From assembly GCA_051362555.1 (NCBI GenBank), contig CM120640.1:57576788-57640787 (forward strand): a stretch of 64,000 nt of DNA. The letters are read 5' to 3'. Of the stretch, positions 1-64,000 are shown one piece after another. Numbering within the stretch: the first letter of the stretch is position 1; each line of letters opens with the position of its first letter. A model generated the notes under the pieces. That model was given only the letters and a program-made list of their open reading frames with translations, ran no database searches and had not been told where the DNA came from. The translations under genes and the position numbers were made by a program. This DNA is from Lingula anatina. Taxonomy: Eukaryota > Animalia > Brachiopoda.

Positions 1-3000
1 TAGTTAAATGTTTTACACAAAACACGGCATTACTGTATTCTCTTAGAAAGTAATTTCCAAAACCTTCTTTACCAGGCATTGTGAAAAAATATAATTGATT
101 GTTCAGGACAAAATGTGTCAGTAAAATAAGCGTGTATTTTGTAAAACCCCTCTAGCAAAGTCTAATTTTTGTAAGTATTAATAAAGTGCAAATATTATCC
201 ATTACAAATATTATGGTTGTTGACAACTTTCGTTACAAAAGCAGCTGAAACCTTCGTTACTAAATACAAAAATTTCCCCATACTAGCAAAGCATGAATTA
301 AAAAAAATTCCATGAATTACATAAAAAAGCTACATTTATCTCTTTCTGTCACCAGAGATTTAGAAAAAATAGAATTCGCGTTTATATCTTTAACTTCATT
401 TTCACTTTTCTGTTTTCTTCATATGGACCTATATATTGAATATGAGTTAAAAGACTTGTTGTGGATGTTACAGTTACAGTTAATGTCGAAGGGTATAATC
501 TGACTATGAAATTATTACACAATCTGATCTACGTGTTCATTCATTTCCGCAAAAAAGAAAAAAAGTCTCAAAATACCAATCGATCGAGTACAAGTGCAAC
601 AAATGACACATATAAAATGAAAATTATCACTTTATGTTGACTATTTGACTATTGACGTCATTAATCATGATCACCAGTTCGTTATAACCATTGATAAATG
701 GTCTATTGTTAACTCATTTTTCATTTAATATTTTGCTATATACATACATATATATATATATCCTTTTTTCTGCATTCATTCAATTGATGGCATTTACTTT
801 CTTTGAGGGGGGTTCAACTCATGCGATTGAATCGCTGATTGATTATATATGGGTTGTCTTATGACATGTTTTAAACCAAACCAAGTCTCCGCATGTCCAA
901 TAGCTACCGACTGCTCCTTTATCATAATCCTTTTGCAGGACAAACCCATCAAATCGACCAAAATATATCTTGTGCTCAAAATTCTTTAACAAAGACAAAG
1001 TATAAAATAACATGCTATTTAGAGAAAAATCATTAAAATTGTTGAGTGCGGCCACTACAAGACTTTACATTAATCAATGTAAAAAGGGTATAATTGACTT
1101 GCTTTAAAATGTTTGATAGTAATACCAACTATATCTTTTTTAACCAAACTTACCTTCCACATATGTGATGGACTGTGTGAAAACCCCATGTCGTCCAGCG
1201 ACAAAATTTGCAAAATACTATCATCAAACTCTCTGCCTCTCACTGATATACTCATGCCATCGTGACATTTATAAATACATGTACATATCCGCCATCATCA
1301 CGAAATAAATGTTTTCTTTTGCCGCATGAACTGCGCATGTCTTAACTTTCCGTCACCTACGAGATTGTCAAGTTGGTGATTAGCAACTTTATCCATTTAT
1401 TTGCATCGATAATTGTTACAAGCCTGCTAACCACATAGTTCTGTTACAAACAGATAAATGGATGGCCCATTTTATCATATGGATACAGGCAGTGAAAAGA
1501 AAGAGAAGCACTTATGATGCAGACAGATAGGAGCCCAATATTTTTAAATTAACGAACGCAAATACAAGACCGTGTTTGAAAAAAAAAATTACATTCCAGT
1601 ATGTTTACAGCAATTCTCTGGAAATCTACATTGATATTGACATATTCAAATATTGTTAGGGAATGGCTTGTTCAATTTTTGTGGTTAGTAAACGCTTTAT
1701 TTTTACACGTCTCACTGGATATGGTATTTGTAATTGAGATGGAGATAATGGTCTATTAACTCTCTGATGTATGTGGATGAGGAATTGCGTGTGAATGTAT
1801 GATTATTTGGAAGGTGAGACTGATTAATGGGTTTGCTGCAGATTGGTTATACGAGTCATTGCATGTGGAAGCACATAGAGAAATTCATTATTTCATAAAA
1901 TTGATACTTATACGTATTAATATCATTAGATATCATTAGAAATGATATCAACAGAGGAGAAAGGAACATGTTAAATTATTTTCCAAATGTCAAAAGATGT
2001 ATATTCTCAAAAGTGACAACCATTTGGACTCCTTATAATTCATACTGAGGATATATAACGGTATACAATTTTCATTTTCAAAACAAGTACCATATTACAG
2101 GTTTCACAAAAGAACATCGATTGAAATAGATAGAAATAAGTTCTTAAGTTATTATCATGTTTGAAGATTTAATTTTTGTCATTATTTATGAAAACTTGCA
2201 CACTGAAGCATGTCCCTATTTCTACGTATTTTTTCCTTTAGGGCAATATTATTTTCGGTGGTCAATTTGAATCCTGGACTTTAAAAAACCCAAACAAGAG
2301 CAGAGGGAATAATAACGCAAAATCTAGTAAAACCAACCTTCGATTTATGTGAAGTTTACAAATAGTGTTTTTTTATGCCCAACACTAAAGCTTTTTAATG
2401 TAATCTGCCCACACTCACTCCATTACTTCCGTGTAAATATGATCTTGTCTTTGAAATATTTCACTGAATAACTATCGTGACATTTTAAAGGACTAAAAAG
2501 ACCAAAGGTTATGCAAGCAATTGAGGTAACTTGATGCTCAACGTATTTTCTTGTGAAAAGAATATACATTATTGTTTACATACTGAAGGTTTTCATCCTA
2601 CACGGGAAAAAAATCGAAATCGAAACGTGTGATGAATGAAATCCAACTTAAAGGCATCTTAAGTTTGGTGACATTGTAGTGGCTGTGTGGTTTTCTTGAA
2701 TGAAAAAACGTTTTAAATACAAGTCTTTTCTAGGAAAAAGGCGGGCAGTCACGGAACGGATCTTATATCTTTAAATTTCCCATAAACACGTTTTCCACAT
2801 TTAGTTTTTTTAGGTAGGAAATAATAAATAGGAAATAAATTGAAATGGCGGGGGATGAACTTGCAACACGACTTATAATTAATATTTTAAACATAACTTT
2901 TTTCAAAGTGACGCAAACAATTCTCTTTTATAGGTCAACGTCTAAATTTTACTCTGGTTACACAAATTAGATGATGGTAAATGAACTATTTTTTAATACG

Positions 3001-4499
3001 AAAAGATCAACTTGACAGCATACGGATAGATTCTGCTTTTACGGTCAAAGGTGGTGGTTGAAGTTTGATGATTTTAAGCTAATTTTAGACATGTTCATAT
3101 TTTAATTGAAAGGAGTATGGCTAGGTCGATTTCCCATCGTTCACAGAATTAGCCAAAGAAATACCTGTGAATATCTGTGGCCCTGGTAAAGGATACATTC
3201 ACGCTATTTGTTCCTGAAAAGCAATCATGTTGCTGTTGTGCTGCAAAGTCAATTCACTGTCCCCAAATACGTACATGGTCCAAAAATGGGCACAATCGGA
3301 TCATTTCTTGTTTTTCAGCGATAGTTATAGATTTACCATAACTTGTAATACCAACCAATCGTGAGGCATCAGTCTTACCTCCCTTAGATTCTCACTTAGC
3401 GTCTCCGCAACGCAAATTAACGTTTCCGCAGCTGCACCTGCCATCTGTGTCGTGTTTGTGTAAACATGAAGATCAAAATTAAAAATGGCTGTTCTTATGA
3501 ATATCTCAAACCGCAACTGCGGTTAGTTGTCTTCTTAAATTATTCTCTTTCTGTAAAGTGACGAGTATTCTACAACGTGGTGCTTAAAAATAGATACCAT
3601 CAAATTAGAAAAAATATGCTGAGCATGAAAAAGGTCCGCCGTGAACTCCAAAGGTCGCATTTATGTCTTTAATGTTTTTTAACGTGTCGCAAACTTCGCC
3701 AGGGCTGCTTTCTTATAATGATGATTCGCTCTATACAGTGATCAAACTGTACATGTATATTCTCAGATTTGTAGAATTCTAACATGTCCGAAGAGTATTG
3801 AGCTTTTGAAAGGATTTTAGGTTAAAAAGAAACATAAATTCAGGCCCTGGAATTAAAAAGAAAATACACCATATTTCCAGAAATTATCATCAATTCGATT
3901 TTACGTAATTAACCGCGCCAGCAGTTGCCTTTATCTGTATACCAACGTGTCATCGTCAGAAACGACCACCTTTTCAATACATGTTTGAAAGATGGGGTCA
4001 TCTGTATCCGTCTCCGCTGCGTTTTTTCACTGCATCGTTACTTAGCCTAGCAAAATTATATTACCTGTATCGTTACACCAGCACATCGATACTCCCACCG
4101 GACCATTGCTTACTCTCGCAGGTTTTTGAATGAAAATTTGAAAAATTTAAGAATTGTTTATTTTTTATAAGAATGCTGTATATACAGGATTTAAGTTTAG
4201 GAATTATGTTTTATATATTGCATTTTAACAGGGAGAAGCTATACTTTGGGGGAGTAACAATGTGGGGTAGTGATGGTGCTGGGGTGTAACGACCCGGGGA
4301 GTTACAGTTTGGGAACGTAAAGATGTTACTCTGTACTAGTGCCAAAGTGATAAAATTGATGCACAAATTCTCTCTTAAAGTAGAAAAAAGTAATGTCTTA
4401 GGCAGAGACATGTGTATGAATATCTATTGGAAAATAATTCTGTGGCCCTGGTAGAGGGCAAGGGGATATATATACTTACGTCCAAAAATTTTAAGGCAT

Positions 4500-4688
4500 G
4501 CGAGATGCAGAGCATGCGCACTAATACCACTTGTATACATGATTATTCAAACAGCGAGTGGCGACCCATATACCAAGCTCAGAGCATCTACTGGTTCGTG
4601 ACTTAACCCATTCACATACAGTCACACCAAAATGGCGCTGTCTCAGCATCTAGGTGGAGGGTATATTCGTGCACCAACCATGGTAAGT
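4500..4688 (+). promoter_or_regulatory. Probable promoter and first exon of the synaptotagmin-like gene
   Basis: GCATGCGCA (NRF1-like), CAAAATGGCG (YY1-like, ~4628-4637) and a strong donor ATG|GTAAGT at 4682/4683. Confidence 0.4.
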
Positions 4689-5801
4689 GATAGCATTTTC
4701 ATGCGTTTGAAAAACTTTTAATCGTCCTCAAGGTATAGAAGTCAAGTGCAGCAACCTTGTCTAGAATGCCTCTTACTGTTGACATCTCTAACAGTCGATG
4801 TTACGAAATGATCCAGAAAGTATGGATGGGTGTTTATAGTTTCATATAAAGAAACGAACTTTGGCACATTAATATACTATATTAATGCCACTTACTTCTT
4901 ACTCTAGATGCCTACATACTGCAGTGTTACAGCGGTGATAGCACCCTGTTCCTCGTCCAGAGATCTTTTCGACTATGATGTTAATTTTTTATTGCCATAT
5001 GTTTGTTATCAGAGTCAAACATAGAGTTTGTTGACAAAATATAACCTTGCTCGGGATGGGGGATTAAACTGTAGGGTCGAGCCATGAACTGAATCTGAAA
5101 TAAATGCCTCGACGAGCCCCCGTGGGCGCTGCGGGGGCATTACCTGCGACGGTACTGTGTATTCCCAAACTGTTAGTGTCTTGAGAAATACATAACAGAT
5201 TAAATTTTGCACGAAAAATAGCATGGTCGTGATCGGAAAAAGGGAACTTGAAAAGAAGAAAAGAGAGTGGCTGCTTTGAGATATGATGACTAAACCAAAG
5301 CTTACGTAGTAGGAAGTAAGCCGACACTTTTTTATTTAAAATAAAAGGCGTACAAAGTAAAGAATAATAAAATAAAGTTTGATGAGAAAGTTAATTTTGA
5401 ATAGCATTGGTGGTAACGTAGACATAGTAGAAAGAATAGAAAAGTTATGAATTTAATTTAATAAAATTATTATAATTTCACGCCGATATTAGGGAGAATT
5501 AGGCATTTTAGGAAAACCAACCTTTACTGAGGCATTAGTATTTATGCGCGCACACATATTTAAAGCATCATACTTCTGAATAAAAACGACCTATACAATG
5601 AATGTACTTGTTAGGTAAGTTGTTAAGTAATGATATCGAGGTGCTTCATCCGCTGATTACAATCAACGTTTATGTGCTGCTCCCAAATTACCATCTGTAA
5701 ACGGCAAGGCTAGCAATTTCATGCACAGATAAGATTTGCTAAATTGAATAGACTTGAAATCTAGCCAGAGCATGGAAGCATATAAAAGCATTTTGTTATA
5801 C

Positions 5802-5832
<31 letters not shown>

Positions 5833-7055
5833 ACACACACATACACACACTTTAAATCCTAACAGAGCTATATAAAACGATACTGAGTCCCATATTTACT
5901 ATTGCTTTCTGGTAAAGGTCCAGGACTTCACTCTGGGGGAGGGAGGCACGGAAAAAAGAGAGGGTATAGTTAAACCCATTATGTGCTCTCGTTCCATGGT
6001 AGCTTATGTTTGCATGTAAAGCCATGCCATTAAAGGGGTAAGGGATGCATATGAAGGTACTATCGGTTTTTTGCACCTACCTTAGGGTTTATTATAATTT
6101 TTTATGAGTATTTAAGCCCCGTTTAAATACCTACTCATTCTTAAAAGGCGTGCTTAAATAACATGTGCTTGGGTTGACTGAATGCATAGAATATCAGTAT
6201 CAAAATCATCAGTGAATGTTAAGATCGTTGGCTTCCGCATCACATGGTTAATATATGAACCTATATATTCCAATTCCACCATTACGAGCTTGTTTTAACC
6301 AAAAAGGACATACTAAACGTAAATGTATTTACATTGCTGGTAAATCTTCAGTACATTCAATATGCGAGCCGGCATTTTCGAACAACGTTATCTTGCGGTT
6401 ACCCTAATGCCAATAAATTCTTATAAATTCTTGGATCTTGAATAATGATAGTCATAACAGCATCTTTTGTCCAGGTCATATGAATCCGGTCCATTCAAAA
6501 CACACACATTTATATTAGGATGAAAGGGACATTTGGACGGAACAATACTAGTAAACCTGTTTTGTGGCACTCGATAGCAAAAGGGTAGTGATGGGACATT
6601 AAGTTATAAGGTTGGAGAGACTACCTTCATCGTGGAGCGTACACCTACCGCCCACTAGATATTTGTGAAGTTAAGCTGTGTCAACAAGGCACGTACAGCA
6701 ACGAAGCGTTGAAGCCTGCGTCATCTTGCGTTAAGGGCAGTAACAGCATACACAAATGTTCAGCATTCTCCCCGCGGTCACTCAGAGCACTCGGGGACAC
6801 AGACGCACTGTGTAAATCTAATATGCCATTTTGTTCAGGTGCTACCAGGACAATGGAATATATTAGTTAGGCGGGAGCACCCAGCGTTTACACAGGCGAT
6901 GAGGATATATATCACTTGTATGCGACCTAAGATTGTACAAATGAGTTCTACTCTGCATCCCATTTTATGTAGTGCACTAATTACTTCAGAAAGTATTTAT
7001 AGCGAACGATATTTTTAAATGTTGCATTTCAGATGAATACTTGTTACCAGGCGAA

Positions 7056-9474
7056 ATGATCAACGTCGTGCTCGATACCTGGCAACAGGTAGCCATCATT
7101 GGTGGTTGTGCAGGTTTCCTCCTCCTCGTCTTCTTATGTATGGTGTGCAAACTGTGCCCAGGCTGCTGTCTGTACGAATACTGTCCACTCAAAGCTGTCT
7201 ACCCGGACCATAAATGTAAGTAGCTGCAGAGTTTTATTTTCTGTAATTCTTCTTGACGACACACTAACAATTAAATGTCAGTAAGACGTATTCTTAGAAG
7301 AAGGTTATTTTCTCTAGATTAAGTATCGCTGAATGAATATTTTTGCCGCGTTTCGAGTGGCTTGCATTGTTCAAGTGCATTCCTAGAAAAAGGTGTGGAA
7401 ATTGCGCCGTTTTTGTGGAGAAAAAAATTCGCAGCACAACTTTTAAGGATCTTTTAAGAGAATCGAAACCCTTCTCAAGCTTAAATATAGAATCGAAACT
7501 TTGTCTTTAAAATCTTTTTAAAATGTGATTAAATGGTATTGTAAATGTTTTTTTTTCTTTTACAAAAATGAAATAAAGTTACTGCAGGGTTTTTGTTAAT
7601 TATTTATGTCTTCACTTGTTCTAAATGATACCCACGTCGTGTTTGAATTCAACATAGATGAACATTTCACCAATATTTATATTCTGTGTAATCCAGTATT
7701 ATCAACATTGCTTATTATTTTTGCTATTGTATTGCGTTTCACATTTCTTTTGAAATGAGTTATCAAATTGTAAGTGCAGCTTTTCTTACTTCTAAGAACC
7801 CAGTCTATATTCTATGAGGGCTGTAAAAGATATTTTCTTACTATTTATCTGAGATAAATTACAACTTCACTATAAGAATTGTCTGTTGCTGTGTACTAGT
7901 GTTGAACGTTTCATATTTGTAGTTTTTTCAGTGGTAAAGAGTTATGGTTTCATTTGCAGATGAAAATATACGGATAGCCTATAAAGAAGAAGAGAAATTC
8001 CCTACAAAAGCGTACAAGCTGTCCCCTTTACCTTCCACAGAGTACATTTATAATTTAGAGCACAAAGGAACTGATACAGTAAGTTTAAAGCTATCCTTGA
8101 TGTACAAGTGCGTCCGACTAAACATATGATATTATGCGTCATGGCGTCTGTTTGGTGTGTATGCGTAGACCTGGAATTGAAAATAACGTGGAAGATCTGG
8201 GAAGTGTTTGGGCGAAAATAGACGTAGTTAAAATGAAATAGAAACGAAAGTGATTCAGAAGGCAACATTTCTAACATGGTAAAGTGAAGGCTCGTCATTT
8301 GAATTTATCTATGGAATTAAATACTCGGTAATGGCATGAGCGTGAATTATAGTCATCAAAAATACAAAAAAGGATATGAAATTGATTGTGCTAAATGAAC
8401 AACTTGGAGGATAGCTTGAAAAAACACACTTATCGTTCCATAATCCGACATCGATGACTAATAATGATTATTATAATCTTTTCTCATTGGCCGCATTTCA
8501 ACAAATGAAAAGCATTAGTTACGAATTGATTATTAAAAGTTAAAAAAAATAAGAATAAAAAAATCATCATTATAAATAAGATCAGTTTAAAAGGATGGAA
8601 GATATAAAACAATAACACTCATCCGTATAAATTATGCTATAAATTGATTTAAACATGCAAGTTTCTTAACGTTTCTTAAAACTATCCAAGTCATTTGCAA
8701 TTTTTATATCAATATGCAAAGTATTCCACAGATTTGGTGCATATGTTGTGCCCATTCACCATATTGCTAGTTGAATGTTTTAAGAGTAAATTATTAAAAG
8801 CAGAATACCTTGTTATAATATTTTTATGAGTGAATTATTAAAAACGCTGCAGGCCTTTTTTAAACAAAATTCTTCTCTTTGTTCATTTATACACACATTA
8901 ATTTGCTTGGTTGTTTCTTTCTTATTTTTATTCCAGGTGAATGGCTTGTTTATTATGCCCAAAGACTACGGCTCCGTGGAAAGTCTACCCATGTCTGATG
9001 GCACTAGCGACTCGGGCCTCAGCAAACCTCCTAGACCAAATTTATCCTTCACGTTAAGTTATTATAATAAGGACGAAAAACTTGTGATAAATATCACAGA
9101 GGCGCGTAATCTGCCGCCTAAAGATGCTAGTGGTGTTTCAGACTTCTTTTTGCGAGTCTCTTTCATCATATCGAAAAAACGTCGCAAACGGCGACAGAAA
9201 AAGTCCACTGACGAGCAAGAATTTACCGTGGAGACGAACCACTATCGCCGCTCACAGGACTTAGAGATCCAAGAAACACTTGCTATGAGTATGAAATCTA
9301 GCGAGTTGAAGCACGCCGTGTTGAAGTTCGTTGCCTGCGAGGCGGACAGGTATTCTAGGTGCCGGGAGTTAGGACAAGTTGTGATAAACCTGAAAGAAAT
9401 CTCTTTTGCAGAAGAAGTGCAACTTACTGAGGTTTTTCGGGAAGTGGAAAAGGTAGGCGTGAAATAAGTTAAAA

Positions 9475-9554
<80 letters not shown>

Positions 9555-10932
9555 TAAAGCAAAACATTTAAATCTTCTTTACTATAATATGGTTCAAAGA
9601 TTATTTTTTTGCTAATTGTCTGTCCATTTCACTGCGAGTTGACTTATTTGACACAATTGTTCATAAAGGATATAAAATACTGTATGTTCTAAGCGAAGCA
9701 TTCATGTATGCCGACATTGTAGACATGGAAATATTATACCAGCATTATATGTTCTGATTTTATATAACGGCAGGAATACTGTCCCAGCAATTATTAATGA
9801 ACCACATTTCAGAGGAAACATTAAACCCTTAATTTCTCTGATGATTGTTATTTCCCTCCAGGATGAACAGTTAATTTCTCCGATAATTGTTATTTTCCTT
9901 CAGGATTCTCTGGGTGAAATCCTGGTGTCCCTGTCGTATCTCCCTTTGGCAGAGAGAATCACAGTCACAATCATTAAAGCAATAAATCTTCTATCACCTG
10001 CAGTAGATGTCAAATACCCAAGTAAGAATTTAAACAGGGCGATAATTCTATTTTCGAAAATATTAGTTAATTCTAAATGATTAGGAAATTCGGGGGGGGG
10101 GGGGGGGGGTATTACAGAAGTCATTAAATATTAGATTTAGCCGGTATTGGAGGAAACGTCTCTCATGGCATTTCGAAAATCGGCAGTGCATACAATTATA
10201 AAGGGCATTACAAATTCTATCAGGCTGCGAAACTCACGTGGATACGGAAACCCACATCCACGCGTGCTTTGAAATATTCATATATTGATGTCGAAAATAC
10301 ATTTTACTCGGTAATATTTAGAATTATTATCATAACAAGCCATCGTGACAAGATTACCGCTACTAGTCACACAGCCTTTTTAGTAGTTAGTAGTATTCAA
10401 TATCCCACTCGTTAAATTTCATTGGAAAGGCATGTCGGGAAATTATTTTACCTGCAATATGACTGGCCTGAATTTTAATACATTATAAAACATATATGTA
10501 TATACCTGTATGTCTCAATTAAAAAAAAAACGTAATGAAAACCACAAATACAGACAATTATTTATTATGAAATAAAAATCCTGTTGATATGTAATATGAC
10601 GCCAACAATTTATTTCAGATGTCTACACGAAAGTTGTTATGGTCCACGACGGAAAAGCCTTGCAAAAACGAAGAACTGCCACTCACGGAGGAACGACGGA
10701 GCCGGTTTTTAACGAGGCCTTGTCATTTGACGCACCGGCAGAGAAGATGGAGAACCTTACCTTCGCTGTGACTGTCATGCATGCCATGTCGTTACAAGGG
10801 AGCAATGAGTTTGACAAAGTAATAGGTAAAGCTTGGCTTGGGAGAGACTTTAGTGGAGAAGCTCAAGACCACTGGTTTGAAGTTATCAGAAATCCAAGAA
10901 AACCAATAGCTAAATGGTATAGGTTGATGTGA
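7056..10932 (+). CDS. Synaptotagmin-like protein (N-terminal TM, Cys cluster, tandem C2A/C2B), ~408 aa, probably atypical/Ca2+-independent
   Basis: Exons 7056-7215, 7960-8078, 8937-9452, 9904-10021, 10619-10932 join in frame at GT-AG sites. TM VAIIGGCAGFLLLVFLCMVC followed by a Cys-rich segment. C2A: LSFTLSYY..KLVINITEARNLPPKDASGVSD. C2B: LGEILVSLSYLPLAERITVTIIKAINL..EPVFNEALSF..HWFEVIRNPRKPIAKWYRL. The true start codon is uncertain. Confidence 0.85.
9476..9552. repeat. (TA)n microsatellite
   Basis: Uninterrupted TA run. Similar runs at ~36932-36966 and ~48063-48117. Confidence 0.95.
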
Positions 10933-13106
10933 AAATGCGCTTAACAACAACATGTCATTAATAATTCCTCACACAGAGGGTCTTGCTCTTTTAACTTATA
11001 GACGAACCCAGAGGATAGCATTTTTATCCTTCCAAACTATATTTTTACGATCTACTGATTGGGATGGAAGCGTTCGTTTACCCGCACAACTCTTGGTTTT
11101 ACGGGTTATTGTATTTGCACGTTTTATATTTTAGTATATCTGCTATGATACAAGCTACTACGTTGGTTGTATAAAGGAACTGTTATCATGGAATTTAACG
11201 TGTGTACGGGTATATAGCAGATTTCAGACGAAGTACAATCGAATGAGACAGTAGCGCACACTGAAAACTGATACACATTCCAATGCATTACAAATATATT
11301 TAATTTTAGAGTCTCAGTTATGAGCCTCACGTGAAATTTGCAGTGCTTATTTCTACTTGCATTTTGTACGTGTCCACCTAAGTTAATATTATTTATTCTC
11401 TGATATATCATTAGACTCAAAATTTAAGTTACTCTGGACGAAAAAGTGCTGCAGCTATTCGTGTCACTGCATGCTCTATAATGGGTTATTTCAGTACGAC
11501 ACCCTCATCGTTGGCGACTAGTTCATTCCTAACGTGACCAACACTGCAGCATCTACAGAAAGATAATGATGTTGAACTTATTTCTCCGGGAAACATATTA
11601 AAGGATATGACGATATTAATTCTTGTAATCTCTTCTGCGTTAGTGAATATTAACTCAGTTACTGTATTTTTGCACTTTGCTCTTTTTCACGGTTACAATT
11701 TTTCGATTTATATTTGTTGCAATGTAAACTTTATTTGTGCAATATCTTTCAATGTTTAACATCGCATTGGCAGTTATTATTTGAATATATATTTATCTTA
11801 GATTGTGAAATACTGCGAAAGGGCCACTTACAATTTTAAGCTTTATTAAATTATATTGCCATTGTATTGGCTGCAAATAGTCTGAATTCAAGCCTCCCTG
11901 TATTTATAAATTGTTTACCAATGGTTGTCGTCCTATGTAAAGTACGACACGGTTATATAAATATTTTATTGCTCAGTATACTCGTGTTGGGCGGCGGGTA
12001 CTTTCCAGGAACTATCCTGGTGGGCATTTTCATATTATTAACGGATAAACCCTATTATTAATGTTTTAGTACAGGGGTAGTCCAGGGTCAATATTAGTAA
12101 CTAGCAAAATCATGTATTAAAAGGTAATTTTATTCAGACGACCCTGAAAATCCATTAAGGTCATAACAAGAAATAACACTGTGATGTGCACGATTGGAGA
12201 CATTTGGTAAAATGCATAGAACGGAGGCTGGATTCCGCATCAGTTCTTACTGCGTGATTATTGGTCAAGAAAAGGTCCAAGATCGGCACAGTAGAACGAG
12301 CTTTAAATAGTATGCGTCAGGTTTGCAGATTGACTATGTCTACCTTTTTAGGAGATGGCAGGTTTTTTTTTAAGATTTCATTTTACATGACAACACCTAC
12401 CCTTGTCACAATGACATATGACAACCTAGCCACACTATATAATAAGGGACCTGTCCCAAACTGGTAGTTTACATGTAGCTGCTACTTTTAGTTCTAGGTC
12501 TTACACGAAAGGTAACGTTTATTGGAGCAAATCCAAGGCTTGAAAATAATGTTTCGGAAAAAGGAGCCCCGCATAAAATTTCACTGGCGCGAATAACTAA
12601 GCAGTGCGCAGTGTGTGATGATATGCCTTCGTCTACTGTGTCATGCCAAGAAGAAAAAAAGACACAAAAACAGAATTAGATGTTAAGACTAAGTCTTAAA
12701 GAGGTTGCAGATTTAAATAATGTATTTGACAGTAAAATTATACCCGATTTCAACCAATTATGAAAGCTTACAGCAAATGCCTCTTTATTTATAAGACTAC
12801 TCAAATAGATTTGGTATTCCTCTAAAAAATTTAATTGTAAATAGCATTTAAGAGTAAGAGATACCACAATATTGTTCATAAATTTGTTTTGTTGAATAAA
12901 GAAAATTTTATTTCTGTTATCCATAACTATTTACATAGTTATCATACATATATTTTTTACATAATAACAAACTTATTTTCTTCTCCTTGATAGCTGCAAA
13001 TGTTTTGATAACTTCTAAACAAAATGTACAGTCTTAACTTGAACATGCCTTTGCCTATGCACACAAAATACATTCACAGTTTACAATCCACGCATACTGT
13101 ATAAAA

Positions 13107-16100
13107 TCATTGTGTACCCATGGGCTTCTTTTTCTTCTTTTTCTTCTTCTTTTTCTTTTCTTCTGTTTGACATTTATCCAAGTCTTTACTCTGTGGCTGT
13201 GAGTCCTTAGGCTGTAAAGACAGACTTCCCATTGATACTGCATCCACATCCATTGGGACTTCTGCTCCATTCACCAAATTTGAACCATTTCTGCCTTCAA
13301 AATGCTTCCTCACTTAAAAAACAGGAAAACAATATTTATCTTGACATACCTAATAACTGCAATTACCACAACATTCATTTACTGTGATGATTATATATAA
13401 AATAAATAAAATATCATCAATTTGTTTTAAAATTCCTTTTCCATGTTACAATGGAAGCGGCATTTAAAGTTAATATATAGAATACTTATCCTCTCAATCC
13501 AGCAATTGGGTCTACATATTATGTAAATTTAACAGTATGTTTGCATTGCTTAGACAACCAAAACAAACTGGAAATGCACTTCATTATTTATGACAATGCT
13601 GGTATGCATTTGCTACAGCCTGAAAATAGTGCAGTCAACGAGACTAATATCTATCAACATTTAAGCATCGTATCTACTACATATTTTTTCTTTTTTGTTG
13701 TTGTTGTTGATAATATCCTTTATTTTTCTTCCAATCTAGGGTGCATTTAAAAATATATATCATAAATAACATAAGGTCATAGCATCAGAACTGCTTGCAT
13801 ATCTGCTTATTTGATGAAGAAATCATGAGCAGACTTTCTCAAATAACACAAATCAGTTAAAGTATATGACAACAGACTCAATACAGCAAATTGGTTGCAA
13901 AAGTTTGCCCAAGAATCACCTTGAGGAAAGCACATAGCTTTGCAATTTTCAACCACAGATGTGGCATCTTGACCTCTTAAATCCTTATCACATAGCAAAA
14001 CTCCAAAATTTTATGTGTTGTGTCTTTTAACAAATTGATTAAGAAGATTTGAAAGCAGTAGCCATTCTGGTTCTATCAGGCTATAATGACTTCTCCCCAT
14101 GTAATTTGCAAAAGCCAAAGAAGCAGCTAAATATCATTAATGCAGACCTGTATGTCTCTCCTTATGCAATTCACATAACCTCACCTGCAGCACTTTCTCG
14201 TATATCCCAAACCTTTAAGGCATTCTCCCCTCCTATAGCAAATACAAAGGCAGCATCTGGATTGTCTGCTACACACTGGAGTTCACCCTGGTATAAAAAA
14301 TGGTGTGGTTAAATTATTTCAGTGCATAATACACTTTTTTTATACAACACTTTCAACTTTGCATCATCTCAAATATAAGTTAAACATTGATATGGATCTT
14401 GTTTTGATAATCACGTTTACAGCATTTTTCTATCACAATTCCAGTTGTTCTTCTAAAAGAAAAAAGAAAAAAAAACATCTGACCTGGCTTACCAGAAACA
14501 AACTATTGGTATGGAAGTACTCTTACTTTAATGTACAAACAAGCTGTTAAAATTACTTGATCATGAACAAATAACACTACTAACCATTCCTAACTGTTTG
14601 TCAAGTATACATTCTGGCTTGTTATTTTCAATGTCCCAGACTTTGAAGGCTTTGTCAGCAGAAGACGTTACCAGCAGCCCAGGCACCTGGCTACTCAGAC
14701 GTAGACCTAAAATGAAGACAAAAATTATCAATTGAAGGAATGCAAAGCATGCATCAATATAGGCTTTCATTCTGGAAAACACACACACACATTTTCAACA
14801 GCACATCAACACTCACACACACATGCACCTGCATCTGCACACACACACACACATTCAAAGGGAAAACATCTGCTCATTTTGGCCAAAAATGGATCTTTCT
14901 GAAGTAAATGACAATTTTCCCATGCTCCCAAGGTTAATGAATGCATTCCAACATTCAAAGTCCTTTTTTTTTTCTAAAAAGTTTTTTTGTAATAATTTCT
15001 TCAGAGATTAGTACAGAAAGTAACCACCTATGGAGGTTTTGGTGGTATAACAGAATTCATTCTATGAGTTGCTTACAATGTATTTATTGTGAAAAATTTC
15101 ATACAAAGAGTTGTTCATCCCTTTAAATGTTGATGAAGGATCAAATTGTGAATGATAATGATATACAACAATAAATCAATCTTCCATACATTAATTAGTT
15201 AAACAAACCTGGCAGTTGTAGTTAGTTGACCACATTTGCTATGAAATATCAAAGAGCTACAATGATTGTTTAATGTAACAGTTAGGCATGAATTACAATG
15301 AGAACTAAAAAAGATTTTTTTACTGAGGGAGAAAGAGAGTCCAAGTATGTAAATGTGTGTGTGTGTTTGTGTGTGCGATTCATAAGTCAAAAACTGTACG
15401 ATTGCATATTTTTTTTACTGAGGGAGAAAGAGAGTCCAAGTATTTAAATGTGTGTGTGTGTGTTTTTGTGTGCGATTCATAAGTCAAAAACTGTAAGATT
15501 GCATATTTATTTGCCACTGAAAAAAAAAGATGAAATTTCAAAGACCTAAAAGAAAGGGATTAGTATAAACAAGTTTTTAGTATACCACAAATTATACATG
15601 TCAAAAAGAAAATAGGATAGAATACAAATATACAAGGGTCATGCAGAAGTTGACAATTTAAGGTAAGAAATTGCTTGAAATACACCCAAATTTTAATTTT
15701 TTTCCTAAGCATATGAATGATTATAAGTAAGGCTCAACTGAAAACTAATTTTTTCATCTGTTTCAGAACTATTTCAATAAGGCAAATTTGCTTGAATAAT
15801 AGGGGCCTAAATGACAAAAAACAAAAATAGGTAAAAAAATCTTCTCTTGTGGTTGTCATTGTATAAACTCAATTAAGATGCATAAGATCAACAATCCATC
15901 CTAACAAAAGAATTCCTCCCAGCTGTGAATAAATATTTTATTTAACAAGATCTGTTATAATAAGGCATACCCTTCCAACATCACACCTTCTAATATGTGC
16001 CTCCAACCAAATATGGGTAAGTGGGTTAATTGGTTAATCCATATCTGGGTAGTGGGTCATAAGAGAGCAAAATCATTCTTCCATTTCAAGTTCAAGGCAA

Positions 16101-19100
16101 TTTCATACCAGTGCTTGTTCCAGACATGGATCACAGAGAGGCTAAAACTCCATTGTTTATAAAGAGGGAAAAAACTTCAACAAAGAAAGATCAGGCACTG
16201 GGTTGTAATCTTCTGGAAATATGGCTATGAACCTGAATTTGGCAGATGTGTTGGGGAGCTCCTGGCCCTCTTTCTATCAGGGGTCAGGGACAATGAAAAC
16301 AAGCAACAAATCTGAATGAAGTGCTCCGCTGCAGTTGTTTTTCCACCACACTTCTGTTACGCAGCAGTCTGGCACCACCCAGCTTTTTGTGCATGGTAGG
16401 TAGACTGTAGGATCACTTTTTGCAATTAAAATTATAACCACTATTAGGATGAATAATTAAAATACTTATCTTTAGCACTTTAGATCATTAAATTAATTAA
16501 ATTAAATGGAGACTTTCAATGGTTTTAATCATTAAATTCCTTTCCTTAAATTATCATTGCTTTTATTCTTCTTTCTTGCTGTCTGCAATATATTGAAAAA
16601 AATACTTTTTCAATGTGAAACAGTGTAAGTTTATTAAATGTTACCCCTAAAAAATCGGCAAAGAATTAATCTTTCGTCAGTTGCTCATGCAAAATGATAA
16701 ATATATTATTTATATTATTTTCATCTCTCAAGGACTTTACCAAGATGCACCTGAACACTTTCACCTGCCTGTTTCTATTGGTACAACTGTTCCAAAGTAG
16801 GCACACAGCTAGACTGAACACAACAAAGCCCAGAGGTGACAACTCGACCAAACAGCAATGTCAACTGGATCTGAAGATTCCAGATTACAACAAACTGTGT
16901 CCAGATCACAGGAAGCAGATGCATCGTCACAATGTCCTTCTTACTAAACTCATTAAGGCACAAGAAGCTTTTATGTCTGAAATGAGTGTCTTAATCCAAC
17001 AAGTCAATGAGAAAAATATACAAGATGAGCAGGATCTGCAAGATGATGATAAATTGAACAAAGACCAAGGAGACAGTGCAAATCAACTAGAATCAACCCC
17101 GGTAGAAAAAAATGGGGGAATTCTTGTGGCTACTCTCGAGGTGAATGAGGTAAAAAATCATGAAAAACAAACTGAGCAATTAACAATGCGCCTTGAATAC
17201 CTGACCAAACAAATGAACAAGCAGAATGAAGTCCTTAACCAGATGATTCTAGAGAGATCTGAGTATAAGATGAACCTGGAAAATATGAAGATGCAGATGT
17301 TTGATGCCTTGCGTGACTTCAAGAGCCTAGAGACCAAGGTGGACACCATGCAGTCACATATGACTTTTCAGTACAGACCACAAGTTGACGTTGCTCCTCT
17401 CACCGAGTTCCATCAGACTATTTACCTGGGTAAGTGACATACACATAAATGAATCAAACAAACACGGACATTTCCAATAACTTTAGTCCTTTTTTTTTTT
17501 TTTTTTGAAAATTAACCTGTTACAACAACATTTACAATAATGTATTTTATGAAAGCAATGAGATTTTAAGATGAATTTTGCAGATTTTCACAGACAAGGG
17601 AATTAGAATACATAAAAACTTGTTAAGAAACATTTTTTAATCCAAATTTCATGATGGTAAATGTGAAATGCCATTTAAAAAGCATTAAGAAACAAACAGA
17701 AAATTTAGCATTTATGACTTTTGAATGTTTTGGAATGGCACTTTATATTACCATGATAAATCTCAGATGAAAACGGACACTTTAGACAGATATTTGTTAA
17801 CTATTTTGTACAGAGATTCTTCAAATCCTTCATTCTTACAAGTAAGTTTTGTTTATAGATGAACAGTATGCCCTTCCAGTAGCAGATCCAGGCTCTGTGG
17901 TCTTCGAGTGCACATTTGAAAAAGACCTATGTGGCTGTGCTCAGGATACAGATGATGACTTTGAGTGGACAAGGCACAGCAAAGAAACAACTACAAGAAT
18001 GACAGGGCCATCACATGACCACACAACTAGAGGAATGGGTATGTGGGGTTCCCTGGTATCTAAGAGCTAGACATTAGGTGCTAAAACCTCATACGCTGTT
18101 AACCAGATTTCATTTTCCCAAATTTGGGCAATCAGTTGCCTTGAATATTTTTTCTTAGCAAAAAGTCAACTAAAAGAAAAACTTAAATTCTTAGACCATA
18201 TTTACATACTTTCTCAATATTGTCATATTTCTTTCCAAATAATAATAAACTCTCATCATGGTGAAAGGGCCACTCCATGGAATTTTCCCACCAAAATTAA
18301 CTTTCTTGTGTGAAAACAAGGCAATGCGCGTGACAAATGATGCTGTTACTTTGACTGACCACTCATAAAAAACTAAAGTATCAAATTAAAAATGGAATAA
18401 AACATCGAATCCAAGTGCAGGGATGGGTCAAGCAATAATTCACGAGTAAGGGGAATTGTTCTATGCCCCAGGAAAATTAATTTTCGCAGGAAAATTCTAT
18501 GGAGTGGACCTTTAAAACAAAGAGATGTAGTCATCAGTAACAATGTAAAAATTACAAAATTTTCCTATCAAAATGCAAATCTTTTTCCAAGGCTATTACA
18601 TGTACATTGAGACATCTCCCCCACTGAAGCCTGGGGATAAAGCCCGCCTTACAACCCCTCCTATGGCCATGAGTAAAGATGGCTACTGTGTCCAGTTTTA
18701 CTACCACATGTTTGGCTATTCAACTGGGTCTCTCAGTGTATATGTCAACACAGGGAAAGACGGAAGAATGAGAAAGACTCCCGTCTGGACAAGAACAGGT
18801 ATATCAAAGTCAAATTATATCAAAATTTTGGTAAAATGTCTAATTGCGTCAATTAACCAGGCACACAAAAGTCATATTGGCATCAGACAATCCTGCAAAT
18901 GTGCAGGCAACTAAAATTTTATGATATTATGTATCTTGAAAACCAAAAATCATAGCAGATTCTTTCATTACTCAAACATAAAGACAATTTGAATTGGCTT
19001 AACATGAGAATTGACTATCATAGTTTAAGAAGAAAAGCAAATCACTGCAGTAAGAAATTATTCCAACACTTGCCACTTATTTATTTCTTTAAAAAAGCAG

Positions 19101-22100
19101 GATACATAAAAAACAATGTTTAACTTGTCATTCTGTTTCTTTGTCTTAACTTTTCTACCATAAACTCCCATAACTTCACACATTTTTTAAATGGAGAACA
19201 TGCTTTCAGCAGCCCCAAATTTAATCCCATTTGCGTATTTCAGGTAACCAAGGCAACATTTGGCACAAAGCCCAGGTGAGACTGGTGGCAGTGGACAAAG
19301 TCCAGGTGACATTTGAAGGGATCCGAGGGTTCACAGGACTGGGAGATATTGCCCTGGATGATATCTTGATCAGAAATGGAAAATGTATTTGAAGGAATCA
19401 ATCTTTTTCAAATGACATTAAGGGAAACAAGCCATGTTTTCAAAAAATGTTATGTCACTTGTTATTCCTTACATCAATCTTCTTCTTTATCTTTAATTTT
19501 TTTGGCAGGATTTAGAGTTCTTACATATAGCTTATAGTATCATAACCATCACATATTAAAAATTTATCAGAAAATGGTCATAAATATATGCAACAATTAA
19601 GTGAAAACATGCCATAAAATGACACTAGGAGTAACACATACAGTGATTTTTTTCACATTTTGATGAATAAACAGACGTGAAGTATTAGTAAAACTGGTGA
19701 AGTATTTTTTAATGACTAACTGACATCAAGATATTGACAATCTCATTATTCCTAACACCTTCCATCTTCCTATTTTATAACAATATAATTATTAACACCC
19801 TACAATTCTGGTCTTATGACAACACAATGGCTAAAATGAAGCAACATGGACTAAGGAAAACAGAAAAAAAATCTTTTGCCATTTTGCACAAGAAATTAAC
19901 CCGAAAAATCCATAAACACACACACCTTTAATATCTGATACAGTCACCTACCTGTAACTGCCTTGTCATGTGCACTAAGTGTGAAGACTGGTTTGTCCAT
20001 TCTGGCATCTACATAATACACAAAACCCTGGTCAGTACTAGCCTGTTAAAAAGAAGGAAAAATATCAAGTAAAAAACTGCTATGGTAACCATGGCATAAA
20101 CATGTTACACCTTGCGTGTGACCAAGCACTAAAAACAGCACTAAAAACACTTCTTGGGCCAAGAGACACATTTTATAAGTGGTGATTTAAGTGTATGGAA
20201 TATTGCCCATGAAATATGCCATCTGCCCTTATAATTGGAGATTTTAATTTAAAAATATTAAATTTAAAAATATTAAACCCTTTTATTATCATTTAAACAG
20301 TTTAAGATATGGTTTTAAATATTAGAACAAAGCAATCATTTTGGTTTAAACTGGTAAGATGCATTCTTCAATTTTTCTCTCTAAAAGCCTATTTTCCATT
20401 CATTTAGAGGAAGGTGACATTAACAAATATATGTTTTGTAAAATGTTATAAAAAGTTTGGGATGATAAAAACCAATCATGTACCAAATAATGAAAGGGGG
20501 AGAAATGATTCCAGGTCACACGTTCTATCTCGCCTTTTAACTGCCATGTCTTGTGAGTATCATTGGGACATCTGCAGTCATACACTTTCACAGTCCTAAA
20601 AATAAGACAAAAATGAAAAGAAGTGCATCAATACTTCATTTGCATCAAAATAATACAAATAATGTTCAATCTGAAGAAAAATCGCCTTTGTAAAATACAT
20701 ATCATATATCTATTTTTACATGATACATACTGATCAAAAGATCCACTCAACAAAGACTGTGCTTCAAATGGATGCCATTCTAAAGTTTGCACCTGAAAAG
20801 AAAAGAAATTATGTAAGATCATTGTGACATTATTTGAATGATAATAAATACTGTTAATATCTCTAAGACACAACTTGAGAAAAAACATGCAATATCTAGA
20901 AGTTCGCAGCACAGGAGGCAAATAAAATTGCATGTAATACTTTGTAACAGATGGGCGGATTGAGGCCATCTTCTGGGTCTTCTGGAAGATGGTCAGATAT
21001 TCAAGTTTACATTGACATCTGTGGGAAGACGGTCAAAAATGGAGGATTGATCAACAAAGATAATTTGGAAAACTGTCAGAAAATATCTCTGCATCCGCCC
21101 TTGACAGAATATGACCACATTTTTGAAATTTCCCTTTGTGCCTAGTGTAATGTTTTCTTCATCTTTAGTTATTAAACATCTTACCTTATAAAGAAATGTT
21201 TGTTAAGTAGAATGAAAGTAATAACATCTTGGAATTATGAACTTCCATGCATGATTACAAATGTTGAAGTTTTTCCACAAGATGCAAGTCACTATAACAT
21301 CTTACCTTATAAAGAAATGTTTGTTAAGTAGAATGAAAGTAATAACATCTTGGAATTATGAACTTCCATGCATGATTACAAATGTTCACTTATGCACTTA
21401 AAACCTGTTAATTAGTAAAAAAAGACCCACAGGAATGTATTCTTACCTTCTCTTTGTGCTGTCTTATAGAGGTTACCATAGTTCCCTGTGACAGATCCCA
21501 AAGCCCTATGGTAAAATCTGCAGATCCACTTGCCAGAACATTGCTAATTTGAGTAAAAAAATATCTGTTAATTTCCATACACCTTACACAAATAAAATAA
21601 TTGCATTATCATAAAGGGAGAAACTTTAAACTAATCTCTTGTAACTGTCCAATTTCAAATCTTAAGGCTAAAAGATAGAACAATATTCTGCATTCTCTGA
21701 CTATGACTGACCGTGCTTCCTTATTCCAAGAAAGGTCCAAAACAGCATCTGTGTGACCAGCAGCAGTAGCACTGTTCTTTTTCTGAAAATTATGGATTAA
21801 ATAAATGACCATTATTAATTTACATATATCTAAGTACTAATGCAATTTTAATGCAATTTTTGGGATCACTGACAAACTTCAACCGAAAATGACTTACTTT
21901 ATGAAATGACCTGATTTTTATTTGTTAGTGAACTTGAGGTTACAGCAAACCCAAAACATATTGAGAACCCTATAAAATGTTACCACTATCACATAACAGG
22001 CATATAACTTGGCAACCAGCATGTTATTATCTTTCCAATTTTTATTTCATGAATATAACTGAAATGTAAATTCACCTTTTTGGATTTCTTCACTTTAGTT

Positions 22101-24007
22101 CCCAACGTGAATGTTGGTTCTAAGCAATCTATAACATCAAGATCCCAGAGATCTATAGTTGGTTCCATACTACTCACTGCCAGCATATTTCCTGAAAAGA
22201 CAAACGCGGTACACATTTAAAATATCTGTATAAACACAGGTCAAATGTGGATCCAAGCCCTCTTCTTCCTATTCCGAACGAATACGATGGATAAATCCCT
22301 TTACACCTCTTTTCAATATGAGAGTTAAAACATGACAATGGTTAGATATGTGAAAATCTCCCAATGACCCACTGATCTCCCCCACCAGCCTCCTTGCCTT
22401 CTATCCTAGATCTGTGAATGTGCAATTCACCTTGTAATCACCATCTAGTATATATTTGCAAGAACAGAGCATTCTGCCTCAAATTGCTTATTTTCTCCAT
22501 TTCCCTAAATATTGAAAATACATAAAAACTGACGGGTATATGACAAAAGATCTCACAAACCTGTCTGCTGTTCCCCTGGGTCATAATTCAACCACTCTAA
22601 TGCCAGGGGAAAAGATGGGAGTATAATGTCATGGTGGCAGTAAAAGTTTGCCTCCTCCTCATTGTACACTGAAACAAAGAATAATTATTCTATGATTCCT
22701 TGATGGACAACAAGTAGTTCATTTAACTCAAACAACGAACTCTTAAATCAAGCTCAACATGTTACTAATCTTAAGCATGTATCTACTGTTAGATATATAA
22801 ATGATAAACCTTGTTTCACTTATAGAAAAGTAAATATAAAAAAGAATAAGCACTCACCATGTATTTCTAACAGAGTGCAATCTTGTTGAACTCTGGCTAC
22901 CGCCAATAAATTATCAGTAGGTTTTATCGTAAAATCTTCATTATCACTGTCATCCTGCTAAAAAATCATGTACATCATTATTTGGCTAAAAGTGTTCAGG
23001 TGAGTAAAACAAAAAAGGATATTGTGAAAAAAATTCAAGGTTTTATAAATCAAGCCAATACTTGAAAAATAAAAAGTCACCTGACATAGTAACAGAGGAT
23101 ATTGGTTTGAAACTTGATAATATGCAAAAGAGAAGCAAAAAATCTTTTATACCTCATCCTTCAATGTAATATATGGATCATCATCATTGCTTGCATAATA
23201 TGTCAGACCAGCAATTCCATCCCAAGGAGAAGAGACTAAAATTCACAAAAATAAAACTTCTTAATGTAAATCTATAACAAACCTTTCATAAAATAGTCAT
23301 TATTTTAATGGTCACAGCCTTGAGGAAAAGCATCTGCTTTATCTTTTTTTTATTGCTAGCCTACAGAAAATGTAACTAATATAATGCAATACCTTCCTCG
23401 TCTTCATCATAATTTTCCAGGCCATATTCAGCAATTATGTCATCAACATCTTCCTCCTCAACATCATCCTTTTCAGGTTCCTCCTTTCTTTTCTTTTTCT
23501 TTATCTTCTTCTTTCCTCCTGTGGCTATTAAATCAGCTCCTTCCATATCGTGTACTTGGTCTCCATCATCTTCTTCTTCATCTCCTAACTCTGCATTTCT
23601 TTCAGAGAGAAAAACACAGCATTAGTGCACCAACAAAAGTGAAGAGGAGTATTTTACATAATTTCCCGATGAAACCAATAAATTAAATTAATATTCCAAT
23701 AAGTGTGAGCAACTTACGCAATGCCCTGCTTTGTATCTTTTATAATCTTCTCAAGTTCCTCTTTAGTAACTTGCACCTGAAAACAATGTAAAATTCCAAT
23801 ACAGCAAGTTGAACTATCTTAACTGCAGTACCCAGCAATTAAGATTCATGAATTTCAACATTACTAAAATAACGAGTTTACATTTCCTTATCAACTCAAA
23901 ATTAGATCTTTAAGAAGTTAAAATAAGGTATAAGTATTTACCTTATCAGGTGTAGCTTTGGCCACTCCTTTCTTTACCCAAGTCAAGCAAGGAACAAACC
24001 CTTTCAT
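13107..24007 (-). CDS. PWP1: Periodic tryptophan protein 1 (WD40, ribosome biogenesis), ~532 aa
   Basis: 15 exons: 24007-23942, 23776-23718, 23598-23393, 23235-23153, 22954-22858, 22668-22561, 22191-22076, 21782-21712, 21543-21447, 20792-20731, 20595-20484, 20042-19952, 14706-14585, 14287-14185, 13312-13107 (sum 1599 nt, in frame). Motifs: [13 protein letters not shown], acidic N-terminus, [57 protein letters not shown]. Confidence 0.95.
15315..15509. repeat. Tandem duplication, ~100 bp x2
   Basis: TTTTACTGAGGGAGAAAGAGAGTCCAAGTAT...(GT)n...GATTGCATATTT repeated directly. Confidence 0.85.
16745..19392 (+). CDS. Secreted coiled-coil + MAM-domain protein, ~406 aa, nested antisense in PWP1 intron 12
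   Basis: Exons 16745-17429, 17859-18038, 18592-18798, 19244-19392 (1221 nt, in frame). Signal peptide [16 protein letters not shown] and heptad-rich middle. MAM motifs: [64 protein letters not shown]. Confidence 0.9.
18266..18511. mobile_element. Kolobok-like MITE
   Basis: TIRs AGGGCCACTCCATGGAATTTTCC / GGAAAATTCTATGGAGTGGACCT, flanked by TGAA and TTAA. Confidence 0.6.
20951..21101. mobile_element. Short MITE (GGGCGGAT...ATCCGCCC termini)
   Basis: Related copies at ~42831-42993 and ~59001-59157, inside the HINE-like elements. Confidence 0.6.
21175..21386. repeat. Tandem duplication, 121-bp period
   Basis: AACATCTTACCTTATAAAGAAATG...GATTACAAATGTT occurs twice. Confidence 0.9.
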
Positions 24008-24258
24008 TTTTTCTATAACCAGATAACAATATCTCTTAATAAACATTTCAAGTAAAGGCCGAGTTATTTAAAAACTCATATGCGTCTATTATATATATAT
24101 GGTCACTTCACAATCTAAATAAATTTAAAATCTATCCGAGTATATGAACATTAGTTGTAAGCATTTGTAGGGATAAACAGATTTTGTCAACGAGCTTACT
24201 CAATCTCTTTTTCAGTCCCTGTCCTCTATGCGCAACCACTGGTGTCTATGACCACTAC

Positions 24259-24296
24259 CAAGGAGTTATAACAGTTATAACTGTTATAACTCCTTG
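24259..24296. mobile_element. 38-bp perfect palindrome with a 7-bp target-site duplication (P-element-like micro-MITE or footprint)
   Basis: CAAGGAGTTATAACAGTTATAACTGTTATAACTCCTTG is its own reverse complement and is flanked by CCACTAC at 24252-24258 and 24297-24303. Confidence 0.7.
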
Positions 24297-24519
24297 CCAC
24301 TACCTAGATTGTATGCTGTACGAATGTTGAAAATACATGTAGTATGTTTAGAACCGAAGTTGTGATTACCTGTCACACTTCCGTTCATTTATGAACCAAG
24401 GGAACTATAAGCCAATATTAGCTTTAAACACATTCTAGCACACAGAAAAAGACCTGTACCTTTTCACAATATCCTAAACTGAGTTCTAAACAGTTTAAAA
24501 CACTGCATCTGGTCGGCCG

Positions 24520-24525
24520 CACGTG
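24520..24525. promoter_or_regulatory. E-box CACGTG in the probable PWP1 promoter
   Basis: Lies in a GC-rich patch (GGTCGGCCGCACGTGTG) ~500 bp upstream of the PWP1 ATG. Ribosome-biogenesis genes are typical Myc E-box targets. Confidence 0.4.
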
Positions 24526-25496
24526 TGTTGTCTTTTAATTATCAATCCCGCAGTAAATGGATGACATAGAAAAAAAATACACATTCTTGATCTATCGATT
24601 GCCATGCTATTATCGTTAATTCATTTTAAGAAAATAGATAAGGTATTTTTGTCTTGTTGTACAGTGGATTGTATTTTATTTCAAGAAACAATCAATAAAT
24701 ATAGAACAGACAGGGCCAATCAAATTCACGAATTACTTTAAGTGCTTAGAAAACAGATACTGTTGAAAATGAATCGGAGTGCCTGAGCAGAACAAGCATA
24801 TAATTAGAAAGCAAAGTAGGTAATGATAGGTAATAAGTAGGTAATGATAGATGTTAGTGATATGTACTTTGTTGTTACAGTTTGCTTATTAAGGTGACGG
24901 ACACGTTTGAGAAGTATGGTAAACTGTGATAGCCCCCGTGAACTGGATTAGTAGATGTCAGAAATATGCCCTCGATTGACGATGTTCACCATTAGTAGAG
25001 AGCTTTCGCAACTGCACGTTTAGGCGACCGACTACATTTAGCTATCCGTAACCGTAAAGTGACCAAAGTTTATTTTTTCGTGATTTCGCAGAAAGACCCG
25101 GTTAGCCTTTACGGATAGTCGAATTGTATAGTAGGCTGATACATGTTTCCCGTGCTGTAAGCAGAGACGTTAAATGAGGTCATACGCCATTGGACAGGTT
25201 AGGTAATTTTTGCTGCACGCGGGTGATGAACGAATAGGCATGATAAACATTACAGGGGTAAACACACTTTAGACCACGGTGCAAGTGAAGAACAAAAGAC
25301 TCGGACGTGGTGTAACTTGCATAACCGCACGTCTCGCATGAATGCGTTATAACCTGTTTATGGACCGTGGTCAAAATAAGATAGACCCCTCGTCAGCGGG
25401 GTTATGTGACATCCACTCGTGCTACGCACTCATTTATGCCACATAACCCTCGCTGACTCAGGGTCTATCTATTACTAAAACTACACACGCCTCAAC

Positions 25497-26561
25497 ATGG
25501 ACCTCCTGCAAATGGCAGTTCAAGGCGATGATGAGGAGTTGATATACGCTCTCCTTCGCGATAGACCTCAGAAAAGGCTGATAACCTACATGTTGTATGA
25601 CCCTGAATGGCCAAGTTTTAATTTGGGTACCCTTACTAACGATCAGTGTTTGAACGACTTTCGCTTTGAAAAGGAAGATGTATATCGCTTGGTAACGTTA
25701 TTAGGACTTCCTGACATGATAACTGTAACTAACAGATGCAGGGGCAGCGGACTTGATGCCTTATGTATGGTTTTAAAGAGATTTTCGCACCCAAATCGAC
25801 TGAGTGATTTGGAAAGATTTTTTGGTCGACTTGCATCGACCTTATCCGTGATCATCAATCACACTGTTGGTCTACTCTATGACAGTCATCATCATCATCG
25901 TTTGGATACACTGGATAATCCGTGGTTGGGTCCTGCACTACTTCAAATTTATGCTAATAAAATACATGAGAAGGGTGCGCCACTGCAGAACTGCATAGGT
26001 TTTGTGGATGGCACGGTTCGTCCTATAAGCAGGCCAACACGCAATCAACGTGTATGTTACAATGGACACAAGCGCATTCACACATTGAAATTTCAATCAG
26101 TGGTGATACCTAGCGGGTTGATTGCACATCTTTATGGTCCTCTAGAAGGGCGAAGGCATGATTGTGCACTGCTTCGTTTGAGTGGACTGATGGAACAAAT
26201 GGAAGCTAGAGAGCTTACTGATAGGAATGGTCTACCATACGCAATTTATGGAGATCCGGCTTACCCCATTAGAAGGTATCTGTTGAGTCCCTTCAGAGGA
26301 GCAAATTTGAGTGCCGAAGAAGAAGAATTCAATAGGAGAATGTCATCTGTCTGGGAATGCGTCGAGTGGGAGTTTGGAAACTTATTGCGAAACTTTGCCT
26401 TCCTGGGCTTTCGAAAGAATTTAAAAGTTCTGTTGTCTCCTGTAGCTAAGTACTACTTGGTAGGTGATCTTCTGGTTAACTGCCATACCTGTGTGTATGG
26501 CAATCAGACCAGTCGGTACTTTCAACTAGATCCTCCCACCTTGGAGAACTATTTAGCATGA
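25497..26561 (+). CDS. Harbinger (HARBI1-like) DDE transposase, 354 aa
   Basis: Intronless ORF with GFVDGT, YNGHKRIHTLKFQ, GRRHD, IYGDPAY and VEWEFG (DDE triad present). Confidence 0.9.
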   Translation: MDLLQMAVQGDDEELIYALLRDRPQKRLITYMLYDPEWPSFNLGTLTNDQCLNDFRFEKEDVYRLVTLLGLPDMITVTNRCRGSGLDALCMVLKRFSHPNRLSDLERFFGRLASTLSVIINHTVGLLYDSHHHHRLDTLDNPWLGPALLQIYANKIHEKGAPLQNCIGFVDGTVRPISRPTRNQRVCYNGHKRIHTLKFQSVVIPSGLIAHLYGPLEGRRHDCALLRLSGLMEQMEARELTDRNGLPYAIYGDPAYPIRRYLLSPFRGANLSAEEEEFNRRMSSVWECVEWEFGNLLRNFAFLGFRKNLKVLLSPVAKYYLVGDLLVNCHTCVYGNQTSRYFQLDPPTLENYLA

Positions 26562-26723
26562 ACTGTACACGTGTAAATTGTGCGTATGAAAAATTAAAGA
26601 GTAAAATCTAAAATTTATACAGCAAGCAAACTTTATTGAAATGAAATTTTGAAGAAAAACAAAGATTTAACAAAGATCCATCCCATGTGTATGTTGTAGG
26701 CAGCAAGAGCCTAGTATGTCAAT

Positions 26724-26909
26724 TCAGTTTTTCTTTTTAACCAAAGACATATATATAACCATCTCCATCATGTGTTTGTCTTTTCCAATTTTATTTTCTC
26801 GCTCTTTGTTTTCTAATTCAAAGCGTTCTTTCTCGAAGGCCAACTTGTCTTTCAGGTAACTGACGTAATCTGCTGATGAATCAGTTCGGAGCTTCTTAGT
26901 TGGCGGCAT
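26724..26909 (-). pseudogene. Remnant of Harbinger ORF2 (C-terminal coiled coil of the Myb/SANT-like accessory protein)
   Basis: PPTKKLR..YLKDKLAFEKERFELENKERE, convergent to the transposase and inside the TIRs. No N-terminal DNA-binding domain is visible. Confidence 0.55.
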
Positions 26910-27764
26910 GTTGTCGCAATTTTAAGCTAAAAAAACAGTGTCACCAATTAATGCAGCGTCAGTTTTGTTACTAATATAATTAATATTAATCAATATTTCT
27001 CATCCCAAAATTTCAGAGTACAGATTCATTCAAATACACAAAACAGGATGCCGTGTGACTTTCGAAACAAGGCTTCATAAAATTTGCATTAAAAGTCAGG
27101 GATATGTCTCCTGTCAACTATGGAGAAAATCGAGCTACTAGTAGTGTCTTACTAAACGGCACTTACCTGACGGATATCCTGCTTGTTATGCGTCAAGTGC
27201 AGACGGCTAGTCTATAGACCACTTATAAGGGCATGTGTACTCGTAAAAACTGCTCACAAGATGATGACCTAACAGTCTTATAATACAATCCGTCACGCGT
27301 GCCGAAGGCCAGTTCTGACTACCTTGTGGTCAGTGGAAAATGCCTTTTTTACGGGTATAACCTATATTTCAATAGTAACAAAAACATACACACAAATAAC
27401 AGAGACAAAATGTTTCACATATATTGCAAAAATAAAATGTCCAATACGATTTTAGTAGAGAAACGGTCAACTTTAAAGGCTTCATTTCATGAAATTATGC
27501 TGATTTGTCAAACCGTTTTTCATTGACGGGTAGCAATCTAGCTGCGGATAATGTTCTAACCGTATGTGTACACGTCACTAGACAGCAAATTATGATGACC
27601 TAAACGTAGTCGTTCGCCTAAACGTGCAGGTGCGAAAGCTCTCTAGTAATGCAATCAGTGCATTGTTTATTAGTGTTAATAAATTAAAATGCAGCTTTAT
27701 AATATCCGAATTATCTATAATATTCGAATAGCTAGTTTGACGTCTAATATAGGCATTTTGCATG

Positions 27765-27772
27765 TGACGTCA
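27765..27772. promoter_or_regulatory. Full CRE (TGACGTCA) upstream of the NMDA receptor gene
   Basis: Palindromic CRE at the start of a CpG-richer patch ~560 bp before the ATG. Confidence 0.4.
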
Positions 27773-28326
27773 TTTTCAATAGACTGATGACGGCAATATC
27801 GTCTCTGGTACTGCGGAGTTTTGGAACTGGATAGATACAGTGCTGTAGGCCGCTCGGCATAACACGACCGACAGTTTATAGAAAATGATGAGGAAATTAG
27901 ATGTGTACCTTAGCGTTATACCCAATGGTTTTTAAAGTTACTAAAGTTTCTAAACGAAATGGCACACATGCTTTCTTTCATATCAATTTTGAAAGAAGTA
28001 TGTAGATTTAAACTTACTATTTTATGCCAAATAATGCTATGGAAGATAATTTTTGTATATTTTTATTGTTCTCTGTCAAGTGAGAAGGCTGATGAAAAAC
28101 TTCTCGATTAATTAGGAATTTTCTTAACGAGGCTAATGAACAATCAATAATTGCCCTTAATTCATGCTTTCTGCAGTGCCCATTAGTAAACAATTTTACA
28201 TACTTTGTTTATTTCTTATTATTTATACACTTTTCCATTTCTATTAAATGAGACTAAATTTTGATGAGTTTGAAGATATTTATCATTATTTGTGTTCCTA
28301 TTTTCTGCAGGCATTTTCTGGCAGCC

Positions 28327-31300
28327 ATGGTGCAAAACCAACACGTCTTCCACAGCATATGTCTTCCACTGCTTCTTACAGCATCATGCATGGGTCAAAC
28401 ACTGCAGTTCCCAAACCAAATCATCATAGGAGGGGTGCTGGGTACCCAAGAATCCATGGATTTGTTTCACCAATGTATAGAAGAAGCCAACCAACCTGGG
28501 GTTCTCCCAGGCAATATCACAGTAAAAGGAGCAGCCATGCTGATGGATGAAAACCCAATCAGAGCTGCACGAGATATTTGTCTTAAGATGATATATCAGC
28601 AGGTGTATGTGGTGTTGGTCAGCCATCCACACCCTAATGCCAAGTCCCCGCTGTCTGTCTCATACACTTGTAAATTCTATAACATCCCTGTCATTGGAGT
28701 TGGAGGAAACTTGAGAGATAGTATTTTCTCAGAAAAGGTATACATGCAGATTGATCTCATTTTTATTTACAGTTTTAATATCATTTTGATTTAGATTAGG
28801 CTTTTATAAATGAGGAAGTAAAGGGAGTTATGTTGCTGGTTTTAAACCTCAATTAAAGGGATAATAACTCTTCGTTTTGGCCAAAAAATGAATTTTCCTG
28901 GAGTAAACAACAATTTTCCTGTACTTACCAATGGTTAATGAATCCATTTTTACATTCAAAGTTAGTCCCTGTTTTTTTTCTAAAAAGTTTGGTTTTTTGT
29001 TAAAATCTCTCAAGAGATTATAACAGAGTATAGCCATCAATGGAGGTCACGTGGTCTGAAGACAAGCTCAGATATCAGAATAATAGCTTTAACTGCTGTT
29101 TTTGTCTTGAAACAATATATTACATTTCTGAGTTATTCACAATGTTTTTATTGTGAAATATAGACCTCATACGAAGAGTTATTATCCCTTTAACTTTGTG
29201 TTTATACAACTGATTTAATAACCAGGCTTAATATAAGGTTGATCTGATAAGTTAAAAGGCACCCAAGAAGTACAGTTGTATTTTGACTGTCATTATTTGT
29301 TATAATGTATCTGTGTATGAATCGCAATTGAAGTTGCATGGAGTTATATTTTCTGTGCATTAAACAAAAATACCAAACCATGCAGATATTTTTCTTTCTT
29401 AGTTTTCAGTCAGACTTTTTCTATTCCAGAGCGTCCATGCCACTTTCCTGAGGACAGTTACCTCAATCTCCCACCAGGCCGACCTGTGGCTAGAACTACT
29501 TAAGTTCTATAAGTGGAAGAAAACTGTTTTCATCACTGAGCTCACTCAGGAAGGCAGGAACATTCTCAGCAGATTTCAGAACCAGGCCAAAAGCACAATA
29601 GAGGTTGGTTATCGTGTCATTTAAGTTAAACATTATGCCTTAACTCATTTGTTGGTATTATTTTTGGTTAGTTTGAACTATTGTAATGCAAGGTATTACT
29701 GTAGATAGATTTAGATTTATTTACTTAACATCTTTTTTCCAGCTTGAAAAGACTATATTGTTAAAACCTGGACTGAGGAGCTATTCAGATGATTTATTAG
29801 AGCTGGAAAAGGCAAGAGCCAGAGTGGTGTTGATGTTTGTTTCGTAAGTAATGAATACTTAAGCTATGTTTTAATGAAAAATACTTGGAACAGGATTTCA
29901 TGGTTGGCATTGCTCTTTCAGTTGATGAGATTCTGGCAACATAAAAAAGTCATGGAAGAAGTGTGCATGTATGATCTGTACTAAGTACTGGATCAAGGCT
30001 TGATATAAATTCTTTTCAGGCACTTGCCCTGTGAGTCAAGTAGGTCTGAAAATCTGCTTGCCCCACTCTAAATCAAAAAGGCCAAGTAATGCCATTAAGT
30101 ACATTGAGCCCTGCTGGAGTGGCACTGTTGTTATATAGTACTTTGTTAATTTTAGCCAAAGTGTTGCTGAGGTGGTGTACAGGGATGCTGTACACTTGAA
30201 CCTGACTGGCCCAGGATTTGTGTGGATTGTCACAGAACAGGCTTTGACTGTCCAGAATATACCCCAAGGTACAGAAGCAATGTGAAAGATTCTGTCTTCT
30301 TGTCAATTTTGTTTGCGCCTTGTAATATATCAGAATCATACAAGGAATGTTTTAAATTCATTTAGACTGTAAAATATACTCATTAAAGTATTGCATTTAA
30401 AGGATTCACTGAAACTGTCAGTTTATTTAAGTTACTACAAATTAGACCCCCACCCCACCCCACATTTTTGGTCTTTGGCATATGCTCATTATTCTAAATA
30501 TTAATAAAAACATTTTTGTGAATTTTTGTTAATTATCTGCTGACATTTTAGTACTTTGGCATTTTTGTTTTAATTTTACTACTAAAAAAATGTATTTCAA
30601 TCTTGGTTGTGACAGCTCGTGCTCATGATACAGTCTTACCAAAAAATAATAAAAATAATAGCTAATAAAAAATAATAATAGTAAAATAGTTTTGTTTGTT
30701 GTAATGATGGTGAATAAATTGGATGTATTGCCCCTAAATAAATGAGAAAAACTGTTATGCTATGTGATCCAACATGTTTTTGTCTTATAATCTCTAGAAC
30801 TGAGGTAGGTCATGGGGTGAGTTGAGTTTGCCAAAATGTCAGTTATGGCCTAATGCCAATAAATTATAGATATAATTATTATTTCTTCTCATTTATTCAG
30901 GTATTTTAGGTTTCCAGTTGCGTTTTGGCATGAATGAGTCTCTTCACATCCAGGATGCTATGCATGTTGTGGTGAAGGCCATCAATACTATGTACAATAA
31001 AGTGAACCTCACTGAGGCCCCTAATCGTTGTATAAGCCATACTGAAGATGAAGTAGGATCTTGGGATAGTGGCCAAGTCATGTTTAAGTAAGAAAATGTT
31101 TTTGTTTTCTCTTGGGGCAGAATATTTAGATTTATTTACACAGTTGACCAGTCTTGGCAAATGTTTTGCAAGTCATATTTGTAATCAAAATAATTTTCAA
31201 AATGAAATTTGACTTTCAAGAGATGTAAGAAGTCTAGTTCCTTATACACTTTTATAAAATGCTTCCATAAACAGTTCCTTAACATTTAACTTTTTATGTA

Positions 31301-34300
31301 CAGTTTTGTAAGTAAAAAATATTGAAAAAAACAATGCATTTGCAGTTGTCTGTAAACCATGTTGATGTCATTTAAAAAGCAAAGCTATTTTTAGTGCCCT
31401 AAAGGAAGTTGAGCTTGCTGATGGGAAGACAGGAAAGGTAAAATTTGATGAGGTTGGAGATCGTGACAGTCCTGTGTATGACTTGGTCAATGTACAAGAA
31501 GGCAAGCTAGTCACAGTGGGCACTTATGAAGGCAAGGTACTGCATTATGGACAAAGGTCTTGCCTTATGTATCCTGCCATATTCTAATTTAGCTAAAAAA
31601 GTTGAAACATTTGACTACTTATTGTTTAAATTGCTGTGATTCAATTTAAAAAAATGACATGGCTTAAATAACCCATTTATTTGGTTATAATATATTTTAT
31701 CCTGGAGTGAACACAGAATCCTTGTAATTAAGTGTATTGATGTGTTATGGTATTTCTCTGGTCTATTTACTTTTTTGATATGAACATTTTAGTGAAAATA
31801 TAGATTTGTAAACACATTTGATCATTGTAATTTATTTAGCTCAAACTAACACATTTTCCTACTTTGAAGATGCAGACCAAAAAGCTGAATGTTAGAGGTC
31901 CAATTCTCTGGCCAGGTGGACAAATGACCACACCTCTGGGAGAGAATATTGAGACACATTTGAAGGTAAGAAATGAGGCAATGGTAACTTTTTTAAAACT
32001 CGCATCAACCAAAAATTTATGTACTAATAAAATTGTTGGTCATAAAACCCTCCAAAAAAGGTTAAACTTCTCATCATTTGTTAAACCCCATTCTTAAGAA
32101 AGTTACCCTGACATTTTATGCTTCATATTCAGTATGAAAAGTTTCCTTATAAAATGTGACATGTAATCCCCAAATACAGTGAAACTGGAACATATTGAAG
32201 TCCTTTGCCAACTTCATTGATGGTGATCTTATGTTCATATTTGTATGACTGGTTTTAGGTGGTGACCATTGAAGAGGTCCCTTTTGTATTCTCACGGGTC
32301 ATCCAACCAGGAGAACAGTGCAAGACCATGCCAAGCCTGGAAGATGGAATAAGAGAAATCTACTGTCCACATATTAATGTTACAACTGGTAATCTTGAAA
32401 TGTGTTATCAGTCTGTCATTATTCCTCTCTCTTATTTTCAATTTTGATCCCTGTGTGGAAGTTACATTGCTGGTAATAACTGAATAAAGAAACAGAAGTC
32501 CTTCTTATTTTATTAATTATCTTAATATAAGCAAAATAGAATGATAGTAAAACATGAGAAAAAAATACGGAAAAATGCTGCTGTCAGAACTGAAAATCAC
32601 TCATCATGTGTAATAGTTTTTGTTTCTGTTATTGATCATTAAGCTCGCGTCTGCTAGCAATTTAAATTTTCTTTTATATCTTCACAGATCATTGTTCCGC
32701 TGACATGGAATGATTTGCCATTTTCAGGTGTGAAGACTCATAAATGTTGCAAGGGATACTGTATAGATTTGCTATTCAAGCTTGGTACCAAACTAAACTT
32801 CACTTACGATGTCCATCTTGTTGGAGATGGCAAGTTTGGTGTTTTGGAAAAGGTAGTTTGTTTATTCTCTTTATTTACAACTATATTTTTTATAAAGTGA
32901 ACTAGAAAAGAAAATAGAAACCATAAATTTTAATGAATGTAATTTTGTTGGTAAGATATGATGATGCCAAAAAGATTCAATTAAATAAAATTGAAGGTAG
33001 ATATTTTAGGCTGTATTCCCAGAGCTTTTAGATCGATCTTTCCCCGTGGGGAGTCTCACTAGATTACTGTCAGATAATCCGGCTTAAATGTCTGTCCCAC
33101 CTACTACAAGCTGTAAGGGGGTAATTAACTTTCGTGTCCACTCGGCTGACAGCTATTTAACGTGAACCCCCAGGGAGTTAGGTCGATCTAAAGTAGATCG
33201 ATCTAATCTCTGGAAATGGGGTCTTAGATATTTAACAAATTTTGTGTCACAGCAAGAGACATTCTGTGGTATTCATTGAACACTTAATTTGTTAGAACTG
33301 TCTTTTACTCCTAGCTGAACAAGGCTGAGATAAATGTAAAATTGAATCAGATTCAGTGCAGGCATTTCAGTGTAAGCATGACTCTAGAAAATAACTAAGG
33401 TATGTTGTATTTTAGAACAATAGGACAGCCCAAGAGTGGAATGGAATGATGGGTGAGCTTTTGAAGAAAAAGGCAGATCTCATTGTGGCTCCTTTAACTA
33501 TAACTCCTGACAGGTCTCTGGCTGTGAAGTTCTCAAAACCTTTCAAATACCAGGGGCTAACAGTTTTGATGAAGAGGGTGAGTCATATATTTTATGTTCA
33601 GCTGCTTAATTAACTGTATGTCACAATCACCTTTGTCTGTTAGTGTTACTGGAGGGCGAGTTTGGAGGTGTTGAAACTTCTGGTTATTGCAAAAACTTTT
33701 AATCGAAGTTTTAGTTTTGCTTCATATGTTCTACACTTACTAGGCTCCAATCACGATGACTTTCTTGTAAATATGATCACTAGTTTCTTGGCAAACTATA
33801 CACAGTAGTGATTAATTTGAACCATCTCTTTAAGTGGAATCTAATAAATATGTATATATTTTTTTTAATTCAGGAAAGAGAGCCCAGTAGCATTGCGGGT
33901 TTGTGTGCAAATGATATTATGCAGGATGCGTGGATCCTTGTTAAAATATCTCTTGTATCTTCAGGGTCACAAAGACTCCAACCTAGGCTCCTTCCTCCAG
34001 CCTTTCCAACCACCTCTGTGGATTCTAGTTCTGCTGTCAGTCCATGTGGTGGCCTTGGTGCTGTATCTGCTGGACAGATTCAGTCCATTTGGTCACTACA
34101 AGCTGGCAAAGTCCTCAGATGAGTCAGAGGAGCACCCCCTTGACCTGTCTACAGCCATATGGTTTGCTTGGGGAGTGCTGTTAAGCAGTGGCATAGGGGA
34201 AGGTGAGAGCGCAAAGGGAAATTGATCATTTCAGTGCAGATGAATTATGATTGTAAGAAAATGATAAAGTATTTGTGTGATATTTTTCTTGGAGTAATTA

Positions 34301-36931
34301 AATGAAATTGTTTATGATTCGACCATTTCTTCCAATGTTTTATTTGATATATAATTGTGCATCAGGTAAAGAGAGACTTCTGTGACAATTGAAAAAAAGT
34401 AGGCTTACTGGGCCTGCAAGTTTTGAAAGCTGCTGGCACTGACAAAAAGTTTTTTTTTTTAACAGGAAGCTGTTAGACTCGGGCCAGGATCATGGATGAT
34501 TTCTTAGATTTTTGTGTACAGATATATTTGGTTTTATTTCATATGTATTGTCTGCCTCTGATAAATCTATTCATACTAACAACATAACCTTCTTTTTTTG
34601 TTCCAGGCACCCCTAGAAGTTTTAGTGCCAGGGTGGTAGGGATGGTATGGGCAGGTTTTGCAATGATTATCATTGCTTCTTATACTGCTAACCTGGCTGC
34701 TTTCCTTGTGCTAGACAGACCACCCTCTGCAGTCTCTGGTATAGATGACAGACGGGTAAGTTGAGGCTTTGATTCTTAAGATATATACTTATTCTGAAGA
34801 CTGGTATAATACCAAATTACCAAAAAAAAGAAGCGTAGATAAAAAATCTATTATTTGTGATTGATCGATTGGTCACTATTTCCACGATTTATTTAATTTA
34901 CCTTATTGTAACTGATCCCCTCTTTCAGTTGAGAAACCCTACAGATGAGTTCATCTTTAATACTGTCAAAGATTCCTCTGTAGAGGACTACTTCAAGCGG
35001 CGTGTAGAACTGTCTACCATGCACCGGACAATGGGGGACAATCCAATACAATACGAAACTCCTGATGAAGCCATTAAAGCAGTGATAGAAGGGTACTTAC
35101 CTTCTATTTTTTAAGTTTTGACAATCTTTCATAATTTGATTGAAGACCAGCATTCAAAAATAAAATAAGTAATATATTAACACTTCATTTCTTGGTTTAT
35201 TGTAGCAAATGAAATTATTACTATTGTAAAAAGAAATAAGTTTTTCTTTTTGAGCTGTAATAAGTGAGGAGAATGGGATTTTTGTGCCATATTGTGACAT
35301 GGCCTAGATCCTTAAATCAGAACTTGAGACCTGGCACAAACCATCCACACATCAGGTAGCAGTTCAACTCTATGCCCACTGTAATTTCGTCATGAGATCC
35401 ATAACATTCTGCTATTTTACATTGCAGGAAACAGTTAGATGCCTTTATTTGGGAATCCACTCGTCTGGAGTATGAAGCTGCCAGGCGCTGTGATCTGGTC
35501 ACAGCTGCGGAGATGTTTGGCAAGGAGAGACTTGGAATAGCAGTGCGCCATGGAAGTCCTTATGCTGAGTCCATTAATCTGCAGGTGCTGGGATTTCATG
35601 AAGGTAAGCATATTCCCAGATACCTATATCCATTGACTCTGTCAGTGTCTAATTAATGTTGATGTAATGTTTTTTTTTTTTTTCTTTTTTAAGTATTAAT
35701 TTGGTTTTCTCATCAATAATTTTGATGATTTTGATGATTCTAATTATTTTGTTAAACATGTCTAATTATTTTGTTAAACATGTTAAACATATCTCGTTTG
35801 CAGAAGGTGACATGGAAAGTTTAGATGGCAAATGGATTCTGAAGAGTAACATAAAATGCAATGAAATCAATTCATCTCCTGCTACTCTTGGGCTGACTAA
35901 CATGGCAGGTGGGTAGCATGATGCAGGATGTTCTCTATCTGAACCAGGTGCATCTCTGGTAATATTATTTCATTTGTTCTACACAAACCATTGATAAATT
36001 TTGCTTATGTCAGTCTTGCAAATACAGGACAAGGAAACTGAAGTATAAAATCTGTTTTTGCCCCATAATCTGAAAAACGTTTTTGAGAATTATGCTGTAC
36101 TTCTGCCAGGCGGATGGGCCCACTAATGCTGAACCTATAACATCTTGATTCATGGTGGTAAGGGACTTTCATAGCTGTTTCTGATATAAATTGTTGCACT
36201 TGACTATATTCCAGGGGTGTTCATGTTGGTAGCTGGAGGTATACTGTCAGGAATATTCATAGTATTTGTAGAGATCACCTACCACCGCCATGTGTCAGCC
36301 AGGCAGAAGGAAATGGAGCTGGCACGTCATGCTGCAGCAAGATGGAGGGGAAATATTGAGGTGAGTGGTCCTCACATGAATTTTCATTGATGAAGTATAT
36401 TTGAATTTCCTCTTTCTCAGTACATAAGTTAAAATATAACAGTAAATATCACTAAAGCTGAAAGGAGGTTAAGAGGCAGCCAGTATTGTGGTTGATGTAT
36501 ATAAAATATTATTTCAACTTATTTCAATTTGAAAATTTTCAAGTCTTATATGCAAATAGGAAAGTAACTACTTAACAAAGATTTTTCAGTATTCATGAAG
36601 TATTGTTAACAAGACGTTCTACTATATTTTCTTAGATTTGAGAATAATGGCAAGAAAAGTGCCTAATACTAATATTACCTTTCACCTATTTAGTGAACTG
36701 TAATGTGATTAATATATATTTAAACCTTGACTTTTGATTGATCTCTTTTTTTTTTTTTTTGTTTCTCATTTTATGAGAATGCATGAGGTGGCGATTTCTA
36801 CTTGCATGTTCTTTTATCTTTTATATGCTGTTGCTTATTTGTTAACTATATTTAGTGTTATAGAAAGTTATTTGAAAAATTAACTTAGCCTTGCGTACAT
36901 GCTTTCAAAACAAATAATACATACATGGAGG

Positions 36932-36968
<37 letters not shown>

Positions 36969-38526
36969 ACCGCCATGTTGATTTGATCTTGGTGTGGATC
37001 ATTTGATGGTAATTGAAGTAAAATTGATAGTTTTCAGTTGACTTTCTATAATGTGCCTTGTAAGGTGTGTGTTCTGTTTTCATACAGTATGTGTGCAAAG
37101 TGACAGCAAAAATGATGACATGCTGTTGACAATACCAAATTGACTAATTGTTTTGAAGCTGTTGTCAGTTTTATTTTACATGCAGAAAATAATGACACAA
37201 TTTTTAAACTGTTAACCACTACTAACGTATAATCTTAATACCATATCACTAAAACCCCAATGTTAAATCCCAGTCTATTTCACAATCCACAGCAGGCAAG
37301 TGTCTTCATGTCAGTGAATTGATCAAGGCATTTGTTGAGGTTTTCCAAGCTTCATTCTTGCACAAAGTTCTCCCAGCTACCCTCTTGCAAGGTGGAAGCC
37401 AGTTCACCATTCTTCATAGGTTTTGTGAAATTACAGGCTTCTGAGATTTTGTGATTAGAAGTGGGTGAGTTTGTTTAAGTGCATGATGCATAAAAAAGTT
37501 CTTCAAAAGGCACATTTTACCACAGCCTGATTAAGGAGTTAAGAATGGCTTGTGGTAGCTTTGAAGCCTGAGACATTGTTTATTGTTGATGAATTTGTCT
37601 GATGTGATTGGATGATTAAGCCTTACGATTTGGTTTCACTTGTTCTTTTATATTTAGAGGGGTCACGCTTGCTGAATTCTACCCATAACTTAGAACTTCA
37701 GTAATTATATATCCATTTTTATCCATGATTGATGTTTGCTAACTTAAATGAATTATATCAAAACAGTAGTAAGGGTCGGGATCACTACTTAGAACTCTTA
37801 TCATATTAGAAAAGGAAGACCTTACGGGCAAGCTGGGCAGTGCTGAGGAAAGACAAAGCAGATGATTTGGATGAGGTAGTTATGTTTTCAGTGCACTCAA
37901 TAATGGTGAAATAGTACAACAACCACATGTGTATGAATACTATCTCCAATTCAAAGAATACTCTTGGATTTTTCTTTCATTTTATAAGTTTATGCACTTA
38001 TATTTGTCCTGATATTTAAATTGGATTGTTATGTGGCATGGTGTTTTATTCCTTTCTGTGTCCCTAAAAGGATGTCCCTGGTGACATTGTCTATTACATA
38101 AATGGTTTATTTATATGTTGTTGCTGTTGTCATACTTTTGATGTTGTAAAAATTGGTTTGTATTAACTTGTGGGCTGCTTTGATTCTACCTTTATCATTT
38201 TGATGTTTTTTATTTAATATTAAAAGAAAGAAATTGAGACAACTTTAACATTAACAAAAATGTTGTGGATAATTATTCAGAAGCGACGCATGCAGCGCAG
38301 TAACCAGCTTGAGCATGAGCAACTTCAGCAACTGCACAACGGAGCAGATGGCAAACTTGTCAATGGAAGAGGTGCCCTGCACCGTGGTATAGAGGGCGCT
38401 GCACAAGCTGAACCAGTACCATACCCAACATACTCTGGTGGGGACTGGGAGCAAAGAGAGCCTGAATACACAGTTGCTGGTGCTGACAACAGAGATCACA
38501 GTGGTCAGAGAGTGGACATTGTATAA
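28327..38526 (+). CDS. GRIN1: NMDA receptor GluN1-type subunit, ~976 aa, divergent at pore and ligand residues
   Basis: 18 exons: 28327-28737, 29430-29603, 29743-29843, 30156-30268, 30901-31087, 31395-31536, 31870-31965, 32259-32388, 32728-32852, 33416-33577, 33965-34202, 34607-34755, 34929-35092, 35428-35603, 35804-35908, 36215-36360, 37810-37875, 38281-38526 (2931 nt, in frame). GluN1 hallmarks: [91 protein letters not shown]. Confidence 0.93.
28857..29189. mobile_element. Kolobok-like MITE, TTAA TSD
   Basis: TTAA|AGGGATAATAACTCTTCG...CGAAGAGTTATTATCCCT|TTAA, with a second copy at 53001-53331. Confidence 0.8.
33009..33223. mobile_element. Tourist/Harbinger-type MITE, TTA TSD
   Basis: Subterminal inverted TAGATCGATCT motifs and TTA on both sides. 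Second copy at ~49418-49636. Confidence 0.7.
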
Positions 38527-39409
38527 AGCAGATGGTTGCCAACAATTGGCCTCTGTGGAAAAGGAGAATGGTATGATGAAAAGTTAACATAAAACTTGCA
38601 CATGAAACTGGAAGTTTATGGGATGATTATGTAACAGTATCATAGTCTGTCTTTAAGTTGAGGTATAACATGGAATTAATATTTCTTCAGACAATTTTCT
38701 TCTGTGTGTCTTTATCTGATAGAAATGTATACTTCCAGGATCTTGTATTTTCCTGTGTCTTCATTGTATTGTATGGTTTCATTATTGTGCACGGTATTTG
38801 ATATTGCAGCATGTTTTTCTTTTGGTAAGCTTTTTATTGTGAATTTTAGTGCAAGTTTGCCACAAGAATTTACTCCCATTTTACTTGTAAATTACCGTGA
38901 AGCTCCCATTTTGAACTTTTTGACAAGTTTGCCACAAGAAGTTACTCATATATATGATAATGATAGAGTCATGTTTATTTGAATGGATATTCAACCATAA
39001 TCTGTGTATAAATGCTCATATATATATATATGCACATCCCCGATACTGGGTAACAACAATGGGTTGTCATCTGAAAGTCTTTTAAAATATTCCTTCTTGT
39101 TGGATTACAGTGGGGCTGCTTATATGTGAAAGGGGATAGATTTGTCTTGTTATAACTAACAATTCTGTGTTTCTAAACATTGCTGTGTGTTTAAAACTTT
39201 TTAATACTTAGCCAAAAATGACACTAAAACAGCGTTGAAATCTGGGACACAGACATACCAGTCTCTGTTGCAGCTGTACATTATGGAAAAGAAAGCTCTC
39301 AGAAAAGTATTGACTTTTTTTTTTTTTGGTCATATCAGGGATAATTCACGGCACACACACTAGAGAAAAACAAAAATTGCTCTTCGTTACAAATTTTGAT
39401 GGATAAATG

Positions 39410-39750
39410 GGAGCTTTCTCAACTCTGTGAATTTAAGTGTACTCTTCCCTGATAATGTTTAATGTTACATTTTCCAAACTTTATGAATATGAGACAAAAT
39501 ACGATGTATATTATAAACAGAGAGCGTGCACACAAGAGCCGACACTTCATGTTGTTGCTGTTTTACCTCCAATACAGGATCACAGCTTGCTTTTCCAAAT
39601 CTGTGAAGTTCAATGTACTCTTTCCTAATAATTTTTGTATGGGTTTAATGTTACATTTTCCAAAATTTATAAATATAAGGCAAAATACAATGTTAATTCT
39701 AAGCAGAAAGCGTACTCACAAGATTGGCACAATGTTGCCCATGTTGTTTC
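39410..39750. repeat. Diverged tandem duplication (~180 bp x2)
   Basis: GTTTAATGTTACATTTTCCAAA..CAAAATAC..GCGT.C.CACAAGA occurs twice. Confidence 0.65.
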
Positions 39751-40891
39751 TCAATATATATATATATATTTTTTTTTTCTTTTTTTCTGCACCTCCACAA
39801 TACTGGGTAACAACATTGGGACATGGGCATCAAAATTTCAACTGAATATATATATATAATATTCTATAACTTATAAACCCACCAGCTGCTTGTGGTACAC
39901 AATGTTTTTGCTGCCATTTTGAAATATGTTAAAGATGAAATCATATGATATCAATTTCATGATGTGTTGTTACCTGCTTACATTTTCTGTCTTTCTGTGA
40001 CAATAATGGGTACTATGTGTAAGATGATATAGCAATTTAGCAAAAAAAAAGAATAAACCATATATATATAGAGAGAGAGTGAAATGTTGTGTTGTTCAGA
40101 CAGCTGTGATACAGTTGTATATTAAAACACTTTTTTCGTACCCACTGTCTACACTTTCCTGTCACTTAAATCGTCAGTCTACAGATATCTGCACTTGATA
40201 GAAATAAAGATGATCATTGTATTTTTAATTGGTTTGAACTTTTGGTATGCTATTATCTCAATACTTTCTTGTCTAAATGTAAAGCTGCATGCACATTATT
40301 TGAACAAGTGACACAAAATAATATATTAGCATATTTTCACCTGCAGAAAAAAAAATTTGTACCAGACACAGGTTTGCAGTTCAGCTGCTTGTGTTAACCA
40401 GCATGTCAGAATCAAATATTGATGGTCCACTTTGCTATTTATATACAAACTTTGCATGTTGAATGTGTTTCCTGTACTTTTGGCCTGGAATAATCAGTCT
40501 GTTTAAATATTTTGTGGAGTTTTGAATACTATAAAAAGTAAACATTATTTAATATGTGGTGCTTAGAGATCATGTTATCAATTGTGAACAGATTGTGTTT
40601 TTATTAGTTCATTCTTATTTACTAAAGATGTGTTTAGTCTACAATGTATGTAAAAAGTAGCTTCACTAGATTGAGGTATTAATAAGTTTCTGTATCACTG
40701 AAACTGTTGTTCTCTCTGTAAAGGCATCTTTTTTGTAGTTCTTTTGTTTTTGATTTAAATATTTTTGACCAGCATTTTAAGCAGGACCTAACCTTGTGAA
40801 GTTTACCAATGTAAACTTTTGTCTTTGTTATATTCAGACACATTTTGATATTTGTGCATGGTATCTGTATTTGAGGTTTATTACTGTTTTC

Positions 40892-43157
40892 TTTTTTTAT
40901 GTACAGACACAGATGTGTCTGTACATATTGCCATCACCTGCGTCTGTCGTCGCCGATGCCGATGCCGATGCCGTCGCCGATGCCGTGCACTTTCCTTGTA
41001 AACACGATAAGTGGAGGACAGTTTTACTTTTTGGCTTTATATTTACAGAGCTGATGAATATTCATAAAACGCAGGTCAAGTTCGAAAATCAGCATGATCA
41101 GGCCATTATTGTAGAAGTTATGCTGTTTTTTCTTTTTTCAGCATATATGCAACCCTGTAAACACATTTTAAGGAAAACCGTTAGGCCTGTTGTCATGAAA
41201 CTCACAGGAGTAATCAATCTTACTAAAACGCAGGTCAAGTTCATAAATCAGCATGATCGGGCCATTATTTTAGTAGTTATGCTGTTTTTTCATTTTTCAG
41301 CATATATGCAACACTGTAAACACAATATAAGAAAAACAGATAGGCCAATTGTCATTAAACTTACAGGAGTGGTCAATCTTACTAAAACACAGGATGAGTT
41401 CAAAAATCAGCATAATTGGGGCATTATTTTAGAAGTTATGCTGTTTTTTCACATTTACTCAGATTCAATTCTTAGGCATGTTAATAGCCTTATTATTTAA
41501 GTAATAAGATACGTAAAAGTGTTTGTTTGACATTTCCTGCATCTTTACAACATTGTTAGTTGATTATGTAAAAATGATGGTAAACTTGTTATCGTGTATT
41601 GTGTAATAAAGTGTCAAAAATGGAAATAAACTCATATCATTGCAGTTTGTCAGATTCAATCATCCACTATGTTCAGAATCTCAGAATGGAGGAAATTGGA
41701 CAGTTAACACTGTTCTATTGATATTTTTCCCATCTCATCAGTTTTCTTAGTTGATCATATAAAAATTGCAGTAAACTGTTTATTTTGTTTTATGTTAAAA
41801 AAGTGTTAAAAATGGAAATAAACCCATGTCAGAACAGTGCTGTCTTGTTTACATTTTGGCATTTTCAAGGTGTGACTTTGAAGTTCCATTGGCCTGAAGA
41901 CCTTTGCTGGTCACGTTTTCTGAATGTCCATTCTACTAATATTTTATTATTAAAGATTGATGGTCATTATGCTGTTAAACATTATGTAATGTTGCATCAA
42001 AATTTGAAGAAACCCCTATTTTGGGCACTGCTCCCAAGATGACCATTTAAGAAAAACCATGTCACTTATTGTTTTCAAACTAACAGGAAAGAAACATGGG
42101 ACTAAAATACAGCTTCAGTAGGCAATGCAGTCTGTTTGGTAATTCTTTCTTCCAGTTAAACAGTTTTTTTTTTTTTTTTTTTTTTGTGTGAAATTTAATT
42201 TTTCACATATTTTTCAGCTTATATGCAACACTGATAACACAATATAAGAAAAACAGATAGGCCATTTGTCATTTTACACACAGGAGTGGTCAATCTTACT
42301 AAAACGCAGATTGAATTCGAAAATCAGCATAATCGGGCCATTATTTTAGAAATTAAGCTGTTTTTTCACATTTCCTCAGATTCAGTTCTTAGGCATGTTA
42401 ACAGTCTCATTATTGAACTAATAAGATACGTAAAAGTGTTTGTTTGACATTTCCTGCATCTTTACAATATTTTTAGTTGATTGTGTAAAAATGATGGTAA
42501 ACTTGTTATTGTGTTTTGTGTAATAAAGTGTCAAAAATGGAAATAAACTCATATCATTGCAGTTTGTCAGATTCAATCATCCACTATGTTCAGAATCTCA
42601 GAATGGAGGAAATTGGACATTTAACACTGTTCTATTGATATTTTTCCCATCTCATCAATTTTCTTAGTTGATCATATAAAAATTGCAGTTAACTGTTTAT
42701 TTTGTTTTATGTTAAAAAAGTGTTAAAAATGGAAATAAACCCATGTCAGAACAGTGCTGTCTTGTTCTTATATTGGGACTTTCATCATGTGAATTTTAAC
42801 TCTCATGGTCATGAAACTATAATCTTATTGAAGGGGTGGATTGAGACCATCTTCTGGGTCTCCTGGAAGACAGTTAGATTTTAAAGTTTATATTGATGGG
42901 TATCTATTTTTTTCTTTTGGAAGACCATCAAAATGGAAGATGGATCAATAAAGATACTTTAGAATACTGTCAAAAATATTTCTGGATCTGCTTCTGTTAT
43001 TGACCATGTTACCTGTTGTGCATAATGAAAAATCAGTGTTGACTGACTGCTATTATAAGCATTATTTATTGTTGCATCAAAATTGACAAAATGACCTCTT
43101 TTGCATCTTTTTTTTCTGTTTTTTTGTCTGTACATTTGACAGCTTTGCTGCCTTGTT
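40892..43157 (+). mobile_element. Non-autonomous Helentron-associated (HINE/DINE-like) element with internal tandem repeats
   Basis: T-run, 5' hairpin ATGTACAGACAC-AGAT-GTGTCTGTACAT, (GCCGAT)n, ~158-bp repeats, 3' GTCTGTACAT plus a CAGC-TTT-GCTG hairpin, ending TTGTT. Homologous to 56239-59322. Confidence 0.75.
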
Positions 43158-44552
43158 TAAGTATTTAATAAACTTGGAATGTTCAAGAATGTCATTTTAT
43201 TGGTTTTATTAAAATAATATGTGAAATGCATCTAGGGAAACTTTTTAAATTGTCAAATACATTAAAAAAAACTGAAATGAACTCAAAAACTAAAATTGAT
43301 TGTGAAAAACCCAATTAAAATGCATTTAATATTAAAATGGCAAGTTCTCATGACAAGTAGTGGCAAGTTCAAGTGTGCTGAAATTGGCTCATGATGTATT
43401 TGAATTTTACCCGTGTGCGGCCTTATAACCTACATTAGTAACCAACAATGAAAAACCTATTGCTGAAATAAATTTTCATGTGACCTGTTTGTAAACTCTC
43501 AGCCCCCGTTGTATTAAATTGACATCTCTTCATTTTCATGGTATCATTTAGGTATATTTACATATAATAGGTCAAGGATATGTATCTAAGGCAAAATTCC
43601 AATAATGTTCAATCTGGGATCTTCATCCTTTACTGATTAATTTCTTTGATCTGTTTATGGACAGATGCTATGTGATGTCACCTGCAGTTGTTTTGTAAAG
43701 TTTTCATTTTAAACCATTTAGCATTTTCAGGATGTGACTCTGAACTCTTAAGGGTCTGAAGCCCTGTGTTAGTTGTTTTCTGAATGTTCACAGAAACACT
43801 AGAACATAATTATAAAGCAGAGGCTATAAGGCTGTTAACCTTCTTGTAATATTGCATCAAAATTGACAAAAATATTTGTGAAATTTTGTTGTACTGCTTT
43901 AATCATTTTTGTCATGTTGAGTGTTTGTTTGGAATGCGCTGTCTTGTTTTGAAATAGTAAGGAACTTTTCTGATTTATTAAATGCCTTCTGCCCTATTGA
44001 TATATTGCAGTCGAAATAAGGGAGCGACCTCCCAACATCCGAACCTAGTCCATGGTGTATTGTCTACTTCACATTCACTTTATAATAACTATTTAACTAA
44101 CTATTACTATTTAACTAAATGCAAATCATGTGTATCAATGCTTGTTAACTTGGATGTGAGCCAGCACAATGTTACTTCCTTTGGGTTAGAAAAATCCAAT
44201 TATGTGTCTCTGTTATATTATGTTATGTTAAGATGTTGGCAAGTTCCAGGTAGTTGAATCGAATTACCTCGGGGATACTCCCTAAATTGCATTCAGTTTA
44301 AGCAGCTTAAATGTCTGGCATGCCCCCTTGTAATTTAAAGAACTTGATTCGCCAGCAGCTGCAAATTCCACCAATTGAACTTTAACTTTCACTGATAATG
44401 TGTGGAACATTTTTTAGTCATTAAGTGGGAGAAGGTGTGAACTAATGCTCATTGAGAGTGTCGATCAAGGAAATGTCAAATACTTGATGGACAACGTGAA
44501 AAACGGGGATCACGGGAAAGATGCTGGAAAGAAAGTAAGTGATCAGTACATG

Positions 44553-44723
44553 CAGGCCCGTAGCCAGCAATTTCAAAAGGGGGGTTCTTTTTCTGAAAAA
44601 GTGGACCTTTTTCCATAAAAACTCCATGTACCTAGATCATATATTTATTTTACCCAGAGTGGACCTTTTCCTAGCAAAAAGGGTGTTTCTTTCGAACCCC
44701 CCCCCCCCCTTGCTATGGGCCTG
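44553..44723. mobile_element. MITE with CAGGCCC...GGGCCTG termini
   Basis: TIRs CAGGCCCGTAGC / GCTATGGGCCTG, with ACATG on both flanks. Confidence 0.65.
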
Positions 44724-46001
44724 ACATGTAAATAGAAAAACCAGCTTAAACATCCCTTTATTTTTAAAAGAAAAAGAAATCGTTGATAAACAACCAAGTG
44801 TGTATAATAATAATCCTATTTTTCAATAAAAAGGCGTATTTAGGAGAAGCAAAGGTCTTTTTAAGTTTAAGCCTACATTACATTTGCCACGGACGCCATA
44901 CGATGAAGCAGTACGATTTTCCGTGCGATTTTTACGTCGTACATGTATTATATGTAGCTACGGCAAGTATGGTAGCATTATGTGCGGGTGCTACCGTCTA
45001 CAGAGCAACAGATTGATTTTTCACAAGATATTCACAGATATGCCATTAATTAGATAAACAGTCATTTTGTTCTCTGGATTTTTCAAGATTTCACTATAAT
45101 ATCTGTAGAGGGTATGCGGGTGCCGTCATTTCGCCGACATGACCTCGAGGTCACGAAGGAAAAAATCGGTTTGTCTGTTGAAAAGTGATCGTACAGAACC
45201 CTTTCAGTCTCGGTACAGTTGCAGTGCGCTTTTGTTGCGGCTTCGTATGCTACGTGTCTGTTTTCAAATTGTGTCAACGATTAATATAAACCTTAGGCTA
45301 AACAAAATGTATATTTTGGTTAACGCGCGGCAACTCTATACACTGTTAAACAGAATCGGTAGACAAATTTTCTTTTATTTTTATTATTATTATTTTCAAA
45401 TGTGTTAAATGGACAAGTCAACTTAATTTTATGGTCAGTCCGGTAAAGGGTTGTGTCAAATCCCAAGTGTAGTTGATTGCAACGCATAACCATCGGTCAA
45501 TCGTATTTTTTCCACATACCAATAAACAAATTAAGTTTCCCCAAATTTAGGTACGTAAGCCAACTTATACATTTTCCTAAAGAATTTCTTAAATGCAATC
45601 GATGAGGGGGGGGGGGGGGGGGGGTAATGATGTAGGGAAGTAACAATGTTGGGGAGTGACGAAGCGTGGAAGCAACGATGCGGGGGTGTATCGGTGTGGG
45701 TTCGTATCGATGCGAGTTAGGCAAAAATTAACTAGGGAGGGGGTACGGGAGTTTTGGGGTACGGGAGTTTTGGTGCGGAGGCATGTTCACATGACCTCAG
45801 TCAAAGTGAATGGCCGTAACAGATTTCAAAAGTTATCATCATAAGGTAAATAGATAAGACAAGCACTAACAGGCAGAAGAGGGTACGTAAACATCGAATC
45901 TAATCACTGTCACTGGTTATTTGGTTATTTCCCAGCGAGGTATTTCAGACACACACTTGTAAATAATGCAATAGTTAAATACCTAAAAATACATCTAACA
46001 G

Positions 46002-46046
<45 letters not shown>

Positions 46047-46803
46047 TCACTTCAAAAGGGCTCTGAAGATGTAGTGTCTGGTTTTCAGGTTCGTTTTTCT
46101 CGAGAAGCTAGTGTCGTTTTTCAAAAACGAACCTGGCAACCAATAAATAGTACGGTGCTGTATTTTTTTTTTTTTTCAAAACAAATTAGTGGCGTTTTTC
46201 AGAAACGATTCCGACGCTCGGAACGGGAGTGAACGGAGTGAGAGACGACCGGCGATAAGAGCCAACCGCGACCACATCCAACTTACTCCTCACAAGTCAC
46301 ATCGTGAATTCGTTACAGGTCACGTGAAGGTGATATGTGGGTTCGATCAGACTTTATTTCTGACATATGTAAAAACACTTATTTCACATTCTTGTTTTCG
46401 TTATGACTTGAGGCATCGATAACCACTGCGTGTGCGTGTGAACGTCACCTGCCTCCCGCCGCCCCCCCCCCCCCCCCATACACACACACACACACACACA
46501 CACACGTGTACTCGCTGGACATGACCAATTTATTTAAAGTGAGCTTTGGTGTGACGGTAATGAACTGGCCCTCTCTAACTTGCCTTGCATATGTAAAAAC
46601 ACCTGTGGCGTTATTCCATGTTAGGACACACCACAGTGGACCGTCCACCTAACTATTAGGCCTACCGTTTGATGTGAATAAGGCCTTGCCTGATCTGATA
46701 AGCTTCAACGCGTGGATTGGTTAAATAAAAGCATATGCCAAAACACTAGGCTACCAGTAAACAACCTTATTAGTTTACAAGTAAGACCAGACAAGGAATC
46801 ACC

Positions 46804-48059
46804 ATGTTCAGTATTCCTGGACTAATACGCAAGAAGAGAGACCGCAAGACTTTTTCTAGGGAAGAAATTGAGTTCTTCATCCAAGAACTTGTCAAGGAAA
46901 AAGGTGGAGCAGTACAAGATTGTCAGCTTGGTAAGTGGTATTACTCCACAGCATAGTAGGGGTATCTTGTGAAGAATGACGACTCTTCATTGTTACTCTC
47001 TCTCTCTCTGTCTCTCTCTGTCTCTGTCTCTCTGATACGGACGTTGGCGCTCATTGTGTCCCACATTTCTGTATCTGTAACATCTCACTCATCATCTGTC
47101 AGCAACTCGATCTCACTATATATATATATCCTACAAAGGTCCATCAAATTTCAAGAAATGTTTTTGGTTTTTGGTTGCACTGATTGGCCTCTGTGGCATT
47201 GGAGGTACACTTACATAAATTCCTCTAGGGATTTTCCTATTTTGCTGTGATTGCTAATTCAGTTCATTAATCATTTGATGGCTGTACTGGTACTTATTTT
47301 TCTTAAGATAAGTGAAGGTTGCACTTTGCAGCCTGTTATCAAACAGTAGCGAATTCTAAGAACACTGAATAATAAGATAGAGGTGTGGCTATATGTGACA
47401 CAATTCAATCAGGATACATGTACAAAATAAGTTAGATAAGACAAGTTCAGTACCTTGTACTGAATGGCATTCACCAAGTAATTCCTTAAAAAGATGCATC
47501 TCAGATATTTGAGTCTGTGTATGTTCTGAGGGCTTATCGCCTGGTAAATCCTTGGTAAGCTTCTTTATTACTTAAAATAAATTTAATCACATGAACAGGG
47601 TGCTCCCCCCCCCTCCCCCCCCCCAAAAAAAAAAAAAATCTGGGGGTTCAAGTCCTGTGAATGGATTGCCCACATTCACTGCTGATCAGTCTCTCCTGAT
47701 GTCACTGTGGCAGTGCTGAGGAAATTTCGGACATCACAGGGGAGCAGAGTGATAGATTGAGATGGACAGTGTGGGATTTAAAGAAAAATTTACATATATA
47801 TATTAAAAATCAAAACTTTTTTCCTGTACGAGTAATATTATATATAATAAAAAGAAAAAAATAACAGCAACTTTTTTGCCCCGACCGGTTTCTTTCTTTC
47901 TTCAGGGGGTTTTGTTTATTTGTTACCAGGTGATGTCATAAAGGCTACAGATGTCACATTTTAGCCTTTAAGACATCACCTAGTAACAAATAAACAAAAA
48001 CCCCTGAAGAAAGAAAGAAACCGGTCGGGGCAAAAAAGTTGCTGTTATTTTTTTCTTTT

Positions 48060-48120
<61 letters not shown>

Positions 48121-51100
48121 AAATTTTCATTAAATCCCACAGTCCTCTCTCAGCCAGGTAACAGTGTCATTTGATGTGTGGGGGGTGGCCCTGTCTTGCT
48201 GGAAACACTGTCCATCTCAATCTAAGACTCTGCTCCCCAGTGACTGCCAAACTTCCTCAGCACTGCCACAGTGACATCAGAAGAGACTGATCAGCAGTGA
48301 ATGTGGGCAATCCATTCACAGGACTTGAACTCCCAGATTTTTTTTTTTTTTTTTTTTTTTTGGGGGGGGGGGAGCACCCTGTTCATGTGATTAAATTTTT
48401 TATAAAGTAATAAAGAAGCTTACCAAGGATTTACTGGGCGATAAGCCCACAGAACAAACACAGACTCAAATATCTGAGATGCATCTTTTTAGGGAATTAC
48501 TTGGTGAATGCCGTTCAGTACATGGTACTGAACTTGTCTTATCTAACTTATTTTGTACATGTATCCTGATTGAATTGTGTCACATATAGCCACACCTCTA
48601 TCTTATTATTCAGTGTTCTTAGAATTCGCTACTGTTTGATAACAGGCTGCAACGTGCAACCTTTTCTGCCCTTTAAAAAAGCCATAGTTTAATTTAAAAA
48701 AATAGATGGTAGAATAACAATGTAGCGTTATTATTATTCACAAAATAGTTGGTGATACCACTTCATGCATTAGCAATATTTTGATTTATTTAAGTGATCT
48801 ATCTCATGATGCATTTATGAGAAGTTGGAGAGTAAGAGTACAGGTGCACTGGTATCTTATCTACTTTGTCAGTTTATATAATAAGTTGAATTGAAGGGTG
48901 GATTATCAGCTAACTGACAAACAGAAATAACGCAAGCCTGCGTAATACTATGGAGGTAATAATACCACTGTCAAGGGGGAATTTATTTTCAGAGCTATTG
49001 TTATTTGACACAACTGAATGGATATATCAATTAAGCTTTAAAAAATCTATTTAATTTTTTTTTTATTTTCACAATATAGAAAAATAGTAACAATGTATAA
49101 TAACTTTGTGAATTAAAAATGAAAATTCTCAGACACAAGCCTAAATTTTTCCGTACCGTTAGCTTACGGCCATCTGGTCGAAGGCCTTCATCAGGCTGAC
49201 GTGAGTAGTTGTTCACACTCACTGACCGCTAGGTGGTATAGCGGCCAGGACCCTCTTATAAATGTCAGGTAGATCAACCCCCCCCCCCCCCCCGTCCCTA
49301 TTCATGGGTGGCTGGTATCGGCTGATGTTGATAGCCTATCGTATTTTTCGCGGGATGTCGGATGATTCAGATTCAAGAATCTTAGTTGAATTCCAATCGA
49401 TACTGTGGCCGGTGTCATTTCCATAGATTTTTAGATCGATCTATCCCTGTGGGGAGTCTCACTAGATTACTGTCAGCTTGGCCGGCTTAAGCGTCTGTCC
49501 CGCCTACTAAAACCTGTAAGGGGGTAATTAACTATGGTGCCCGCTCGGCTGACTGCAATTTAGCGTGAACCCCCAGGGAGTTAGGTCGATCTAAAACTTA
49601 ATCCTTAGATCGATCTAAAGCTCTGGGAAAGCACCCTATATAGGTGTACATGTTCAGAAATGGCAGAGCTGGTATTGCCTACAATCACTGATTTCCTGTG
49701 TTCACTCACCCTGATCTTCAACTGTCTACCTGTCTCACCAATGTAAAAGGAATTACAGTCATGGCAATTGATCCTGTATATTGTCCCACAACGGTGATCT
49801 TGGGGGGTTTTGTCCTTTGGTGCCACTAGGTGTTGTTTCAATGTGCACTGAGGTCTAAAAGCTGTATTTTTTTTAAAGCAGATATCATACCACCAAGTGT
49901 AACAAAATCAGTAATATTTCCAAATTTTTGTGTAATTTGATTAAAGTTAAGATATTCTCCATTTTTGTCAATCAAATCATTTATATAATTGATGCCTGAT
50001 TCCTGCCAAATTTTATTCGTCATAGTTCTTTTATTTATCAAGATTCTATCATTTAACCTTATGCATTCCTTCAAAAATTAATCTCTGGTACAGACACTTT
50101 TATGATCTAGCAGATTTTATCAGGGATCAATAACATCTTTCCAAAATGAGTTTCTTAAATTACATCTTATAGATATCAGTTTTCCCTGACCAATTTCGGC
50201 CCATTGTAAATTTGGTATTCATTGAGTCTAAAAAGGATGTCTTCCATTTTGAATCTTTTTTAAAATATACATCTTCTTAGCCAGGTTAGGTTTAGTGCAT
50301 AAATGTGATACTTAATGTCAGTACTCTGTCTTAATTCCTCCATTTCTATAATTTGAATAATCTTTTCCCTTTTAACTTCATCAATTTTACCATTCCATAA
50401 TCTAAAACATAGTTCTTTAATAAAATCTGTGTTCGGGTTAGGAAGTGAAGTAAAAAGATGAGTAAGGTAATTAATATCAAAGGTTTTAGAACTACATTCC
50501 TACCTAATACTGTCAGGGGTCTCACCTCTTTACTTCTTTGAATTTATCTTTATAATTCTTTTCTATCATTTCCTGTAAGTTGATTGAAAACTCAACTCCT
50601 AAAATGTCCAAAGTCTTTGAATTCCAATCTAATTTAAAATCTTTACAAAGAACGGTGTTAGAATTTTTCATATTTCCTATCCAAATCATTTTTGTTTTTT
50701 GTGAATTTACAGTTAAACCAGACATGCTAGCGAAGTTTTTTAGAGTTTGGAGCACACAGCATGTAAAATTTTCAGTTCCATCTAAAAATATTGTCATATC
50801 ATCAGCATACTGAGATATTAAAAAATTTTTATTATGCATTTTAATGCCATTTATATGGTCATTATTTCTTAACATACTAAAAAGAATTTCAGCACATAAT
50901 ATGAATAGGTATGGTGAGAGGGGATCACCTTGGCGACAGCCTTGATATACTTTTAAGAGGGAAGAAGAATGTCCATTCACTAATATACATGACTGTGAAT
51001 CTTTCAAAAATATTTTTACCTATTTAATCATTGATTTTCCAAAACCAAAAAAAGTCAAGTGTCTTTAAGATAAAGTCCCATTCCAAAGAGTCAAATGCTT

Positions 51101-52448
51101 TCAAGAAATTTTTTTGCATTACAAGTCCTGTTTTTTGGAAAGACTCACAGTGTTCTTTAATGTTGTAAACAACCGTTGTATTTTCCCCTATAAATCTTTC
51201 TGACATAAAGCCATTCTGGCCTTTGTTGATCAGTGTGTAGAACTTTTTAATTCTATTTGCAATCGACCCGGATGCCAATTTATAGACTATATTCATAAGG
51301 GAGATTAACCTTAAATTTTGTAAAAAAATCTTTTGGCTTTCCTTATTTGGGGATCAGGGTTATTACTCCTTGAGCGAGTGAAATGGACAATTCATTGGTT
51401 TTGTATGCTTCGTTTGTGGAATGGAGAATAAAGGAATGTATATCTATCCAAAAAAGCTTTAAACATTCCACTGTGAAGCCGTCCATGCTCAGGCTTTTAT
51501 CATTTTTCATATTTTTTTAATGTCTGAAGTAATTCATCATCTGTGATTTTCCCTTCAAGCATGTTGGCTGTAGTAGTATTCATCTAAAGCATTTCGTAGG
51601 ACCTTAACAACTCTTTCAGATTAACATCTTCTGTCCCCTTTTTTGTAAAAAGATTTTCATAGAATTTTTTTTTGTTTTGTTTCTTGCATAATATCATTCT
51701 GATTTGTGGCCAAGTCACCATTATCTTTGTGTATTTTATTTATAGTTTTGTTAACGAAATTTCTATTTTCCATTCAATTTTACCAAAAAATATTTAGTTG
51801 CTTTTTTCCCCCTCTTCAATCCATCTAATTTTTGACCTTATTATTATACCCTGTATCTTTTTTTTCTTATTTGTTTTAAATCATCATTTAATGTTCTTAT
51901 TTTTTGTATCAGTTCTTGCCTAGTTACATCACGCAAATTTTCTAGTATGTTTTGCAAATTACCTATTTGATCTTAATAGGAAAAAAAAATCTATTTAATT
52001 TATTTGACTGACAATTTAGTCTACCTGATAACGCCGATAAGTTCCTCATGTAGACATCAGCTAATCTACTGATAATACAGATGGAGCTACGTTGTCAACT
52101 AGACTAAATTGTACATAACAGTTTTTTTTTTTTTTTTTTGAGCCTTGAACCTTCAGACTATTGAACTTTCAGACTATTGCTACGGCCCCAGCAAGTGTAC
52201 ACAAGTATATAGGTCTTGTCTGGGACTTAATGTCATAAAATGTATTTCTTTAAAATGAAACCAAATTGATAAGATTTGAACTACTCAACAAATATACACA
52301 GATTACTCATGCAGCCCCGAGGTGACACTTGAAATTATACAACATTTCTTCAGTTTATGATTCCTCGGAGCTGCAGGTTATTCAGTTGCATACTTGTCAA
52401 CATTGAAAATTGTCAGATAAGATTTCCTATTCCACCCTATATCTCCTA

Positions 52449-52480
<32 letters not shown>

Positions 52481-55400
52481 ATAACACCCTTTATCACCTA
52501 CAAAAATAACAACAACAACAATTATAACATTGTAAGAAATATCTCATCAGATTCACCTGGTCCATCCATGCCAGCAAATTTAACTTCCTAAAATTTCTAG
52601 CTTTTGATGACAGGTATGAGAGATTTTTTCTATTCATTGATACATGTATTAGCTAGTTAAGGCATCAGAGTTACTAATGACAAAATAGGTAACAGAATGA
52701 GTAACAAAGTAAATCCTGGATGTTAACAGTTTTACCTCTCATCATCCCACTGAATTTTTGCAATTGCCAGGGGCCATGTTGATGGCAATTTTCCTGAATG
52801 GTATGACCTTGGAGGAAACAAGTTGGCTGACCAGAGCTATGAGAGACTCTGGGGAGGTGTTGTCCTGGCCATTAGAGTGGAAAGGTTGTGTTGTAGACAA
52901 GCACAGTACTGGGGGGGTCGGGGACAAGGTTAGTTTGCCCCTGGCACCTGCATTGGCCGCTTGTGGGATGAAGGTAGGATTTTTATGTATTTGAAATTAA
53001 AGGGATGACTACTGTTCATTTTGGCCAAAAAACTAATTTCCTAGGAATGAGCAATGATTATCCTTTACTTACCAATAATAAACAAGTCCACTCTGACATT
53101 TGAAGTCATTTTTTTCCTAAAAAGTATGTTTTTTTTTGTAATAGTCTCTTAAGAAATTATTACAGAGGTATAGCCATTATTAAGGTTCACAAGGTCTAAT
53201 GGCAAGTACATATTCCAGAATAATTGCAATAATTGCTGTTTTAATGGTAAAATGGAAATAATATTACTGTGAGTTATTTACTATGTATTTTTTGTGTAAT
53301 ATGAATCTCATACAAACATTTTTTTATCCCTTTAATAACATTTAATTTTTCAGTCCTCATTTAAGTTGATTCCATTAAAATTGCACATACATAATGGAAC
53401 ATTTTATTTATTGGTAAGACATTTTATACAGTTTACTACTCTCCATTCATTTCCAGGTTCCCATGATTTCAGGACGTGGGCTGGGTCACACAGGGGGGAC
53501 TTTAGATAAGCTGGAGTCAATACCAGGATTCCAGGTAATGATTGCATCTTCTGACATGCTTGAGATCCTGGAAAAGGTGGGCTGTTGCATTGTGGGACAG
53601 ACCAATACTCTGGTGCCCTCTGACCGTATTATGTACGCTACCAGAGATGTCACCAGTACTGTGGACAGTGTCCCTCTGATTGTAGGTAATGTTTTTTTTG
53701 TCATAAGCCTATTGCATGTCACAGAAATAGTGTGTTATTTTTTTTTTTTTGAAAAATTTGTCTTTAATTATTAGATGTTCATTTTCCCCCTATCCACAGT
53801 AAATAAGCAACCTTAACAGTTTTTGAGGAGTATATATGGCTGGCATCAAATTGTAGGTGGTGTAAAAATTGTTGACTCTTTTAATATTATTTTATTTCTT
53901 TTATTTTTTTACAGAGAACTGAAATTTTTTATCAAACATGTTTTTAAAATTAATGCATGTTTATGTTACATCATCTTATTTCATGCATTAAGGTTCAATA
54001 GTTTCCAAGAAAGCAGCAGAAGGTCTAGATGCACTGGTTTTAGACATAAAAGTTGGAAAAGGATCATACACCAAAAATGTTGAAGAAGGTCGTAAATTGG
54101 GTGGATTAATGGTAACTATAAGTGGTTAACAAGTATACATATCTGTGCATGGTACATGTGTCCAGGTCTTATCTAACATAGTATAATTTTTATGTAATTT
54201 GGGGGAATTATGCCAGCTTACTTTCAGTAAAAATATATCAGTTAAGTACAATTTAGTCTTGTTGACAATGTACATGTACTTGTAGCTCCACCTGTATTAT
54301 CAGTAGATTGGCTGATGTCTACGTGAGGTACTTATCAGTGTTGACTTAAAACCAGACTGTTTCCTAACGTATTAAAAAATGGAAATGATGATGGATGACA
54401 AATCTCATGAAGGATTCTAAGTTGTTTATTCATTTTCAATAGCTGCACAATGCTGTGAGAATTGTAATATATTCCTTCAGAAAAAAAAAGAAAAAAAAGT
54501 CATATTTTTATCCCCCCTCCCAAAAAAAAAACTGTTATGTTATTTTATGGAAATAATTGCAGCTTACTGCACTTTCAGTAAAAATATATATCAATTAAGT
54601 ACAATTTAGTCTAGTTGACAATGTAGCTCCACCTGTATTATCAGTAGACCGGCTGATGTCTACGTGAGGTACCAGACTTGTTTCCTAACATATTAATATA
54701 GTGGAAATGTTCTAATAGATCACATTATGTGATAGTGTACAATTATAGACCTTGATAATAGTTGTTTTGCAGATCTTAAAAAGTGATTATTTTGACTGAC
54801 TCACACACAAGGTTGATACTTCTTTTCTGCAAAACAATATATTGAAGTTTACAGAGTTGTTTTAAAATATTATGTAATTAACACCTGAAAATCTTCCTAG
54901 ATGAAAAATTGCAACAACACTCATCTGAAGTTGTTGCTGTCTGATTGATATGTTTCCTTTCTTCTGCTTGGTCAAATAATTGGCAATTATGTTGTTGAGG
55001 ACAATTTTATGGATGGTGTCATTGTCAATGTTATATTTAATATCAAACCTCAAATTCACAAATAGAAAGTCATAAACAGTGCTAATGGTGATTAAGAAAT
55101 GTCATTGCTGAAAAAAATGCATATGCCCAACTGGTGAACCATGTTTCACTTGACAGGTGTCCAGCTGTGAGAGCATGGGCATTAAGACAGTTGCCTTGCT
55201 TACCAACATGGATAGTCCACTGGGGAAGACCATTGGAAACAGTCTTGAAGTACAGGAAGCACTGGACTGTCTTCGTGGACAGGGTCCTGGAGACTTGAAA
55301 GAACTGGTAGTAAACTTGGGTGAGTTTTCATTTCAAAGTCATCAGTGATTTTAATGACTATCATTAATGTCTCTTTCCATTCCTAAACTTTGTACCTTAA

Positions 55401-58400
55401 ACAGTTTATAAAAAGCATACTAGTATATTGTTATCTTTCACTTGCATTTTGTTTATTTTATATATATATATATATATTATACTGTAGTTCCTTGGTAAGT
55501 AGCAACTTCTTTAAGATAAAAAAGAGGTTAAATTTAGCAGGAGGACAACTAGCAATATTTATTTTTTAAAGCCTTTTAATAATAATTCATTAAAGGTGTT
55601 TACAATAAACATAATCATACAGCACATAATTTACTCTAAAAATAAATGAATAAAAGTGAAATTACAAAGAGATAGAGGAAGATGGCTGAAGTAATATTAA
55701 ACAAGTTTCAGTGAAAAATGATGAACTAGTTACAAAAAGAAAGATAGCACAAGTATTTAAAACATTCATGGGGCCCTGTAGTTAAACACCATATAAAGGA
55801 TAATAAACTTTCTAAATAAACCACTGTGTAAAACATGTATGGTTGTTTCATTGTAATGTTTTATTTATTGTATTTTTTTTAACTGGACATCTTTTCAAAA
55901 TGAATAATACAAATTTTCTGTAACATATTTTTGTCTTTTGATGAAAGGGGCCCATTTGTTATATGCTGCACAGCATGTTTCCACAGTATCTGCTGGTAAA
56001 CTCAAAATGGAGGATGTAATCAGCAGTGGTGCAGCACTGGAGAAGTTTTGTGCCATGCTGAAAGCTCAAGGCGTAGCAGAAGAAGTTGCCGAGCAGTTGT
56101 GCCAGAAACAGGGGAATACCTCAAACATCTTGGCATCTTCCCATAATGTTACACCTCTCAATAGTGTGGAAGAAGGTATTTTATGTGTGATATAGTGCTG
56201 ATGAGGATAGGGACTAGAAAGAAACGCCCTCACACTCCTTTTTATGTACAGACACAGATGCGTCTGTACATATAGCCATAACCTGCGTCTGTTGTCGCCA
56301 TTGTCGCCGTTGCCCTGCACTTTTACCGATAACATGATAAGTGGAAAACCGTTTTTTCCTTTGGCTTGAAACTTACAGAACTGATGAATATTCATAATAC
56401 GCAGGACAAGTTTGAAAATCAGCATGATCGGGCCTATTTTGGGGAAGTTATGCTGTTTCTTCACTTTTTTCAGCATTTATGCAACACCGATAACACAATA
56501 TTTGAAAAACCGTTTTACCTTTTGGCTTGAAAATTACAGAACTGATAAATATTCAAAACAGGCAGGTCAAGTTCGAAAATCAGCATGATCGGGCCATTTA
56601 TATGGAAGTTATGCAGTTTTTTCACTTTTTTCAGCATTTATGTAACACCGATAACACAATATTTGAAAAACCGTTTTACCTTTTGGCTTGAAACTTACAG
56701 AACTGATAAATATTCATAATAGGCAGGTCAAGCTCAAAAATCAGCATGATCGGGCCATTTATATGGAAGTTATGCAGTTTTTTCACTTTTTTCAGCATTT
56801 ATGTAACACCGATAACACAGTATTTGAAAAACCGTTTTACTTTTTGGCTTGAAACTTACAGAACTGATGAATATTCATAATAGGCAGGTCAAGTTCAAAA
56901 ATCAGCATGATCGGGCCATTTATATGGAAGTTATGCAGTTTTTTCACTTTTTTCAGCATTTATGTAACACCGATAACACAGTATTTGAAAAACCGTTTTA
57001 CTTTTTGGCTTGAAACTTACAGAACTGATGAATGTCTATAATACGCAAGTCAAGTTCGAAAATTGGCATGATCAGGGCCTTTTTTTAAAGTTTTGCTGTT
57101 TTTTCACTTTTTTTCAGCATATATGCAACACCTATAACACATTTTAAGGAAAATCGATTGGCCAATTGTCTTGAAATTCACAGTAGTGATCAGTGTTACT
57201 GAAATACAGATTAAGTTTTGAAAATAAGCTTGATCAGTAAAGGTTTGGTGAAGTTATACCTTTTTTTGTATATAATTGTTTTTTCCTCAAATTTAATTCT
57301 CAGGCATGTTAACAGTCTCATTTTTGAACTAATTAGATATGTTAAGTTGTTCTTTTGACATTTTCTGCATCTTAACAACATTGTTAGTTGATTATATAAA
57401 AATGATGGTAAACCTGATATTGTGTATTGCGTAAAAAGTGTCAAAAATGGGGAAAAAAACTCATATCTTTACAGTTTGTCAGATTCAACCATTCACTATG
57501 TTCAGAATCTCAGAATGGAGCAAGTTGGACATTTATAATTGTGCTATTGATATGTTTGCTTTGACAACATATTTTTTGATTGATCATATAAAAATGACGT
57601 AAATTGATTATTTTGCTTTATGTAAAAAAGGTGTTGAAAATGGAAATAAACTCTTTCAATACAGTTTTCTCTTGTTTACATTTTGGGATTTTCAAAGTAT
57701 GACTCTGAACTCTATGGGCCAGTCACATTTTCTGAATATCCATGATACTTTTATTTTATTATTAAACAATTTATGGTTATTATGCTGTTAAGCATTGTGT
57801 AATATTGCATCAAAATTGAACAAAACCCTATTCTGGGCACTTGCTCTTCTCACACTTACAGGAAAGAAACATAGGACTGAAATACAGCTTCAGTGGAAAA
57901 ATTGTCTCATTAGTTAATTGTTTGGAAGTGATACAGGTTTTTTTTGTGAAAATTTTTATCTTTTACATGTTGCAATTTTCAATGTGGGACTTAGAGCTCC
58001 CTTGGGCATGAAGCCCAGTGGTAATCAAATTTTCTTAATGTCCATGTTTTTAATAGTAGATATTTTAAAATTGGTGGTATTTAATTAGTTAATTATTATG
58101 AAATGTTGCATCAAATTTGACAAAAACCCTACTTTGTGCTCTGCCACCATTAATATTATGTAAAGTAAAGTGTTACTTTCTATTTTTTTAACTATTCTTA
58201 CAAGAATGATTCCTAGGATTGACATACAGCTCATATTAGAAAACCAGCTCTATTGGATTATCATTTTTATCAAATTTATGCATTTTGAAATTTTCATTTA
58301 TCTCATTCTGGCACTTTCTAATTGTAAACTTGAACTCTGATGGGCCTGAAGCCTTATGCTTTTACTTTCATCAATGTTACCTGTTGTGCATAATTAAAAT

Positions 58401-60167
58401 TTGATGTTGACTGTGCAGTTAAACATAATGTATTATTGCATCAGAATTGGCAGTCTCCTTTTTTTTTTCTTTTTTTTTTTTTGCGCATTATTGTTTTCTG
58501 CTTTTCTTAAGGTGTGACTTATGGGCCTGAAGACCTTTGATAGACAAATTTGTGTGGTCAGTCTGTAAAGTCCCCTTGGGTATTCACTAGGCTAAGTTCA
58601 GTGTTATAAACTCATTTGCCTAATTAAGTGGCCATTAAATGAAATTTCATAAAGCACACTTGTTGATAGTTCCCTGTAAACTCCCAAAGGTTAAGCTCTC
58701 TGCTAGATAACATAGTGTCCATAATAAGGAAGCAGTGAATAGCAGCTTCATTGGGATTATATTTTTGTTGTTTTCTTTTTAATTTTTTTCTCCAACACTG
58801 GCATTTTTAAGGTGTGACTTTTAACTCTCATCCACCTGAGGCTCTTCACATTTTCAGTATTTCCACATAAGCAGTTGTATTGGTATTTATGTCTTTAAAC
58901 ACGCTGTAATATTATTTTATGCACTGTCATCATTTTTCATATATGGGGACTTTCATCATGTGAATTTTAGCTCTCATGGTCCTGAAACTGTAATCTTATT
59001 GAAGGGGTGGATTGAAACCATCTTCTCAGTCTCCTGGAAGACAGTCAGACTTTAAAGTTTATATGAACGGGTTTCTGTTGGGAGACCATCAAAATGGAGG
59101 ATGGATCAACAAAGATACTTTGGAATACTGTCAGAAAATATCTCAGGGTCCGCTCCTGTTATTGACCATGTTACCTGTTGTGCATGATTAAAAATCAGTG
59201 TTGACTGACTGTGCTATTATAAGCATTATTTATTATTGCATCAAAATTGACAAAATGACCTATTTTGCATTTTTTTTCTGTTTTTTTTTTGTCTGTACAT
59301 TTGACAGCTTTGCTGCCTTGTTACCATTAGAATAGAGGCTACATATGATAGAAGGATGTATGCATATTTGCTCCCTCTTCTGAATGAATCATTATTATAT
59401 TGCAACATTTTTTAGGCAACATTTTTTTGTTATGTTGAGAAACTTAAGACCATCTTGAAAGTTGATATTGTAAGATTGTAAGATTGAATGGTTGTGCTAC
59501 GAATGTATTAGTTGAGACAAACACATTGTTGCTCAGGTTGGGTTGCTGACATAGATGCACTAAAACTGGCTGAGGTGTCTGGTGAATTGGGAGCTGGCAG
59601 GAAGAAGGCGGGGGATAAGATCAACTTTGCAGTGGGCATACAGCTCTTGGTACAAGTGGGAGACAGGATTGAAAGAGGTATGTTGGAATTATCAGCATGG
59701 GATACAAAGGGAATGAAACATTTATTATTAATTATTGTTGAACCTTAATAGGCATTCACCTGATTCATTATAACTACAGTCTAGGTCATTTGTCTTCATC
59801 AGACTTACAGTTTGATATTTAAAAGCTGTACTCTCATATTATCTGCTTGTTGCCTTTTAAAACATCATATTGCATACATTCCAAATTTCTAAAACTTCCA
59901 TTGTTCTTTATTATTTAGCTTTGATGCTGTTGCTATCTTTAATTTAACATGTTAAAGTATTTACTTGACTAGAGGGAAAGTTGTTTTTAAACACCCAATA
60001 TATTTATTTTTAACTTTTTTATTTAAGGAAAACCTTGGGTGGAAATTCATCACGATGAACCACTTGGAGAGAATCAGTTGAACAAAGTCCAAGCTGCTTT
60101 AAAAGTTGAAAATGAACCAGTCAGTAGACTCTTGGTTTTGGACATTGTCACAAGCCAGTCAGCTTAG
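46804..60167 (+). CDS. TYMP: Thymidine phosphorylase, ~449 aa
   Basis: Exons 46804-46930, 52771-52973, 53457-53685, 53993-54111, 55157-55319, 55948-56175, 59537-59677, 60028-60167 (1350 nt, in frame). Motifs: [57 protein letters not shown]. Confidence 0.95.
47315..48663. repeat. ~1.35-kb palindrome (inverted duplication) in a TYMP intron
   Basis: Arms are reverse complements from AAGGTTGCAC (47315) to GTGCAACCTT (48663), centre ~47955, with scattered mismatches and indels. Confidence 0.92.
48135..48310 (-). pseudogene. Decayed Tc1/mariner transposase fragment within the palindrome arm
   Basis: Minus-strand translation [22 protein letters not shown] resembles the (W)FQQDGATPHTS second-Asp motif. 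Confidence 0.6.
49110..49841 (-). mobile_element. Penelope-like retroelement 3' fragment (GIY-YIG endonuclease + pLTR)
   Basis: [43 protein letters not shown] [MITE insertion] [26 protein letters not shown], followed by a CTGATGA hammerhead-like core. Confidence 0.85.
49842..51983 (-). mobile_element. Degenerate, 5'-truncated L1/Tx1-like LINE (RT)
   Basis: Frameshifted RT motifs [52 protein letters not shown]. Confidence 0.88.
52010..52098. mobile_element. Short MITE family (ACAATTTAGTCTA termini)
   Basis: Inverted termini, with related oppositely oriented copies at ~54245-54350 and ~54598-54672. Confidence 0.55.
53001..53331. mobile_element. Kolobok-like MITE (second copy)
   Basis: TTAA|AGGGATGA...TATCCCT|TTAA, internally similar to 28857-29189. 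Confidence 0.75.
56239..59322 (+). mobile_element. HINE/Helentron-associated element with a 161-bp tandem array
   Basis: Same 5' hairpin and 3' end (GTCTGTACATTTGACAGCTTTGCTGCCTTGTT) as 40892-43157. Confidence 0.78.
56320..57200. repeat. 161-bp satellite-like tandem array, ~5.5 copies
   Basis: TTGGCTTGAAA recurs at 56361, 56522, 56683, 56844 and 57005. Confidence 0.92.
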
Positions 60168-61094
60168 CATATGGAGCAGTGGCCAGGATGTGTGGGACTC
60201 TCTTTCATTAAGATGGACCCAAAGAAAATGACAGGAAAGAAGATAGGTCCAAAGATGCCTATCCTACAATACTAATTTTTTGTTGAAATATTGTTACAGT
60301 TGTAGTATCCCAGTTTCAGGAGGTGACTTAAACTTGGCAATACACATTCATCACGACATCTTGTATTGTAAAATCTGTGTATTGATAGAAATTCAAATGA
60401 CATACATTTAAAGGATTTGATATAATATCTTTACAGTTCTTTTCATTTACACTTACAGAATATATGACTTTGCCTAACTCAGATTACTGACAGTTAATGT
60501 TATGTTTGACAGAATGGTCTGTCACTTCTGCCAACAATTGATTTCACATAACTTAGCTTTCAAAAAATTCTATAAATTGAAAATGTGCCCACTAAATATT
60601 TTGTGTGTATATACTAAGAAGTTAGTATTTTACCTTCTTAATAATTTGCATTATATGTCAAACAAAGCAGAGTGGGGTTAGCGATGAAGAAAATCTAATT
60701 CTATTTTTTTTAAAAAGTGAAAATGTTTTAGTCTACTATATGTAAATGCCCTACTTTAATAAATCATTCCTCTCCAGTTTATGATCTTTACCTTGTTTAA
60801 GTACATATAAAAGAAAATAAGTTTTTGATTCTTTTTTTCAAAGGCATGTTTTGCATATAAAATGCTTTTCAAATGTTTACGTCTTCAGTGTATTTTCATT
60901 AAAAAAACATAGCTTCCTTTACTCTAGTGTAGCATTCAAACTACCATTTACAACTTCAGCTTGAGAGCACCAGTTGAAAATGTCTAATATAGTAGAAAAT
61001 AGGTCCTATTCAATGTGCTTTGTTTGGAAAGTGGGCACGTGATTGGATGTATTTTGGAGGTCTCTTTGCTCGTGGCAGTCAGTTTTATGAGAAG

Positions 61095-64000
61095 ATGGAG
61101 AAACTTATGAGGTACCTGACTTTCCTCATCACCCTCAACAAGTCTGGTGAGTATCTTAATATGAAAAAATTCTACAGTCCAACATTTGGCAAGTTTCTCA
61201 ACAAGAAACATTCTGGTCATATAGCTTACCTAATTGGTACAAGTTTGGCAAAGCTTATAATTTTACCATTTTGAACAGCAATAGAGATGGAGTGTGAATG
61301 AATGCCTCAGGTCTAGTATAAATAAGCATTGTGTCAGGTATTTGCCTTTCCATTCAAATGTTTTCGATCCCTTTTAACCCTAGTTTGTTTGGGGCAAGCA
61401 GCAATGTTTGCAATAGGTAACCGTTATGTATGATGACTTTTAAATGTGTGCTAGCATTAGTAAAAAAACTTTTTAAAATCTGACATTACTCCAAATTATA
61501 CACATTTTACAACCCCATCAAATAATTGTCTTTAACCCAGTGCTATTAGCCGTTAATGCTATTGATTTTGTACCAGTTATGTGTGGGAGAATGTAAAAAG
61601 ATATTGATTTTCAATTTTCTTCAACGATTTTATTCACTATTCAGATGGGAAATAAAGCATAAAAGGCCTTACAGGGTACATTAAGGTACATAACATGAAA
61701 CATATACGTAAGTATTTTCCCCCGGTTCTAATGTTTATATATCTTTGCCATTCAAAGAAGCTGGATTTTTTGTAGATTGCACACAGTATGGGTGCCTGAT
61801 TGAATCAGTTAATTATGAATAATTCTTAAACAAATTAGTGAAAGATGCATTTAATATAATTATTGCTATTTCAGTTATTTCTTTCAAAGTATGGTCCCCA
61901 CCCCTTGTGATATCTTCTGTTGGAAATAGTGCTGTTTTTACATGCACACATAATCAGAGTGAGGAACTGATGTTAATTACTTGGAGAAGACACTCAAACT
62001 CTTATGGAGACCAAAAAATTCTGGATTATTCACCTAATACATCAAATGCAAAAAGGGTCCAACAGTATATTCTTGCCAACAGGGTAACATTTTCTGAGCC
62101 TCCTATTGTGGATGGACAGAAAGAGACAAGCTTGACTGTGGCAAATTTGGATTGTCTTGATGAAGGCAAATATGAGTGTGATATACGACTGTTTCCTAAG
62201 CCTACAGATGGGAATGCATTTTCAAGGCTAACTGTACAAGGTGAGTTTAGACAGATTTTGTATACTTGTGTATAATCTGACATGCTACAATTACTACCAT
62301 GATATTTTGTTTGTAATTGTTCTCGCCAAACTTTAAGATAATTCACTAAAAGATAATTCAATGTACTTATCATTTCAGTATTTTTAGAGAAAATAAAATC
62401 ATATTTTTGACATTTTGATTTCTTCATTCAGTGAAAGGTAATAAAATATTGTATCTTAAAGAAACTGCAAAATCTTGTAACTGAATGGCTTCTGCAGTTG
62501 TGCATTGAAGTGAATCATTCTTGTAAGGATGACTGGTGCAAGTATGGTAAGAAAGGTTAACTTAGTTGGTCCCTCAATTTGCACGCTCCACCTGCCTTAC
62601 TCCTGTGTAAATAATCAACTGACCCTTTAGTCTCACCACCATTGTAGGGGAATATAATGAATTAATTTTTGTCTGATGATAAGCAACTTACAACACCATA
62701 ATGTAATTAACCCCATATATGAATTTGTTTAGACCAGTGGTTAAAGAAGACAACAATATCAGAGCACCAAGAGGGGAGAGTTTAAGATAATTACAGAATG
62801 ACTTAGAGAATGCATGACTTGTGAGTTAAAAAGAAACCTGCTGGTGGTGTTTCTTAGAGGCCCACTCATTACATCCTTTTATGATTAGCTACATGATTTT
62901 TCACTTGCAGATCTAATAGAATTATATTAAATAAATATTACCTATTAAAGTTATTTAGACAGGATTTTCATCAAAATGTCCTGTTTGATTCAAGGTCATA
63001 TGGTACATGCAATAATCTTTGGTTCAGCTACATGTACATGTAGGTAGATTTCAATCATGCAATAATCCATCATGTATGTAATACTTGGAGGGATGAAAGT
63101 AAACCCCAAGTGTTGTTCCAGCAGTGCATTTCATTTATTGTGTTTCTGTGCAGTCATTAAAATGACACGGAACATGTTTTACTGTGCTGTGTTTATGCTG
63201 CAGTAAATGAAAAGCCCTAACAATAGTTATGGCTGTTATTGTTCAGAGGCCATTATAAGTCTATGTGACAGTTCTATGTCTCCACCAAACTGTACTGTTA
63301 TGTATTTTCTCAAGTTATTACTATATCAAAGGCTGTTATTGTTTGTTAGTTGCTGTAGATATTGATTGTTTATTTCTGTTTGCTTTGTTCAAATTAAGGT
63401 ACAGGTGGTAGCCATAATACACAAATTGCTAGATTCATTGAAAATCCAACATATTTACACTGTTTAATTGGTGATGACTAATCTGTTAAAAGAGCAAAGG
63501 AACATTATGATTATCAAAGGCATAAAACATTAAATATATTGAGTAACGTACATTTTGGGTATAGTGCAGTACATGTATAATTATAACAGTTTAGTACTTA
63601 AATATGGCATCATTACAGAATAAAAGAAATTGAAAAAAAAGATAACTCAAATAACTGCACATAATTACATTTTATAGATAGGAAACCATAATTTGAGAGA
63701 CGGTAACACTTGAGTTTTAAGTTAATGGTAGTGTTATTTAATAGCAAATTTTTCTTGTTGGGTTCTGTTTTGGGAAGGTATTTTCATAATTGCAAAGTTA
63801 AATATTATTTGGAGGTATTTATTGCTCTTTGTCCATCTACAAGTATCTCAAATTATCCAGTAATGATTGTATATGGTATGTTAAACCCTGTAGTATTTCA
63901 TCTATCTTGATAAAATATTGTTCCATTGTCATTTTCAGTGGCCCCCAGTAAACCCACACTAGAGGCAACATGGATTCAGGAAAAAGTCATCAAATTAATC
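61095..64000 (+). CDS. Ig-superfamily protein (signal peptide, V-set domain, second Ig domain), nectin/CD200-like; partial
   Basis: Phase-1 exons 61095-61146 (MEKLMRYLTFLITLNKS), 61875-62240 (AVFTC..ITW..SLTVANL..DEGKYEC.IRLFP) and 63939-end (VAPSKPTL..). Continues beyond the window. Confidence 0.75.

Follow-up and report, generated by a model that had tools for sequence, protein, structure and literature searches.

A genomically encoded serine at the GluN1 pore asparagine site of the brachiopod Lingula anatina

The asparagine at the Q/R/N site of the GluN1 pore loop (N616 in rat and human) is treated as invariant in NMDA receptors. The Grin1 gene of the brachiopod Lingula anatina raises the question of what channel is formed when a GluN1, seemingly the only one of its species, carries a fixed Ser at this site; such a state would allow the dispensability of Ca2+ entry and Mg2+ block for an animal's NMDA receptors to be tested. 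A first-pass annotation of the window (i.e., the whole 64-kb stretch of DNA that was analysed) had noted the Ser codon, regarded the rest of the gene as intact, suggested a naturally re-tuned NMDA channel and remarked that the change is the one A-to-I editing would make.

The GluN1 gene spans 28327..38526 on the forward strand and runs from ATG to stop in an open frame of 974 aa, with all introns of the GT-AG type. Its 18 coding exons are located at 28327-28737, 29430-29603, 29743-29843, 30156-30268, 30901-31087 and 31395-31536 (exons 1-6), 31876-31965, 32259-32388, 32728-32852, 33416-33577, 33965-34202 and 34607-34755 (exons 7-12), and 34929-35092, 35428-35603, 35804-35908, 36215-36360, 37810-37875 and 38281-38526 (exons 13-18). 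Spliced RNA joints are found for 8 of the 17 introns, namely those between 32388 and 36215, and the other 9 lie outside the stretch compared with RNA. The gene model is 99% identical, with several residues differing, to the protein of another assembly named L. anatina glutamate receptor ionotropic NMDA 1 (XP_013416499.1, here P0002). An upstream acceptor for exon 9 at 32688 was considered and discarded, as it breaks the frame; the acceptor at 32728 restores the frame and is backed by RNA joints. P0002 carries exons 9-10 twice: its residues 548-658 form a repeat of about 111 additional residues, reached via acceptor 32688 (window 32688-33577). As the window has a single copy with plain RNA joints, the repeat is probably an assembly artefact of P0002.

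The domain set is that of GluN1: an ATD, S1, M1-M2-M3, S2, M4 and a C0 segment, detected on P0002 as PF01094, PF10613, PF00060 and PF10562 (C0, residues 954-982, E 1.7e-08). Exon 11 (33965..34202, +) encodes M1 and the M2 pore loop; over 79 aa, its product and P0002 are 100% identical. Exon 12 (34607..34755, +) encodes M3, in which the SYTANLAAF gate is intact and the Met equivalent to M641 is present, while exon 16 (36215..36360, +), mapped by tblastn, encodes M4 and the GluN1-specific C0 calmodulin-binding segment. Compared with the vertebrate columns, the window protein keeps F484, P516, T518, R523, Q536, S688, V689, W731, M641 and the M3 gate. It is orthologous to the canonical GluN1 proteins (vertebrate GRIN1, Drosophila dNR1 and mollusc/annelid NR1), with the same domains, including C0, and the same pocket and gate residues. 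It differs from them in carrying Ser for N616, Glu for D732 and KER for RSG, and in changes at 37 of 288 conserved columns.

The Ser is encoded by AGC at 34184..34186 (+), in frame within exon 11, and is residue 619 of the window protein. Alignment of exon 11 to the solved GluN1 chains is unambiguous (query 5-79 to chain 549-621, E about 1e-26) and places this Ser on N616, in agreement with the first-pass assignment of both the protein and the site. The same Ser occupies the pore N site of P0002. In the full difference table for 34150-35545, the codon is identical in two RNA runs (X19 and X20) and two DNA runs (X2 and X3), as are 35453-35455 and 35522-35530, where two further changes discussed below are encoded. 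RNA coverage at the places flanking the codon is about 16 reads in X19 and 11-14 reads in X20, and the DNA contigs have a depth of 166 with 0 other letters in X2 and a depth of 82 in X3. Eight of 21 sequencing runs were compared with the window, including four RNA runs over 32200-36400; read depth is low, at about 1-30 reads per exon bin drawn from 6-30% of each run. The Ser codon is real, genomic and transcribed unchanged, and the agreement of two DNA with two RNA runs rules out an assembly error.

The rarity of the residue and the low read depth would fit a broader explanation in which the Ser is an assembly error, a private allele or the product of a decaying pseudogene. The probability of this explanation is negligible, given the same Ser in the protein of a second assembly, the same codon in four runs, the open 974-aa frame, the spliced transcripts and the predominance of silent differences among those listed in the exons (20 of 22 and 11 of 13). 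Between the lineage of X19 and X20 and that of the window, 9 fixed silent places are found among about 113 silent sites (about 8%), by contrast to 0 fixed replacements among about 370 replacement sites, where about 29 would be expected under neutrality. The fixed count leaves out two minor replacements, which in X19 are carried by 3 of 19 and 4 of 27 reads, with two start places each. GluN1 is under purifying selection between these present-day lineages. Since no fixed replacement separates them, the Ser, the Glu and the KER have been retained across the split.

By descent, the window protein is a GluN1. It falls in a GluN1 clade of 24 rows with support of 100 (FastTree, with GluN2 and GluN3 as outgroup), and its grouping with lophotrochozoans has support of 90 in this tree and 94 in a quick tree of 39 rows. 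Its best solved relatives are GluN1 chains (E 1e-26) versus 1e-07 for kainate receptors. The placement is that expected of a brachiopod orthologue; no close brachiopod or phoronid relative is found among the listed protein matches, one of the top ones being a chiton protein, and no listed match to exon 11 falls between 81% and 100% identity.

Ser at the pore N site is rare among homologs. The three lists of best matches (the best 120 of 494, 120 of 166 and 120 of 1342) yield 326 distinct clusters, of which 325 have Asn at this site, the sole Ser being P0002. Ser is thus not already common in related taxa. Among more divergent proteins (50%-identity representatives, the best 150 of 8741), and leaving P0002 aside, a GluN1-type pore loop is found in 44 of 149, with Asn in 42, Ser in one and Gly in one. 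The second Ser is carried by a GluN1 copy of the bdelloid rotifer Adineta vaga (UJR33351.1, P0393), which keeps D732 and has no KER. Adineta groups with the Asn-bearing Rotaria (support 100), and thus its Ser arose separately from that of Lingula. The Gly is found in GluN1 of Seison nebaliae (KAI3390050.1, P0396), together with His at D732 and no KER. The Ser of Adineta and the Gly plus His of Seison possibly represent independent losses of the canonical pore in the rotifer group.

An Asn-to-Ser change by one A>G is of the editing type, and the genomic G could in principle have been fixed from an ancestral state recoded by A-to-I editing. The A in the genome and G in RNA that characterize GluA2-type recoding are not seen in Lingula, where RNA equals DNA at the codon. 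Asn is read in the 325 other listed clusters, a count that includes Logan entries and entries that may derive from transcripts. Among the 37 departures from conserved columns, a single A>G could produce 7 and a single G>A could produce 4, with 26 beyond the reach of either; A>G is not in excess, and an ordinary transition gives the same change, as in the human variant. Hard-wired editing is very improbable, and the parallel drawn in the first-pass annotation finds no footing in these data.

Two further changes lie in the glycine-binding region. Glu738, encoded by GAA at 35453..35455 (+), stands at the glycine-binding D732 site (ungapped alignment of query 2-58 to chain 725-781), while Lys761-Glu762-Arg763, encoded at 35522..35530 (+), replace R755-S756-G757 of the S2 hinge strand before F758. 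Both are rare among the listed clusters: the D732 column is Asp in 165 of the 167 clusters covering it, with one Glu (P0002) and one Gly, and the hinge column is RSG in 164 of 165, with a single KER (P0002). KER is not found among the listed GluN1-type representatives, in which Glu at D732 recurs in three decapod proteins that all have RSG. These decapod paralogues (Palaemon P0382, Homarus P0404 and Penaeus P0512) resemble the Lingula protein in having Glu directly after W731; unlike it, they keep RSG, form an arthropod clade of their own and, in Palaemon, where the pore is covered, keep the Asn. The decapod GluN1 paralogues also have long acidic tails. Judged by its sequence, the Lingula protein is a GluN1 by descent that departs from the canonical NMDA receptor at two diagnostic residues, having Ser619 where Asn is expected at the GluN1 N site and Glu738 where Asp is expected at 732.

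These changes occur in a protein that has diverged throughout. The first-pass view of an otherwise intact gene is correct as regards the reading frame, which has no stop in 974 aa, but not as regards the protein, which is changed at 37 of the 288 columns that 60 protostome rows conserve, including the D732 site and the RSG hinge. The changes extend across all domains, whereas other rows have a median of 2 and a maximum of 15; the consensus is set mainly by molluscs and favours them, though isolated rows still have only 10-15 departures. The terminal branch of Lingula is 1.51 in the 39-row quick tree versus a median of 0.34. Identity over M1-M3 is 83%, whereas six other rows have medians of 88-97%, and neighbours of the pore loop (positions 605, 608, 635 and 647) are altered as well. 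The divergence points in two directions: the Lingula GluN1 gene has been remodelled, and any single change may be tolerated or compensated.

This divergence is a ground for a rival explanation in which Ser619 is tolerated or compensated in a fast-evolving GluN1, and Ca2+ permeability and Mg2+ block stay near those of other lophotrochozoan NMDA receptors, where they may already be weak through an Asn-free GluN2. Consistent with it are the spread of changed columns over all domains, the low M1-M3 identity with several changes beside the pore loop, and the 12 of 34 GluN2-type representatives, among the matches listed, that are without Asn at both sites. Yet the Asn of GluN1 is kept in 325 of 326 listed clusters and in 42 of 44 divergent representatives, which implies constraint even beside Asn-free GluN2. 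In addition, every N-site substitution tested in the cited papers, as far as their available text extends, changed permeation or block, and no fixed replacement separates the present-day lineages. Compensation of this kind is somewhat unlikely.

A long branch also fits a duplicate freed from constraint, which leads to another explanation: the window holds a divergent second copy that tunes a subset of receptors, and a canonical Asn/Asp GluN1 lies elsewhere in the Lingula genome. Precedents include Penaeus, where the Glu-bearing GluN1 paralogue sits beside a canonical copy, as well as the nemertean Tubulanus, with two GluN1 among the matches listed. Against this explanation, the published inventories that were available list a single Lingula GluN1. 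One of them reports Grin1 and Grin2 only, with a Grin1 that is the window protein (PMC5225553), another counts 2 NMDAR genes (PMC10642201), and the accessible part of a third has at least 10 Lingula entries in its supplement, with one GluN1 (the window protein) and one GluN2 (PMC12226733). Thus, where the sequence is visible, it is that of the window. The three inventories probably rest on one older annotation and, hence, are not independent. No second Lingula GluN1 entry is found in the three lists of best matches (120 of 494, 120 of 166 and 120 of 1342), no second copy is detected inside the 64-kb window by tblastn, and the tree position is that expected of an orthologue. A second canonical copy is distinctly unlikely, and the window GluN1 is apparently the only one of Lingula. 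The tree answers the paralogue question raised in the first-pass annotation as regards placement, while the exclusivity of the copy is drawn from the published inventories.

The likely partner of this subunit has no filter Asn either. In the published alignment of PMC5225553, the pore tip of Lingula GluN2 is Gly-Ala, as in Limulus, compared to Gly-Gly in Priapulus, Gln-Ala in Tribolium and Asn-Asn in the lancelet; Asn is thus absent from the GluN2 N and N+1 sites of Lingula Grin2 as aligned there, the gene itself being outside the window. From these sequences, GluN1 seems to be the only source of filter Asn in protostomes, and Lingula seems to have lost it. A Lingula tetramer is predicted to be without filter Asn because its GluN1 has Ser and its GluN2 has Gly-Ala.

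Comparable changes have large effects in the receptors of the papers cited here. Human GluN1-N616S with GluN2A spends about 97% of its open time in subconductance, with Ca2+ permeability undetectable, according to a preprint (PMC13370611), and N616S is listed as disease-associated in GRINdb (10.64898/2026.10.06.756690). The substitution is the same residue at the same site as in Lingula; the Lingula Ser is, however, a fixed wild-type state beside a Gly-Ala GluN2, whereas the human data have Asn-Asn in GluN2 beside the Ser. N616 of GluN1 is described as contacting Ca2+ and holding Mg2+ via water, with N616Q altering the block (PMC13246513). Fly GluN1 N631Q with native GluN2 shows no Mg2+ block (10.1101/542498 and PMC13065333, in passages citing earlier work), a result obtained with Gln rather than Ser. 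For a placozoan epsilon receptor as well as for GluA2, natural Ser is reported to lower the permeation of Ca2+ (PMC12226733). The placozoan protein, Trichoplax GluE1alphaA, carries this Ser at the Q/R/N site and, unlike Lingula GluN1, is a homomeric, polyamine-regulated member of the epsilon family and not an NMDA subunit, as described in the same source. At the glycine site, the rat D732E substitution lowers glycine potency 1,000-10,000-fold (10.1101/2023.08.03.551817). Neither Mg2+ data for N616S itself nor a recording of a Lingula GluN1 receptor was found in the literature searched, as far as the available texts go; Lingula iGluRs are reported to express already in Xenopus oocytes (PMC13520880 and PMC13648236).

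A re-tuned channel, as proposed in the first-pass annotation, is taken as the best reading because the GluN1 identity, the N616 site, the intact and expressed gene, the rarity of Ser and the large effects of the same substitution in human GluN1/GluN2A all point to it. Specifically, it is moderately probable that an intact, spliced and apparently sole GluN1 with Ser619 and Glu738, likely paired with a Gly-Ala GluN2, forms a receptor with an Asn-free filter, low Ca2+ permeability, low conductance, weak Mg2+ block and a reset co-agonist site. The codon, frame, splicing, purifying selection, clade and rarity of the three changes are observed here; the single GluN1/GluN2 inventory, the GluN2 motif and the effects in human, rat and fly receptors are adopted from published papers.

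In the mechanism envisaged, GluN1 Ser619 and the Gly-Ala GluN2 would assemble into the Asn-free filter, and the short hydroxyl side chain could not hold the water network by which N616 helps to dehydrate Ca2+ and hold Mg2+. Conductance of the Lingula channel would be low. Glu738 and K761-E762-R763 would lower or reset glycine potency; speculatively, Arg763 might pair with Glu738 from its position next to F758. The role of the receptor would then be less that of a Hebbian Ca2+ source than that of a slow excitatory channel for monovalent ions. A stronger version, in which all three hallmarks are lost, would have no Mg2+ block, almost no Ca2+ flux and a glycine site that is disabled or self-locked, such that glutamate alone or another co-ligand gates the channel. 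This version is unlikely; if true, Lingula would be a living bilaterian without an NMDA coincidence detector, its wild type carrying a substitution associated with disease in humans.

The Lingula case bears on the second-site changes that could make the human disease-associated substitution tolerable, while the glycine-site changes bear on the gain or loss of co-agonism. Published alignments have shown the residue since 2017 (PMC5225553). No published remark on the Lingula pore Ser was found in the mostly open-access literature searched on Lingula or brachiopod NMDA receptors, NMDA receptor evolution, Mg2+ block and N616S.

The window also includes mobile elements and other genes. Intron 9 of GluN1 harbors, at 33007-33225, a high-copy element of roughly 220 bp with internal inverted repeats, over which RNA depth rises to about 900-1900 from copies elsewhere; the element is SINE- or MITE-like. 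An open frame of 353 aa for a Harbinger-type DDE nuclease (PF13359, E 1e-22) is located at 25497-26558 (+), 1.8 kb upstream of GluN1, and broken LINE reverse-transcriptase pieces (PF00078) adjoin a GIY-YIG fragment at 49608-51353 (-). The gene at 6981-10929 (+) is synaptotagmin-like, combining a transmembrane segment with two C2 domains. Exons with coiled-coil and MAM domains (PF00629) at 16670-18911 (+) apparently lie inside an opposite-strand gene at about 13000-23700 (-), which presumably encodes a protein resembling the WD40 protein PWP1; the one exon of it that was scanned has no Pfam match. The gene at 52713-59745 (+) has PF02885 and PF00591 and is taken to be thymidine-phosphorylase-like, and an Ig V-set exon is present at 61823-62272 (+).

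Follow-up and report, generated by a model that had tools for sequence, protein, structure and literature searches.

In rat GluN1, residue D732 occupies the ligand amine-binding position, and one report (10.1101/2023.08.03.551817) states that its replacement by glutamate lowers glycine potency 1,000–10,000-fold, a strong drop such as the first-pass annotation of this DNA had named, and that position 732 is coupled to Q536. In the same source only Leu or Phe at 732 gave glycine-independent receptors, Glu merely lowering potency, and the Drosophila and Aplysia receptors are reported as single-ligand activated; the D732 survey of Seljeset et al. given there included Lingula, with Asp and Glu pooled as conserved. 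A 2026 survey (PMC13648236) identifies the alpha-F motif as the best predictor of ligand, with SSV or SAV in glycine-binding NMDA receptor subunits, and includes a glycine-selective receptor with Glu at the position of 732. For the pore, a preprint on human GluN1-N616S (PMC13370611) reports that about 97% of the open time is spent in subconductance and that Ca2+ permeability is undetectable. Other sources describe F754 and R755 as GluN1–GluN2A interface residues allosterically coupled to glycine binding, report that invertebrate Delta and Epsilon ionotropic glutamate receptors (iGluRs) switched to GABA, alanine or aspartate via few changes, and record the expression of Lingula AMPA and kainate receptors in oocytes. 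The Lingula GluN1 sequence itself has already been published in an alignment (PMC5225553 supplement). The literature searched, lying mostly outside subscription journals, yielded no remark on the Lingula residues described below or on the decapod E732 paralogue; the alignment figures of Seljeset et al. may show the residue.

The window, which is the whole 64-kb stretch of Lingula anatina (lamp shell) DNA analysed here, holds one iGluR gene and no other. This GluN1 gene spans 28327–38526 on the plus strand and is composed of 18 coding exons encoding 976 residues (exons 1–6, 28327–28737, 29430–29603, 29743–29843, 30156–30268, 30901–31087 and 31395–31536; exons 7–12, 31870–31965, 32259–32388, 32728–32852, 33416–33577, 33965–34202 and 34607–34755; exons 13–18, 34929–35092, 35428–35603, 35804–35908, 36215–36360, 37810–37875 and 38281–38526; all on the plus strand). 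The 976-residue frame is open and 17 of 17 introns are bounded by GT..AG; exon 17 is placed according to the RefSeq model and is absent from the RNA joints listed. The segment at 35441–35545 translates on the plus strand as [12 protein letters not shown]...[12 protein letters not shown], exactly as first read, and sits within exon 14 (35428–35603, plus strand), which belongs to the S2 lobe, carries E732 and the KER triplet, and has RNA joints on both flanks. The segment aligns without gaps to GluN1 727–781 of solved structures, all 60 of the PDB sequence matches listed (the best 60 of 104) are GluN1, and the intron position 3′ of exon 14 is common to 65 of the 76 animal GluN1 loci that carry the motif in full.

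The window protein differs from L. anatina XP_013416499.1 (P0001) at four positions, apart from a duplicated block in the latter, and D732E, R755K/S756E/G757R, F758L and N616S (rat numbering) are present in that second assembly too. A Pfam scan of XP_013416499.1 returns ATD, LBD and TMD together with the C0 calmodulin-binding domain, the domain set of GluN1, and in a Foldseek search its fold matches NMDA receptor chains, the AlphaFold and Foldseek runs on this protein confirming the fold only. In the RefSeq protein the duplicated block is a second copy of a 109-residue part of S1 (residues 548–656) and corresponds to window exons near 32688–32852 and 33416–33577. It is probably an assembly duplication, because the window has one copy and residues 510–604 are unfolded in the AlphaFold model of XP_013416499.1.

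Lingula GluN1 shares with rat, human and spiralian GluN1 the domain set, [10 protein letters not shown]523, T518, SSV, W731, Q536 and the intron after exon 14. Specifically, it retains F484, P516, T518, R523, Q536, S687-S688-V689 and W731 (rat numbering); upper-lobe P516, T518 and R523 and hinge Q536 are encoded at 33491–33553, the glycine-type alpha-F motif S-S-V (its meaning taken from PMC13648236) at 34974–34982, and W731 at 35450–35452, all on the plus strand. It differs from canonical GluN1 in E732, K755-E756-R757, S616 and 25 departures at conserved columns. At 732, Asp, which is typical of GluN1 but not universal, is replaced by Glu (35453–35455, plus strand), with no read difference listed. 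In the hinge strand, K755 (35522–35524), E756 (35525–35527) and R757 (35528–35530) together stand at 35522–35530 on the plus strand in place of the near-invariant R-S-G, in reads free of indels or differences, and are followed by L758 (rat F758; 35531–35533, plus strand), an ordinary spiralian state. At the M2 N-site (rat N616; 34184–34186, plus strand), Lingula has Ser, unchanged in reads, versus Asn in 235 of 241 pooled rows.

The first-pass annotation treated the SG(F/Y)-to-ERL change as remodelling of the ligand pocket. R755 faces the GluN1–GluN2 interface, and KER is better termed a hinge/interface change than a pocket change, because F754 and R755 are described as GluN1–GluN2A interface residues. 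In the AlphaFold model the strand is unbroken across KERL and the S2 fold is kept, with pLDDT of about 85–95 (in blocks of 10). GluA2 K730 and Y732, which we take to match positions 756 and 758, presumably contact the Glu equivalent to 732, and coupling of 756–757 to E732 is therefore plausible.

Glu at the 732 position is a likeness to AMPA/kainate subunits; these carry G-S-T in alpha-F and Leu or Met before the Glu, whereas Lingula carries S-S-V and Trp. The hallmarks of glutamate-type iGluRs, Gly first in the alpha-F GST and a small residue at 731, are thus absent, and Glu732 does not predict the ligand, since a glycine-selective receptor has Glu there (PMC13648236) and Lingula keeps SSV and Trp731. 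The constitutively active type, represented by Trichoplax AKDF19383 and GluN1 D732L/F, has a large hydrophobic residue at 732; Lingula has Glu. The rat D732 mutant series includes the identical D732E change, and its coupling partner Q536 is kept in Lingula, but rat D732E is engineered on the rat background, whereas Lingula E732 is natural and accompanied by hinge changes.

E732, S616, K755, E756 and R757 are each found in 0 of the 119 best full-length homologues, which are the top of 1234 matches by score and are biased to canonical sequences. The GluN1 with unusual D732E, SG(F/Y)-to-ER and N-site changes that had been proposed is real. In contrast, Leu758 (44 of 119, mostly molluscs), Ala688 (72 of 119), Gly754 (83 of 119) and Glu405 (55 of 119) are common among these homologues and therefore represent ordinary invertebrate variation. 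The loss of the F758 aromatic is accordingly not special, and the RSG(F/Y) given as canonical was incomplete. R523, S688 and W731 are indeed kept, as claimed, although the retention of S688 says little, this residue being Ala in 72 of the 119.

Furthermore, of the 328 rows that cover these positions in a pooled set of 396 proteins, none has E756 or R757 and three have K755; position 757 holds a small residue (Gly, Ser or Ala) in 325 of them; and S616 occurs in 1 of 241, the sole case being Adineta vaga. E732 occurs in 16 of 329 rows, of which eight were added by a cluster look-up of E732 proteins, one is misaligned and one is AMPA/kainate-type. An index-free comparison of the exon query with 1.84 billion representatives retrieved XP_013416499.1 at 98% and all others at 61% or less. 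The 148 other representatives comprise 136 with Asp732, seven with Glu, one with His and four uncovered at that position, and KERL is in none of them. Six of the seven Glu732 representatives are GluN1-like (five of a decapod paralogue and one of Gordionus), and the seventh is AMPA/kainate-type. Neither the protein searches nor the representative search identified another brachiopod or phoronid GluN1. P0199, an unnamed canonical spiralian GluN1 with no named cluster member, falls in the same tree polytomy as the window protein and is no closer to it (64% identity, versus 67% for Lineus and 66% for Capitella).

The decapod E732 sequences form a second, long-branch GluN1 (P0173, P0185, P0269, P0273–P0275 and P0183), whose clusters name Homarus, Penaeus, Palaemon, Portunus and Chionoecetes. 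In Homarus and Penaeus this second copy additionally carries His536, at the position to which rat 732 is coupled, and Penaeus vannamei has a canonical D732 copy too (P0079). Other odd GluN1s are those of Seison nebaliae (P0206/P0284/P0285; His732, Gly616 and Pro518), Gordionus (P0283; Glu732 and Met755) and Adineta vaga (P0196; Ser616). The decapod second paralogue and Gordionus GluN1 resemble Lingula in a natural E732 beside W731. However, decapods keep RSG and Gordionus has MSG, both keep N616 where it is covered, unlike Lingula, and they belong to separate clades. KER is evidently unnecessary with E732, because the decapod and Gordionus E732 proteins carry RSG or MSG hinges.

A quick IQ-TREE analysis of 41 GluN1 rows places the window protein among spiralian GluN1, the trees being built from GluN1 rows without a GluN2/3 outgroup, and its exact placement being unsure because its branch is long. 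The term 'undescribed receptor type' is therefore too strong. The terminal branch of the window protein is 1.03, versus a median of 0.25. Within arthropods, the E732 rows of decapods group as a clade of their own (SH-aLRT 100). Because the Lingula and decapod E732 rows lie in separate clades, the sequences indicate two or more independent origins of D732E, probably three. At columns conserved in at least 95% of sequences, Lingula departs at 25; among the 119 homologues the median is 1 and no sequence exceeds 19. These departures fall at 11 of 58 S2 columns versus 14 of 141 elsewhere, and the S2 enrichment is not significant (p = 0.10).

A single compensated +1/−1 frameshift was considered as a route from RSG to KER. 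The route is possible from just one Arg/Ser codon pair, and the required pair occurs in 0 of 80 loci, which were found by patterns containing D732 and RSG and were left out of the residue frequencies. The Ser756 codon is TCN in 51 and AGY in 7 (58 distinct Ser-bearing entries of 60), and by chance such a frameshift reaches 8% of triple replacements (12% when BLOSUM-weighted). The frameshift is unsupported.

RNA mapping covered six of the nine runs listed for the species label, at low depth (two reads in run X2). Among the joints listed, RNA is spliced across at least 12 of the modelled GluN1 introns, and in two stranded-looking runs the GluN1 reads are in sense orientation. The three study P3 runs differ from the window by divergence; across exons 11–15 they carry 13 fixed synonymous differences and one fixed replacement, which is the same Ser/Ala difference as in XP_013416499.1, and pN/pS is 0.024 (p = 7e-8, pS 6.7%); with polymorphic rows included, the counts are 19 synonymous and 3 replacement. 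Four read-difference rows whose loose ends match the Lingula kainate receptor were dropped. Elsewhere in the gene, 19 of the 25 further exonic differences listed are synonymous. Codons 616, 732 and 755–758 are free of listed differences and indels, at bin depths of about 4–25 (about 4–13 in three runs for the bin of the E732 codon). Lingula GluN1 is under purifying selection, the shallow divergence showing recent constraint only. An artefact, RNA-level reversal and decay are unsupported; neither artefact nor decay accounts for the gene, because the second assembly agrees, the reads are spliced and unchanged, and synonymous differences are in excess. The frame is unbroken, splicing occurs and pN/pS is far from neutral, which is not the profile of a pseudogene, and the decay that had been named as a ground for refutation fails for the same reasons.

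Two low-support replacements occur in run X8 only, Cys744 to Tyr at 35490 (4 of 27 reads, two starts) and Glu to Lys at 35055 (3 of 19 reads, two starts), and these reads may be PCR copies or rare alleles. Run X8 also joins 36360 to 37309 and 37927 to 38281, with additional letters in the interval (window 36360–38281), observations which hint at alternative C-terminal splicing. Two intronic repeats (28853–29193 and 33026–33224) attract thousands of RNA reads with unrelated flanks and are dispersed elements transcribed elsewhere. About 1.8 kb upstream of the GluN1 start, a 360-residue open frame (25479–26561, plus strand) contains a DDE_Tnp_4 domain and is presumably a Harbinger/PIF-like transposase. 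Neighbouring genes at 8790–10932, 18549–18914, 52713–53774 and 61823–62275 (plus strand) and at 50522–51353 (minus strand) encode tandem C2 (synaptotagmin-like), MAM, glycosyl-transferase-3 (thymidine phosphorylase-like) and Ig V-set exon features, and reverse-transcriptase-like fragments in the window were judged by eye.

Greer et al. 2017 list one Lingula Grin1, which is the window protein, and one Grin2, and no second Lingula-named protein occurs among the 120 best matches of the GluN1 protein searches. The GluN1 of the window is the only one found in Lingula across the window, the protein searches and Greer et al. 2017; the search for a second, canonical copy that had been suggested turned up none in these sources. 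In the published alignment (PMC5225553 supplement 3), Lingula Grin2 has M2 LFGAAV, without Asn at either N-site, and alpha-F GAT. A heteromer of Ser616 GluN1 and this Grin2 would, judging from the two sequences, have no pore Asn. The N-site change is identical to that of human GluN1-N616S; the human change is a disease-associated variant, whereas S616 is fixed in all of the Lingula data analysed, beside a GluN2 without N-site Asn.

We tentatively favour the reading that this intact, spliced, fast-evolving GluN1 provides a retuned small-amino-acid site in a calcium-poor GluN2 heteromer. The product would pair with GluN2 as a channel gated by glutamate, and a small neutral amino acid (glycine, D-serine or alanine) would likely still be required, with potency shifted and probably lower. 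The kept R523/T518/P516, SSV and Trp731 would still accommodate a small amino acid and keep glutamate out, while the longer Glu732 would alter the 'locking' of the lower lobe. The K755-E756-R757 hinge changes may have co-evolved with Glu732 and may partly offset it, and Ser616 with a partner GluN2 lacking the N-site Asn would cut Ca2+ permeability. Weaker glycine sensitivity and low calcium flow are, on these residues, likely. Several points count against a retuned site: E732 stands beside RSG or MSG hinges in decapods and Gordionus; mutant effects in rat and human may not transfer to a protein whose LBD and TMD are 56% identical; the departures are spread and S2 is not enriched, which fits general acceleration; and GluN2 N-sites commonly lack Asn among protostomes (insects have Gln, C. 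elegans has Ser and one more protostome row has Gly).

That spread of departures over S1, TMD and S2 also suits compensated drift, in which evolution is fast overall, the changes cancel out and glycine retains an ordinary potency. The remaining pocket residues are all kept, the predicted strand across KERL is continuous, and other long-branch GluN1s (rotifers, flatworms and nematodes) vary at 755–757. However, AlphaFold confidence is alignment-driven, Arg757 is radical at a position almost confined to small residues, and both 732 and 616, with their large measured effects, are changed; we consider compensated drift possible but doubtful. The charge cluster, unique in the pooled set, could instead mark a subunit in which E732, E756 and R757 hold the lobes active and glutamate alone gates the channel, in line with the reports of glycine-independent rat GluN1 with Leu or Phe at 732 and of single-ligand Drosophila and Aplysia receptors. 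The proposed salt bridge is a conjecture, though, the conservation of R523, T518, SSV and W731 is as expected if ligand is still bound, and Glu732 in rat, as reported there, lowered potency with no ligand-free activity, making such a subunit unlikely. Slightly less probable still is a site with a preference for some other small amino acid or amine (beta-alanine, taurine, GABA or D-alanine). The amine-binding residue is one carbon longer and the Delta and Epsilon iGluRs show ligand switches via few changes, but alpha-F SSV and Trp731 are glycine-type, which also makes glutamate itself unlikely. Taken together, the readings with no co-agonist or a different one, as the first-pass annotation suggested, are possible but doubtful. 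Finally, the long branch, the low read depth and the decapod precedent of E732 in a second copy beside a canonical one could suggest a decaying or spare paralogue, or a sequence artefact; given an intact frame, two agreeing assemblies, the pN/pS value and the single Grin1, this is very improbable.

The Lingula variant is less dramatic than proposed, as part of the motif is ordinary and glycine-type determinants remain. A bolder version of its history, which the sequences make conceivable but which we regard as doubtful, would be that the sole Lingula NMDA receptor dropped glycine co-agonism (using glutamate alone or another small ligand) and acquired a calcium-poor, Asn-free pore, with brachiopods, decapods and horsehair worms each arriving independently at D732E. 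If true, it would be a natural NMDA receptor without the hallmarks of coincidence detection. Few synaptic proteins are as conserved as GluN1, and the effects measured at positions 732 and 616 of mammalian receptors are large. Having fixed changes at both positions while under purifying selection, such a lineage serves as a natural test of two questions, namely whether an NMDA receptor needs co-agonism and calcium entry to function and which second-site changes allow D732E to be tolerated. The recurrence of E732 in the decapod paralogue offers an independent comparison.
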